Assembly (NCBI GenBank): GCA_947477185.1
Contig: CANJTH010000001.1
Span: 1 to 54,413 of the forward strand
Length of the DNA stretch: 54,413 nucleotides
Reading direction: 5' to 3'
Source of the DNA: Actinomycetota bacterium
GTDB taxonomy: Bacteria > Actinomycetota > Actinomycetes > Nanopelagicales > Nanopelagicaceae
The notes beneath the pieces are model-generated. The model did not search any database. It was not told where the DNA came from and saw only the letters and a list, made by a program, of their open reading frames with translations. Of the stretch, positions 1 through 54,413 are shown piece by piece. Every line of letters starts with the position of its first letter. Position 1 is the stretch's first letter. The position numbers were made by a program, and so were the translations under genes.

Positions 1-1138
1 AATTCTGACACTTCTTTCGGTATGGGGAGAGCGCCGCTTAGTCGGTCGCATGCAACAGCGCCCAGGACCTAACCGTGTTGGTCCATTTGGTTTAATTCAG
101 GCGCTAGCCGATGGAGTAAAACTGGCACTCAAAGAGGACATCATTCCGGCAGCGGCCGACAAAGTAGTCTTTGTTTTAGCTCCAATTATCAGTGCTACAA
201 CCTGCTTTATGTCCTTTGCAGTTATTCCAATAACAGGCCCAGTAACTTTGTTTGGTCAAAAGACTGCGATGCAGCTAACTGATCTTCCAATCGGTGTTCT
301 CTATGTTCTGGCAATCGCATCGATTGGTGTCTACGGAATCATCTTGGCTGGATGGTCATCGGGCTCTACCTATCCACTCCTCGGTGGTCTGCGCTCTAGC
401 GCACAGGTTATTTCCTATGAAATTGCAATGGGGCTCTCACTTGTCGCCGTCTTTATCTATGCAGGCTCGATGTCAACATCAGATATTGTCGCCGCCCAAT
501 CAAAGACGTGGTATGCCGTGGTCCTATTCCCATCCTTTGTTATCTTTGCAATATCTATGGTCGGTGAGACAAACCGTGCACCATTTGATTTAGCTGAAGC
601 CGAAGGCGAGCTCGTCGGTGGCTTCCATACCGAGTACTCATCTCTTAAGTTCGCATTATTTTTCTTAGCTGAATACGTCAACATCATCTCCGTCTCAGCC
701 CTTGCAACAACGCTCTTCCTCGGTGGTTATCACGCACCACCGTTCTTGGGCTTTACTGAAAACTGGCTGGGTGGCTGGTTTACTGGAATCTGGTTCTTCT
801 CCAAAGTCTTAGTCTTCTTCTTCGTATTTGTGTGGCTGCGCGGAACCCTGCCACGTCTTCGCTATGACCAGTTCATGCAGTTCGGCTGGAAAATCTTAAT
901 TCCAGTTTCAATCGTATGGATCTTGATTGTTGCAACACTGCGCCTACTTTCCATGCAAGGTGCACCGCGTTTAGTCGTTGTCGGATTCGCAAGCTTTGTA
1001 GTTCTACTTATTATGTTAGTCAATATCGGCTTTGAGAAGGCCAAGAAGAAGAAGGACGAGGCCGTTTTCGACGAAGGGCCAGCGCCGAGCTTTGCAGTCC
1101 CAGCTTTGCCGATTAAGAAGGAGAGCGACCATGTCTGA
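1..1138 (+). CDS. nuoH: NADH-quinone oxidoreductase subunit H (5'-partial)
   Basis: Frame is open from base 2 ([30 protein letters not shown]); motifs ADGVKL..KED and [25 protein letters not shown]. Confidence 0.97.
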
Positions 1139-1739
1139 TATCGAAGCCTTTAAAAATAATGAGTTAGATCTCAAAAAAGTTGAGTTCGAACAGGTCGATC
1201 AACCTGGCTCTGTTGGATTACTAGGTCATGCAAAGGGCTTCTGGGTTACTTTCTCGACAATCTTTAAAAAGCCAGAAACCGTTGAATATCCCGAGGTTAA
1301 AGCACCTACGCAGGAGCGATTCCATGGCCGCCATCAGTTAAACCGCCACCCAGATGGCTTAGAAAAATGCATTGGCTGCGAACTCTGTGCTTGGGCCTGT
1401 CCAGCAGATGCGATCTATGTTGAAGGCGCCGATAACACAGAAGAGCATCGCATGTCACCAGGTGAGCGCTACGGCAAGGTCTATCAAATTAACTATCTAC
1501 GCTGCGTTTTCTGCGGACTATGTATCGAAGCCTGCCCAACGCGTGCGCTGACGATGACAAATGAGTACGAACTCGCCGATGATTCGCGTGAAAAACTAAT
1601 CTTTGAAAAAGATGACTTACTTGGACCATTACGTGCTGGCATGTTGATGCCACCGCATCCGATGTATCCAGATATGGATGATAAGAATTACTACAAAGGT
1701 GATGTTACCCAAGCTCATCCATCACAGGAAATAAAATAA
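1131..1739 (+). CDS. nuoI: NADH-quinone oxidoreductase subunit I
   Basis: Two CxxCxxCxxxCP ferredoxin motifs ([24 protein letters not shown]); ATG at 1131 follows an AAGGAG RBS and overlaps the nuoH stop. Confidence 0.96.
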
Positions 1740-2531
1740 ATGAACGAGTTAGCTCTGCAAGTTGGTCAGACGGCATCCCCTGAAGCGATGCTTTTCTGGA
1801 TTCTTGCACCGCTAACTCTTGCCGCCGCTCTTGGAATGCTACTTGTTAAAAAAGCAGTTCACTCGGCAATCTTGATGGCATTTGTCATGGTCGCACTTGC
1901 AGTCTTCTATATCGCACAGGGTGCTCCATTTCTTGGAATCGTACAGATCGTTGTTTATACAGGAGCGGTCATGATGCTCTTTCTCTTTATCCTCATGTTG
2001 GTTGGTGTTGATTCATCTGACTCACTGACAGAGACAATTCGTGGTCTTCGCCCAATTGCAATTACCGCCGCTCTTGGTTTTGGCGGGCTGATGGTTTCGC
2101 TACTGGGCCGTGCGAGATTAGGCCGCAGCGCAGTTGGAGTAGAAGGGGTAAATGCAAACGGCAACGTAGAGGGAATTGCACAGCTTTTATTTTCAACTTT
2201 TGTCTGGCCCTTTGAAGTTGTATCTGCACTACTAATAACCGCCGCCCTTGGTGCAATGGTTTTAGCCCATCACCAACGGATTCAAGAGCGCCCAACTCAG
2301 CGCCAACTTTCCATTAATAGGTTCCGCGGAGATTCTCTGGCAACGGCCGCTGGTCTTCCAGCTCCAGGTGTCTTTGCACGACATAACGCCGTTGATGTTC
2401 CAGCGCTTTTGCCAGATGGCACAGCAGCTGCCGCCTCGATCAATGCCAGCTTAAAAGCACGCGGAGATGTCTTAGATTCATCGCGCTTTGAACTCGGCAC
2501 GGTCGATACAAGTATTGAGGAGGAGAAATAG
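1740..2531 (+). CDS. nuoJ: NADH-quinone oxidoreductase subunit J
   Basis: QIVVYTGAVMMLFLFILML and PFEVVSALLITAALGA motifs; operon position. Confidence 0.95.
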   Translation: MNELALQVGQTASPEAMLFWILAPLTLAAALGMLLVKKAVHSAILMAFVMVALAVFYIAQGAPFLGIVQIVVYTGAVMMLFLFILMLVGVDSSDSLTETIRGLRPIAITAALGFGGLMVSLLGRARLGRSAVGVEGVNANGNVEGIAQLLFSTFVWPFEVVSALLITAALGAMVLAHHQRIQERPTQRQLSINRFRGDSLATAAGLPAPGVFARHNAVDVPALLPDGTAAAASINASLKARGDVLDSSRFELGTVDTSIEEEK

Positions 2532-2831
2532 ATGAATGCAGCTAACTATCTCTATCTCTCAGCACTTCTCTTTACTATCGGTGCAGTCGGCGTAGTTCTT
2601 CGCCGCAATGCAATCGTCGTATTCATGTGTGTTGAGCTCATGCTCAACGCCGCTAATCTCTCGTTTGTAACCTTCTCTCGCATCAACGGAGATCTCAACG
2701 GCCAGGTGGTTGCCTTCTTTACGATGGTCGTTGCCGCTTGCGAAGTCGTAGTTGGTTTAGCAATTATCGTAACGATTTATCGCTCACGCCGATCAGCATC
2801 TGTCGATGATGCCAGTTTGTTGAAGCGATAG
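2532..2831 (+). CDS. nuoK: NADH-quinone oxidoreductase subunit K
   Basis: [20 protein letters not shown] and [12 protein letters not shown]; 99 aa. Confidence 0.97.
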
Positions 2832-2833
2832 CC

Positions 2834-4723
2834 ATGATGAGTTCAAATAGCCTGGTTTATCTCATTGCACTGCCACTTGCTGGCGCTGTAATTTTATTAT
2901 TAGCAGGACGCCGCAGCGATAAATGGGGACACTTACTTGCAACGGCGCTTTCAGCATCTTCATTCTTTGTGGGTCTCTATCAACTCTCATTAATGCTTGG
3001 CCGTCCAAGTGAGCAACGCCCAGTTGGTCAGAAGCTCTTTGAGTGGATATCGGTAGGGACATTTAAGATCGATGCAGGTTTATTGCTCGATCAATTGTCT
3101 ATCTGCTTTGTTCTTTTGATTACAGGTGTGGGCACATTGATTCATATCTATTCAATCTCCTACATGGCCCACGATCCAGATCGCCGCCGATTCTTTGCAT
3201 TTTTAAATCTCTTTATCGCCGCAATGCTCTTACTTGTCTTGGGCGATAGTTATCTCAATCTTTATGTTGGCTGGGAGGGCGTAGGTCTTGCCTCCTATCT
3301 CTTAATCGGTTTCTGGAATCAAAAGCCTGCATATGCAACGGCCTCTAAAAAAGCATTTATCATGAACCGCGTTGGTGACATGGGGCTCTCTTTTGCCATC
3401 ATGATCGCATTTGCAACGATGGGCACTGTCTCATTTACCGGCGTAAAGGCCGCCGCTGAGCAGACATCAACTGCGGCGCTCACCGGTATCGGCATTATGT
3501 TGTTAGTTGCAGCAACTGGAAAATCTGCACAATTCCCGCTACAGGCATGGCTTGGCGATGCGATGGCGGGTCCTACTCCGGTCTCGGCCCTGATCCACGC
3601 CGCGACAATGGTTACCGCGGGGGTCTATCTCATTACTCGCTCTAACTTCATCTTTGATGCCGCTCCTACCGCCCAACTTTTGGTTGTCATCGTCGGTGCA
3701 ATTACTTTGATGTTTGGTGCCTTAATCGGTACAGCCAAAGATGATATTAAAAAAGCCCTTGCAGCATCAACAATGTCGCAGATCGGTTACATGATTTTGG
3801 CCGCTGGCCTTGGTCCAGTTGGTTATGCCTTTGCAATCATGCACTTGCTCACACATGGTTTCTTTAAAGCTGGAATGTTCCTTGGAGCAGGTTCAGTTAT
3901 GCATGGAATGAACGATCAGGTAAATATGCGCAAATATGGCGCGCTGCGTAAGTTCATGCCAATTACCTTTGTAACATTTGGACTTGGATACTTAGCGATT
4001 TTAGGCGTTCCACCATTTGCCGGCTTCTATTCAAAAGATATGATCATTGAAACTGCATTTAACTCTGGCGGTATTAAAGGAATCATTCTTGGATCGGTCA
4101 CATTATTAGGTGCAGGCATTACTGCTTTTTATATGACACGAGTAATGATCCTTACATTTACCGGTACTTCTCGCTGGGATGAAGAGGCACATCCCCATGA
4201 GTCCCCATGGTTAATGTGGTTGCCTATGGCCATCCTTGCCGTTGGTTCAGTTACATCGGGTTACTTATTGAGTCATGGGAATGCACTTATTAACTGGCTA
4301 TCACCGCTCTTTGAAAGCCATGGTGAACATGAAGAGCTTCTCTCACCAATAGTTGTCTCAGCACTTGCCTTAGCGATGGTAGCTATTGGTGTCGCAATTG
4401 CATTTATGAAGTACTCACGAAATGAAGTTGAAGCAGTGGCACCTACCGATGTTTCAATCTTTACAACAATTGCCCGCCAAGATTTAATGCAGGATCGCTT
4501 CAATGAGGCCGTCTTTATGCGTCCAGGTCAGGTGTTAACCGATGTATTGGTCAAGACTGATGAGGCGGTAATCGATGGGGCTGTGCGAGGCGTGGGACGA
4601 GCAGCTCTTGGTTCAGGAGCATCCCTGCGTGGGCTTCAGAACGGCTTTGTGCGCAGTTATGCCGCGTTAATTTTCATTGGCGCACTCGCACTCATTGCTG
4701 CTATCTGGGTGGTGGTCCAATAA
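2834..4723 (+). CDS. nuoL: NADH-quinone oxidoreductase subunit L
   Basis: [35 protein letters not shown]; [10 protein letters not shown]. Confidence 0.97.
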
Positions 4724-6231
4724 TGATCTGGTTAACGCTCTTGATGGTTTTGCCACTTGCTGGTTCAGTTGTGGTTGTAGCCCTTCCAAAGACGAATGAG
4801 AAGTTAGTAAAGCAAGTTGCCCTTGCAACAACACTAATTGTCTTGGGCGCAACAATCGCCATGGCCACCACTTTCCAACGCGATAACGTTGAGCTTCAAT
4901 TTGTTGAAAAGTATTCATGGATTCCATCCTTTGGAATCAACTACGCATTGGGTATCGATGGCCTTGCATTAGTCCTTATCTTAATGTCAACGATTCTTGC
5001 CCCAGTTGTAGTTCTTGCCGGTTGGAATGAATCTCACGGTGGACGCTGGAGCGTTAAAACCTTCTATATCCTTATCCTTGTCTTAGAGACAATGATGATA
5101 GGTGTGTTTGCAGCAACTGATGTATTCCTCTTTTATGTGATCTTTGAAGCTATGTTGATCCCGGTCTACTTCCTTATTGGGGGATATGGAACGGGTGAGC
5201 GATCAGCGGCAGCGGTAAAGTTTTTGATTTATAGCCTCTTCGGTGGCTTACTGATGTTGGCTTCAATCATTGCACTGTATGTGATGTCAGGGGCACAGGG
5301 TGGACACACATTTGATTTAGTGGCACTCTCCAAGCTTGAGATGAGCTCAACCACACAGAATCTTTTGTTCTTAGGATTCTTTATCGCCTTTGCGATCAAA
5401 GCTCCCTTGTGGCCACTTCATACCTGGCTACCCGATGCTGCCGAATCGGCTACACCAGGAACTTCAGTACTGCTCCTAGGTGTCTTAGACAAGGTCGGAA
5501 CCTTTGGAATGATTCGCTACTGCCTAACTCTATTTCCAGAGGCCAGCAAGACATTTACACCACTGATTTTGGTCTTAGCGGTAATTTCAATTGTTTACGG
5601 AGCAATCCTTGCGATTGGTCAGCGTGATTTAAAGCGTCTGATCGCCTTTACATCGATCTCTCACTTTGGCTTCATCACAATGGGAATCTTTGCTATGACC
5701 TCTCAAGGCCATAGCGGAGCAACGTTATACATGTTTAATCACGCCTTCTCCACCGCCGCCTTATTCTTAGTTGGAGGCTGGATGATCTCTAGGCGCGGAT
5801 CTTCAACGATCACCGACTTTGGTGGCCTACAGCGCGTTACACCTGTAATGGCCTGGATGTTCTTCCTTGCTGGAATGTCATCGCTTGCACTTCCTGGTCT
5901 ATCGAGCTTCGTTAGCGAGTTTTTAGTTCTTGTCGGTACCTTCACGCGTTATCCAGTACATGCAGTCATTGCAACATTTGGAATAGTTTTAGCAGCGCTA
6001 TACATTTTAATCCCAGTTCAAAAAGCGCTCCATGGACCAACTACACCAGGAAATGAAAACCTGAGTGATTTAAATCTTCGTGAAAAAATCGCTATCGCAC
6101 CTGTAATTGCAATTATCGTCGTTCTTGGTTTCTATCCATCACCACTGCTCAAGGTCATTAATCCAGCGGCTTCACATGTCATCGCTCAACTGGGCTTTAG
6201 CGATCCTCTACCAACGAGTGGGAGCAAATAA
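4723..6231 (+). CDS. nuoM: NADH-quinone oxidoreductase subunit M
   Basis: FAIKAPLWPLHTWLPDA; DLKRLIAFTSISHFG; TAATG coupling to nuoL. Confidence 0.97.
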   Translation: MIWLTLLMVLPLAGSVVVVALPKTNEKLVKQVALATTLIVLGATIAMATTFQRDNVELQFVEKYSWIPSFGINYALGIDGLALVLILMSTILAPVVVLAGWNESHGGRWSVKTFYILILVLETMMIGVFAATDVFLFYVIFEAMLIPVYFLIGGYGTGERSAAAVKFLIYSLFGGLLMLASIIALYVMSGAQGGHTFDLVALSKLEMSSTTQNLLFLGFFIAFAIKAPLWPLHTWLPDAAESATPGTSVLLLGVLDKVGTFGMIRYCLTLFPEASKTFTPLILVLAVISIVYGAILAIGQRDLKRLIAFTSISHFGFITMGIFAMTSQGHSGATLYMFNHAFSTAALFLVGGWMISRRGSSTITDFGGLQRVTPVMAWMFFLAGMSSLALPGLSSFVSEFLVLVGTFTRYPVHAVIATFGIVLAALYILIPVQKALHGPTTPGNENLSDLNLREKIAIAPVIAIIVVLGFYPSPLLKVINPAASHVIAQLGFSDPLPTSGSK

Positions 6232-7749
6232 ATGGGTTTCACTTCGCCAGTACTTAACTACACACTGCTTTCACCAATTTTAATTCTCCTTGCTGGAGCT
6301 TTAATCGGTGTATTAGTAGAAGCCTTTGTATCCAAAGCACTGCGCTCGATTACACAGTTAACCTTAACAATCGGCACACTTGTTTTATCTCTTGCTCAAG
6401 TATGGAAAATCCGCAACGCCCAATCTACGACCGCTGCAATGGGATCGGTAGTAATCGATGGCCCAGCTATTTTATTGCAGGCCACCATTCTTATCATTGC
6501 AATCATCTCAGTCTTTGTTATTGCCGATACTGATCACTTCACCGCCCTTGCTGCAGCTCTGCCAGGTTCGGATGAAGAGCGCCATGCCGTACAAACAGGA
6601 AATCAAGTAACAGAGGTCTACCCACTCACACTCTTTGCCATATCAGGAATGATGTTGTTCCCAGTTTCAAGTGATTTGATTACTTTATTTGTAGCCCTTG
6701 AAATGCTATCGCTGCCACTCTACTTAATGGCAGGCCTTTCACGCCGGCGCCGTTTGGCATCCCAAGAGGCGGCCCTTAAATACTTCTTACTCGGCGCCTT
6801 TTCCTCAGCATTTTTCCTCTTTGGAATGGCGTATTTATATGGGTACTCAACCTCAGTCACATTTGCCGGAATCCGTGAATCAGTAGTTGGTGGCAGTGGT
6901 AACGATGTACTACTTCTGATCGGCATCGCATTTCTTTCCATTGGCCTGCTCTTTAAAGTTGGCGCAGTTCCTTTCCATGCATGGTCACCCGATGTCTATC
7001 AAGGTGCACCAACACCAATCACTGGATTTATGGCAGCAGCTACCAAGGTTGCTGCATTTGGTGCGATGCTCCGTATCTACTACACGGTCTTTGCCAATGC
7101 ACAGTGGTCTTGGTCCCCGCTACTTTCGGCAATAGCAATCATCACCATGCTCTTTGGCTCATTCGTTGCAATAGCCCAACGAGATGTGAAGCGCATGCTG
7201 GCTTACTCATCAATTGCACATGCAGGCTTTTTGCTCGCAGGTGTTATTGCGCTCAATAAGGCAGGGCTAGATGCCTCAATCTTTTACTTATTTGCCTATG
7301 GCGTTGCAACCGTTGGTGCATTTGCAGTCGTGACATTGGTGCGTGATGCAAACGGTGAAGTTACCGACTTAAATCGTTGGAAGGGCTTAGGTAAGCGCTC
7401 TCCATGGATCGCCGCTACATTTGCAGGATTCTTATTAGCCTTTGCTGGAATCCCTCTAACAAGTGGTTTCATTGGAAAGTTTTCAATCTTTTCTGCCGCA
7501 TATGAAAACGGTGCGAAGGCCGTTGTAATAGCCGGTGTACTCTCAAGTGCAATTGCTGCCTTTTTCTATATACGTGTAATCGTTCTGATGTTCTTCACCG
7601 ACCCAGTTCAAGATGGTACAAGTGTTGAGATTCCATCATCACTTACACGGATCGCAATTATCTTTTCAATCATTCTCACCATTGCACTGGGCGTTTATCC
7701 CGCTCCACTTCTTGATTTCATAACAAGCCTCGCAACCTTTATCCGCTAA
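6232..7749 (+). CDS. nuoN: NADH-quinone oxidoreductase subunit N
   Basis: EAALKYFLLGAFSS; FKVGAVPFHAWSPDVYQGAPTP; KRMLAYSSIAHAG. Confidence 0.97.
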   Translation: MGFTSPVLNYTLLSPILILLAGALIGVLVEAFVSKALRSITQLTLTIGTLVLSLAQVWKIRNAQSTTAAMGSVVIDGPAILLQATILIIAIISVFVIADTDHFTALAAALPGSDEERHAVQTGNQVTEVYPLTLFAISGMMLFPVSSDLITLFVALEMLSLPLYLMAGLSRRRRLASQEAALKYFLLGAFSSAFFLFGMAYLYGYSTSVTFAGIRESVVGGSGNDVLLLIGIAFLSIGLLFKVGAVPFHAWSPDVYQGAPTPITGFMAAATKVAAFGAMLRIYYTVFANAQWSWSPLLSAIAIITMLFGSFVAIAQRDVKRMLAYSSIAHAGFLLAGVIALNKAGLDASIFYLFAYGVATVGAFAVVTLVRDANGEVTDLNRWKGLGKRSPWIAATFAGFLLAFAGIPLTSGFIGKFSIFSAAYENGAKAVVIAGVLSSAIAAFFYIRVIVLMFFTDPVQDGTSVEIPSSLTRIAIIFSIILTIALGVYPAPLLDFITSLATFIR

Positions 7750-8738
7750 TGTCATCATTTGGTATTCCCAACGTCGCACCGGCACTTGAAGCCACACTCG
7801 TGGCCCAGATGGCGCAGGTAGAAGCTCTGCTCTTGAGCCACACACGAAGTGACAATCCCTTTGTTGATGAAACTGCGCACCACCTTGTTGCAGCCGGTGG
7901 CAAGCGTCTTCGCCCCTTATTAACCCTATTAACTGCTCAGTTTGGTGATCCAACGGGCCAAGGTGTTATCGCAGCGGCCGTTGCCTGCGAGATTACGCAC
8001 ATAGCAACGCTCTATCACGATGATGTGATGGATGAGGCGCCACTTCGCCGTGGGGTTGAGAGTGCAAATCTTCGATGGGGTAACACTATTGCGATCTTGA
8101 CTGGTGATTTTCTCTTTGCAAAATCCTCTGACCTCTTAGCCGACCTTGGCCCTGCAGCCGTTCGTTTACAGGCGCGCACATTTGAGCGCCTTGTTATTGG
8201 TCAGATTATGGAGACGCAGGGGCCAAATCCCGGGCAAGACCCACTTGATTATTACTTAAAGGTTGTGGCCGATAAAACAGGTTCGTTGATCGCCGCTAGT
8301 GCACGCTATGGCGCAATGATTTCAGGTGCACCACTTGAGATTATGGATATCGTGACTAAATTTGGTGAAAAGATAGGTGTTGCTTTTCAATTAGCCGATG
8401 ATGTTATCGATATCGCGAGTGAATCAAGTCAATCAGGCAAGACACCAGGTACTGATTTACGTGAGGGTGTGCCAACGCTTGTAACTTTAAATGTCATGAA
8501 GTCAAGAGATTCGGCCGATCGCGAGTTACAGCAATTACTATCGGGACCTATTGAGGATGAAGCAACTGTGGCGCAAGTTTTAGAGGAGCTTCGCAACCAC
8601 AAAGCACTGGATGTATCACGTGAACAACTGCACAATGTTGCTAAAGAGGCACGTCTTGCACTTGGGCCCTTACCCGTCAGTGATGCAACTGGTGCCTTAA
8701 TGTCGCTATGTGACGCTGTTATCGACCGTTCTGCTTGA
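7749..8738 (+). CDS. Polyprenyl (heptaprenyl-type) diphosphate synthase
   Basis: GGKRLRP, first DDxxD (HDDVMD..LRRG), KTGSL and second motif FQLADDVID; usual position after nuoN in actinobacteria. Confidence 0.93.
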   Translation: MSSFGIPNVAPALEATLVAQMAQVEALLLSHTRSDNPFVDETAHHLVAAGGKRLRPLLTLLTAQFGDPTGQGVIAAAVACEITHIATLYHDDVMDEAPLRRGVESANLRWGNTIAILTGDFLFAKSSDLLADLGPAAVRLQARTFERLVIGQIMETQGPNPGQDPLDYYLKVVADKTGSLIAASARYGAMISGAPLEIMDIVTKFGEKIGVAFQLADDVIDIASESSQSGKTPGTDLREGVPTLVTLNVMKSRDSADRELQQLLSGPIEDEATVAQVLEELRNHKALDVSREQLHNVAKEARLALGPLPVSDATGALMSLCDAVIDRSA

Positions 8739-9596
8739 TTTAAGTAAATCTAGAGCTAGCACGCTCAGTGCCACCCAAATAATAACGAAACCAGCCCATC
8801 TTGCAGCAGACATATCTTCATGGCGGATCCACACACCAATGCAAAAAGTCAACGTAGGTGTGATGTACTGCAATAAGCCGATGGTTGCTAGAGGTAGCCG
8901 TGTTGTTGCACCATTAAATAATAAGAGCGGAATTGCAGTTACTGCACCCGCGCTGATTAATAGAAGCGTTAGTCCAGTTGTACGTCCAAACTGTCCGGTT
9001 CCCTGATTGCCTATATAAATAAGGTATCCCAGGTAGAAGAAGCCTGAGATAAATGTTTCAATCGCAAGGCCTTCTAGCGCGCCAAGCCCCAACAGCTTTT
9101 TCATGATCCCGTAACTTCCCCAAGAGAGAGCTATTACAAGGGCGATCCAGGGCAGGCGCCCGTAATCAATAGTTAGGACAAGAACGCCCGCTGTCGCAAT
9201 GGATATAGCAGCCCACTGCAGTTTTCGGATCCTTTCCTTTAAAGCGATTACACCAAATGCGATCATTGCAAGAGGATTGATGTAATAACCCAGTGATGTC
9301 TCTACTACGTGGCCATTATTTGTAGCCCAGATAAAAACTAGCCAGTTAATCGAAATCAGAATCGATGTGAGGAGTAATTTAGCTGCAATTTTTGGGCGTT
9401 TCATTGTGGCTAAAGTATTTTTTAACGCCTTGGTAATAGCCAAGATAATTATGCAGAAAACTAAAGTCCATACTGCACGGTGGGAGACAATTTCAAGAGC
9501 TGATGCAGGTTTTAGTAAGGGCCAATATAAAGGAAACGTACCCCAAAGAACATAAGCACTTACTGCGAAGAGTAAGCCAATTTTGTTTTTATTCAA
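8706..9596 (-). CDS. rarD: EamA/DMT family transporter RarD
   Basis: AYVLWG..PLYW, HRAVW, SLGYYINPL, GLLQYITP motifs. Confidence 0.92.
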   Translation of the reverse strand: MNKNKIGLLFAVSAYVLWGTFPLYWPLLKPASALEIVSHRAVWTLVFCIIILAITKALKNTLATMKRPKIAAKLLLTSILISINWLVFIWATNNGHVVETSLGYYINPLAMIAFGVIALKERIRKLQWAAISIATAGVLVLTIDYGRLPWIALVIALSWGSYGIMKKLLGLGALEGLAIETFISGFFYLGYLIYIGNQGTGQFGRTTGLTLLLISAGAVTAIPLLLFNGATTRLPLATIGLLQYITPTLTFCIGVWIRHEDMSAARWAGFVIIWVALSVLALDLLKSSRTVDNSVT

Positions 9597-10088
9597 TTAT
9601 CTAAAATTCGTAAATTGAACTGCGAAATCCCAGCCACCATCTTTAACCATTGCCATAACCTCTTGCAGATCATCTCGACTCTTTGAAGTCACACGAAGCT
9701 CATCGCCTTGAATCTGAGTTTTTACAGATTTTGGTCCCTCATCGCGAATCTTCTTTGCAATCTTCTTAGCGTTTTCCGTTGAAATACCCTCTTTTAGCGG
9801 GGCAGCAATCTTGTAGATCTTTCCAGATAAAAATGGCGCACCTGCATCCAGATGTTTGAGTGAAACCCCACGCTTAATCATCTTGTCTTTAACAACATCC
9901 AGGGCTGCCTTAGCGCGCTCTTCAGTATCGGCCTCAATCAAAATCTTTTCACCCTCTAATTCAATTTTTGAGCCAGTATTTTTGAAATCAAAACGGGTAT
10001 CAATCTCGCGGATCGCTTGATTTATAGCGTTATCCAGCTCCATACGATCAATCTTGGAGGTTACGTCAAAACTTGCATCTGCTGCCAT
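9597..10088 (-). CDS. yajQ: YajQ family nucleotide / c-di-GMP-binding protein
   Basis: [45 protein letters not shown]; ATG at 10088 has a GGAG upstream. Confidence 0.94.
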
Positions 10089-10191
10089 CGTGGGCTCCAT
10101 TCACTTAAAAAGCGCGGTTTGTACGCGCACGCACCTAAGGTATCCTTTCCCTTCGCACTATCCATAATTGCCGCAGTACTTGTTCGACCTT

Positions 10192-10276
10192 GGCGGGTTG
10201 CCCGAGCGGCCAATGGGAGGGGACTGTAAATCCCCCGGCTCTGCCTTCGAAGGTTCAAATCCTTCACCCGCCACCA
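10192..10276 (+). tRNA. tRNA-Tyr (GTA)
   Basis: Acceptor stem GGCGGGT/ACCCGCC, anticodon arm GGGGA-ctGTAaa-TCCCC, long variable arm, GAAGG-TTCAAAT-CCTTC T arm, discriminator A and encoded CCA. Confidence 0.97.
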
Positions 10277-10417
10277 GAAGTACTTTCTGCCAAGTCAAAT
10301 TTACCTACCTTTAACTCGTACAGAACTTTCAACTTCGCTTTAATTAAGAATCTGTGAGGCTCGAGCTGAGCTGTAAGGATAAACGTTAATCCAATCAAGA
10401 GGGTCTAGGCTGCAGGA

Positions 10418-11572
10418 ATGCCGGGAAGAGAGCGTAAGAATCATATCCCTGACTCCCGTGAGTTAACCCAGCGGGGATTTATATGCGCAGCAATTGCATT
10501 TGCGATGATGGGATTTACTTCAACATGCTGGGGGCCCATGCTCCCATGGATTGCAGACCGGTCAGAGCTTTCCATTTCCAGATCCGGCTTAGTATTAGCT
10601 GGATTTACACTCCACACTCTAGGAGGAACATTAATAGTTCAAATTTTCGGGCCCCGCAGAGATTTAATCTGGTTTATTCAGCACGGAATTATTATTGCCC
10701 TTATTGGCTTTATAGGGGTTGTGACTTTACGAGATCCTCTCTTGCTTACTCTTTCTGGCTGTTTTGCTGGTTTAGGTTATGGCGCCACTGGTATATCACT
10801 TTTACAGCTTTTCACTCGCAGTAGTAACGCTAGCCACGTACGGATGAATTTAGCTAGTGCTGCTACAGGTTTTGGAGCACTTATTGGTCCCTTCTCAATT
10901 GGTACGGCTGGAGCTTCTAAGATTCCCCTGATTGTTATTTCTGCAATTAGTACTTCATTTATCGCGACTAGATTTCTTACTGGAGCGAAGTGGCGAGTAG
11001 AGAAATTCAACCACTCTTCTCAAACTCCTGAAAACCGCATCAGGCTTGCCATAATTTTATTGGCTGTAATTTTCTATTCTGGACTCGAAAACTCAATTGG
11101 AGCATGGCTCCCGACAATCATCCGGACATCTAATGGAACCTTAGAGGCTGGGGCATTAACCAGTGCTTTCTTTTATCTGTTCTTTTCGCTTGGCCGATTT
11201 TTCGGTGTTTTCTTATCGCGGTACGCAGAGCCACACTCAATAATTGCTATGTGCATACTTGCTACATTAGCGCCTTTTTCGTTTGCAATTTTGAGTCAAA
11301 ATCACACAAGTTTGGGTCTTGCTATATGTGGGTTTTTTCTGGGCCCAATTTTTCCTAATTCATCAAGCTGGATAGCACGAAAAACCCCAGGTTTTCCCTT
11401 AGCAACCACGGTATTGATGCTTTCAATAATGTTAGGAGGGTTTATTTTCCCACCCATTTTAGGTTTTATTTTAGAATCTAATGGCACCACGGGCTATCTC
11501 TACTCCCTGGCTGTACTTCTAGTTCTATCGACATCAACATTTTCTTATAGTTATATAAAATGGCGTGCATAG
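10418..11572 (+). CDS. MFS transporter (FucP/TsgA-like)
   Basis: About 12 hydrophobic segments; WGPMLP, FYSGLENSIGAWLP, LGRFFG, GFFLGPIFP motifs. Confidence 0.8.
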   Translation: MPGRERKNHIPDSRELTQRGFICAAIAFAMMGFTSTCWGPMLPWIADRSELSISRSGLVLAGFTLHTLGGTLIVQIFGPRRDLIWFIQHGIIIALIGFIGVVTLRDPLLLTLSGCFAGLGYGATGISLLQLFTRSSNASHVRMNLASAATGFGALIGPFSIGTAGASKIPLIVISAISTSFIATRFLTGAKWRVEKFNHSSQTPENRIRLAIILLAVIFYSGLENSIGAWLPTIIRTSNGTLEAGALTSAFFYLFFSLGRFFGVFLSRYAEPHSIIAMCILATLAPFSFAILSQNHTSLGLAICGFFLGPIFPNSSSWIARKTPGFPLATTVLMLSIMLGGFIFPPILGFILESNGTTGYLYSLAVLLVLSTSTFSYSYIKWRA

Positions 11573-11582
11573 CTAGCCAGAT

Positions 11583-12179
11583 TTAACGCGGAATACCACT
11601 CCATTTCCAATTTTGGCGTCTTGAATGGCCAGAGAGTTCAATTCGACCTGCCAACCAGAGTAGTAGCTCGCCATGACTGGCATGTAGGGGATATTCTGTT
11701 GTCCCAGAGAAGAGTCGATCTATCGCAAACTTTGCAGCCATATTATTGGGTAGAAATTCAATACCAAAACCCTTGGCCAAGTCGTAGGTATGAACACTTA
11801 TTTCAATAACACCCATAGCGGCGAATCCAATTGGATCAGAGATTCCATAAGCATGCCAAGCTCTGTCTTTTACGTCAGAATTCTTAACAACTTTTTGCAA
11901 GACTTTGGCCGCCGTTAAGATCATTGGTAAGTAATCGGCCGGAGAGGCCTTTTCCTTTTTTTCAAATAAAATTGGCTGGTAACTATCCATTCGTTTTCCA
12001 ACAACTTGGTAGGAGTACTCCAGCGCAGCACGCATTGTGTGAATTGCTGTTTGTGTTTGTGTCCAATCTAAATCGGGAGTTTTGGATTCCCAATCTAATT
12101 CAACTGTAGGGGTCAGTGTTTCTACTAACTCTTCTGCAACTTTTACTACCCAATTCCCTGCGCTAACTAATTGATCCAT
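11583..12179 (-). CDS. DinB / mycothiol maleylpyruvate isomerase N-terminal-like metalloprotein
   Basis: W...TP.LDWT..QT..H near the N-terminus, EISVHTYDL, and C-terminal LLW..GR are typical of this superfamily. Confidence 0.65.
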   Translation of the reverse strand: MDQLVSAGNWVVKVAEELVETLTPTVELDWESKTPDLDWTQTQTAIHTMRAALEYSYQVVGKRMDSYQPILFEKKEKASPADYLPMILTAAKVLQKVVKNSDVKDRAWHAYGISDPIGFAAMGVIEISVHTYDLAKGFGIEFLPNNMAAKFAIDRLFSGTTEYPLHASHGELLLWLAGRIELSGHSRRQNWKWSGIPR

Positions 12180-12350
12180 ACATGGATTCTATCCTTACAA
12201 TGCTTTATGGTGGGCATTGAATTCTTCGACATGAAATTGGGTTATGCATTCTGTAACAGAGTTAGGTTAGGAACTGCTTTGATGAAGCAGGGCTAGCAGG
12301 ACAAATCGTGTGAAAAATAGAACCTAGGGCAAATACTGCTATGCCAAATT

Positions 12351-12365
12351 GTTCGCGATGCGCAT
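12351..12365. promoter_or_regulatory. Putative IclR (PcaR/PobR-type) operator
   Basis: GTTCG-CGATG-CGCAT, one mismatch to GTNCG-N5-CGNAC, in the divergent intergenic region upstream of the DUF885 operon. Confidence 0.55.
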
Positions 12366-12470
12366 TTGGTGGATTATTCATTCGAACTCTTCTTTTACTG
12401 TTGTTTTTAAACTACTATTCCTAAATTAGGCAGTGTCGATTATTGGTTGAGAATAGATTGCGGGGAATTC

Positions 12471-14159
12471 ATGAGTTTAGAAAAAGAGATCGAAGACCTC
12501 GGCCGCGACTATTGGCAATGGCGCAGCGTGCAACAACCCAGATCGCACGATGATATTCCTCGATTAGAAAGACCCAGAAATTGGCGACCAGCTTGGTCGC
12601 AGGCCGATGTTTTAAGCTATCAGGAAGCAATTTCAACCTTCAATAATCGCTGGCAGGGGATTAATGTAGGCAGTGCGGTTGCCCCTCGTGTGAGTAAAGA
12701 AGATTGGGTTGACTATCAACTTATAGGAAGTGCAATTTCAAGGGTTACATGGGAGCTTGACTTTCTTAAGATCTGGCAGGAGCAGCCGCGATTTTACATA
12801 GACCAAACTATCGGAGTTGTTTTTGACTTATTACTGCCTCTAAAAATAACCGCTGACCATGTGGAGCAGACAATATTTGTACTAGATGGAACGCAACAGA
12901 TTTTAGAGGATGGAATTATTAATCTTAAGGGCCACGCGGTTGGTCCCTACGCCACCGTAGCCATCGATTTATTAGCAGATATCGAGAATCAAATATCTCA
13001 GTTAGTTTCTGTGCTTGGAAGTTTTACTGATCCACAAAGAGCCGCTATTTTGAAAAATTCAGGCATAAAAGCGAGTGAGGCTTTCGTGAAATATCGCAAT
13101 TGGCTTAAAGCCAATCTCAGCAGCATGAAGCCCATCGTTGCAATTGGTCCGGAAAAGTATCAGTGGTTTTTTGAAAATGTCGCATTAGTTCCATTCGCAA
13201 ACGACGAACTGCGCCTTATCGGTCAAATTGAATGGGATAGAGCCGTGACGTTGGAATATTTAAGCTTAAATAAGCATAGAAATATACCAGTTCCGCCAAT
13301 CCCTAAAACTGATACTGAGCAAGTAGATAACGAGGAAAAAAGTGAAGTTCAGGTTAGAGAATTTTATGAGCGTGAAAATATCCTTTCTCAGCCAAAGAGT
13401 CTGAAGCACTACTTAAATGCGCCACTTCCTAATTACTTGGCACCAATTAAGTGGTTAGGAGTCACTGATGATTTAACAGGGCCATCTAGAGTGGATGAAG
13501 ATGGCTATTCATATGTACCAAAGCCTCACGAACAGTTGCCCTATTTTTATGCAGCCAATGCTCGCGATACAAGAGCTGGAATAGTTCATGAGGGCGCGCA
13601 CTACCAACAGTTGGCAATCTCTTGGCGCCACAAGCGAACTCTTCGACGGAGTTACTACGATTCTGGAGTCAATGAAGGCATTGCCTTCTACAACGAAGAA
13701 ATGTTACTTGCAGCTGGATTATTTGACGATGCAGTTCACTCGCAGAGCGTGATGTATAACTTCATGAAACTACGGGCCATGCGCGTAATTGTCGACGTTA
13801 GTTTGGCTACCGGCGAAATAGATATACCTACTGCAACCCTTTATTTAGAGCGCAAGGTCCCAATGGATCATGGGACAGCTTACGAGGAGGCAGTTTCTTT
13901 CTCTTCTAATCCCGGTCAGGCGTTGACGTATCAAATTGGGAAAACTCAGATAATTAAACTTTTCTCTGATGCAATTGAGGCTAAACGTAGCAATTCATCA
14001 GGTTTTAGCATGCGCGAATTTCATGACTATCTTTGGCTAAATGGGAATGTCCCACTATCTCTATTGCGCTATGAGTATTTAGATGACGCTTCGGAAATAA
14101 TGCAAATCCAACAATCAAAAGATACACATAAGGAAAGAGGAGAAAATGGACGCAGATAA
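12471..14159 (+). CDS. DUF885 family protein (putative zinc metallopeptidase)
   Basis: VHEGAHYQQ, NEGIAFYNEE, LRAMRVIVDV, PGQALTYQIGK and FSMREFHD..L.NG.VPL motifs; ATG at 12471 preferred. Confidence 0.82.
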   Translation: MSLEKEIEDLGRDYWQWRSVQQPRSHDDIPRLERPRNWRPAWSQADVLSYQEAISTFNNRWQGINVGSAVAPRVSKEDWVDYQLIGSAISRVTWELDFLKIWQEQPRFYIDQTIGVVFDLLLPLKITADHVEQTIFVLDGTQQILEDGIINLKGHAVGPYATVAIDLLADIENQISQLVSVLGSFTDPQRAAILKNSGIKASEAFVKYRNWLKANLSSMKPIVAIGPEKYQWFFENVALVPFANDELRLIGQIEWDRAVTLEYLSLNKHRNIPVPPIPKTDTEQVDNEEKSEVQVREFYERENILSQPKSLKHYLNAPLPNYLAPIKWLGVTDDLTGPSRVDEDGYSYVPKPHEQLPYFYAANARDTRAGIVHEGAHYQQLAISWRHKRTLRRSYYDSGVNEGIAFYNEEMLLAAGLFDDAVHSQSVMYNFMKLRAMRVIVDVSLATGEIDIPTATLYLERKVPMDHGTAYEEAVSFSSNPGQALTYQIGKTQIIKLFSDAIEAKRSNSSGFSMREFHDYLWLNGNVPLSLLRYEYLDDASEIMQIQQSKDTHKERGENGRR

Positions 14160-14538
14160 GGATTACATCTGGAATGGTGTTCTCACTATGTACGAAGGCT
14201 TTACTGAAAAGAACCGGCCGAAAATTGATAAGTTTATTCATGAAGATTGCACTGTGTGGGACTCATCTGAACGAGACATGGCTTTTGGTCTAAAGGGTCT
14301 CAATGAAGTGCGCGGCCGCCGGCCAAATGATCCAACAGCACCTCAAGTTGCCCGCATCGATGCGGCAGATCCGGTAATCGACATTTATGGCGATTTTGCG
14401 GTAGCCCGGCACTACCTAAAAGTTGTTTATATCGACAATGCCTCGCCGACTCGCGAAATTCGCAATACCGGAATTTGGCGTAAATTCCCGCAGGGCTGGC
14501 AAATTATCCATAACCATGAGGACGAGTTACCACTGTAA
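14146..14538 (+). CDS. SnoaL/NTF2-like (DUF4440) protein
   Basis: 130 aa; YGDFAVA..., RNTGIWRK...GWQIIHNH; GGAG RBS; overlaps the DUF885 stop. Confidence 0.75.
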   Translation: MDADKDYIWNGVLTMYEGFTEKNRPKIDKFIHEDCTVWDSSERDMAFGLKGLNEVRGRRPNDPTAPQVARIDAADPVIDIYGDFAVARHYLKVVYIDNASPTREIRNTGIWRKFPQGWQIIHNHEDELPL

Positions 14539-14562
14539 ACCCAAAGAAAGGACGTTGACCAG

Positions 14563-15696
14563 ATGTTTGACTACAAAGCCCGAAGACAGAGCCTCTATGC
14601 CCTAATGGAGAAAGAAGGGGTTGATTTGGTTTTTCTTCCGAAGCATTCAGCCGATCTTGACTATTTAACTGGCACCGAACGCCGTGTCGTAACATTTGGC
14701 AACGTTGCTTACACACACCACTGGGTAGCGGGTGCCTTTCTGCATCCAAAACATGATCCAAAATTCGTTTTACCACGGATGATTGTTGAATTTGATTCCC
14801 CAAATGGGGTGGATCCGAACACCACTACAGTCAGCGAATTAGATGATGCATATGCCAAGTTTAAGAAAGTGGCTCAGAGTTTTGGAAATGTTAGGAAAAT
14901 TGCGGTAAGTGCGCGCACATGGAGTGAAACAGTTTTATACCTAATGCAAATATTCCCCGAGGCCACGGTAGTTAACGCTGAAGAGATAGTCAATAAGTTA
15001 CGCCGAATCAAATCGACAGAAGAATTAGAACAGATGACTCAAGCCTGCCATCTAGTCGATGGTGTCCTAGCTCAAGTACAAGGTCGGGTAAATATTGGAG
15101 TTTCAGAGTTAGATTTGAAAACGGAAGTTAACTTTCAAATGAACGAGCGTGGATCAAAGACCGAATCATTTGATACTGCGGTCTGGTCGATGGGTCCAAA
15201 AAACAATCGTGATGCATCCGACCGCAGGAGTAGTAATCCAATAGTTGGCGGAATGGGTGTCTCCTTTGATTTTGGATCTGTAATTAACGGTTACTGCGCC
15301 GATTTCGGAAGAACAGTTTTCGTAGGAGATCCATCAGGGGAGTATCAGAAGGTTTATGAACTAGTTATGGCTGCGCAGGCTGCAGGAATTGCCGCTGTTA
15401 AGCCTGGCGTACTTGCCTCCGATGTGCATAAAGCAACTCGTGATGTAATTGTCGAAGGTGGATATGGAGATTGGTTTAGACACCGCACGGGACATTGTAT
15501 TGGACTTGATGTACATGAATTTCCCTACATTTCAGAGGAAGATCACACGCCACTTGAAATAGGTATGACGTTTACCATTGAACCTTCGGTATTTTGGCCA
15601 GGGAAGGTGGGGGTTAGAGTTGAAGATGTAATTGTTGTCGAGGAATCAGGGGGCCGTAAAATTAATAAACACCCCACTGATTTAGTCGCTAACTAG
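14563..15696 (+). CDS. M24B Xaa-Pro peptidase family protein
   Basis: Metal ligands DFG...YCADFGRT, HRTGHCIGLDVHE, TIEPS and GVRVED. Confidence 0.9.
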   Translation: MFDYKARRQSLYALMEKEGVDLVFLPKHSADLDYLTGTERRVVTFGNVAYTHHWVAGAFLHPKHDPKFVLPRMIVEFDSPNGVDPNTTTVSELDDAYAKFKKVAQSFGNVRKIAVSARTWSETVLYLMQIFPEATVVNAEEIVNKLRRIKSTEELEQMTQACHLVDGVLAQVQGRVNIGVSELDLKTEVNFQMNERGSKTESFDTAVWSMGPKNNRDASDRRSSNPIVGGMGVSFDFGSVINGYCADFGRTVFVGDPSGEYQKVYELVMAAQAAGIAAVKPGVLASDVHKATRDVIVEGGYGDWFRHRTGHCIGLDVHEFPYISEEDHTPLEIGMTFTIEPSVFWPGKVGVRVEDVIVVEESGGRKINKHPTDLVAN

Positions 15697-15727
15697 TTTA
15701 CAAAAATAACAAAAAGTAATAATATTT

Positions 15728-15742
15728 GTTCACTACCCGCAC
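15728..15742. promoter_or_regulatory. Putative IclR operator
   Basis: ttt-GTTCA-CTACC-CGCAC-ata upstream of the peptide-binding protein gene; same CTACC spacer as the box at 51921. Confidence 0.6.
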
Positions 15743-15895
15743 ATAAAATTAGTGCAAATTCAATGCAATCATAAAATAAATTCTTTGACTTCTACGCCTG
15801 TATTAGCAACAATTCAGTCAAGAAATCGAACTCAGATTCTTAGTCTTTGACGAGGTTGAGTGCGATCCCTACTTCAGTGTGAAAGGTTAAAGTCT

Positions 15896-17482
15896 ATGAC
15901 GCTCTACTCTAAACGCATTGCAAGCATCGCGATCTCAGCAGCATTAGTTACAGCTGGATTAATAGCGACACCAGCAACTGCGGCACCGAAAAATCTTATT
16001 GTGGAAAATGTATTTCAGTTAACTTCGACAGATCCAGCCCGTTCCTTTGAACAAACTGGAAACATGATAAATCATGCTCTCTATCAGACACTCATCACAT
16101 ATAAAGGTGGGGATGCAGCAACACCAGTACCAAGCATCGCCTCAAAGTGGACAGTGAATGCTGCAGCAACAGAATTTACTTTCACTATAGATCCAAAAGC
16201 TAAGTTCTCTGATGGAACGAAAGTAACTTCAGCCGACGTAGTATTCTCACTTAATCGTTTGAAGAATATTAAGGGAAACCCATCGTCTTTGATGGCTGGC
16301 ATTACAGTCTCTGCACCAAATGCATCAACAGCCGTACTCACGACTCTGAAGGCAACTCCACAGCTTTTAGCAATCGTGACATCTCCTGCATTAGGAATCA
16401 TGAATAGTAAAGTTCTTAAAGCAAATGGTGGCTCAGACGCTGAGAATGCAAGCACTTCAGATACAGCTCTTGAATTCCTTAAGGGAACATCTGTTGGTAG
16501 TGGACCATATGTACTTAAGTCCTTTAATCTCACAACCGAAGTTGTTATCGAGAAGAATGCTAAGTTCTGGGGTACTGAAAAAGCTGGATATGACAAGATC
16601 ATTGTTAGAAATGTTCCAGTAAATGTACAGCGCCTAAACGTAATCAAAGGTACTTCATCTATCGCAGTTGACCTATCACCAGATCAAGCATCTGATGTTG
16701 GCAGCAAAGTAAATGTAGTTACCGGACAGGCATCAAATGTTTTCTTCTTTTACTTGAGCCAGAATGCAACATTCTCAGGAGCAACGGCATTTACTTCTAA
16801 TGCAAAGTGCGTTGAAGCTGCTCGTTACGGCATCAATTATAAGAAGATTGTCCGCTATGCAGGTCTCGGAGCAATCCAGGCTGCTGGAATTATTCCTAGC
16901 TTCTTCTCTGGTGCACTTACTCAGAAAGATGCCATCAAGCAAGATACAGCACGTGCAAAAACTGCATTCGATGCTTGCGGAATGAAAGACACTCCAGTCT
17001 CAATTGGATTCTGGGGAGATGGCGGCGCAGTTAATGGTCTCAACTTCGGTTCACTGGCAGCACTTGTAGACGAAGATTTACGTGCCATCGGATTCAAGAC
17101 GAAGCTAGTTGGTGCTCCAATTGCTGTTTCACTTCCTCTATATCGCGACAACAAAGAGGAGATGGGGCTATGGCTCTGGGGTCCAGATTGGCCAGACTCA
17201 ACTAACTACACTGAAAGCTTCAGCCCAGGAACAAAGGTAGGCCTTCGCATGGGTTGGATTGCCGGTGCTGATTCAGTTATTACTGGTCTACAAACAAAGG
17301 CAGCCACTGAGTCTGACGCTAAAAAGCGTGCAGCTCTATTTACTCTATGGCAACAAGAGATGAATAAGCGCAGCCCGCTCATTCCTCTAGTTCAGCCAGC
17401 TGCCATCTTGGTTGCTAATAAGTCAGTTAAGGGCTTACACGATCATCCAATCTGGAAGGTGAACCTCACCGAGCTCAAGTAA
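15896..17482 (+). CDS. ABC transporter substrate-binding protein, family 5 (DppA/OppA)
   Basis: Sec signal ending ATA-A; KFSDGTKVTSADVVFSLNR; GSGPY; ATG at 15896 follows GAAAGG. Confidence 0.9.
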   Translation: MTLYSKRIASIAISAALVTAGLIATPATAAPKNLIVENVFQLTSTDPARSFEQTGNMINHALYQTLITYKGGDAATPVPSIASKWTVNAAATEFTFTIDPKAKFSDGTKVTSADVVFSLNRLKNIKGNPSSLMAGITVSAPNASTAVLTTLKATPQLLAIVTSPALGIMNSKVLKANGGSDAENASTSDTALEFLKGTSVGSGPYVLKSFNLTTEVVIEKNAKFWGTEKAGYDKIIVRNVPVNVQRLNVIKGTSSIAVDLSPDQASDVGSKVNVVTGQASNVFFFYLSQNATFSGATAFTSNAKCVEAARYGINYKKIVRYAGLGAIQAAGIIPSFFSGALTQKDAIKQDTARAKTAFDACGMKDTPVSIGFWGDGGAVNGLNFGSLAALVDEDLRAIGFKTKLVGAPIAVSLPLYRDNKEEMGLWLWGPDWPDSTNYTESFSPGTKVGLRMGWIAGADSVITGLQTKAATESDAKKRAALFTLWQQEMNKRSPLIPLVQPAAILVANKSVKGLHDHPIWKVNLTELK

Positions 17483-17513
17483 TTTCGTAACTTACTTGGA
17501 TATAGGGACATAG

Positions 17514-18593
17514 ATGACAATGAAGCCAGTTTCAGGCGAGAAGAGTGCGCGTAAGCGTTTTCTCTCTGGGACTGGCTTCATTCCATTTATTATCAGGAGG
17601 TTGCTTATAAGTGTTCTATTGGTCTTTGGTGTCACTTTTATCTCATTTACAATAACGCAGCTAGTGCCGGGGGATCCTGTCGCGGCTAATCTTGGGCAGA
17701 GCGCCTATAGCGACCCAATAATTGTTGCTACATTCAAAAAAGAATTTGGTTTAGATCAGCCCGTTCCAGTCCAATATGCCAGATACGTCGAAAAGCTTTT
17801 CCATGGCAATCTTGGAGTCTCTCTTTCTAGCAAACGTCCAGTAGTCCAGGATTTGAAGGAATATTTCCCAGCTACATTAGAAATCGCACTTGTTGCTGTA
17901 TTTCTTGCCCTGGTAATGGGCCTACTTCTTGGAATAATTTCAGCTGTTACTAGAGATCGACTGCCCGATCAGATTATAAGAGTCTTTAGTTTGACTGGCG
18001 TATCCATGCCAGCATTTTGGACCGCACTAACTGCTTTTTATCTTTTCTTTTTTGTCTTAGGGTGGGCGCCAGGTACTGGCAGACTCGATCCTGGCGCAGA
18101 TGCCCCACCAACGGTTACTGGTCTCTTCACACTTGACGCGTTGATAGCTGGTGATTTTGCAACATTCAGACAGGCGGTTTCATACTTGCTGCTTCCAGCC
18201 ATAGTGCTTGCAATTTATGCAGTTGGAGTCTTAACGCGATTTACGAGGGCATCTATGTTAGAAATTTTGGGTAATGACTATGTTCGAGCCGCACGAGCCA
18301 AAGGGTTGCCAGAATTTACCGTCATTCGGCGACATGTATTACGCCCAGCGCTGCTCTCTATTATTACAGTAGCTGGTGTAGCATTCGCTAGCTTGTTGGC
18401 GGGATCAGTTTTGGTAGAAAATGTTTTCTCTTGGCCAGGTTTGGGGCAATATGCATATCGTGCCGCTGTGGGTCTAGATCTACCAGGAATTATGGGTGTG
18501 AGCATGGTCGTTGCTACGGTATATATAACTATGAATTTAATTGTCGATATTCTCTACAGAGTTATTGATCCTCAAATGCGGGAATTAAAATAG
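17514..18593 (+). CDS. Peptide ABC permease (DppB/OppB family)
   Basis: IRRLL..., PGDP, FGLDQP..VQY, PATLEI, DYVRAARAKGL (EAA loop), ENVFSWPGLG. Confidence 0.92.
   Translation: MTMKPVSGEKSARKRFLSGTGFIPFIIRRLLISVLLVFGVTFISFTITQLVPGDPVAANLGQSAYSDPIIVATFKKEFGLDQPVPVQYARYVEKLFHGNLGVSLSSKRPVVQDLKEYFPATLEIALVAVFLALVMGLLLGIISAVTRDRLPDQIIRVFSLTGVSMPAFWTALTAFYLFFFVLGWAPGTGRLDPGADAPPTVTGLFTLDALIAGDFATFRQAVSYLLLPAIVLAIYAVGVLTRFTRASMLEILGNDYVRAARAKGLPEFTVIRRHVLRPALLSIITVAGVAFASLLAGSVLVENVFSWPGLGQYAYRAAVGLDLPGIMGVSMVVATVYITMNLIVDILYRVIDPQMRELK
17519..17582 (+). other. Long RNA hairpin overlapping the 5' end of the DppB-family gene
   Basis: AATGAAGCCAGT/ACTGGCTTCATT 12-bp perfect stem, extended by TTCAGG/TCTGGG and GAGAAGA/TTTTCTC, capped by CGC-GTAA-GCG. 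Confidence 0.75.
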
Positions 18594-19456
18594 TGACGCA
18601 AAGCATTATTAAAATAAAGAAGTTTAAAAACAGCAATGCGATTTGGCGCCAGCCATTAGCGGTTGTCGGAATTGCCATCATTATTATGTGGACATTGTTA
18701 GCTCTGTTTGCACCATTAATTGCACCATATCTTCCTAATTCGCAGGACGCTGATAAATTTTTAACTCCATCAGCAGCGCATTGGATGGGTACTGACGAAC
18801 TTAATCGCGATGTATGGAGTCGCATAATCTATGGAGCTCGAATCTCACTCCCATATTCGCTGCTTTTGGTAGTTCTTTCGGCCACGCTTGGCTCAATAAT
18901 TGGTGGGATCTCTGGATATGCTGGTGGAAAAGTTGATTCTTTCCTGATGAGAGTTACAGATATTTTCTTTGCATTTCCAGGCATAGTACTTGCGATGGCT
19001 GTCGCTGCAGCCCTTGGCCCCCAAATTCGAAATGCCGTCATTGCTATCACGATAGTAGCCTGGCCTGTATACGCACGCCTGGTCAGGGGCCTTATATTAA
19101 ACGCCAAGCAAAATGACTATGTGACGGCCTCATCGCTCCTAGGTTCTTCTTCGTTTAGAACACTCTATGTTGATTTGCGTCCCAATCTCTCAGGCCCAGT
19201 TTTCGTTTTAGCTTCGCTAGAAGTCGGTAATGCTTTGCTATTGCTTTCGGGACTTTCATTTCTGGGCCTTGGAGCACAGCCACCTTCGGCCGAGTGGGGG
19301 TCAATGGTCTCTATGGGAGCGGCAAATTTTGACCGCTGGTGGGTAGGTCTTTTTCCTGGCTTAGCAATTCTCACGGCCGTATTGGCTTTCAATTTTATAG
19401 GTGACTCACTTCGTGATGCTATGGATCCAAGGACCGCGAAAGCACTTCGCGACTAA
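18593..19456 (+). CDS. Peptide ABC permease (DppC/OppC family)
   Basis: HWMGTDELNRDVWSRIIYGARISL; LSFLGLGAQPPSAEWG; FNFIGDSLRDAMDP. Confidence 0.92.
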   Translation: MTQSIIKIKKFKNSNAIWRQPLAVVGIAIIIMWTLLALFAPLIAPYLPNSQDADKFLTPSAAHWMGTDELNRDVWSRIIYGARISLPYSLLLVVLSATLGSIIGGISGYAGGKVDSFLMRVTDIFFAFPGIVLAMAVAAALGPQIRNAVIAITIVAWPVYARLVRGLILNAKQNDYVTASSLLGSSSFRTLYVDLRPNLSGPVFVLASLEVGNALLLLSGLSFLGLGAQPPSAEWGSMVSMGAANFDRWWVGLFPGLAILTAVLAFNFIGDSLRDAMDPRTAKALRD

Positions 19457-20460
19457 TGGAATTATTAACTGTAAAAAATCTCAGCGTCACCCTTGCTACA
19501 AGTAGCGGGGAGGCCGATGCTGTTCGTAATTTATCCTTTAAAATTGGGCAAGGAGAGATTTTAGGAATTGCCGGCGAAAGCGGAAGTGGGAAAACCATGA
19601 CTGCATTAAGTCTAATAGGTCTTTTACCACATAAAGGAAGAGCTACTGGATCTATAAATTTCGACGGCCGCGACATACTTGCAAGCAGCAAACGCGAACA
19701 ACGTGATTTGCGCGGAAAAGAAATCGCAATGATTTTTCAGGATCCTATGACTTCTTTGCATCCAATGTTAACAGTAGAGGTTCAACTAACAGAACACTTG
19801 CGGCATCATAGAAAAGTTAGCAAAGAGTCTGCGCACAATACTGCTCTGCAACTTCTAGGCACCGTTAAAATCCCTGACCCAAGTGCGGCTCTTCGCGCTC
19901 ATCCAAGCCAATTTTCTGGTGGTATGCGCCAACGAATCGCAATCGCAATGGCGCTTGCGTGCGAACCTAAATTACTCATTGCCGACGAACCAACCACTGC
20001 CCTAGATGTGACAGTTCAAGCAGGTATTTTAAAGCTCTTGCACCAGCTACGCATGGAGAGAAAATTATCTATATTGGTGATTACTCACGATCTTGGAGTT
20101 CTTTCATCCCTAACAGATCGGATAATGATTATGTACGCCGGATCAGAAGTTGAATCTGGAAAGACTAGCGATTTACTTCAGAGGCCGAGACACCCTTATA
20201 CAAAGGGGCTTATATTAGCTTTGCCAGGACATAAGAACTTAGACGCACCAGCTAATGCCAAACGCTTATTATCAATTGAGGGAATGCCCCCGGAGCTCGG
20301 GAATTTTCCAACAGGATGTGCATTTCATACTCGCTGCACCTTTGCTGAAGCAGCCTGTAAAACTGTGATACCTAAAAAAATTGATATTTCGGAGTCACAT
20401 CATATTTTTTGCCCTGTTAATCCCTTCGCAGATCAAGCAGAACAGGGAGCTCGGAAGTGA
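19456..20460 (+). CDS. Peptide ABC ATPase (DppD/OppD family)
   Basis: [26 protein letters not shown]; C-terminal GCAFHTRC. Confidence 0.93.
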
Positions 20461-21428
20461 AAGAAATGTTGAATGTTTCAAACGTTATTGTTGAATATGA
20501 ACGTCATGGTGAAAAAGTAAGAGCAGTAGCTGGCGTTGATCTGACCTTAAATTATGGTGAAATTCTAGGATTAGTCGGAGAATCTGGTTGTGGTAAATCT
20601 ACGTTAGGAAAAGCAATTGTTGGAATCCTTGGAACCGCAACTGGCGAAATTGTCTTCGATGGCGAAAAAGTCACGAAATTGACTCGCGGCCAGAGACCGA
20701 AGCATTTTAGAAATTTGCAAATGGTTTTTCAGGATCCCTATGGGTCATTAAATCCACGACGAAAAATTGGCGTGCAGATTGCTGATGGCTTAGTAGTTGC
20801 CGGTTCCTCAAAGAAAGTCGCATTAGAAATGGCTGCAGCTTTACTTGAAAAGGTAGGATTGCCCGCAAATGCAATCGACAGATTCCCCCACCAGTTTTCT
20901 GGGGGACAGCGCCAGCGGATTTCAATAGCACGGGCACTTGCTGCTTCACCGACTGCGATTATTGCTGATGAGCCAATATCGGCCCTCGATACTTCTTCGC
21001 AGGCACAAGTTGCAAATTTACTGGTAAACCTAGTTGAGGAATATCAGATGGGTATGGTTTTTATCTCTCATGATTTATCTATTGTGCAAAGGATTTCAGA
21101 TCGTGTAGCTGTGATGTATCTGGGCAAAATTGTAGAGACCGGAACAGTAGATCAGATTTGGAAGAATCCTTCGCATCCCTATACGAGGGCACTTATCTCG
21201 GCAATACCGCACGCCGATGGCACTGGCTTTATGCCTGCAGATTTACCAGGAGATGTACCAAACCCACTAAGTCCTCCAAGTGGCTGTCGATTTAATCCAC
21301 GCTGTCCACTTGCTATGGATGAATGCAAAAATGTCGAGCCTGAACTGCGCACATTAAGTGATGGACGCAAAGTTGCTTGTTTCCTGCAGACAAATGGAAG
21401 TAATCCAGTACCAATCTCAATTAATTAG
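20457..21428 (+). CDS. Peptide ABC ATPase (DppF/OppF family)
   Basis: GESGCGKST, FSGGQRQR, ADEPISALD; PPSGCRFNPRCP. Confidence 0.93.
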   Translation: MKEMLNVSNVIVEYERHGEKVRAVAGVDLTLNYGEILGLVGESGCGKSTLGKAIVGILGTATGEIVFDGEKVTKLTRGQRPKHFRNLQMVFQDPYGSLNPRRKIGVQIADGLVVAGSSKKVALEMAAALLEKVGLPANAIDRFPHQFSGGQRQRISIARALAASPTAIIADEPISALDTSSQAQVANLLVNLVEEYQMGMVFISHDLSIVQRISDRVAVMYLGKIVETGTVDQIWKNPSHPYTRALISAIPHADGTGFMPADLPGDVPNPLSPPSGCRFNPRCPLAMDECKNVEPELRTLSDGRKVACFLQTNGSNPVPISIN

Positions 21429-21475
21429 CGGTTTGGTGACCAAATTGCTTATCAATCAAATCCGAAAGGCGAATA

Positions 21476-22666
21476 ATGCTCATAGTTAATGCAAGGATTG
21501 TTGATGTATTATCTGGTGAAATTAACACCCACGATGCCGTGAGAATTGCAGATGACGGTAAAATTTCGGAGTTAGGAAAATCGACAACACTGATTCGTCG
21601 CTCTGATGAGACTGTAATCGATTTAGATGGAAGATATCTATTTCCGGGGTTAATCTCTTGCCACACCCACCTCTCAGTTGTCTTTCCTTTTTCCTTGACT
21701 GATCCAAACGAGGATCCAGCTGTTACGGCCTTTCGGGCAGCAGCAAGAGCTCACGAGGCACTTCATTCAGGGATAACAACACTTCGTTCGGTTCATGAGC
21801 AGAATCAAGTTGATTTGGCGCTGCGCAATGCAGCAAAGGCTGGTTGGTTTCAAGGCCCCAGAATTTTTGGTGCAGGCAGGGCGCTTTCTACCCCAGAGGG
21901 TCATGGACAGGGCGCTGCCTGCAGTTATGCAAAGGATTTCGATGGTTTTTATAAAGCTGCAATTGGTGAACTAGATGCCGGCGCAGATCATTTGAAGATA
22001 TTTATAACTGGAGGATTGGCACGAGCTGGCGAACGTCCAGAGGACCCCGAAATGACTGATGATGAGATCAGAGGCGTAGTAAAAGCTGCAGAGGAACGCA
22101 ATACATATGTTGTTGCCCATGCTGGTGAGTCAGTAGCAATCCAGCAAGCGCTGCGCTTAGGTGTTCGCTCTTTTGAGCATGGCTATATTATGGATCAAGA
22201 TACTGTTGATGCGATGGCTGCCAAAAATGTGTTCTACTCACCAACTCTGTGTGTGACGCGATCTGAAAGTTGGATGCGCGCTAAGGGTTTTGAAGAAGCT
22301 TCGATTCAAAATTGTCTGGCAGTGAGTGATCGACATTTAGCGAGTGCAAAATTGGCAATAAAAGCTGGGATTAAAATGACCAATGGAACAGATTATCCAC
22401 CCGGAGATCGTGTAGATGGTGTACCCGCGGCTCTGCATGAATTATTTTTAATGCATGAGGCTGGCTTGAGCACCATTAAGAGCCTTCAATCGATTACATC
22501 GGTTGCATCGGATTTAATTAATCAAAGTGATTCATTAGGCCAAATAAAGTCTGGATTTTATGGTGATTTTATTGCAATGCGGGGTAATCCACTCGAGGAC
22601 CCACACAATTTGAGTGAATTAGATTTAGTAATGCAAAATGGACATCTAATAGAAAATAGATTGTAG
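21476..22666 (+). CDS. Metal-dependent amidohydrolase (prolidase / carboxypeptidase-like subgroup)
   Basis: PGLISCHTH, GADHLK, VAHA, SFEHG, GTD binuclear-metal ligand set. Confidence 0.85.
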   Translation: MLIVNARIVDVLSGEINTHDAVRIADDGKISELGKSTTLIRRSDETVIDLDGRYLFPGLISCHTHLSVVFPFSLTDPNEDPAVTAFRAAARAHEALHSGITTLRSVHEQNQVDLALRNAAKAGWFQGPRIFGAGRALSTPEGHGQGAACSYAKDFDGFYKAAIGELDAGADHLKIFITGGLARAGERPEDPEMTDDEIRGVVKAAEERNTYVVAHAGESVAIQQALRLGVRSFEHGYIMDQDTVDAMAAKNVFYSPTLCVTRSESWMRAKGFEEASIQNCLAVSDRHLASAKLAIKAGIKMTNGTDYPPGDRVDGVPAALHELFLMHEAGLSTIKSLQSITSVASDLINQSDSLGQIKSGFYGDFIAMRGNPLEDPHNLSELDLVMQNGHLIENRL

Positions 22667-22672
22667 AAACTC

Positions 22673-23281
22673 ATGACAAGTGTGAAAGTAGATATGTGGT
22701 TTGACACTCTCTGCCCTTGGGCTTGGATGACTTCGCGCTGGCTTCTTGAAGTCGAAAAAGTGAGGGATGTTTCACTACATTGGAATGTCATGAGCTTATA
22801 TTTCCTCAATAAATCAAGATCTCACATAAGTGATGAGTACCTGGAAAATGCTTTGAAGGCCCTTGGACCGCTCCGTGTCATTACCGCCGCAGAAAAAATC
22901 TATGGTCCAGCTATAAAGGGTGATTTATACACAGCTTTTGGTGAAGAGATTCACTTAAAGAAAGCTGAATTTTCCGATGACCTTATTTCTACTGTTTTAA
23001 GTAGGTTTTCTTTCTCGCAAGATTTATCACACTACTCAAATGATGACTCACTTGATGATTCAATTCTGGAGAGCCATAATTTGGGTCTCGGTAAAGTTGG
23101 TGAAGATGTTGGAACGCCAATTATTAGTATTGGAGATGTTGCATTCTTTGGCCCAGTAATCTCTCCGGCACCAAAAGGTGAAGAGGCTGGAAAACTATTT
23201 GATGGTGTAATTGCAGTCGCAAGCTATCCAGGATTTTATGAGATTAAACGCACAAGGCATGTCAAACCCATATTTGATTAA
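22673..23281 (+). CDS. DsbA-like thioredoxin-fold reductase (Rv2466c-like)
   Basis: WFDTLCPWAWMTSRWLLEV; VGEDVGTP; FFGPVISPAPKGEEA; FYEIKRTR. Confidence 0.85.
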   Translation: MTSVKVDMWFDTLCPWAWMTSRWLLEVEKVRDVSLHWNVMSLYFLNKSRSHISDEYLENALKALGPLRVITAAEKIYGPAIKGDLYTAFGEEIHLKKAEFSDDLISTVLSRFSFSQDLSHYSNDDSLDDSILESHNLGLGKVGEDVGTPIISIGDVAFFGPVISPAPKGEEAGKLFDGVIAVASYPGFYEIKRTRHVKPIFD

Positions 23282-23333
23282 CTAACTTGGCTGATGTCGT
23301 AGCACGCAAATTACGCGAATCGAAAATCTCTAT

Positions 23334-23552
23334 CTTTCGATTGATGTGGAGAAAGTGAATATGAATGGAGGGGCTATCGCCATCGGCCACCCAATTGGTG
23401 CCTCGGCCTCCCTTGCCGTTATCGACTGTGGCCGCCAACTAGCCCGTACAGGTGGGCGCTATGCAATAGCAGCTGCTTGCATCGGCGCGGGTCAAGGAAT
23501 TGCTCTATTGCTGAAGTCAGTCTCGGAACTAGAATCAGCCCCTAGGAGGTAG
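23334..23552 (+). pseudogene. Thiolase C-terminal remnant (PcaF/FadA-like)
   Basis: LSIDVEKVNMNGGAIAIGHPIGAS...CIGAGQGIA is the thiolase C-terminus; in-frame TGA at 23292, and the upstream space is occupied by the DsbA-like gene. Confidence 0.85.
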
Positions 23553-23554
23553 AC

Positions 23555-24337
23555 ATGCCCGCTAATGCACTTGAGAAATCCAAAGATTTCGTTCAATCAA
23601 TGGAGCGAGGACTTTCAGTAATGAAAGTGTTTTCTGCAGAAAACCACAAACTTACGCTTACTGAGGTCGCCGAACTAACTGGATACACACGAGCTACAGC
23701 ACGTCGCTTCCTATTAACTCTTGAAGAGCTCAATTACATTGGAAGCACTGGTCGGTTTTTCTTCTTGCGTCCAAAAGTTTTAGAACTTGGGTACGCCTAC
23801 CTTACTGCTTATAGTTTAGTGTCAATTGCCCAAAATCATTTAGAGATTTTGGCAGAAGATTTACGTGAGTCATGTTCTGCATCGGTACTTGAAGGTGAAA
23901 GTGTCATCTACATATGCCGTGCATCAACCAACCGCATCATGACTGTGAATCTGTCAGTGGGACATTCCTTGCCAGCCTATGCCACTTCTATGGGGCGAAT
24001 TCTTCTGGCTGCCCTTTCAGAGAAAGAGATCGACGAGTACCTTGCAAAGTACATTCGAAAGAAATTGACATCTAAAACGGTGATTGATGCCGCCGAACTA
24101 AAGCAGATTCTAAAAGACGTCCGTAAAAGAGGGTGGGCAATAAATAACCAAGAACTAGAAGAGGGAGTTCAATCGATTGCAGTGGCTATCCGCGATAAGT
24201 CTGGAAAGATAGTCTCTGCCGCTAATATCAGTGCCCATGCGACCCGAGTTTCGATCGAAGATTTAGAAACAAAATTCCTACCAAAACTCCAAGCGGCTGT
24301 TGCCGAAATTGAAAAAGATCTCTCGCATCAGCCTTAG
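23555..24337 (+). CDS. IclR family regulator, PcaR/PobR subfamily
   Basis: DFVQSMERGLSV, LTLTEVAELTGYTRATARRFLLTL, LPAYATSMGRILLA, QELEEG; AGGAGG RBS. Confidence 0.92.
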   Translation: MPANALEKSKDFVQSMERGLSVMKVFSAENHKLTLTEVAELTGYTRATARRFLLTLEELNYIGSTGRFFFLRPKVLELGYAYLTAYSLVSIAQNHLEILAEDLRESCSASVLEGESVIYICRASTNRIMTVNLSVGHSLPAYATSMGRILLAALSEKEIDEYLAKYIRKKLTSKTVIDAAELKQILKDVRKRGWAINNQELEEGVQSIAVAIRDKSGKIVSAANISAHATRVSIEDLETKFLPKLQAAVAEIEKDLSHQP

Positions 24338-24340
24338 GGT

Positions 24341-25810
24341 TTAAACCCCATCGATACAGAGGTATTTGATTTCTAGGAATTCTTCAATTCCATGTTTGGA
24401 TCCCTCACGACCGACTCCAGATTCTTTTACCCCGCCAAAGGGTGCACCTTCATAAGAAATTAACCCCGTATTAATCCCAACGACTCCAGCCTCCAGGCCT
24501 TCGGCAATTCGCCACGTACGGCCATTGTCTTGAGTGAAGAAGTACGCGGCCAATCCGAATGGCGTGTCATTGGCAATTCGAAGAGCGTCTTCCTCAGTAG
24601 AAAACTTAATAATTCCGGCGAGTGGACCAAAAGTTTCCTCACGCATTAAGAGCATATTTTCAGTGACGCCAGTGATGATTGTGGGCTCAAAAAAGGTTCC
24701 TTCGGACCCAATACGTTTTCCACCAGAGATGATCTTTCCTCCAAGAGCAACGGCATCATCAATGTGGGATATCACCTTAGAAATAGCATCCTCATTAATT
24801 AGAGGTCCCTGTTTAGTATCAGCATTTAGACCATTTCCAACCTTAAGTTTGGCAACGGCAATTTGAAGGGCTGCCACAAACTCATCATGAATGTTATCTT
24901 GCACCAAGATTCGATTGGCACAAACGCAGGTTTGGCCGGCATTACGAAATTTTGAAGCGATTGCGCCGGCAACGGCCGCATCGAGACTGGCATCATCAAA
25001 GACAATAAACGGGGCATTGCCGCCAAGCTCCATAGCAACCTTCTTCACAGTGGAAGCCGATGCTGCCATAAGAAATTTTCCAACTTCGGTAGATCCCGTA
25101 AAGCTAAGCGCCTTGACTATTGGACTAGAAGTAATTACTTCACCAATCATTTGTGATGGCCCAACAAGAACACTTAAAACCCCTGCAGGAATTCCAGCAC
25201 GGCGTGCCAATTCAGCCATTGCATTTGCAGATAAAGGAGTATCTGTTGCAGGTTTGATTACCATGGAGCATCCAGCGGCAAGTGCTGGCCCTGCCTTTCG
25301 AGCGATCATGGCCATAGGAAAGTTCCAAGGGGTAATCGCAGCAGTAACTCCAATTGCTTGACGAATAGTTAAGAGCCTGCGGCTAGAAACATTTGTCGGA
25401 ATAGTTTCGCCATACAGTCGCTTTCCTTCTTCGGCATACCATTCGATAAAGCCAGCACCATAAATTATTTCGCCACGAGCTTCGTCAAGGGGCTTACCTT
25501 GCTCGCAAGTCAGAATTTGTGCAAGGTCATCCACGTTTTCAAGAATCAGGTTGAACCATGTACGCAGAATCTTGGCCCGATCTAGCGCAGTCTTTTTGGA
25601 CCACAACTTAAATGCTGTATCAGCTAAAGAAATTGCCCGCTCGACGTCAAGCTTTGTGGCCATGGCAACTTCGGCGATAACTTTCCCAGTGGCAGGATTT
25701 ACTACAGCCGTACGCTTTCGGTCAGAGGATTCAACCCACTCACCGCCAATGAAGAGATTTTGCTGCAATAAATCGGAATCAGCCAGCTTGATACTTTCTT
25801 CGATTGCCAT
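24341..25810 (-). CDS. gabD: NAD(P)-dependent succinate-semialdehyde dehydrogenase
   Basis: AITPWNFP, SFTGSTEVG, MELGGNAPF, SKFRNAGQTCVCANR, EETFGP, PFGGVKESG. Confidence 0.88.
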   Translation of the reverse strand: MAIEESIKLADSDLLQQNLFIGGEWVESSDRKRTAVVNPATGKVIAEVAMATKLDVERAISLADTAFKLWSKKTALDRAKILRTWFNLILENVDDLAQILTCEQGKPLDEARGEIIYGAGFIEWYAEEGKRLYGETIPTNVSSRRLLTIRQAIGVTAAITPWNFPMAMIARKAGPALAAGCSMVIKPATDTPLSANAMAELARRAGIPAGVLSVLVGPSQMIGEVITSSPIVKALSFTGSTEVGKFLMAASASTVKKVAMELGGNAPFIVFDDASLDAAVAGAIASKFRNAGQTCVCANRILVQDNIHDEFVAALQIAVAKLKVGNGLNADTKQGPLINEDAISKVISHIDDAVALGGKIISGGKRIGSEGTFFEPTIITGVTENMLLMREETFGPLAGIIKFSTEEDALRIANDTPFGLAAYFFTQDNGRTWRIAEGLEAGVVGINTGLISYEGAPFGGVKESGVGREGSKHGIEEFLEIKYLCIDGV

Positions 25811-25897
25811 TGAGCCCACTCATTTCTCTATTGAAACACCTGCAACCCTATTGTAGACAGTATCGCGATAAATCGGTAGGTTGTTCACAAAGGTTGA

Positions 25898-25912
25898 ATT
25901 CGCATGACGAAC
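25898..25912. promoter_or_regulatory. Putative IclR operator
   Basis: ATTCG-CATGA-CGAAC in the gabD / aminotransferase divergent region. Confidence 0.55.
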
Positions 25913-25916
25913 ATTT

Positions 25917-27311
25917 ATGAGTGGAGTAGAGAAAAAGATGAACACGAAGTCTCTTTCTGAAAAAGATAAAGAATATTTCTTTCATCCTTTCACTGCGCTG
26001 AAGGCGCATGAACAATTAGGTGGAAAAATTATCGTCAAGGGAAAAGATTCAACTATTGAAGACTCTGATGGAAATAAATTTATTGACTCGATGGCAGGAC
26101 TGTGGTGTGTCAACATCGGGTACGGAAATAAGGAAATGGCAGAATCGATCCACGATCAGGTTCTAAAACTTTCTTACTATCACGCATTTTCTTCTTTTAG
26201 CACGGATTTAGCCGTTGAGCTCTCCGCCCGTCTTATTAAAATGGCTCCGGTCCCAATGTCGAAGGTTTTCTTCGGAAATAGTGGCTCCGATGCAAATGAT
26301 ACAAATGCCAAAATAGTTTGGTTTTACAACAACGCCCTTGGTCGCAAAGAAAAGAAAAAAATTATTGCCCGACGACGCGGTTACCATGGAGTGACAGTGC
26401 TGTCCTCCGGACTAACTGGACTGGACAATCTTCACGATGGATTTGATTTACCCCTTCCTATGATTCGTCACGTACGTCCCCCACATCGCTTGTGGGAAAA
26501 AGAACCGGGAGTTACTGATGCCGAATTTTCACAGATTTTGGCCGATGAGTTAGAAACTCTCATATTGAAAGAGGGCCCAGATACAGTTGCTGCCTTTATT
26601 GCCGAGCCATTTCAGGCTGCAGGAGGTGTGATAATTCCTCCTGCAGAGTACTTCCCTGCGATTCAAAAAGTTTTGAAGAAGTATGACGTAATTCTAATTG
26701 CAGATGAAGTGGTCTCAGCCTTTGGCCGCCTTGGTCAAATGTTTGGTACAACAGCCTATGGCATGGAGCCTGACATCATCACGGTGGCAAAAGGGATTAC
26801 CTCTGCTTACATTCCACTGTCAGCTTCCATGATTTCAGAAAAAGTCTGGCGTGTTCTGGCTGATGGTAGTGAAAAATATGGTGCTTTTGGACACGGCTAC
26901 ACATACTCTGCGCACCCATTGGCAGCGCGAGCGGCGTTGACCAATCTTGACTTCTTAGAGAAAAATAATCTTGTTGGGCAAGCTGCAATTAGTGGAGCAT
27001 ATTTGCAAAAATCTCTGCGCGAGGAATTTGGAGATCACCCAATGGTTGGCGAAGTACGCGGGCAGGGATTAGTTGCTGCAATCGAATTTGTGGCTTCGAA
27101 AGCGCCAATGACCGCCTTTGCACCAAGTGAAAAAATAGCATCTCGAATTGCGCGACGATCGATGGACCTTGGTGTTATTACTCGCGCACTTCCGGCAGGT
27201 GATTCTATATCTTTTAGTCCACCATTTATTATCACAGAAGAAGAGATTGACACAATAGTTAAAACGGTACACAGAGCCGTCGATGATGTCATGAAAGAAA
27301 TTGGGCGTTAG
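25917..27311 (+). CDS. Class III (omega) PLP aminotransferase
   Basis: DSMAGLWCVNIGYG, NSGSDAND, GYHG, IADEVVSAFGR, TVAKG, HGYTYSAHP; the start could be ATG at 25938. Confidence 0.92.
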   Translation: MSGVEKKMNTKSLSEKDKEYFFHPFTALKAHEQLGGKIIVKGKDSTIEDSDGNKFIDSMAGLWCVNIGYGNKEMAESIHDQVLKLSYYHAFSSFSTDLAVELSARLIKMAPVPMSKVFFGNSGSDANDTNAKIVWFYNNALGRKEKKKIIARRRGYHGVTVLSSGLTGLDNLHDGFDLPLPMIRHVRPPHRLWEKEPGVTDAEFSQILADELETLILKEGPDTVAAFIAEPFQAAGGVIIPPAEYFPAIQKVLKKYDVILIADEVVSAFGRLGQMFGTTAYGMEPDIITVAKGITSAYIPLSASMISEKVWRVLADGSEKYGAFGHGYTYSAHPLAARAALTNLDFLEKNNLVGQAAISGAYLQKSLREEFGDHPMVGEVRGQGLVAAIEFVASKAPMTAFAPSEKIASRIARRSMDLGVITRALPAGDSISFSPPFIITEEEIDTIVKTVHRAVDDVMKEIGR

Positions 27312-27316
27312 TTCAA

Positions 27317-28477
27317 GTGAGCACCAAACTTAAGGTGGGTTTGATAGTTAACCCAATCTCAGGCATGGGTGGGAAAGTAGGTTTACACGGAACGGATCGC
27401 GAGTCATTTAGAACTGCGATTGGCTTAGGAGCTCGCCCGACTTCTGGTGAACGAACAATACGTGCGCTCCGCGGTCTAGTTAGAGATTTAGAACTTTTTG
27501 ATTTCTATGCGGTCAAAGGTGTATTGGGTGGAGATTATTTGGAAGCATTGGGAATCACCTACCAATACTTAACTACTGATACCGTACACGAAATTACATC
27601 GGGATACGATACACAAATTACTGTATCAGCCATGATTGAAGCGGGCATAGATCTCATTCTCTTTTCTGGAGGTGATGGCACTGCCCGTGATATTTTCTGC
27701 GTAATTGGTGATTCCTCCCTCATACTGGGGATTCCATCTGGCGTAAAAATGCGCAGTGAAGTCTTTGGAATCTATCCAGAATCAATCCCCGAGATAATGG
27801 TCGGACTTGCTAAAAATTTTCAAGGGCATCAACCCGACAGTGCGGAAATATTAGATGTTTCAGAGACGCTGGACTCAAACGGGTCTTGGAGTACGGAATT
27901 ATTCGGTGTTGCCAAAACTCCAAGGACTAGGCGCTTGATTCAAAGCGGTAAAATCTCTGGTCAGTCACATAGTGAGGTTGGTTTGCGCGAATTAGCACGA
28001 GAGATTGCCACAGAAATGATTCCAGGGAAACTCTATTTGATCGGTCCAGGAAGAAGCGCTCATTTGCTCCTAGAAGAGCGTGGAGTTAAGGGCAGTTTTG
28101 TGGGAGTTGATGCACTCGTTGATGGGGTAGTTCTGAAAACTGATTGCAGCGAAGTAGAGATTCTCTCCCTGCTTGAGCGCTATGAGCAGCGAGAATTAAT
28201 TTTAGGTGTCATCGGCGGGCAGGGGTTCCTTTTAGGTCGGGGAAATCAGCAGATTAGCACTGCCGTTATATCCGCATTGGGATTTGGCGCAATTAAAGTT
28301 ATCGCCAGCGCACAGAAAATTGGAGCGCTTATACCCGCCACGTTGCATGTCGATCTTGAAGTATCTGGTGAGCAGATGGTTTTTCCTCGCTACATTCAGG
28401 TGCATACGGCCCCAAACCGAACTATCTTATGTTCAATAGAAGTACCAGCCCGTCACGAAGCAATCATGGTCATGTGA
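27317..28477 (+). CDS. ATP-NAD kinase / AcoX-like family protein
   Basis: GLIVNPISGMGG.VGLHGTD, GGDGTARD, GIPSGVKM.S.VF, IGGQGFLLGRGNQQIS. Confidence 0.8.
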   Translation: MSTKLKVGLIVNPISGMGGKVGLHGTDRESFRTAIGLGARPTSGERTIRALRGLVRDLELFDFYAVKGVLGGDYLEALGITYQYLTTDTVHEITSGYDTQITVSAMIEAGIDLILFSGGDGTARDIFCVIGDSSLILGIPSGVKMRSEVFGIYPESIPEIMVGLAKNFQGHQPDSAEILDVSETLDSNGSWSTELFGVAKTPRTRRLIQSGKISGQSHSEVGLRELAREIATEMIPGKLYLIGPGRSAHLLLEERGVKGSFVGVDALVDGVVLKTDCSEVEILSLLERYEQRELILGVIGGQGFLLGRGNQQISTAVISALGFGAIKVIASAQKIGALIPATLHVDLEVSGEQMVFPRYIQVHTAPNRTILCSIEVPARHEAIMVM

Positions 28478-28489
28478 GGATGAGGAATA

Positions 28490-29902
28490 ATGAATAAAGA
28501 AGTACTACCAACGCCGCACCCATTCATGGCTAATTCTGCTGCGGTCAGTTATAAAGAGATGTTACGAGTGGCAGAAGTAGATGACATCGAAGAGCTCTTT
28601 GAGCAGATTCCTAACGAACACCGTTACAAAGGCAGATGGAATTTCCCCCCATCACTTGCTTCAGAGGCCGCCCTTTATAAACATATGAATTCAATCTTAA
28701 AGAAGAGCATTTCCTGCGAAGACAATCTGAATTTTCTGGGTGCTGGATGCTGGCAGCATTACGTTCCAGCTATTTGTGATGAAATGGTTACACGCACTGA
28801 ATTCCTCACCCCAGTATGGGGCACGCCGTCATCCGACCATGGACGCACACAAGTTTGGTTTGAGTTTCAAAGCCAGATTGGTGAACTTATAGGAATGGAG
28901 TTTGTAGGCCTTCCTTTATACAGTTATGGAACAGCAGCTGGTCATGCTGTTCGAATGGCGGCTCGGATAAATGGAAGAAGTGAAGTTCTAGTCCCCTCCA
29001 CACTTGATCCTGAGCGTTTGAAAGTTTTAAAGACTTACTGTGGATTTCCAGAGCTCAATGGCTACATTTCAATTGTAATGGTTGCAGTAAACGCTGACGA
29101 TGGCGGCATGGACCTCGATGATCTACATGCAAAAATAAGCACTAAAACTAGTGCGGTCTACTTTGAGAACCCAACTTATTTCGGAAGTATTGAGTTAAGG
29201 GCTCATGAAATCAGTGCGATCGCACATCAAGTAGGAGCAGAAGTAATTGTGGGCGTTGATCCAATATCTCTGGGAGTGATTGCCCCACCTTCGGAGTATT
29301 CGGCAGACATAGTTGTTGGAACTACACAACCGCTTGGCGTCCACATGAATGCCGGGGGCGGAGTGGGAGGTTTTATTGCTACACGCGATGAGGCCAAATA
29401 CGCCAAGGAGTATCCGACACTGCAAGTGAGCTTAACTGGCACCACACATCCTGGGGAATTAGCCTTTGGTCTAACGCTCTTCCATCAATCATCCTATGGT
29501 TCGCGTGAGAATGGCAAAGATTGGACGGGCAATTCAGTTTATTTGTGGGCAGTTGCCAATGCGACCTATATGTCACTAATGGGACCTCAAGGATTTAGAG
29601 AAATTGGCGAAACCATCATTCAGCGGTCTCATTATGCCGCCTCTCTCATAGATGAAATAGAGGGTGTCAGCATTAAGTGGAGGCAGGGTTTTTTTAAAGA
29701 ATTCGTTGTAGATTTTTCAAAATCTAAATTGAAGGTTGCCCAGATTAATAAGAAGCTATTGGAACATTCGATATTTGGCGGTAAGGATCTGAGCAGGGAC
29801 TTTCCGCACATGGGGCAAAGCGCCCTTTATTGCATCACAGAGATCCATAGCCTGGAAGACATTGCCGTCCTTGTCGATGCACTTAAAAAGGTGGTGAAGT
29901 AA
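28490..29902 (+). CDS. gcvPA: Glycine decarboxylase P-protein alpha-like subunit (divergent)
   Basis: IEELFEQIP, FLGAG..HYVP, ENPTYFG, ADIVVG..QPLG, FFKEFV, CITE; the canonical YTPYQ motif is absent. Confidence 0.82.
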   Translation: MNKEVLPTPHPFMANSAAVSYKEMLRVAEVDDIEELFEQIPNEHRYKGRWNFPPSLASEAALYKHMNSILKKSISCEDNLNFLGAGCWQHYVPAICDEMVTRTEFLTPVWGTPSSDHGRTQVWFEFQSQIGELIGMEFVGLPLYSYGTAAGHAVRMAARINGRSEVLVPSTLDPERLKVLKTYCGFPELNGYISIVMVAVNADDGGMDLDDLHAKISTKTSAVYFENPTYFGSIELRAHEISAIAHQVGAEVIVGVDPISLGVIAPPSEYSADIVVGTTQPLGVHMNAGGGVGGFIATRDEAKYAKEYPTLQVSLTGTTHPGELAFGLTLFHQSSYGSRENGKDWTGNSVYLWAVANATYMSLMGPQGFREIGETIIQRSHYAASLIDEIEGVSIKWRQGFFKEFVVDFSKSKLKVAQINKKLLEHSIFGGKDLSRDFPHMGQSALYCITEIHSLEDIAVLVDALKKVVK

Positions 29903-29903
29903 A

Positions 29904-31457
29904 ATGAAAAAATTGAAGAATTATCACGCTCAAGTTTGGGATGAGCCACTTGCGATGCAGCTTGGCGTTTCAGGTCGCCGTGGCGCGATATTGCCAACAG
30001 TTGAGGCAGAGATCGTGCAGCGAGTCGGTACTGCACAGGATTTAATACCAGCAGCTCTGCGCCGAAAGAGCCTGCCAGAGCTTCCAGAGATGTCCGAGTT
30101 TGAAGTTCAACGGCACTACCTCCACCTGTCGCAGCAAACGATGGGCATGATGGGTATAAGTCTTTTTGGGACCTGCACAATGAAGTACAACCCGAGGGTA
30201 AATGAAAGACTAGTCTATCAGCATAATGTTACAGAATTAAACCCACACCAACCCGTTGAAACTCTTCAAGGCGTCCTGGAAGTAATTAGTAAATTTGATC
30301 ACCTTCTCCGAGAACTCTCTGGACTAGATCGATTTGTCTTTCAAGCAGGCGGCGGTGCAGATGCTGCATACACACAGGTATGCATTACACGTTCCTACCA
30401 TGCCTCGCGAGGCGAGTTAGCTCAACGCAATGAAATTATTACGACTTCACAAGCGCACCCATGTAATCCAGCTACTGCTGCTGCGGCGGGATTTAAAGTT
30501 ATTACTCTTCCATTAGAGGCTGATGGATTTCCATCTGTAGAAGCTCTCCGCGCAGTTGTTTCTAATCGGACCGCAGCATTGATGGTCAATAATCCGGATG
30601 ACGTAGGCATTTATAATCCGAATATTGCCGAATGGGTAAAAATTGTTCATGAAGCAGGCGGGCTTTGTTTCTATGACCATGCCAATTTCAATGGAGTGAT
30701 GACTCGGCTGCGCGCGGCCGATCTTGGTTTTGATGCATGTATGTATATGTTACATAAGACTTTTGGTGGGCCAAAGGGTGGGGGAGGTCCTGCCGTAGGC
30801 GCCTATGGATGTAATGAAAAACTAATTCCATTCTTGCCGGGACCCCTAGTTGAAGAAGATGCCAATGGCAGCTACTACCTACAAGAGAATCCAAATTCCA
30901 TCATCGGCACGGTCCGAGAGTTCTGGGGAAATGTTCCAGTTGTCATTCGTGCCTATGCCTGGACTAGGGCAATGGGTATCGAAGGCCTGCGTGATGCGGC
31001 CAATATTTCGGTTTTGGCCAACAACTATATGGAAAAACGGTTGATGAAGATTAAGGGAATTTCTATCGGTTTTCCTGACATGAAGAAGCGTCGCCTTGAG
31101 ATGACACGTTACGGATTAGGTGAACTCACTAAAGAGACTGGAGTGAGTACCATCGACGTACAAAATCGAATGACTGATTTCGGTGTCGATGCATATTGGC
31201 TTAGTCATGAACCATGGTTTGTTCCCGAACCTTTCACCCCAGAAGCGGGTGAATTATGGTCGATAGAAGATATAGATTATTGGATTGATGTTTTGGAGCA
31301 TGTCTGTAACGAAGCCCGCACAAATCCGGAGCTTGTCAAAACTGCCCCGCATAATCAGGTAGTGCATAAATTAGATGGCACAAATCTTGATGATCCTGAG
31401 AAGTGGGCTACTACCTGGAAGGCATATCGCCGTAAGTACAAAAAAGATACCCCTTAA
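29904..31457 (+). CDS. gcvPB: Glycine decarboxylase P-protein beta-like subunit (divergent)
   Basis: LPEMSEFEVQRHY..LSQ, GTCTMKYNP, PLP-lysine motif LHKTFGGPKGGGGP. Confidence 0.85.
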   Translation: MKKLKNYHAQVWDEPLAMQLGVSGRRGAILPTVEAEIVQRVGTAQDLIPAALRRKSLPELPEMSEFEVQRHYLHLSQQTMGMMGISLFGTCTMKYNPRVNERLVYQHNVTELNPHQPVETLQGVLEVISKFDHLLRELSGLDRFVFQAGGGADAAYTQVCITRSYHASRGELAQRNEIITTSQAHPCNPATAAAAGFKVITLPLEADGFPSVEALRAVVSNRTAALMVNNPDDVGIYNPNIAEWVKIVHEAGGLCFYDHANFNGVMTRLRAADLGFDACMYMLHKTFGGPKGGGGPAVGAYGCNEKLIPFLPGPLVEEDANGSYYLQENPNSIIGTVREFWGNVPVVIRAYAWTRAMGIEGLRDAANISVLANNYMEKRLMKIKGISIGFPDMKKRRLEMTRYGLGELTKETGVSTIDVQNRMTDFGVDAYWLSHEPWFVPEPFTPEAGELWSIEDIDYWIDVLEHVCNEARTNPELVKTAPHNQVVHKLDGTNLDDPEKWATTWKAYRRKYKKDTP

Positions 31458-32407
31458 TGAAGTTTTCAATCGTTGGCTCTGGAAGCATCGGAGCTGCTTG
31501 GGCAATAACTTTTGCTCGTGCCGGTCATGATGTATCGGTTTATGATGTGGAGCCAGAAAAATTAAATTCTCTCAACTCGGGGCTTTCTACACGGTTACAT
31601 TTTCTGGCAATTGAAGAGTTGATTTCAGAGGACCCCGAAAGTATTTTGAAGAGAATATCTACGACGACCGATCTATCCCTTTGCCTGGAAGGCGCTACTT
31701 ATGTACAAGAGTGTGCGCCAGAAAAGATTGAGATAAAGGAAAGAATATTTGAAGAGTTAGATCGCCTAACTAATAAGAATGTCATTCTGGCGAGTTCCTC
31801 ATCAGCTTTGGGAGCCTCGAAATTCAATCAAAGGATGCAACACCCGGAAAGAGCGCTGGTAGTACACCCAGGAAATCCTCCCTACTTACTTTCGGTTGCC
31901 GAAGTTGTCCCATCAAATAAGACATCGCCCGCAATTACATCTCAAACGATTCTAATTTTAGAACAGGTGGGAATGCATCCTGTTGAGGTTAAGAGAGAAA
32001 TTGAAGGTTTTGTATTTAATCGCTTGCAGGGGGCAGTACTCCGAGAGGCTTACTGTTTGGTAAGAGATGGTGTAATTGGCCCAGAGGAGATTGACTTAAT
32101 TGTTACGCAGGGACTGGGCAAGAGATGGGCAGTTATTGGACCATTTGGAACCTCTTCATTGAATGCGCAAGGCGGTATACGCGATCACGCTTCTCGTATG
32201 GCCGAAAGTTATTATCAGATGGGTAAAGATCGCAATCAAAACGACCCTTGGACTCCAGAAATGGTGGAGTCTGTAGCTGGAGTGATGGAAAAGATATTTA
32301 AGATAGATGAATGGGAATCTAATGTTGAGAAGCGGGATCGCGCATTAGCAGAAATAAATAATTTAATTGCTAATAGTCATAATTTTAATTTCTATGATAA
32401 GAAGTAG
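31457..32407 (+). CDS. 3-hydroxyacyl-CoA dehydrogenase family (lambda-crystallin / L-gulonate or carnitine 3-dehydrogenase-like)
   Basis: VGSGSIG.AWA, QECAPE...K, LASSSS, HPGNPPYL, GFVFNRLQ, GLGKRW..IGPF. Confidence 0.85.
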   Translation: MKFSIVGSGSIGAAWAITFARAGHDVSVYDVEPEKLNSLNSGLSTRLHFLAIEELISEDPESILKRISTTTDLSLCLEGATYVQECAPEKIEIKERIFEELDRLTNKNVILASSSSALGASKFNQRMQHPERALVVHPGNPPYLLSVAEVVPSNKTSPAITSQTILILEQVGMHPVEVKREIEGFVFNRLQGAVLREAYCLVRDGVIGPEEIDLIVTQGLGKRWAVIGPFGTSSLNAQGGIRDHASRMAESYYQMGKDRNQNDPWTPEMVESVAGVMEKIFKIDEWESNVEKRDRALAEINNLIANSHNFNFYDKK

Positions 32408-32416
32408 ATTATTGAT

Positions 32417-32863
32417 CTAATGCCGAGCGACTGGATGCATTTTTTCTCGGTGAAAGTTTTCTATATGAACAGCAAAGAGTTTGAGCTCTGAGATTTTCCA
32501 TACCCCTAGCTCGTAAGTAAATTTGTGATGGTAATGTCCCCACAGGTAGCCAATCTCTGGTTTATGTTGGTATCTATGCCAAGCATAAACATATGAAGTC
32601 GAATGCGCCGACTCGGGTGAGTCAAAATCGAGAATAAAATTTGAAAGGTGATGACTCGTTTGAGCAAAAAGATTATCTAAGCCTCCAGTAAACATAGCTA
32701 AAGCGGCTGCCTTACTTTTTAGGGGCGGGACTTCTGGACCGTAATCGATAAGTACATCCTCGGTAAATAGTTCTATGATTTTTTCGGGCTGATTGGTGTC
32801 AAAATAGAGACAATATTTCTTTACTAAATCTTCAATGGATACGCGGTCTTCACATTTTTCCAT
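32417..32863 (-). CDS. SnoaL-like / NTF2 family protein
   Basis: DR..IEDL...YC...D, ELFTED, TSHHLSN, GHY.H.F....G.WKI. Confidence 0.78.
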   Translation of the reverse strand: MEKCEDRVSIEDLVKKYCLYFDTNQPEKIIELFTEDVLIDYGPEVPPLKSKAAALAMFTGGLDNLFAQTSHHLSNFILDFDSPESAHSTSYVYAWHRYQHKPEIGYLWGHYHHKFTYELGVWKISELKLFAVHIENFHREKMHPVARH

Positions 32864-32952
32864 GGTTCCCCATTTCTCTCCAAAAAAGTATTCTACATTT
32901 GTGCTAAGAATTGAAACATATCAAAACTTTATAATTGATAATAGTCTTTTTT

Positions 32953-32967
32953 GTGCGTCATAAGAAC
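32953..32967. promoter_or_regulatory. Putative IclR operator
   Basis: TTTTTT-GTGCG-TCATA-AGAAC-AAAAAA, with palindromic T6/A6 flanks, in a divergent region. Confidence 0.62.
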
Positions 32968-33076
32968 AAAAAAGTGGTGCAATTATCCTTAAATGCCCTA
33001 GTAAATACTTGTAGTTTGTGTGAAAATTTCTGCATATATCAGGAGAGGATCAAAAAAGTGCTCTGTGATACCGGAG

Positions 33077-34534
33077 GTGTGCAGCATTAACAATAAAGCG
33101 GAGTTTGTTTTCGACTTTGCAGTAATAGGTGGTGGTCCTGCCGGTATGGCTGCTGCAGTGCGCGCCTCTGAAAATGGAGTAGGTGTCGTCCTGATTGATG
33201 AACGGGATTCTCTTGGCGGACAGATATTTAAGCAACTTGGCCCAGGTTTTAAAGTCACAAATCCAAACGAGTTACAAGTACCACCACACATAGGCCAGGC
33301 GCTAATTTCCAAATCTGAACAGAGTAAAATCACTTTTTTTCTAAAAACTACAGTGCTTTCAATAGAAGACAATGACTTAATGGTTGCTAGCGATAGTGAC
33401 CATGTTTCTAGAATAACCTTTAGAAAATTGCTCATAGCAACTGGTGCATATGATCGGCCAGTTGCATTTCCGGGCTGGACACTTCCTGGAGTTATCACAG
33501 CAGGTTCAGCCCAAACATTAGTGAAGACCCAGAGGGTATTACCTGGCTCGAAAATCATTTTTGCAGGAAGTGGGCCAGTTGCCCTCGCTTTTCCCGCACA
33601 ACTTGCCAAATTGGGGGCGAATATAGTTTCAGTTCTTGAGGCTGGACCAGCACCTACTCCAATAAATGTTGTAAAACTTCTCTCCGCATCTGTAGGTAAT
33701 TGGGATTTGATTGTCGATGCCATGAAATATCGTTCAATGCTTGTACGCAAAAGAATCCCTGTGCGATATAGAAGCATCATTGTCGAAGCTCATGGAACAT
33801 CCAGAGTTGAAGCTGTAACAATTGCAAAAGTAGACCGTAACTGGAGAATCAAGCAGGGTACCCAGCAGCGGATAGAGGTGGATACTCTGTGTCTTGGTTA
33901 CGGCTTCCTGCCCTCAAGCGAACTACTGAGATTAGTTGGGTGTGAATTTGAATATGAGGAAAGTAAAGGTGGTCAGGTAATAAAGAGTGACCAATGGGGT
34001 CACACAACTGTACCCAATGTCTATGCAGTTGGAGACGGATCAGGGGTGGAGGGATCCTATATTGCTATTAGCCGTGGAAACTTAGTAGGAATTTCGGTTT
34101 CCAAAGAGTTGAATCACATAGGAATCGACCAGGCGAATATTCAGGCAAAAAAATTTCACTCTGAAACTAGACGACGAAGGGCATTTCAAAGAGCTTTACG
34201 GTCAATGTTTGATGTAAAAGTTGGAATTTTTGAGTTGGCAGATGATCAGACCATTATCTGCAGGTGTGAAATCGTAAGGAAAAGAGAGATTGATCTCGTT
34301 ATTAATTCCACTTCTGACTTATCGGTCGTGAAGGCTATTACCCGCGCCGGAATGGGCTCTTGCCAAGGTAGAAATTGCCAGCGACAGATTTCAGCTATGG
34401 TCGCACTTCGTCACGGGATAGACATCGCAAAAGTTCCGCAGGGGACACCAAGATTCCCAGTTAAGCCAGTGGCATTAGGGTCAATAGCGGATAAGAGCGT
34501 CACCGATCAGAAATACTTTTTTGATGCAAAATAA
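33077..34534 (+). CDS. FAD-dependent oxidoreductase with C-terminal BFD-like [2Fe-2S] domain (HcnB / OoxA / D-Hyp dehydrogenase alpha-like)
   Basis: GGGPAG, LGGQ, IATGAYDRP..FPGWTLPGV, ICRCE and GMGSCQGRNC; start uncertain (33020-33077). Confidence 0.85.
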   Translation: MCSINNKAEFVFDFAVIGGGPAGMAAAVRASENGVGVVLIDERDSLGGQIFKQLGPGFKVTNPNELQVPPHIGQALISKSEQSKITFFLKTTVLSIEDNDLMVASDSDHVSRITFRKLLIATGAYDRPVAFPGWTLPGVITAGSAQTLVKTQRVLPGSKIIFAGSGPVALAFPAQLAKLGANIVSVLEAGPAPTPINVVKLLSASVGNWDLIVDAMKYRSMLVRKRIPVRYRSIIVEAHGTSRVEAVTIAKVDRNWRIKQGTQQRIEVDTLCLGYGFLPSSELLRLVGCEFEYEESKGGQVIKSDQWGHTTVPNVYAVGDGSGVEGSYIAISRGNLVGISVSKELNHIGIDQANIQAKKFHSETRRRRAFQRALRSMFDVKVGIFELADDQTIICRCEIVRKREIDLVINSTSDLSVVKAITRAGMGSCQGRNCQRQISAMVALRHGIDIAKVPQGTPRFPVKPVALGSIADKSVTDQKYFFDAK

Positions 34535-35747
34535 CTCGCACGCCACGGTTACAAGTTTTTTACCAGATGATTCTGCAAATGCCGCTCTTCCGGCCCATTC
34601 AGAGACGGTTATAATTGGCGGTGGACTACTGGGGTCGGCTCTAGCTTATTATTTATCGCAATCAAGGGTTGAAGTCACCTTGCTTGAGCGAGGAGAACTT
34701 AATCGCGAGGCTTCAGGAACTAACGCTGGTAGTTTTCATTTTCAAATTGCAATTCATCAACTGACAAAAGGTGTTACATCAGAGGACGAAAAACGCCTAG
34801 CTGCAGAAGTGCGTTTACAGTTGGATGCAGCCAAACTATGGCATGGATTAGAGAGTGAACTCGAAGCGGATTTAGGGGTTCATTTTACTGGTGGCATTAT
34901 GGTTTCTGAGACGGAAGAAGAGCTTCAAGTTTTGCGCGATAAACAGCATATTGAGAATTTGGCAGGACTTGAAACTCATGTCATGACAGGTGAGGAGATG
35001 CGAAATTTTGCTCCTTATCTCTCCCCGAAACTCAGTGGAATTTCGTATTGCCCTCAAGAAGGCCACGCAAATCCTTTAACAGTTGCTCCCATTTTTGCTT
35101 TACGCGCAGCTCAATCGGGCGCCCAAATACGCAAAAACTGTGAAGTACTTTCAATTACTCCTCTTGATAACACACCTGGTTTTCGATTCAAGGTAAAGAC
35201 AAGCCGAGGCGATATTTTGTGTAACCGAGTAGTTAACGCAGCTGGAGCTTGGACGCAGGAACTTTCATTAAAGCTCGGAATTTCGCTGCCAATAGGCCTG
35301 AGTGGATTGCACGTAAACGTCACCGAGGCTTATGAGCATGTCCTGACTCCGATGGTTCAACACATTGGGCGTCGATTAACACTCAAGCAATCAGCCAATA
35401 ACACATTTATTATCGGTGGGGGTTGGCCTTCTCGTTTACAGGAGTTTCCAAAAAGGTATTCAAACTATTGGGCGAGTGCAGCCGGAAATGCTGCAGTGGC
35501 AATAGATGTGCTCCCGCTACTAAAAGATGTTCGACTTATTCGTGTGTGGTCAGGAATCTGGGCTTACACAAATGATTTCATGCCAATCCTAGGGGAGTCA
35601 AAAAAGCTTCCTGGCTACCATGTAGCTTTGGTACCTACTGGATTTACACTTGGTCCAATGGTTTCTAGCATGCTCGCCGAATACATGGTTTCTTTCGGCA
35701 AGTCTAACCCTATTCCTGACGAGTTTAATGTCGATAGATCAAGTTAG
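34524..35747 (+). CDS. FAD-dependent amino-acid oxidoreductase, DAO family (HcnC / OoxB-like)
   Basis: IIGGGLLG, EASGTNAGSFH, VNAAGAW, D.MPILG, GFTLGP. Confidence 0.87.
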   Translation: MQNNSHATVTSFLPDDSANAALPAHSETVIIGGGLLGSALAYYLSQSRVEVTLLERGELNREASGTNAGSFHFQIAIHQLTKGVTSEDEKRLAAEVRLQLDAAKLWHGLESELEADLGVHFTGGIMVSETEEELQVLRDKQHIENLAGLETHVMTGEEMRNFAPYLSPKLSGISYCPQEGHANPLTVAPIFALRAAQSGAQIRKNCEVLSITPLDNTPGFRFKVKTSRGDILCNRVVNAAGAWTQELSLKLGISLPIGLSGLHVNVTEAYEHVLTPMVQHIGRRLTLKQSANNTFIIGGGWPSRLQEFPKRYSNYWASAAGNAAVAIDVLPLLKDVRLIRVWSGIWAYTNDFMPILGESKKLPGYHVALVPTGFTLGPMVSSMLAEYMVSFGKSNPIPDEFNVDRSS

Positions 35748-35791
35748 ATCGATGTTCAATCCCAATAGTCTCAAAGAAGAGGAGCTAAAGA

Positions 35792-36724
35792 ATGGATCGT
35801 AATTCAGTTGATTGGAAAGGCTATTGGCCTGCTTCACCGACCCCGTTCAAAGAAAATGGGGAGATTGATTTTACACTCCTAGGCTTACTTATTGATAGCT
35901 ACTTAAACCTAGGCATGCATGGCATTTTTATAAATGGCACAACTGGTGAATGGTTCTCGCAAACACATGAAGAGAGGAAAGAAGTTGCAGCTTTCGTTTT
36001 AGATCGTGTTGCAGGCCGCGTCCCTGTTGTAGTTGGCGTAACAACGTTTACGGCCAAAGAGTCAATCAAGCTGGGCGAACATGCGATATCAGTAGGAGCT
36101 GCTGGTATATGTTCATCAGCACCTGCTTATTCTAAAACGCTACCTAATGAAACTTTGGCTTATTTTCAAGACCTTGGGAAAGGCGTATCTGCTCCAACAA
36201 TGATTTATAATTGGCCACATGGGACGTCAATTGAAATCGAAGGGGATCTTGCACGCAGGTTGGCTGATTTAGAAAATGTTGTAGCAATTAAAGACAGCAC
36301 GGGTAATGTAGATCAGTTCTTTGCCACTGCTAAAGCACTCATTAAGGACGTTCGCATATTCGGTAACTTTATGACTCCGAGCAATTTGGATTTCATGATC
36401 GAGTTTGGTGGAGACGGCACAATCGGTGGAGGAAGTATTTTTGGGGCCGCAGATCCGCAATACTGGGAGAATTACTGGGCGGGTAATCTTGAGCCAGTTA
36501 GGGCACATGCAAATCGAAACCTCAAACTTCTTGAAGCTCTTTGGGAGCCAGGCGGTTGGCGCGGTAAATGGGGGGGGTATCAAAGTCAGCTAAAGGTAAT
36601 TATGGCAATAATGGGAGCACCTGGGGGAACTGTACGTAGACCTCGACTTCCAATCACAGATAGCCAAAGCCTTGAAAAAATTAGGTCAATATTGATTGAA
36701 TTCGACATCCCGGTAGTTAAGTAA
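35792..36724 (+). CDS. DapA/NAL family lyase or deaminase
   Basis: TPF, NGTTGEW, IYNWP, Schiff-base lysine in IKDS; GAGGAG RBS. Confidence 0.88.
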   Translation: MDRNSVDWKGYWPASPTPFKENGEIDFTLLGLLIDSYLNLGMHGIFINGTTGEWFSQTHEERKEVAAFVLDRVAGRVPVVVGVTTFTAKESIKLGEHAISVGAAGICSSAPAYSKTLPNETLAYFQDLGKGVSAPTMIYNWPHGTSIEIEGDLARRLADLENVVAIKDSTGNVDQFFATAKALIKDVRIFGNFMTPSNLDFMIEFGGDGTIGGGSIFGAADPQYWENYWAGNLEPVRAHANRNLKLLEALWEPGGWRGKWGGYQSQLKVIMAIMGAPGGTVRRPRLPITDSQSLEKIRSILIEFDIPVVK

Positions 36725-36736
36725 GGAGGATTAACT

Positions 36737-37675
36737 GTGTTCCTTGGAGTAGATCATGCAGGTATTGGCGTCGGGGATATGGATACAGCCCTTGATTTTT
36801 GGGGCCGTAAGCTGGGATTTACCGAACTCTATTTTGATTACACAGGCCCAATTCCTGGATTAGAAGAGATAACAAAGACGAACCAAGTCAAGGCCCGTAT
36901 CGTCATGTTGGGAAATAAGAATTCCTCTCGACTTGGACCAGGAAAAGTAAAATTAGTTCAACGTTTAGATGGCGAAGGAGCACCGCCATATCCTTCAGGA
37001 ATCGGGTATGGTGAAATCGGGCTCGCTGAAGTTTGCCTGCATACGGTTCATACCCAGAAGATTTACCAAGAACTTGTTGAAAAACTTGGCTGCGAATCTC
37101 TCATGGTTCCACTCAATGCCTCAGTTGGCCCACACGATATAGAACTTGATATTGGATATATAGCAGATCCATGGCGAGGGAAAGTTGAACTGATTGAATG
37201 GAAAGGGTTGTGGACATCTCGGCCAGGATTACCAAGAGTTGAAGGCGTCAATCACGTTGCATTCGGAGTATCAGACATGAAAACAACAATTGATTTCTAC
37301 AAGCAATTGGGTTTCCTCGATCAGATATTTGAGTCGACCGAGTTTTTTGAACCAATGGCCCCTTGGTATCAAGTTGGTCGGCCACTCCCAGGGCACCACA
37401 TGACTCTTCACTTATCTTCACAAGGCGCTGGAATCGAACCAGTTCGCCTAACACCACTCTATGAAGATTGTCGAGGCGAGTGGGGGCATGTAGGACCAAT
37501 GGATTTTGGCATTGGTGTCCAAAATATCAAAAAAGGCGTTGCCGAACTTGAGCGATTAGGCATTGAAATGCATTCAGAGATTCAAAGACTCGATGTAGGA
37601 AACTCAGAATATAAGTATGTATATTTTAGGGATCCTGATGATCAGTACGTTTGCTTAGTGGAGAGTTCTTACTGA
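36737..37675 (+). CDS. Two-domain VOC / glyoxalase family protein
   Basis: Two repeats, VDHAGIGV.D....DFW and VNHVAFGV.D....DFY; YIADP..G..VELIE and YFRDPD..LVE; AAGGAGG RBS. Confidence 0.82.
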   Translation: MFLGVDHAGIGVGDMDTALDFWGRKLGFTELYFDYTGPIPGLEEITKTNQVKARIVMLGNKNSSRLGPGKVKLVQRLDGEGAPPYPSGIGYGEIGLAEVCLHTVHTQKIYQELVEKLGCESLMVPLNASVGPHDIELDIGYIADPWRGKVELIEWKGLWTSRPGLPRVEGVNHVAFGVSDMKTTIDFYKQLGFLDQIFESTEFFEPMAPWYQVGRPLPGHHMTLHLSSQGAGIEPVRLTPLYEDCRGEWGHVGPMDFGIGVQNIKKGVAELERLGIEMHSEIQRLDVGNSEYKYVYFRDPDDQYVCLVESSY

Positions 37676-37676
37676 C

Positions 37677-37991
37677 TTATTTATCGACCTGCAGGCCATT
37701 TTGAGTCCTAATCTCCATACCCTCTTTGACCCAAGTCATACATGCCCGAGTATTTGTAATTCCATCGACACTCACTAAACATTCAAAGCACACACCCATT
37801 CCACAAAAGACACCACGTGGATCACCCGCGACCGTAGTGCGCATTGCAGATATCCCCTCGCACATCATTGCGCTCGCAACGCTTTCACCTTCATAAGCAT
37901 TTGCTATTACGCCATTAATTGTTATTTTTACAGCTTCGCCGCGTTCAATATTTCCATCAGAAGGTAGACGAACTGCACGAATATTGGGCAT
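37677..37991 (-). CDS. [2Fe-2S] subunit (HcnA / D-Hyp dehydrogenase gamma-like)
   Basis: GESVASA, RGVFCGMGVCFECLV.VDG...RAC. Confidence 0.88.
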   Translation of the reverse strand: MPNIRAVRLPSDGNIERGEAVKITINGVIANAYEGESVASAMMCEGISAMRTTVAGDPRGVFCGMGVCFECLVSVDGITNTRACMTWVKEGMEIRTQNGLQVDK

Positions 37992-38067
37992 GAGACTAGT
38001 TTCTCAATATTGACTGCAGTTGGCAAGCATTTAGTATCTATTCAAATGAAAAATTTGTTGAAAAAAA

Positions 38068-38082
38068 ATACGAGGAGCGAAC
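38068..38082. promoter_or_regulatory. Putative IclR operator
   Basis: ATACG-AGGAG-CGAAC-aaat, upstream of the minus-strand [2Fe-2S] gene. Confidence 0.5.
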
Positions 38083-38105
38083 AAATATAGTAGTGGCAAC
38101 ACAAG

Positions 38106-39260
38106 TCAATGAAACCGGGAGATAGAAAAAGCCTCTAGATTTCGATCGATTAACTGTCCAGTGGCTAATTGAGCAAGAGTCTTGCCTAACAATGGCCCTG
38201 CCGTTAAGCCCATTCCGGGAAACATTCCAATGAAGACGCCTTTATAACCAGCAACTTCACCAATGATTGGGCGGTGATCGGGGGTCCCGTTACCAACACC
38301 AATCCATGTTCTGATAATTTTAATCGCTGAAATCGAAGGAACTACCTTAATGGCGACCCGCATATTACCCCTCAGTGAATCTGGATTAAGAACAGGTACA
38401 CCCTCGGCATTAATCCTTGCAGGCCATCCACCTCCAATCAAAAGTGAGCCAGACTTTGCCTGTTTAAAAGTCAATCTTTCTCCAGAAAAATAAATCAGAT
38501 GTTTTACAAAAGGAGAGACTATTTCCGAAACACTTACTTGTACTGGTTCGTCAGTAATTGGTAACGAAAGCCCAAAGTTTGCCCCTAATTTAGTTAATCC
38601 AGCATTCGAGGTAAGAAGAATATTCTTACAAGTAAAGTCACCCGCTGATGTCACTAATCGATATCCATTACCATCTTTTGTAATTGTGAAAACTTCTACT
38701 CCAGTAAATATTTTTGCTCCATGCTTCTTGGCTGCTTTTGCAAAAGCTGGTGCAGCAAGCAAAGGGTTAGCTTTGCCTTCTATAGGCGAGAAGGCTGCAC
38801 CGAGCATTTTCTCTGCAATATAAGGAGCCTTTTGCCGAAGTTGATTACCATCAAGTAGTTCCGCAGCAATTCCTATGGATTGCTCAAGTTCAACTTTAGT
38901 CGCAAGAAGAGCCATCTCCTCTTTAGTCTCAGCGACCAGGAGACCTCCACCACGAAATACTTCTAAGTCAGTTTCTAAATCAGTTGAAAGATTGCTCCAT
39001 ATATCAAGTGAGTCAGCTAGAAATCTCAGCGCAGGTAAAAAGCTTTTGCCCCACTCAAATCCGAGTGTATGGAAAGGATCAAACTGAATTTGCCCATGTA
39101 AACTTCCAGCATTACGGCCTGATGCTTGGGTGTTTAAATCAAATTGTTCGCATAGCGCAACTTCATTACCTTCTTTAGCCAGAAAATAAGCAGCAGCAGT
39201 GCCAGTAATGCCCCCACCAACAATAATATTTTCAAAATGATGAATTTGTTGCATTTGCAT
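38106..39260 (-). CDS. FAD-dependent amino-acid oxidoreductase, DAO family (second HcnC / OoxB-like)
   Basis: IVGGGITG, QASGRNAGSLH, TPDHRPIIG, GLTAGP; ATG at 39260 preferred. Confidence 0.87.
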   Translation of the reverse strand: MQMQQIHHFENIIVGGGITGTAAAYFLAKEGNEVALCEQFDLNTQASGRNAGSLHGQIQFDPFHTLGFEWGKSFLPALRFLADSLDIWSNLSTDLETDLEVFRGGGLLVAETKEEMALLATKVELEQSIGIAAELLDGNQLRQKAPYIAEKMLGAAFSPIEGKANPLLAAPAFAKAAKKHGAKIFTGVEVFTITKDGNGYRLVTSAGDFTCKNILLTSNAGLTKLGANFGLSLPITDEPVQVSVSEIVSPFVKHLIYFSGERLTFKQAKSGSLLIGGGWPARINAEGVPVLNPDSLRGNMRVAIKVVPSISAIKIIRTWIGVGNGTPDHRPIIGEVAGYKGVFIGMFPGMGLTAGPLLGKTLAQLATGQLIDRNLEAFSISRFH

Positions 39261-39340
39261 TGGCGCACTCTTCTCTAAAACCATATTTATATTATAGGGT
39301 CTACTCATTCAAAATTAACATGAAATGATTGAAGGAAAAA

Positions 39341-40273
39341 ATGAGTCATGATTTCCGTGGTAGTTATTCAGTCTTAGTTACACCTTTTACTCCAGATCGA
39401 AAGCGCATCGACGAAAATGCCCTTAAGTCGTTTCTTGATTGGCAGATAAGCGTCGGTGTGCCCGGTGTCATCATGTTGGGGACAACGGGAGAGTTCCTAA
39501 CCTTGACCGATGACGAGCGCCATCAAGTTGTCGATGTGACGGTCAAACATGTTAAGAAGAGAATTCCCGTTCTTGTGGGGACTATGAATGCTTACACCCC
39601 CAACGCAGTTCGTTACAGCAAGGAGGCTGAAGATTTAGGTGCCGATGGGCTTATGATCTTACCGCCGTACTACTACACCCCAACTCATGAAGAAATATTT
39701 AACTATTACAAGGCTATTTGTGAGGCAATTCAAATTCCGATTATGATCTATAACAATCCATACACTTCAAACGTAGATATGCCTGCAAAATTGGTGGCAA
39801 GTCTGGCAAGAAGGCTTGAGCAGATCAGATATATCAAGGAAGCAAGCACTGATGTTGCCCGTGTCCGAGATGTAATTGAAGAATCTGAAGGCCTTATCAG
39901 GGTATTTGCTGGCGAGAGAGTAGTTGACTCATATTTATTGGGTGCAATTGGCTATGTAAATCCTTACGGAAACTACATCCCACACGCCTCGTCTGAAATC
40001 TGCAACTTAATGGAGGCAGGACGTGTGGAAGATGCAAGGAAAGTCCAGCGCCTAATCGACAAAATCGATCATATTATCGCCGAAGGTCACCCAACATACG
40101 GTCATCAATGTTATTCAAAGGCGCTTGCCGCTATTGCTGGCCACCCTGTGGGAGATGTCCGTCCACCACTGACTACATTTTCTGAATTGGGTAGCGAAGG
40201 CATCGATCGAATAGAAAAAATAAAACCACTTATGTCCCAACTCGATTCACTGATGGTATCGCTAGCTAAATAA
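39341..40273 (+). CDS. DapA/NAL family lyase or deaminase (second)
   Basis: VTPF, LGTTGEF, PPYY, IYNNP, IKEAS; ATG at 39341 follows GAAGGA. Confidence 0.88.
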   Translation: MSHDFRGSYSVLVTPFTPDRKRIDENALKSFLDWQISVGVPGVIMLGTTGEFLTLTDDERHQVVDVTVKHVKKRIPVLVGTMNAYTPNAVRYSKEAEDLGADGLMILPPYYYTPTHEEIFNYYKAICEAIQIPIMIYNNPYTSNVDMPAKLVASLARRLEQIRYIKEASTDVARVRDVIEESEGLIRVFAGERVVDSYLLGAIGYVNPYGNYIPHASSEICNLMEAGRVEDARKVQRLIDKIDHIIAEGHPTYGHQCYSKALAAIAGHPVGDVRPPLTTFSELGSEGIDRIEKIKPLMSQLDSLMVSLAK

Positions 40274-40276
40274 TTT

Positions 40277-41365
40277 TTACTGTGGAGATGGACGCGGTGC
40301 AATTTTACGGGCGCGTTCAAATTGTTTTTGCCAAGCGATTCTGATGCCTAAATCTTCTGCCGCACTCATTGGCCAATGTGGATTGCGGAGCATAGCCCTA
40401 CCTAGCATGACTGCATCAGCTTGACCGAGTTGAACTATCTGCTCAGCCTGAGATGGCTCTGTAATTAATCCAACTGCCGAGGTTAGAATTCCTGAACTTT
40501 CTTTTATAGCTTGTGCAAACTCGACTTGGTATCCAGGCCCAGTTGTAATTTTGGCGTCATGAACGAGCCCACCTGAAGATACATCGATTAAATCAACACC
40601 GATATCTTTCAGTACCTTAGCTAGCTCAATAGATTCTTCTAATGTCCAGCCTCCGCTGACCCAATCGGTTGCAGAGATTCGAACGAACAGTGGATTTGAT
40701 TCAGGTACAACAGCACGTACTGCCCTTGCCACCTCGCACAAGAAGCGAATTCGATTTTCGAATGAGCCGCCATATTGGTCTTCTCTCTTATTTGATAGAG
40801 GTGAGAAGAATTGATGAAATAAGTACCCATGAGCTGCATGGAGTTCAATGACGTCAAAGCCAACGGTGATTGCACGCTTGGCTGCACTAACAAATTGCTG
40901 GGAAAGATTAGATATTTCAGAGATTGTTAACGCGTGTGGCACAGGAAAGTCTTGATAGGAGATAGAACTTGGTGCATCGGTTACCCATCCTCCTTCATCA
41001 GCTGAGGCAATTACATGGTCATCCCAAGGAAGAAGAGTCGAGCCTTTTCGACCTGCGTGTGCAAGCTGAATACCTATGCGCGTACCCATTGAGTGCGCGA
41101 AATCAACTACTGGGGCGAATGCCTGTGCATGTTCATGACTCCACAAACCTGAACATCCAGTCGAAATACGTCCATTTGCAACAACTGCAGTTGCTTCAAC
41201 CATTACAAGTCCAGCACCACCAGAGGCAAATGCACCTAAATGAATACGGTGCCACTCACCTACAACACCATTTGTTGCAGAGTACTGACACATTGGACTT
41301 ACCCAGACGCGGTTGAGGAATTCGACTTCTCGTATTTTTAACGGATCAAACATTGAGTTAGGCAT
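40277..41365 (-). CDS. NADH:flavin oxidoreductase (old yellow enzyme, YqjM/NamA-like)
   Basis: NRVWVSPMCQYS, QLAHAGRK, ELHAAHGYL..QF.SP.SN.R.D.YGGS.ENR. Confidence 0.92.
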   Translation of the reverse strand: MPNSMFDPLKIREVEFLNRVWVSPMCQYSATNGVVGEWHRIHLGAFASGGAGLVMVEATAVVANGRISTGCSGLWSHEHAQAFAPVVDFAHSMGTRIGIQLAHAGRKGSTLLPWDDHVIASADEGGWVTDAPSSISYQDFPVPHALTISEISNLSQQFVSAAKRAITVGFDVIELHAAHGYLFHQFFSPLSNKREDQYGGSFENRIRFLCEVARAVRAVVPESNPLFVRISATDWVSGGWTLEESIELAKVLKDIGVDLIDVSSGGLVHDAKITTGPGYQVEFAQAIKESSGILTSAVGLITEPSQAEQIVQLGQADAVMLGRAMLRNPHWPMSAAEDLGIRIAWQKQFERARKIAPRPSPQ

Positions 41366-41405
41366 TTCGAATCTACTCCATCTTTAGCTGGGTTAGTGAA
41401 GTAAA

Positions 41406-42170
41406 TTATCGAACATAGGAGGCACCATTAACATCAATAGTTGCACCAGTGAGATGTCTACATCTGCCTGTAGCCAGAAAGACGACAAGATCCCCTATCT
41501 CGCTAGGTGGAACGAGTTCACCTAATACTAAAGCCGCTTTCATCTTTTCTTCACCACCCCGGGCGATTGCAGCCGCATCTGCCATTCTTGTCTTGACTAT
41601 TCCTGGAGCTAGCACATAGGCCAAAATGCCTTGCTTAGCGTAGTTTTGTGCAACTGTCTGTGTTACAGCCTTGACGGCAGCTTTAGAGGCTGCATAGGCT
41701 GAAAGCTCAGCGATTGCTGATCCCCGTTGGCCCGACCAGCTAGACATAGAAATTAAGATTCCGCCGCCTTTAGCCAAAAAATGCTGAACAGCTTCTTTGA
41801 TGAGATTAGAAGATTCCAAAACGTTTACTCGAAGCGTCATTTCCCAATTCTCATCCCACGTTTGATTACTACCCGTAAATGAACTATCTAGGTTAACGGC
41901 GGCATTGTTGAGCACAACATCTATCTGATCGACTTGTTGAAGTGCTTGAACAAAGAGTGACCGACCACTACCCGGGATTGAGAGATCTTGTCCTATAAAT
42001 ACCTTGCGATTATCAGGTATACCCTTAAGTGTCTCCCGTGCTCCATCTTCGAATGAGCTGTAGTGAGCGATAACTTTTGCCCCGGCTTCGGCTAAAGCCT
42101 TCACGGACGCAGCACCAATGCCACGTGATGCTCCTGTTACTAAAACTGTTTTACCCGTAAGATCGTACAT
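41406..42170 (-). CDS. Short-chain dehydrogenase/reductase
   Basis: TGASRGIG, NNAA, YAASK; GGGGAG RBS before ATG at 42170. Confidence 0.9.
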   Translation of the reverse strand: MYDLTGKTVLVTGASRGIGAASVKALAEAGAKVIAHYSSFEDGARETLKGIPDNRKVFIGQDLSIPGSGRSLFVQALQQVDQIDVVLNNAAVNLDSSFTGSNQTWDENWEMTLRVNVLESSNLIKEAVQHFLAKGGGILISMSSWSGQRGSAIAELSAYAASKAAVKAVTQTVAQNYAKQGILAYVLAPGIVKTRMADAAAIARGGEEKMKAALVLGELVPPSEIGDLVVFLATGRCRHLTGATIDVNGASYVR

Positions 42171-42187
42171 TTTCTCCCCCATTTTGG

Positions 42188-42940
42188 TTACATGACTCCG
42201 GCATCGACATTGATCATTTGACCCGTAATGCCATTAGCTAAATCGCTGCTTAAGAAAAGAGCGGTGTTGGCTACATCATCAACAGTGGCTAACCGGCCTA
42301 AAGCAGTTGATTTTGCGAGTTTTTCAAGGGCACTTTGGAAAGCATCCTCATCGGCACCATTACGCTTTTTTATTCTTGAAAGTAGAGCCTGCGTTGCCAC
42401 AGGTCCAGGGGCAATTGCATTCACACGTATTCCACTTCTTCCAAAATCCAGGGCAGCTGATCGCATCACACCAAGGGCTGCATGCTTACTCGCAACGTAA
42501 GGGACAATATTTTCATCGCCTTTCCAAGAATTGAGTGAGGCAGTAATAACAATTGATGCACCAGGTTTGCGTAATAAATCAAAACTTTCCTTTAACGTTA
42601 TAAAAAGCCCCCGAGAATTAAGTGCCATTACATCATCCCAAATCGTAAGGGGGGTGGCGGCTATTGTCGACCATGCGGGAACCATCCCAGCATTTGCCAA
42701 AAGTACATCGATTTTCCGTAAATGTACTGGAATGGATTCGAAAGCAGCGCTTGTGGCCCTCTCATTAGTTAGATCGCAATTAATATATACCCACCCGCTA
42801 GGCAATTGAGCAGGCGCGATTTTGTCTAAGACTATTCCAGTTGCACCTGAGGCACTAAATGTACGCAACATTGCTTCGCCGAGGCCTTGTGCACCTCCAG
42901 TCAGTAAAACATTTTTGTCAAGCATAGAAATGTTCGGCAT
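42188..42940 (-). CDS. Short-chain dehydrogenase/reductase
   Basis: TGGAQGLG, ANAG, YVASKH, IRVNAIAPG, ITGQ..NVDAG. Confidence 0.9.
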   Translation of the reverse strand: MPNISMLDKNVLLTGGAQGLGEAMLRTFSASGATGIVLDKIAPAQLPSGWVYINCDLTNERATSAAFESIPVHLRKIDVLLANAGMVPAWSTIAATPLTIWDDVMALNSRGLFITLKESFDLLRKPGASIVITASLNSWKGDENIVPYVASKHAALGVMRSAALDFGRSGIRVNAIAPGPVATQALLSRIKKRNGADEDAFQSALEKLAKSTALGRLATVDDVANTALFLSSDLANGITGQMINVDAGVM

Positions 42941-43060
42941 ACGCACCTCTTCCCAAAGAGAAACTCATAAAATACTTTCGCTTAATATGCATTTCAGTTA
43001 TATTGTACTCAATAGTTATAAGTATTTGGAAGGTTTTTAAGAAATGTTAATGGTAAATCA

Positions 43061-43867
43061 ATGAGCAAGTTCAAAAGTATCGCTGAGGCGATAAAGGAAC
43101 ATGTTCATGATGGGGACACCATTGCCATGGAAGGCTTTACGCATTTAATTCCATTTGCTGCAGCCCATGAAATCATTCGCCAAGGGTTGCGTAATTTAAC
43201 ACTCGTACGGATGACTCCAGATCTGATTTACGATCAAATGATAGGTGCGGGTTGTGCATCAAAATTAATTTTCTCTTGGGGAGGAAATCCAGGGGTCGGT
43301 TCTCTCAATCGATTCCGTGATGCAGTTCAAAATGGCTGGCCCAATAAACTCGAGATTGAAGAACATACTCATGCTGGTCTCTCAAATCGATATTTAGCTG
43401 GCGCAACCGGGCTTCCATTCGCAGTGATGCGGGGATATCAGGGGACGGACTTATTGGCTCAAACAAATAACGTCGACTCAGTCATCTGCCCTTTTACTGG
43501 TGAACGAATCACTGCAGTTGCAGCGCTGAATCCAGATGTGACGATTATTCATGCTCAGCAGGCAGATCGAAAAGGCAATATTTGCCTGTGGGGCATCACG
43601 GGAGTTCAAAAAGAGGCCGCTCTTGCTGCAAATAGAGTAATTGTCACTGTTGAAGAGATTGTAGATAGTTTTAATCCTCGTTCGAACTCACTTGTGATTC
43701 CATCATTTGTTGTTTCTGCAATTGCCCATGTACCAAATGGCGCTATCCCTTCATATGCATTGGATTACTACCCTAGAGATAACGAAGCTTACATAGCCTG
43801 GAATGCCATCAGTAAGGAACGTGAAAGTTTTGAGGCATGGTTAGTTAGTGAAGGTCTTCGCTCATGA
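43061..43867 (+). CDS. catI: 3-oxoadipate CoA-transferase subunit A (CatI/GctA type)
   Basis: EGFTHLIPFAAAHEIIRQG..LTLVRMTPDLIYDQMIGAGC..KL.FSWGGNPGVGSL. Confidence 0.85.
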   Translation: MSKFKSIAEAIKEHVHDGDTIAMEGFTHLIPFAAAHEIIRQGLRNLTLVRMTPDLIYDQMIGAGCASKLIFSWGGNPGVGSLNRFRDAVQNGWPNKLEIEEHTHAGLSNRYLAGATGLPFAVMRGYQGTDLLAQTNNVDSVICPFTGERITAVAALNPDVTIIHAQQADRKGNICLWGITGVQKEAALAANRVIVTVEEIVDSFNPRSNSLVIPSFVVSAIAHVPNGAIPSYALDYYPRDNEAYIAWNAISKERESFEAWLVSEGLRS

Positions 43868-44631
43868 TGCAGGAGCAAGGATGGAGCGCCGATGAAATGA
43901 TGACAGTTTCAGCAGCGCGCACCTTAAAAAACAGCGATTCTTGCTTTGTAGGCATCGGTATTCCAAGCACTGCAGCAATCCTGGCCAAGGCTACACATGC
44001 TCCAGAACTGGTTCTTATTTATGAGTCCGGCACAATCGACACAAACCCAGCCAAACTTCCTTTATCTATTGGAGATGGCGAATTAGCACAAACTGCGCTC
44101 ACAGTTGTCGGTATTACAGAAATATTTAATTATTGGCTACAACCCGGTCGGATAAAAGTTGGATTTCTTGCCGCCGCTCAGTTAGATAAGTTTGGAAATA
44201 TCAACACAACCATTATCGGCGGTACTTACGATCACCCTATTGTACGTTTACCTGGCGCAGGCGGAGCCACTGAGATTGCTGCGGCATGCAGAGACACAAC
44301 AATTATTTGCCGTCAAAGTACTCGTACGTTTCTTGAAAAGATTGATTTCATTACCTCTGTGGGTTACGGAACTGGCCCAGGATCTCGCGAATCATTTGGA
44401 TTAATCGGCAAGGGTCCAAAAACTGTTATCACTGACCTCGGAATTTTAGAACCCGATCTAAAAACATGCGAGCTAGTTCTGACTAAAATTCACCAAAATG
44501 TAGATATTGACACTGTAATTGCAGCTACAGGTTGGAAATTAAAGATATCAAAAAGCCTTGAAATCACTACACCCCCAACAGATGAAGAGCTAGTTTTGTT
44601 GCGTAAGTTAAATCCGCCAAAAAAGCTTTAA
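43864..44631 (+). CDS. catJ: 3-oxoadipate CoA-transferase subunit B (CatJ/GctB type)
   Basis: EMMTV.AAR, FVGIGIPS, catalytic LIYESG, AQLDKFGNINTT, RLPGAGGA.EIA; ATGA overlap with catI. Confidence 0.85.
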   Translation: MMQEQGWSADEMMTVSAARTLKNSDSCFVGIGIPSTAAILAKATHAPELVLIYESGTIDTNPAKLPLSIGDGELAQTALTVVGITEIFNYWLQPGRIKVGFLAAAQLDKFGNINTTIIGGTYDHPIVRLPGAGGATEIAAACRDTTIICRQSTRTFLEKIDFITSVGYGTGPGSRESFGLIGKGPKTVITDLGILEPDLKTCELVLTKIHQNVDIDTVIAATGWKLKISKSLEITTPPTDEELVLLRKLNPPKKL

Positions 44632-45503
44632 ACAAACGCTGTTTTTGCTCTAGCAGAAAGTGCAAGATAAGTACCGGTGACAATGAGTGGAAAACTTACA
44701 AGGATGCCAACTGTTATTGGTTCTTTCGCTATGATTACCCCAACAAGTACGGCAACAAGTGGGTTCGTAAAAGCAAGATATGTTGTAAGCAATGGACCAA
44801 CTTCTTTTATAAGTTCGAAAAAAATCCAAAATGCTAAGGCCGTGCATATAACACCAAGAACCAGCGCCGCAATAACTATTCGGATATGTACACCATGCTG
44901 TGGCCAAGTGGTAATTCCAGGAATGGACCACGCGAGTGAAGTTATTAGAACTGTTAGTGAAACAGCGCCAAGGGAAGGAACTTCCTTTAATTTACGATTG
45001 ACTACTCTAGGTGCGTAGGCATATCCACACGTAGAAAGTAGTACCATCGCAACAGCGAGGAGATTAATCTGACTTTTTAGACTATCTAACCCAATTAGTG
45101 CGCTAATTCCCAACAGACCAATCAATAGTCCCGCAGTGCCTTGTCTAGTTAAAACCTTTTTTTCTCCAGAGCTAAACGCATAAAAAAGACCAATAATTGG
45201 GATGGCTGTCATCATCAATCCCGTAAAAGCCGAATCTAAATGTTGCTGTGCAATACTCGCTAGACCCCAAGGGATAGTCATCTGCGCCAAAGCAAATACC
45301 AAAACCCATCGCCAACTCCGAAGAGCCTTTTGAAAATCTCCTGAATGCAATGTGAATGGCAGCAATACCGCAGCTGCTATGCCAGCGCGAAGGAAGACTA
45401 TCGTGCTGGGGGAAAATTCCGTCAGTAGGTATTTAGTCAGCCAAAATGGAACCCCCCAAATAAATGAATTACAGATGAAAAGAGCTAATCCTCGCTTGTT
45501 CAT
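44628..45503 (-). CDS. EamA/DMT family transporter
   Basis: About 10 TM segments; IWG, LR..IA, LGVICTALAF, NPLVAVLVG...EP. Confidence 0.85.
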   Translation of the reverse strand: MNKRGLALFICNSFIWGVPFWLTKYLLTEFSPSTIVFLRAGIAAAVLLPFTLHSGDFQKALRSWRWVLVFALAQMTIPWGLASIAQQHLDSAFTGLMMTAIPIIGLFYAFSSGEKKVLTRQGTAGLLIGLLGISALIGLDSLKSQINLLAVAMVLLSTCGYAYAPRVVNRKLKEVPSLGAVSLTVLITSLAWSIPGITTWPQHGVHIRIVIAALVLGVICTALAFWIFFELIKEVGPLLTTYLAFTNPLVAVLVGVIIAKEPITVGILVSFPLIVTGTYLALSARAKTAFV

Positions 45504-47227
45504 TATGAAGCAGTGGATTGGGCAATAATTCCTATTGGTGTTGGCTTGAAAGGAGGTTGGGGTGCAAACCCTGAATATTCTGAAGGCGTACTTTGAGTTT
45601 TTTCCGCAGCTTTGGCTATGGTAAACGAACTGCAGTACCGTCCCTGACAGATTCCCATACCTGCCCGCGTAACTCGCTTAAGAGCACCAGCTGTTAAAAG
45701 CTCCTCTGAAATCTCGCCAGAGATTTCTTCCTTGGATAAAGATAGACAACGGCAAATAATAGTTGTGGAGTCACTTAATTGATCTAGGTTGAGGCTGCCA
45801 CGAAAAACCTTCCAAAGACTTTTCTGGAATTTCAAATTCCGCTTATAACGGCGTTGCGCAGTTTTAATTTCGCGTTTTAGTGCAGAAGGGATAACTTTGC
45901 CTGCACTTTCGACAATGGCATATCCAGCCATGATGCCATTAGCCTTGGCTACTTGAGCACCAGAAATTCCGCCACTATCTCCCACAACATAAACTCCTTT
46001 GATGCTCGTTTCTCCGAAATTATCACGAGAAACCTGAAGAGTCTGACTTTGAATATCAAAGGCATGTTTACAGCCAAGAGAACGGGCAATCTCATTCGAT
46101 GGCATAAAACCATAACCTAATGCAAGTGCATCCACGCGAAATAACTTGACTCCAGAATTAGAGGTAGACCCATCTGAGGTAATTGACGCTACCTTGACAA
46201 CACTCAATAAGGGAGTGCCTGAAGCCTCAATGACGGCACTTGAGAAGTAAATCGGGACCTTTGCTCTGAGTAAAGTAAAAAAATATCCCAGGCCATTTAG
46301 AACCAGTTTTGGCGAATACCAGGCCAGAGTCAGAGAGGTGAAGATATTTTTTATCTTAAACGGGCTACCTAATTCAGCAAGACCAGCTACAGAACCGCCG
46401 GCACGTATGAGTTCTGCCGCCATTTGAATATTGAGTGGACCATTTCCTGATATAAAAATCTTTGACCCCAAAAGTACTTGATACGATCGCAACAATGTTT
46501 GTGCAGCTCCCGTAGTCATCACTCCAGGTAAAGTCCAACCTGGAATCTGAAAACTTTTCTCATAGGCCCCGGTTGCTATTACTAAACTCTTTGGCTTCAA
46601 TACCCACCGATGTGTCGTACTTGCTGCGACAAGGTGGTTAGGGGCGAAAGCACCCCAGATACTCGCTCCAGTTAAAACTTCGACGCCAGAAGTTCTTGCC
46701 CTTTGAATTAAGGCCCGACCCTCAAGAAATTGACTATCCAGTTGGTCCTCGCGTAGGAGAGGATCCACTGGCTGTTTAAAATATTGCCCACCTAATTTTG
46801 CCCGCTCATCTAATAGCACGACCAGTAGTCCTGCCTCAGCACAGACGGCCGCTGTAGCTAATCCTGCAGGACCAGCCCCGATTACTAAGACATCAGGTGA
46901 AATTTCTGATTCAGGAAGAGCTACGTAGTCAACACTATTGATGCTCGGGTATGCAGGCTGTCTCGAAACCTCATCTCCATTGCAGACAGAAGTCATACAC
47001 GCTAATTTGCCTGGAGTTCCATTGACAACAATTGCACACTCATTGCAAACACCCATTCCGCAGTAAAGACCGCGGCGAGAACCGTCAAGACTCTCTTTCA
47101 AGTCATAAATCCCAGCCCTTGTTAGTGCAGAGGCAAATGTATCTCCTTCTTTAGCTTGAATAAACTTCTCATCAAAAATAAATGAAATATTTGGTGCGCT
47201 ATCGCGCATTGTAGTTTTCGCTCTCAT
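45503..47227 (-). CDS. Fused [2Fe-2S] + FAD oxidoreductase (HcnA-HcnB-like fusion)
   Basis: N-terminal RGLYCGMGVCNEC...LAC, then GAGPAG, PGWTLPGV, ICRC and GMGICQGRYC; GGAGG RBS before ATG at 47227. Confidence 0.85.
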   Translation of the reverse strand: MRAKTTMRDSAPNISFIFDEKFIQAKEGDTFASALTRAGIYDLKESLDGSRRGLYCGMGVCNECAIVVNGTPGKLACMTSVCNGDEVSRQPAYPSINSVDYVALPESEISPDVLVIGAGPAGLATAAVCAEAGLLVVLLDERAKLGGQYFKQPVDPLLREDQLDSQFLEGRALIQRARTSGVEVLTGASIWGAFAPNHLVAASTTHRWVLKPKSLVIATGAYEKSFQIPGWTLPGVMTTGAAQTLLRSYQVLLGSKIFISGNGPLNIQMAAELIRAGGSVAGLAELGSPFKIKNIFTSLTLAWYSPKLVLNGLGYFFTLLRAKVPIYFSSAVIEASGTPLLSVVKVASITSDGSTSNSGVKLFRVDALALGYGFMPSNEIARSLGCKHAFDIQSQTLQVSRDNFGETSIKGVYVVGDSGGISGAQVAKANGIMAGYAIVESAGKVIPSALKREIKTAQRRYKRNLKFQKSLWKVFRGSLNLDQLSDSTTIICRCLSLSKEEISGEISEELLTAGALKRVTRAGMGICQGRYCSSFTIAKAAEKTQSTPSEYSGFAPQPPFKPTPIGIIAQSTAS

Positions 47228-47327
47228 GCGCGCCTCCAACGTATCTCAACTATTGCTAAATACACTTACTTTCTCTTACCATAGACTCTACGAGATTAAA
47301 TGAGTTTATTCTAGAAAGGTAATTGCA

Positions 47328-48092
47328 GTGGGAAGCTTAAGCGGAAAGACCATTCTCATAACAGGGGCATCAAAGGGAATTGGTTGTGCGACTACCGAAC
47401 TTCTAGGAATTGAAGGTGCTTATGTTATAGCACATTATGGTTCAGATAGAGAAGGTGCCATTGATGCAACAAAAAATATTCCTGAAGACCACAAATTTAT
47501 AGTACAAGCCGATCTGGCGCAATCAGGCAGTCCTAAAAAACTTTGGAGAGAAGCCCTTGAGTGGAGAGGCGTAATCGATGTCGTAATAGCCAATGCGGCA
47601 ATAATGCCTGAAGCTGCCTTCACGGATTCTGATGAACTCTGGGATGCAACATGGGAAGCGGCCATGAGTGTGAATGCAACTGCGCCAGCGCAGCTCATAC
47701 GCGAGGCGACAAAATACTTCCTTGAGAATTCTGGCGGATCTATCATCGCAATCTCAAGTTGGGCAGCTCAGCGGGGTGCAGGTAATATTAAATTAGGTGC
47801 TTATTCAGCCTCTAAAGCTGCCATTGCCGCACTTGTAAAAACTATCGCACGCGCATATGGCAGAGATGGTATCTATGCCTATTTGATATCACCCGGTGTT
47901 GTTCGTACCGGAATGTCAGTTGCCTCGGCAATTACGCAAGGCGGAGAAGAGAAAATTACAGCCACATTAGCCATGGGAGAATGGGTTCCACCCAAAGAGA
48001 TTGCCGAGATGGTTGTCTTTTTAGCAACTGGGGCTAGCAAGCATTTATCTGGTGGCACTATTGATGTAAATGGGGCTACATACATTCGTTAA
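47328..48092 (+). CDS. Short-chain dehydrogenase/reductase (paralog of 41406..42170)
   Basis: TGASKGIG, ANAA, YSASK; C-terminus TIDVNGATYIR. Confidence 0.9.
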   Translation: MGSLSGKTILITGASKGIGCATTELLGIEGAYVIAHYGSDREGAIDATKNIPEDHKFIVQADLAQSGSPKKLWREALEWRGVIDVVIANAAIMPEAAFTDSDELWDATWEAAMSVNATAPAQLIREATKYFLENSGGSIIAISSWAAQRGAGNIKLGAYSASKAAIAALVKTIARAYGRDGIYAYLISPGVVRTGMSVASAITQGGEEKITATLAMGEWVPPKEIAEMVVFLATGASKHLSGGTIDVNGATYIR

Positions 48093-48095
48093 CCA

Positions 48096-48449
48096 TTACG
48101 GTTGATAAATATCATCACCCTCTTGAAATGCTGGGCCATTAATTACAAGGTACTTACCTGATCCTAAAAAGGAATACTCTTGAGAGCGTGGGATGACGAC
48201 GATATCTCCAGCACTTGCCAAAATTTCATCTTCAGGGAATATGTTAAAAACGAAAGAACCCTCAAGCAAATAATAAACTCTCGTGCTTTTATTTGTAACG
48301 AGACTACGATGCGCTCCATTAATTTCAACCCAGGTTAGGCTCACATCGGCCCCATGAGAATTAAAGTTGGCTAACTGGCGAAAGCTTAAATTATTGGAAT
48401 CCTCACGAATCAATTCGATATTCTCGGGCTTTACATGACTAATACTCAT
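48096..48449 (-). CDS. Cupin domain protein
   Basis: G.H...STRVYYLLEG and AGDIVVIP; GGAGG RBS before ATG at 48449. Confidence 0.72.
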   Translation of the reverse strand: MSISHVKPENIELIREDSNNLSFRQLANFNSHGADVSLTWVEINGAHRSLVTNKSTRVYYLLEGSFVFNIFPEDEILASAGDIVVIPRSQEYSFLGSGKYLVINGPAFQEGDDIYQP

Positions 48450-48487
48450 TTTTGCCTCCAACTGATTTTGAGCATGATTTCTATGTA

Positions 48488-48530
48488 AAGCAAAGGACCT
48501 CCAGTAAGTAAAACCGGAGGTCCTTTGCTT
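48488..48530 (-). terminator. Stem-loop downstream of the binding-protein gene (terminator or mRNA stabiliser)
   Basis: 15-bp perfect inverted repeat AAGCAAAGGACCTCC/GGAGGTCCTTTGCTT, 12 nt after the stop codon. Confidence 0.8.
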
Positions 48531-48542
48531 ACCGTGTCCCTA

Positions 48543-49478
48543 TTAGGTCCAAGAAGATGTTACAGAGACAGATTGGAGACCCATCTTGCGAGCATCATTA
48601 CCAACATATTTATCCCAGAGTCCTGCAAGATTGTTGTGTGAAGTTTCATAACGCAACCAAGTGTCAACATAAGCCTTCAACTTATAGTCACCTGCAGGCA
48701 TAAAGAAACTGTTCTCATCAACGAAAACTGGCTTACCCTTGAATACCGTTAATTTAGGTTGATTCTTGACTGCATCTGCAACCTCGAACTCACCAACGAT
48801 CATGGCATTAGATCGACCAGCGCTAACATCGGCAAGCGCGGCCTGGTTTGCAAGTCGCTTGAGCTTGGCCTTTGGATAAAGAATTTGGGCAGCTGACTCT
48901 TGTGAAGAACCTAAAACAACTGCAATAGTGACAGAAGAACTATTGAGTTGCTCTAGTGAACTCACCTTAAATCCTGGTTTCAATAGAACGACATTTGACT
49001 CAACGAATGCTGGCAATCCAGCAAAAAGTACTTTCTGAGCGCGTTCTGGCTTGATTGTCGCTGCTATTCCAGACATATCAAATTTACCTGCTGCTTGGCC
49101 GGCAAAAAGCTCACCAAATGGAATTTCGACCCACTTTGGAGTTGCGCCAAGAGAGGCTGCTAACTTATTTGCTAAGTCAACTATATATCCCGTTGGAGTA
49201 CCAGAAGCCGTCTTATATTGAATTGGCTTAAAAGTGAGATCAACACCAAAACTAATTTCTTTAGTTGCTAACACTTTATCAATTACTGAATCATAACCTG
49301 AAGTAGCAGATTCACTTTTCTTTGATGTATTTGTTACAGCTTCAGCTGATGAAGGCATGGCTAAACCCGTCAATGCGCTAGCACCAAGTGCGAGTCCAGC
49401 ACCTTTAATAAAACGTCGGCGGTCCGTTGTTTGTTCAATATTTGCTTCATCTTTTGTAGTAGGTAAAATACGTGACAT
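48543..49478 (-). CDS. Polar amino-acid ABC substrate-binding protein with Tat signal
   Basis: TDRRRFIK, hydrophobic stretch and AEA; family 3 motifs GVDLTFKP, AGKFDM, IKPERAQKV.F; GGGGAG RBS. Confidence 0.87.
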   Translation of the reverse strand: MSRILPTTKDEANIEQTTDRRRFIKGAGLALGASALTGLAMPSSAEAVTNTSKKSESATSGYDSVIDKVLATKEISFGVDLTFKPIQYKTASGTPTGYIVDLANKLAASLGATPKWVEIPFGELFAGQAAGKFDMSGIAATIKPERAQKVLFAGLPAFVESNVVLLKPGFKVSSLEQLNSSSVTIAVVLGSSQESAAQILYPKAKLKRLANQAALADVSAGRSNAMIVGEFEVADAVKNQPKLTVFKGKPVFVDENSFFMPAGDYKLKAYVDTWLRYETSHNNLAGLWDKYVGNDARKMGLQSVSVTSSWT

Positions 49479-49609
49479 GTAACTCCCCCTTATTTCAAAA
49501 ATGACCAGACAAGAATGATTGGTCATTTGGTTTTAAGTAATTCAATACTTACTGCAGTGTTCTGTCAAGAGTCAAAGGCAAAACAAAGGAGAAAAATCCA
49601 CACTGGGAG

Positions 49610-50311
49610 CTAAGGGGTAGCCTTTACAGGCGATTGTGCGCTATGCGCAGAAACTTTTTTCTCAAGTTGGGCTAATAGTCGAGAAATGGTTAATACAGCA
49701 ATTAAATAAAGAAGACCTGCGAAAGTATAAAACTCAAATGGCTTGTAATGTAAATCTGCTAATTGCTGGGTTTCGCGCATTAATTCAGGTACACCAATGA
49801 TGCTTAAAATCGCGGTATCTTTGATCGCATCCACATATTGATTACCAAGTGGTGGAATAATAATCCTAAATGCTTGCGGCAAAACAATTAAACGAGTGAC
49901 ATCTCTTTTAGAAAGACCTAGTGCCATACCCGCTTCAACTTGCCCGCTATCTATTGCGGAGATGCCAGATCGGAAAGTTTCAGCTAGATATCCGCTATTT
50001 AGGAGACCTAAAGTGACCACGCCAGCCATAATTGCGGGCATGTTAATCCCGACAGCAATTGCAAGTCCAAAATATACCCAGATCAAAAGGACATAGAGAG
50101 GAATTCCACGAAATAGTTGAGTGTATAAAAAAGCAAAAGCCTTGAGAGATTTAACCGAAGATAACCTCATTAAGGCGATGATTAACCCGAATATTATTGC
50201 AATTATAATTGCGAATGTCGCACATGCCATAGCAAGACCAAATCCTTTTAATAGTATTCCCATACTTGACCAAACAGATGTGAAGTCAAAAAAAGGTTCT
50301 GCTCTAAACAT
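49610..50311 (-). CDS. Polar amino-acid ABC permease (HisM/GlnP family)
   Basis: FRGIPL, YLAETFRSGI..ID.GQ.EA..ALG, LPQA.R...PPLGNQ, KDTA. Confidence 0.92.
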   Translation of the reverse strand: MFRAEPFFDFTSVWSSMGILLKGFGLAMACATFAIIIAIIFGLIIALMRLSSVKSLKAFAFLYTQLFRGIPLYVLLIWVYFGLAIAVGINMPAIMAGVVTLGLLNSGYLAETFRSGISAIDSGQVEAGMALGLSKRDVTRLIVLPQAFRIIIPPLGNQYVDAIKDTAILSIIGVPELMRETQQLADLHYKPFEFYTFAGLLYLIAVLTISRLLAQLEKKVSAHSAQSPVKATP

Positions 50312-50987
50312 GTGCCTTACTCCTTCCCAGGCGGCGTTCTAAAAGCCATACAAATCCAGAGATTGTGAGTGTAAGTGAGACGAAAATTAAACCTGCAACC
50401 GTATAGAGTTCAAATGGTGTAAAAGTGGCAAGTGAAACATATCGAGCAACATAAATCATGTCTGAGACACCAATAACCGAAACGATAGTTGCACCTTTAA
50501 GAAGCCCCACATAAACATTTACAGTTGGTGGAATGACAATGCGCAATGCCTGAGGTAGAACAATTCCTCGAAAAACTTGACCTTTGCTTAAACCTATTGC
50601 AAGCCCTGCCTCAGATTGGCCAGGAGCAATAGCAAGTAACCCACTTCGGAAAACTTCAGCCATATAAGCACCACCAGTTATTCCAAGGGCTAATGCGCCT
50701 GCTTGGAATTCGGTAAGCAGGAGGTTGAATTTGAGAGAAAGGCCATAATAAATCCAGAATAAAAGAACAAATAGGGGAATGGATCGACTTAGTTGCACGG
50801 CTCCGTCAGAAATTGCACTGATGAGTTTATTTGAATTTAGACGTCCAACTGCCAAGATTAATCCGAAGATAAGGGCTAGCGCCATTCCGACAGCTGAGAT
50901 TTCTAGAGTTATGGACAAGCCCTTAAGGAGTTCGGGCAGATATTTATGGATGACATTCCAGTCGATTTTGTACGCTGAGCTACTCAT
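50304..50987 (-). CDS. Polar amino-acid ABC permease (HisM/GlnP family)
   Basis: RSIPL, AYMAEVFRSG, GQSEA..AIGL, LPQALR. Confidence 0.92.
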   Translation of the reverse strand: MSSSAYKIDWNVIHKYLPELLKGLSITLEISAVGMALALIFGLILAVGRLNSNKLISAISDGAVQLSRSIPLFVLLFWIYYGLSLKFNLLLTEFQAGALALGITGGAYMAEVFRSGLLAIAPGQSEAGLAIGLSKGQVFRGIVLPQALRIVIPPTVNVYVGLLKGATIVSVIGVSDMIYVARYVSLATFTPFELYTVAGLIFVSLTLTISGFVWLLERRLGRSKAHV

Positions 50988-51787
50988 TAGTTTAAAATCG
51001 CTGCGAGAAAAGTCCTGGTACGAGGTTCCACCGTATTGCGAATTTCTTCAGGAGAACCAATTTCTACGATTTTTCCTTCATCCATGAAGACAATACGGTT
51101 AGCCACCTGGAATGCGAAGTTCATTTCATGGGTGACGATGACCATTGTCATCCCTATTCCGGCGAGCCGGCGGATCTCTTCAAGAATTCCACTGACTAGT
51201 TCTGGATCGAGAGAAGAAGTAACCTCATCAAAGAGCATGACTTTCGGCTTAAGGGCTAAAGCACGGGCAATAGCAACGCGCTGTTTTTGGCCACCAGATA
51301 GTTTTTCTGGATACTGGTCAAACTTATCCGAGAGCCCCACCCGGCTGAGTTCAACTTCGGCCGTTTTACGTGCCTCACTCTTGTTCATGTTTCTTACCTT
51401 CATAAGTCCCAACATCACATTCTGTGTTGCGGTCATATGTGGGAAGACATTGAAGTTCTGAAAAACCATGCCGATATCACCTCGTAACCCAATTAATGCT
51501 TTTTGATATCTCTGATTAGCCAAGAAATTGAATTTAGAATGGAAAACATTCCAGGAATGACCTTGGAAGATAACAGTTCCGATGTCAGGAGCTGCAATAA
51601 AGTTAATGCAACGTAATAAGGTGCTCTTTCCCGAACCACTAGGGCCGATAATTACTAGGACTTCACCTTCAGCAATGTCAATATTTACATCATCAAGGAC
51701 TTTATGGCTCCCAAAACTCTTAGAGACGTTCTTCAATTGGAGAAAAGCGTGTACTTGATTCTCAGTCGTAGCATCATTTTCACTCAT
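50987..51787 (-). CDS. Polar amino-acid ABC ATPase (GlnQ family)
   Basis: GPSGSGKST, LSGGQKQRVAIARAL, FDEVTSSLDPE, VTHEM.FA. Confidence 0.93.
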   Translation of the reverse strand: MSENDATTENQVHAFLQLKNVSKSFGSHKVLDDVNIDIAEGEVLVIIGPSGSGKSTLLRCINFIAAPDIGTVIFQGHSWNVFHSKFNFLANQRYQKALIGLRGDIGMVFQNFNVFPHMTATQNVMLGLMKVRNMNKSEARKTAEVELSRVGLSDKFDQYPEKLSGGQKQRVAIARALALKPKVMLFDEVTSSLDPELVSGILEEIRRLAGIGMTMVIVTHEMNFAFQVANRIVFMDEGKIVEIGSPEEIRNTVEPRTRTFLAAILN

Positions 51788-51920
51788 TACTCTGTGAACT
51801 CCCTAATTAAGCCAATGCGTTGAGAAGACTTTCTTGATTTCATTCCTAATGTAACAAAAAACTTTTTTGAGTTCAAGGAATTAAGCTATAACTCACATAA
51901 AGAGTCAAATATCGCCATAA

Positions 51921-51935
51921 GTACGCTACCCGAAC
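51921..51935. promoter_or_regulatory. Putative IclR operator (exact consensus)
   Basis: GTACG-CTACC-CGAAC between the divergent ABC operon and the FAD oxidase gene. Confidence 0.65.
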
Positions 51936-52021
51936 AGGGAATGGGTGAGTAAAAAACCATAGGTTTCGAGCCCCAAGCAATTACTGAAGATGAATCTTAA
52001 ATAAAGGGTTAAAGTTCATAA

Positions 52022-53305
52022 GTGAGCAAAGCAATCGTTATTGGCGCCGGAGTAATCGGATGCTCGATTGCTTATGAAATGGCACGCCAGGGTTATGAGG
52101 TTATTGCACTCGATAAGGCCCAGAGCCCAGGACAGGGCTCATCAAATGCATCAAGCGCGGTTGTTCGTTTTAATTACTCTACTTTTGATTCAGTAGCCCT
52201 TGCATGGGAGTCATTTCATTGCTGGAAAAACTGGCCTGAGCACCTTGGAAATAAACAGGAGCGCTATTCACAGATGATAGATGTGGGTGTGGTTATGTTG
52301 GATGCACCCGTAATTTCAGGTGAGAAAACATCACAGTTATTTGAAGCCGTTGGAGTCCCGTATGAAGTCTGGAGTTCAGATGAGCTGGCAAAAAATGTAA
52401 CTGGAATCGATGTTGGCAAGTATTGGCCACCAAAGTTATTGGCCGATGGAGCCTTTTGGGAAGATGCCAAAGATTCACTTGGTGCGATCTTCACACCAAA
52501 TGGTGGATATATCGATGATCCACTACTTGCAACGCAGAATTTGGCACAGGCTGCACTTAATACTGGGGTTACCTTTCGCTTCAAAACTACAGTAACAGCC
52601 ATCCTTCGTGAGGGTAATAAAACTCTTGGAGTAGAAGTAAATAACTCTGAAAAGATTTTCGCCGAGATCGTAATCAATGTTGGTGGGCCATGGTCTAATC
52701 AAATCAATGCACTTGCCGGAGTTGGCCAAGATTTCACAATCTCTGTAAGAGCCATGCGGCAGGAGGTTCATCAAATCAATACACCGATGAACTTACTTCC
52801 TGGCCCTATTATTGGAGATTTAGACCTTGGAACATATATGAGATCTACGCCAGCGGGTTCAACACTTATCGGTGGTACCGAACCTGAGTGTGATGGGCTT
52901 GAGTGGGTAGATGATGTCGATGCAGTTAATCTCAATAGAACGAAGGAGAAGTTCGAAGCCCAAGTTACGCGTGCAGCTCGCAGGCTTCCTGCACTAAAGA
53001 TTCCAAACGCACCATCTGGCATCGCTGGCATTTATGACGTTGCCTCGGACTGGACACCTATTTATGATCGAACTGATCTTGATGGCTTCTATGTAGCCAT
53101 AGGCACTAGCGGAAATCAATTTAAGAACGCTCCTATGGTCGGCAAACTCATGTCCCAACTCATTAGTGAAGTCGATGGCGGACGCAACCATGATCTTGAG
53201 CCTGTACGGGTGCGCTGTGGACATACGGGAAATGAGATCAATATGGGAGCTTTTTCGCGCAAGCGCTTATTTAACGCTGATAATACTGGGACGGTGATGG
53301 GCTAA
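52022..53305 (+). CDS. FAD-dependent amine oxidoreductase (DAO / sarcosine oxidase beta-like)
   Basis: VIGAGVIG, GSSNASSAVVR, NVGGPWS, YDVASDWTPIYD, GTSGNQFKNAP. Confidence 0.87.
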   Translation: MSKAIVIGAGVIGCSIAYEMARQGYEVIALDKAQSPGQGSSNASSAVVRFNYSTFDSVALAWESFHCWKNWPEHLGNKQERYSQMIDVGVVMLDAPVISGEKTSQLFEAVGVPYEVWSSDELAKNVTGIDVGKYWPPKLLADGAFWEDAKDSLGAIFTPNGGYIDDPLLATQNLAQAALNTGVTFRFKTTVTAILREGNKTLGVEVNNSEKIFAEIVINVGGPWSNQINALAGVGQDFTISVRAMRQEVHQINTPMNLLPGPIIGDLDLGTYMRSTPAGSTLIGGTEPECDGLEWVDDVDAVNLNRTKEKFEAQVTRAARRLPALKIPNAPSGIAGIYDVASDWTPIYDRTDLDGFYVAIGTSGNQFKNAPMVGKLMSQLISEVDGGRNHDLEPVRVRCGHTGNEINMGAFSRKRLFNADNTGTVMG

Positions 53306-53337
53306 AATTCGAAAGTAAGTAAATCTTTTCGGGTGCA

Positions 53338-54192
53338 CTACTTCTTGGCGATATTTAATGCAAAATTTAAAGCCGGACCAGCTAATTTGTCATGTAGTTC
53401 AAAGAAGTTTTCAGTTGCTTGGTAGCCAGCCCAAGATTTAGGTAAAAACTCTTTAGGAAGACCTGGATCAAAATACGGCGCATGCCGCCAATTGGTAAGT
53501 ATCGTTGTGTAGTCACGAAATGCTCTAGCTGCATCGATTACGTTATTTCGAGAGGCCCAATATTTAATGACGGGTTTGGTAGTTTTACTAAAAGAGGTGT
53601 AAACCTCTTGAATACCCTCGAGATCCCACCATTCTTGGACTGCGGCAGATGTTGGAACAAAGGCCATATGTTCGGCGGAGAAAAAATTCATATACTTTTC
53701 AACTTTGAGCGATTTAGCTAGTGAGATGGCATCACCACTTAGCTGGCGAGGGGCTATCCAAAGTCCACCGCTCACTTGCGCAAAACCTATTCTCGTTAAG
53801 CGAGATCTAAGTTGATATCGTACTGATCGAAGTTTTTCAGGAATTGAAAATGCAACCAAAATCCAACCCTCGTTAATGGGGGAATCGCGGCGCTGGAGTA
53901 CTCGGGAATCACCTTGGTCGAAGGATTTTCGCATTTCGGGAGAAATCGCATAGCCAATAACGCCATTTTGCTTTTTAGAGATCAACATTCCTCGGCGTTT
54001 AAATCGCGCAAGTGCGCTCCTGGCGGCATCTTCGGCGACATCTAGTTCGGCACAGAGTTGGATTATCGTATTTGCAGAGAACCAACCTCCGTTGAAGCGG
54101 CTATAAGCAGCGAAAATAGTGATGATCAGAGACTGAGGGCGCGCAGATCTATCAACTAAATCTCGGGCTTCTCCACTAAAGATACTGTCCAT
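53338..54192 (-). CDS. PaaX family transcriptional regulator
   Basis: SLIITIF, AARSALAR..RRG, W.LVAFSIPE..R..R..LR..L...GF, WWDL, DPGLP.E.LP..W.G. Confidence 0.88.
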   Translation of the reverse strand: MDSIFSGEARDLVDRSARPQSLIITIFAAYSRFNGGWFSANTIIQLCAELDVAEDAARSALARFKRRGMLISKKQNGVIGYAISPEMRKSFDQGDSRVLQRRDSPINEGWILVAFSIPEKLRSVRYQLRSRLTRIGFAQVSGGLWIAPRQLSGDAISLAKSLKVEKYMNFFSAEHMAFVPTSAAVQEWWDLEGIQEVYTSFSKTTKPVIKYWASRNNVIDAARAFRDYTTILTNWRHAPYFDPGLPKEFLPKSWAGYQATENFFELHDKLAGPALNFALNIAKK

Positions 54193-54274
54193 TTGGGAAT
54201 GCTAGTGTGCAGGAGTGTAATTGCAAGGGTTTCTAAAGAGAATAATTAGGATAGGTGCCTACCAGGGGGTTCTA

Positions 54275-54413
54275 GTGGCTAACGTATATGTTGAAGTAAA
54301 GCGGATCTTAGAGTGGATGGAAACCGATGCCGCTGGCCATCAACATTACACATCGGCATTTCGTTGGGTGGAAGAGTGCGAGTCTGCTTTGTATCGCAAG
54401 CTAGAACTGCCGA
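54275..54413 (+). CDS. Acyl-CoA thioesterase, 4HBT/YbgC hotdog family (3'-partial)
   Basis: Not in the ORF track. GTG at 54275 after AGGGGG gives VANVYVEVKRILEWMETDAAGHQHYTSAFRWVEECE, containing the W.ETDAAGH motif. Confidence 0.72.
   Translation, partial: MANVYVEVKRILEWMETDAAGHQHYTSAFRWVEECESALYRKLELP

Follow-up and report, generated by a model that had tools for sequence, protein, structure and literature searches.

The closest described relatives of the enzyme considered here are the two-subunit glycine-cleavage P-proteins, such as Thermus thermophilus GcvPA/GcvPB (EC 1.4.4.2; 1WYT/1WYU). P-proteins are treated as single-function proteins, so that pairs of the kind described below are counted as markers of glycine cleavage or of the reductive glycine pathway. 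In other systems a kinase is combined with a PLP enzyme. Sphingosine kinase, a DAG-kinase-superfamily enzyme, is combined with the fold-type-I PLP enzyme sphingosine-1-phosphate (S1P) lyase (StSPL, Dpl1p, SGPL1), and PduX/CobD form a kinase-plus-decarboxylase pair. AcoX, encoded in acetoin dehydrogenase operons, is a putative activator of that lipoyl-dependent enzyme and a distant relative of the kinase treated below; it reportedly lacks the kinase activities that were tried.

We analyzed a window of 54,413 nt (the whole of the stretch studied; contig CANJTH010000001.1, assembly GCA_947477185.1), in which the locus of interest spans 27317..31457 on the plus strand. It comprises KIN, the gene of a 386-aa kinase (27317..28477, +), and the genes of the alpha (470 aa; 28490..29902, +) and beta subunits (517 aa; 29904..31457, +) of a P-protein paralog. 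Both subunits exceed the NCBIfam equivalog cut-offs for GcvPA and GcvPB (NF001696, 426 bits against a cut-off of 364; NF003346, 502 against 441), and fold ranking placed P-proteins first, followed by SufS and S1P lyase. As aligned to 1WYT_A and 1WYT_B, the pair shares with the T. thermophilus enzyme the alpha-beta organization, the fold, the PLP lysine, the stacking histidine, the pyridine aspartate, the HK dyad and the GA of the phosphate loop. Beta residues H185 (stacking), D258, H284 and K285 (the PLP lysine) occur in 81 of 81 aligned sequences, in agreement with the first-pass annotation, according to which the lysine had been kept. However, the glycine-site tyrosines, the RRxKxxSNI loop, beta Glu136 and the HG[ST]N and PH motifs are replaced.

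The same annotation had described rewritten active-site motifs. All seven were located, in frame and on the plus strand, within the two kinase-adjacent genes, and their canonical forms were confirmed in 1WYT and in two fused GcvPs of the same genome. The alpha subunit contains the rebuilt substrate loop EFLTPVWGTPSSDHG (28799-28843; the motif was correctly recognized at 28793-28843, with a start 6 nt too early), GLPLYSYG (28907-28930) and the rebuilt loop SRENGKDWTGN (29501-29533). In the beta subunit QAGGGADA (30342-30365), AHPCNP (30453-30470) and YDHAN (30672-30686) are followed by LHKTFGGPKGGGG (30750-30788), which carries K285 and, six residues further on, the clade-specific K291. For the two rebuilt loops, the alignment with 1WYT_A and the conservation pattern reveal that the YTPY tyrosines and the RRxKATSNICT loop are absent and that VWGTP and SRExGxDWTGN stand in their place; the positions of Tyr95 and Tyr98 of the 1WYT alpha chain are replaced, and the canonical RRxK reads S-R-E-x in the pair. 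In human P-protein, as stated in PMC7259800, Y161 and Y164 belong to the active site and R373 and K376 are modelled H-protein contacts. Motif counting suggests that the human tyrosines correspond to Tyr95/Tyr98, and on these alignments the glycine-site tyrosines as well as the modelled H-protein contacts are lost from the pair. The new residues are themselves conserved: alpha D344 in 87, W345 in 86 and G347 in 88 of 88 aligned sequences, beta C187 in 77 of 81 and K291, where true P-proteins have histidine, in 80 of 81. Judged by this conservation, the changes are features of a family and not signs of decay; frameshift or decay of the pair is ruled out by whole open reading frames and conserved motifs.

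The altered motifs are fixed within a separate, well-supported clade with 553 GTDB matches. In two trees (quick, without bootstrap, midpoint-rooted) the pair lies outside the HG[TS]N-type P-proteins, separated from them by a branch with an SH-aLRT of 99-100. Of the 65 open reading frames of at least 100 aa in the window, 51 were scanned with Pfam (the remaining 14 overlap these in other frames); none matched GcvH, GcvT or lipoate ligase, and Rfam gave no match in the window, glycine riboswitch included; the absences noted in the first pass were therefore borne out. Promoter and terminator counts were no higher than in shuffled sequences. Among 80 related loci, linked gcvH and lpd-like genes occurred in none and gcvT in one, as a weak match at the edge; in one Mesorhizobium genome about 11 kb separate KIN from a GcvT-like gene. 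Canonical glycine cleavage is encoded elsewhere: the two fused gcvP genes, gcvH and gcvT are all on other contigs of the genome, so the pair is a paralog, as proposed, and not the only P-protein. Passing the equivalog cut-offs, together with one of five carrier genomes checked, a draft, in which canonical gcvP was not found, would suit a normal isozyme of glycine decarboxylase whose motifs have drifted and which handles glycine released by the surrounding island. We consider this very improbable given the canonical copies in this genome and in the other four carriers, the separate clade with its fixed alternative motifs and the missing linkage to T or H genes. The pair thus represents an enzyme family of its own, widespread and with its active site rebuilt, that databases label as glycine-cleavage P-protein (gcvPA/gcvPB in RefSeq records). 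No study of this family was found in the main texts of the open-licence PMC and bioRxiv literature.

KIN lies directly upstream of the alpha gene in 77 of the 80 related loci (59 co-directional, 18 divergent), which supports, at the genetic level, the proposal of a dedicated kinase partner; this obligate-looking neighbour also sets the pair apart from GcvPA/GcvPB. Two members of the clade have no adjacent KIN, and in their genomes KIN adjoins a second paralog. By its Pfam domains (PF01513 and PF20143) and its intact GGDGT motif (G119-T122; invariant in 75 of 75 aligned sequences) KIN is a member of the NAD-kinase/DAG-kinase superfamily. Its predicted structure (pLDDT 89.5) has DgkB and NADK as best, weak fold matches (TM about 0.2), and PDB sequence searches returned nothing significant. 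The label 'AcoX-like' holds as far as AcoX also has a PF01513 domain with GGDGT; beyond that the similarity is limited to 40 aa around this motif (30% identity, E 6e-4), and AcoX scores 25 bits on the KIN profile as compared to 337-461 for family members. A true AcoX is ruled out, as neither full-length similarity nor an acoABC context exists. The limited match also weakens a second rival, in which the pair cleaves another amino acid oxidatively with borrowed housekeeping lipoyl H- and L-proteins and KIN serves as an AcoX-like activator. All five carrier genomes checked do contain one housekeeping gcvH; however, the loss of the modelled H-contact residues, the lack of linked gcvH or lpd and the many genomes in which KIN adjoins epmC while a P-like pair is missing from the vicinity make this reading improbable.

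We tentatively favor, at somewhat below an even chance, a kinase-primed lyase. The alpha-beta PLP enzyme would have descended from a glycine-cleavage P-protein and probably lost glycine cleavage. KIN, likely an amino-alcohol kinase, would transfer phosphate to the hydroxyl group of a vicinal amino alcohol. The pair would then cleave this phospho-compound without H-protein, either by elimination of phosphate and ammonia or by a retro-aldol cut of the S1P-lyase type. The resulting aldehyde would feed neighbouring dehydrogenases and, with them, a catabolic island of about 40 kb. We infer the kinase activity, the type of reaction and the independence from H-protein; the last can be put no more strongly because the housekeeping gcvH of the five carriers could be borrowed.

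Lys291 fits such a mechanism. By sequence spacing it matches the S1P-lyase lysine six residues past the PLP lysine, which binds the substrate phosphate in all five S1P lyases of Table 3 in PMC6148460; PMC10243590 agrees. A further 12 group II decarboxylases were compared, none of which has this lysine. Lys291 may likewise be a phosphate ligand. The other phosphate ligands of S1P lyase, Tyr105, His129 and Asn126, appear replaced in the pair when mapped at the level of motifs. Furthermore, S1P lyase is a one-chain homodimer that acts on a lipid, whereas the pair is encoded by two genes, has P-proteins as closest relatives and has neighbours that point to a polar substrate. The likeness is thus one of working principle only; the pair is not a member of the S1P lyases. 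In the sister clade, His occupies the +6 position in 76 of 76 sequences; of 32 loci of this clade with sufficient flanking sequence, just 7 contain KIN and 28 an SDR, and no riboswitch was found in seven sister-clade loci. The Lys/His split is a single contrast in evolution, and KIN also accompanies enzymes of the His type, in 20 of 80 loci and in locus L249.

The genes around the pair bear on what becomes of the product. A GABA-type class III omega-aminotransferase (25917..27311, +; 47 of 80 loci) opens the co-directional run and ends 5 nt before KIN. The start of a lambda-crystallin/L-gulonate 3-dehydrogenase-like 3-hydroxyacid dehydrogenase (31457..32407, +; 47 of 80) overlaps the beta stop codon, and a succinate-semialdehyde-dehydrogenase-type ALDH (24341..25819, -; TIGR01780 above cut-off, ALDH in 32 of 80) is divergent from the aminotransferase. 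An IclR-family regulator (23555..24337, +; 28 of 80), whose relatives score as PcaR type, and a SnoaL-like protein (32417..32863, -; Pfam; 18 of 80) flank these genes. Aminotransferase and ALDH could also process the amine made by an H-protein-independent decarboxylase of a hydroxy or O-phospho amino acid other than glycine, which would form with KIN a pair of the PduX/CobD kind. Decarboxylation is the ancestral chemistry, the PLP residues are kept, Lys291 could bind a side-chain phosphate here too, a Cu amine oxidase occurs in the Gemmobacter locus, and in Peptoclostridium a KIN homolog adjoins a HisC/CobD-like PLP enzyme. Nevertheless, the glycine site no longer has its active-site tyrosines, and the aminotransferase is absent from most compact Rhodococcus, Sphingomonas and Gemmobacter operons, which leaves a decarboxylase rather unlikely. 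The kinase-primed lyase fits the evidence at least as well.

The pair and KIN are situated within an accessory catabolic island of about 40 kb. Pfam, NCBIfam and the neighbour survey identified oxidase alpha and beta subunits, a DHDPS-family lyase, a two-domain VOC protein and a 2Fe-2S subunit at 33020..37991, the alpha and beta subunits presumably resembling opine/D-hydroxyproline dehydrogenase by domain make-up. The segment 38106..48092 holds a second DAO-type oxidase, a second DHDPS-like lyase, an old yellow enzyme, three SDRs, a two-subunit CoA transferase, an EamA transporter and a second oxidase alpha subunit, all from families that recur in related loci, and is followed by a polar amino-acid ABC transporter (48543..51787, -) of a type present in about 30 of them. 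DUF885, DUF4440, an M24 peptidase, a peptide ABC transporter and an Xaa-Pro-dipeptidase-like amidohydrolase (Pfam; 12447..22666, +) probably belong to the same island; similar families occur on a Natronosalvus plasmid together with the pair and KIN. For the binding protein and the two DHDPS-like proteins, PDB searches returned generic matches without a clue to the substrate. The standard L-hydroxyproline pathway is doubtful, as its epimerase PF05544 was found neither in the 68%-complete genome nor among neighbour families present in at least three loci.

5-Hydroxylysine or a derivative is the leading named substrate, although the gene neighbours that point to it are indirect and we regard it as unlikely; amino-deoxy sugar acids or alditols and amino alcohols from N-substituted conjugates are alternatives. 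An EbgA-type beta-galactosidase or GH63 glucosidase, counted in its favor, occurs in 15 of 82 sister-clade loci and in none of the 89 loci L010-L098; half of the ten EbgA loci are closely related to one another, and the match of the GH63 protein to YgjK covers only 114 aa. Glc-α1,2-Gal-hydroxylysine is the collagen glycan (PMC8537180), and a YgjK mutant was crystallized with Glc-α1,2-Gal (PMC13671375). A lysine-permease-like APC transporter and Lys/Arg/Orn-type binding proteins among the neighbours were counted likewise, as was epmC upstream of KIN genes that have no pair: it lies directly upstream in 13 of 28 such loci. This link may be inherited synteny, because KIN is also found near pdxB (6 of 28).

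A hydroxylysine kinase, from another family than KIN, and 5-phosphohydroxylysine and phosphoethanolamine phospho-lyases were reportedly described by Veiga-da-Cunha in 2012. The logic proposed here would be the same: a beta-hydroxy amine is phosphorylated, and PLP-dependent elimination then yields an aldehyde. Those phospho-lyases are of the class III aminotransferase type, unlike the pair, which with KIN would be an independent solution. There is a small chance that the P-protein scaffold became a stand-alone lyase and that this lyase and a new family of hydroxylysine kinases together make up an unrecognized bacterial and archaeal route for recycling 5-hydroxylysine derived from collagen and EF-P. 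If so, hydroxylysine would also be the substrate of the KIN-family kinases encoded next to epmC in Gammaproteobacteria, and 'gcvPA/gcvPB' would be misannotated in hundreds of species. More generally, a reaction on a substrate other than glycine would add new chemistry to the P-protein scaffold and provide the first substrate for the uncharacterized kinase family of KIN. It would also indicate that some unknown nitrogen compound is worth an island of about 40 kb to a small-genome lake actinobacterium. Carriers that are cultured and non-pathogenic, namely Rhodococcus jostii RHA1 (pRHL1), Paracoccus aminophilus (pAMI4) and Actinomadura spp., make these predictions directly testable.

The gene run in question is real. 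It opens with an omega-aminotransferase gene (25917-27311, + strand), followed after a 5-nt gap by the gene for the kinase-like PF01513+PF20143 protein KIN (27317-28477, +), after 12 nt by that for the GcvPA-like alpha subunit (28490-29902, +) and after 1 nt by that for the GcvPB-like beta subunit (29904-31457, +). A 3-hydroxyacid dehydrogenase gene (31457-32407, +), overlapping beta by one base, closes this tight run. Alpha, scoring 426, exceeds the NCBIfam cut-off of 364 for GcvPA, as does beta, scoring 502, that of 441 for GcvPB, and relatives therefore carry the names gcvPA/gcvPB. All altered motifs listed for both subunits by the first-pass annotation were found in the window. It had noted no glycine riboswitch there, and the window gave zero Rfam family matches.

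The 68%-complete genome encodes two fused GcvPs with canonical motifs, one gcvH and one gcvT, all on other contigs. Thus, the pair is a P-protein paralog, as had been proposed, and not the only P-protein of its genome. The two fused gcvP copies (G000 C7:497-3448 and C14:16394-18824) are near-identical with matching upstream genes, possibly owing to strain mixing in the assembly. One gcvH was present in each of five cultured carriers of the paralog, and a fused gcvP elsewhere in four of them. The paralog was absent from all 40 related genomes examined (24 of the same genus; G030 and G038 unpublished), where top scores reached at most 201 bits vs 990 for the window gene, so that the island is accessory. 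The closest named records among the matches listed were Actinomycetota and Ca. Nanopelagicales MAGs.

Two quick trees of the beta subunit (midpoint root, no bootstrap; random locus subsets plus full-length representatives) show a branch with SH-aLRT values of 99-100 that divides the remodelled sequences, including the window's beta, from HG[TS]N-type rows. The window's own clade, clade I, has a support of 100. P0247 and P0252 form a third remodelled beta lineage with Met or Lys six residues after the PLP lysine (+6), branching away from clade I and its sister clade II. At L072:9959-12934 (+), alpha and beta form a single 991-aa ORF, which reflects either a fusion that arose independently, as in single-chain GcvP, or an error in the sequence.

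Compared with the Thermus thermophilus P-protein 1WYT, with numbers counted off the alignment, beta retains K266 (K285), H265 (H284), H166 (H185), D239 (D258) and G132/A133 (G151/A152), while E136, S168, G240 and H272 are changed to A155, C187, H259 and K291. In alpha, Y95/Y98 are lost and RRAKAKSNITT has become SRENGKDWTGN. By motif counting, the lost residues would be the counterparts of human Y161 and Y164, classed as active-site residues, and of R373 and K376, modelled H-protein contacts (PMC7259800). The remodelled motifs are almost fixed among 81-88 aligned sequences. The pair is predicted to be functionally no member of the glycine decarboxylases, and a glycine decarboxylase isozyme, despite the scores above the GcvPA/GcvPB cut-offs, is the last-ranked and a very improbable explanation.

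K291 of beta lies at +6, exactly where five S1P lyases have their substrate-phosphate lysine (PMC6148460 Table 3); K317 of S1P lyase is described as a phosphoethanolamine ligand (PMC10243590). Lys at +6 is absent from all 12 further group II decarboxylases taken as control. The likeness to S1P lyase is one of spacing alone, and the remaining phosphate ligands are seemingly not retained; the pair is likewise predicted not to be an S1P lyase. Foldseek placed P-proteins on top, followed by SufS and S1P lyase with similar scores.

Among GTDB genomes, 553 relatives were found, and the best 80 loci were read. At 77 of these KIN lies immediately upstream of the pair, while none has gcvH or an lpd-like gene and one has gcvT, as a weak match, bearing out the expected co-occurrence with the kinase and the lack of linked gcvT/gcvH. 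One of the three loci without KIN is on a contig beginning 228 bp upstream, in a MAG that yielded no KIN; in the other two genomes KIN adjoins a second paralog, 41-45% identical. At L249:5699-12029 and L250:4549-8296, a His-type paralog and KIN adjoin an N,N-dimethylformamidase beta-subunit-like gene, and both genomes hold a clade I pair elsewhere.

The GGDGT motif of KIN is invariant in the aligned sequences, and its model, a confident one (pLDDT 89.5), gave DAG and NAD kinases as top, weak fold matches. The earlier label "AcoX-like" did not hold in the strict sense, as sequence comparison rejected KIN as AcoX proper. The function of AcoX is described as unknown in PMC10107126; according to PMC10943186 it is needed for acetoin dehydrogenase activity, yet lacks three kinase activities, so that KIN might act as an activator of an enzyme borrowing H-protein. 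This third-ranked explanation, which KIN not being AcoX proper speaks against, is rather unlikely.

For clade II, a Bacillus plasmid member served as query and 80 of 401 metagenomic relatives were fetched. His is at +6 in all 76 full-length sequences, and alpha retains one Tyr. Among 32 well-flanked loci an SDR occurs in 28 and KIN in seven (20/80 overall); gcvH/gcvT were seen in 1/80. The pairing of Lys at +6 with a near-obligate KIN would fit a phosphorylated substrate, as a single contrast to which exceptions exist. We tentatively favour, ahead of all rivals, that KIN and the pair work like a kinase and a phospho-amino-alcohol lyase, and a phospho-lyase precedent is available (PMC8154272). 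A non-glycine decarboxylase, as read from the altered motifs at first, ranks second and is distinctly less probable. Our search of open-licence PMC and bioRxiv texts found no study of the paralog/KIN family.

In the same best 80 clade I loci, neighbours include an omega-aminotransferase and a lambda-crystallin-like dehydrogenase (47 each), subunits of flavin amine oxidases (47 and 34), DHDPS-like lyases (37), ALDH (32) and IclR (28), besides SDRs, a CoA transferase, ABC transporters for amino acids or sugars, and an F420 enzyme. Most of these types lie in the window at 12447-54192, a catabolic island of about 40 kb in a 1.2-Mb assembly, where oxidase subunits and DHDPS-like lyases occur in duplicate. 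A compact Rhodococcus operon reads SDR-APC-SDR-KIN-alpha-beta-acyl-CoA ligase-deacylase, and R. jostii RHA1 has a comparable series of genes; a compact Gemmobacter form includes a Cu amine oxidase, and on a haloarchaeal plasmid KIN lies 55 kb from the pair, amid the same neighbour types. This context suggests that these genes serve to import and break down a nitrogen compound that is hydroxylated.

Indirect clues make 5-hydroxylysine a candidate substrate of the proposed kinase and lyase. An EbgA-type beta-galactosidase occurs in 10 and a GH63 glucosidase in six of 82 sister-clade loci (either in 15); Glc-a1,2-Gal is borne by collagen hydroxylysine (PMC8537180), and a YgjK mutant was crystallised with it, the GH63 preference being nigerose (PMC13671375). 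A search of 401 Pseudomonadota genomes recovered KIN in 32. Of 30 such loci read, two adjoin the pair, and epmC, whose enzyme leads to beta-lysyl-hydroxylysine on EF-P (PMC12856214), is directly upstream in 13 of the other 28. Against hydroxylysine, these glycosidases occur in none of the 89 loci L010-L098, five EbgA loci are kin, the YgjK match of GH63 is short, pdxB is near KIN in six of the 28 loci without the pair, and a Hyp epimerase was not found in the window's 68%-complete genome. Amino sugar acids are also plausible, given neighbouring KDG permease, glucosamine-6-phosphate deaminase and sugar ABC genes.

Several KIN loci deserve separate mention. In Pseudomonadota, epmC directly precedes the KIN family gene, with ends often touching or overlapping, at L200, L203-L208, L213, L220, L223-L226 and L102; at L202, L210-L212, L216 and L222 a gene of pdxB type (2-hydroxyacid dehydrogenase + DUF3410) lies close to KIN, which might indicate a connection to vitamin B6. 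In a Mesorhizobium genome (L244:6030-7157), a GcvT-like aminomethyltransferase below the GcvT cut-off lies about 11 kb from KIN. On a Peptoclostridium acidaminophilum plasmid (L101:7992-10068), a KIN homolog is coupled to a HisC/CobD-like PLP enzyme in place of the P-like pair.
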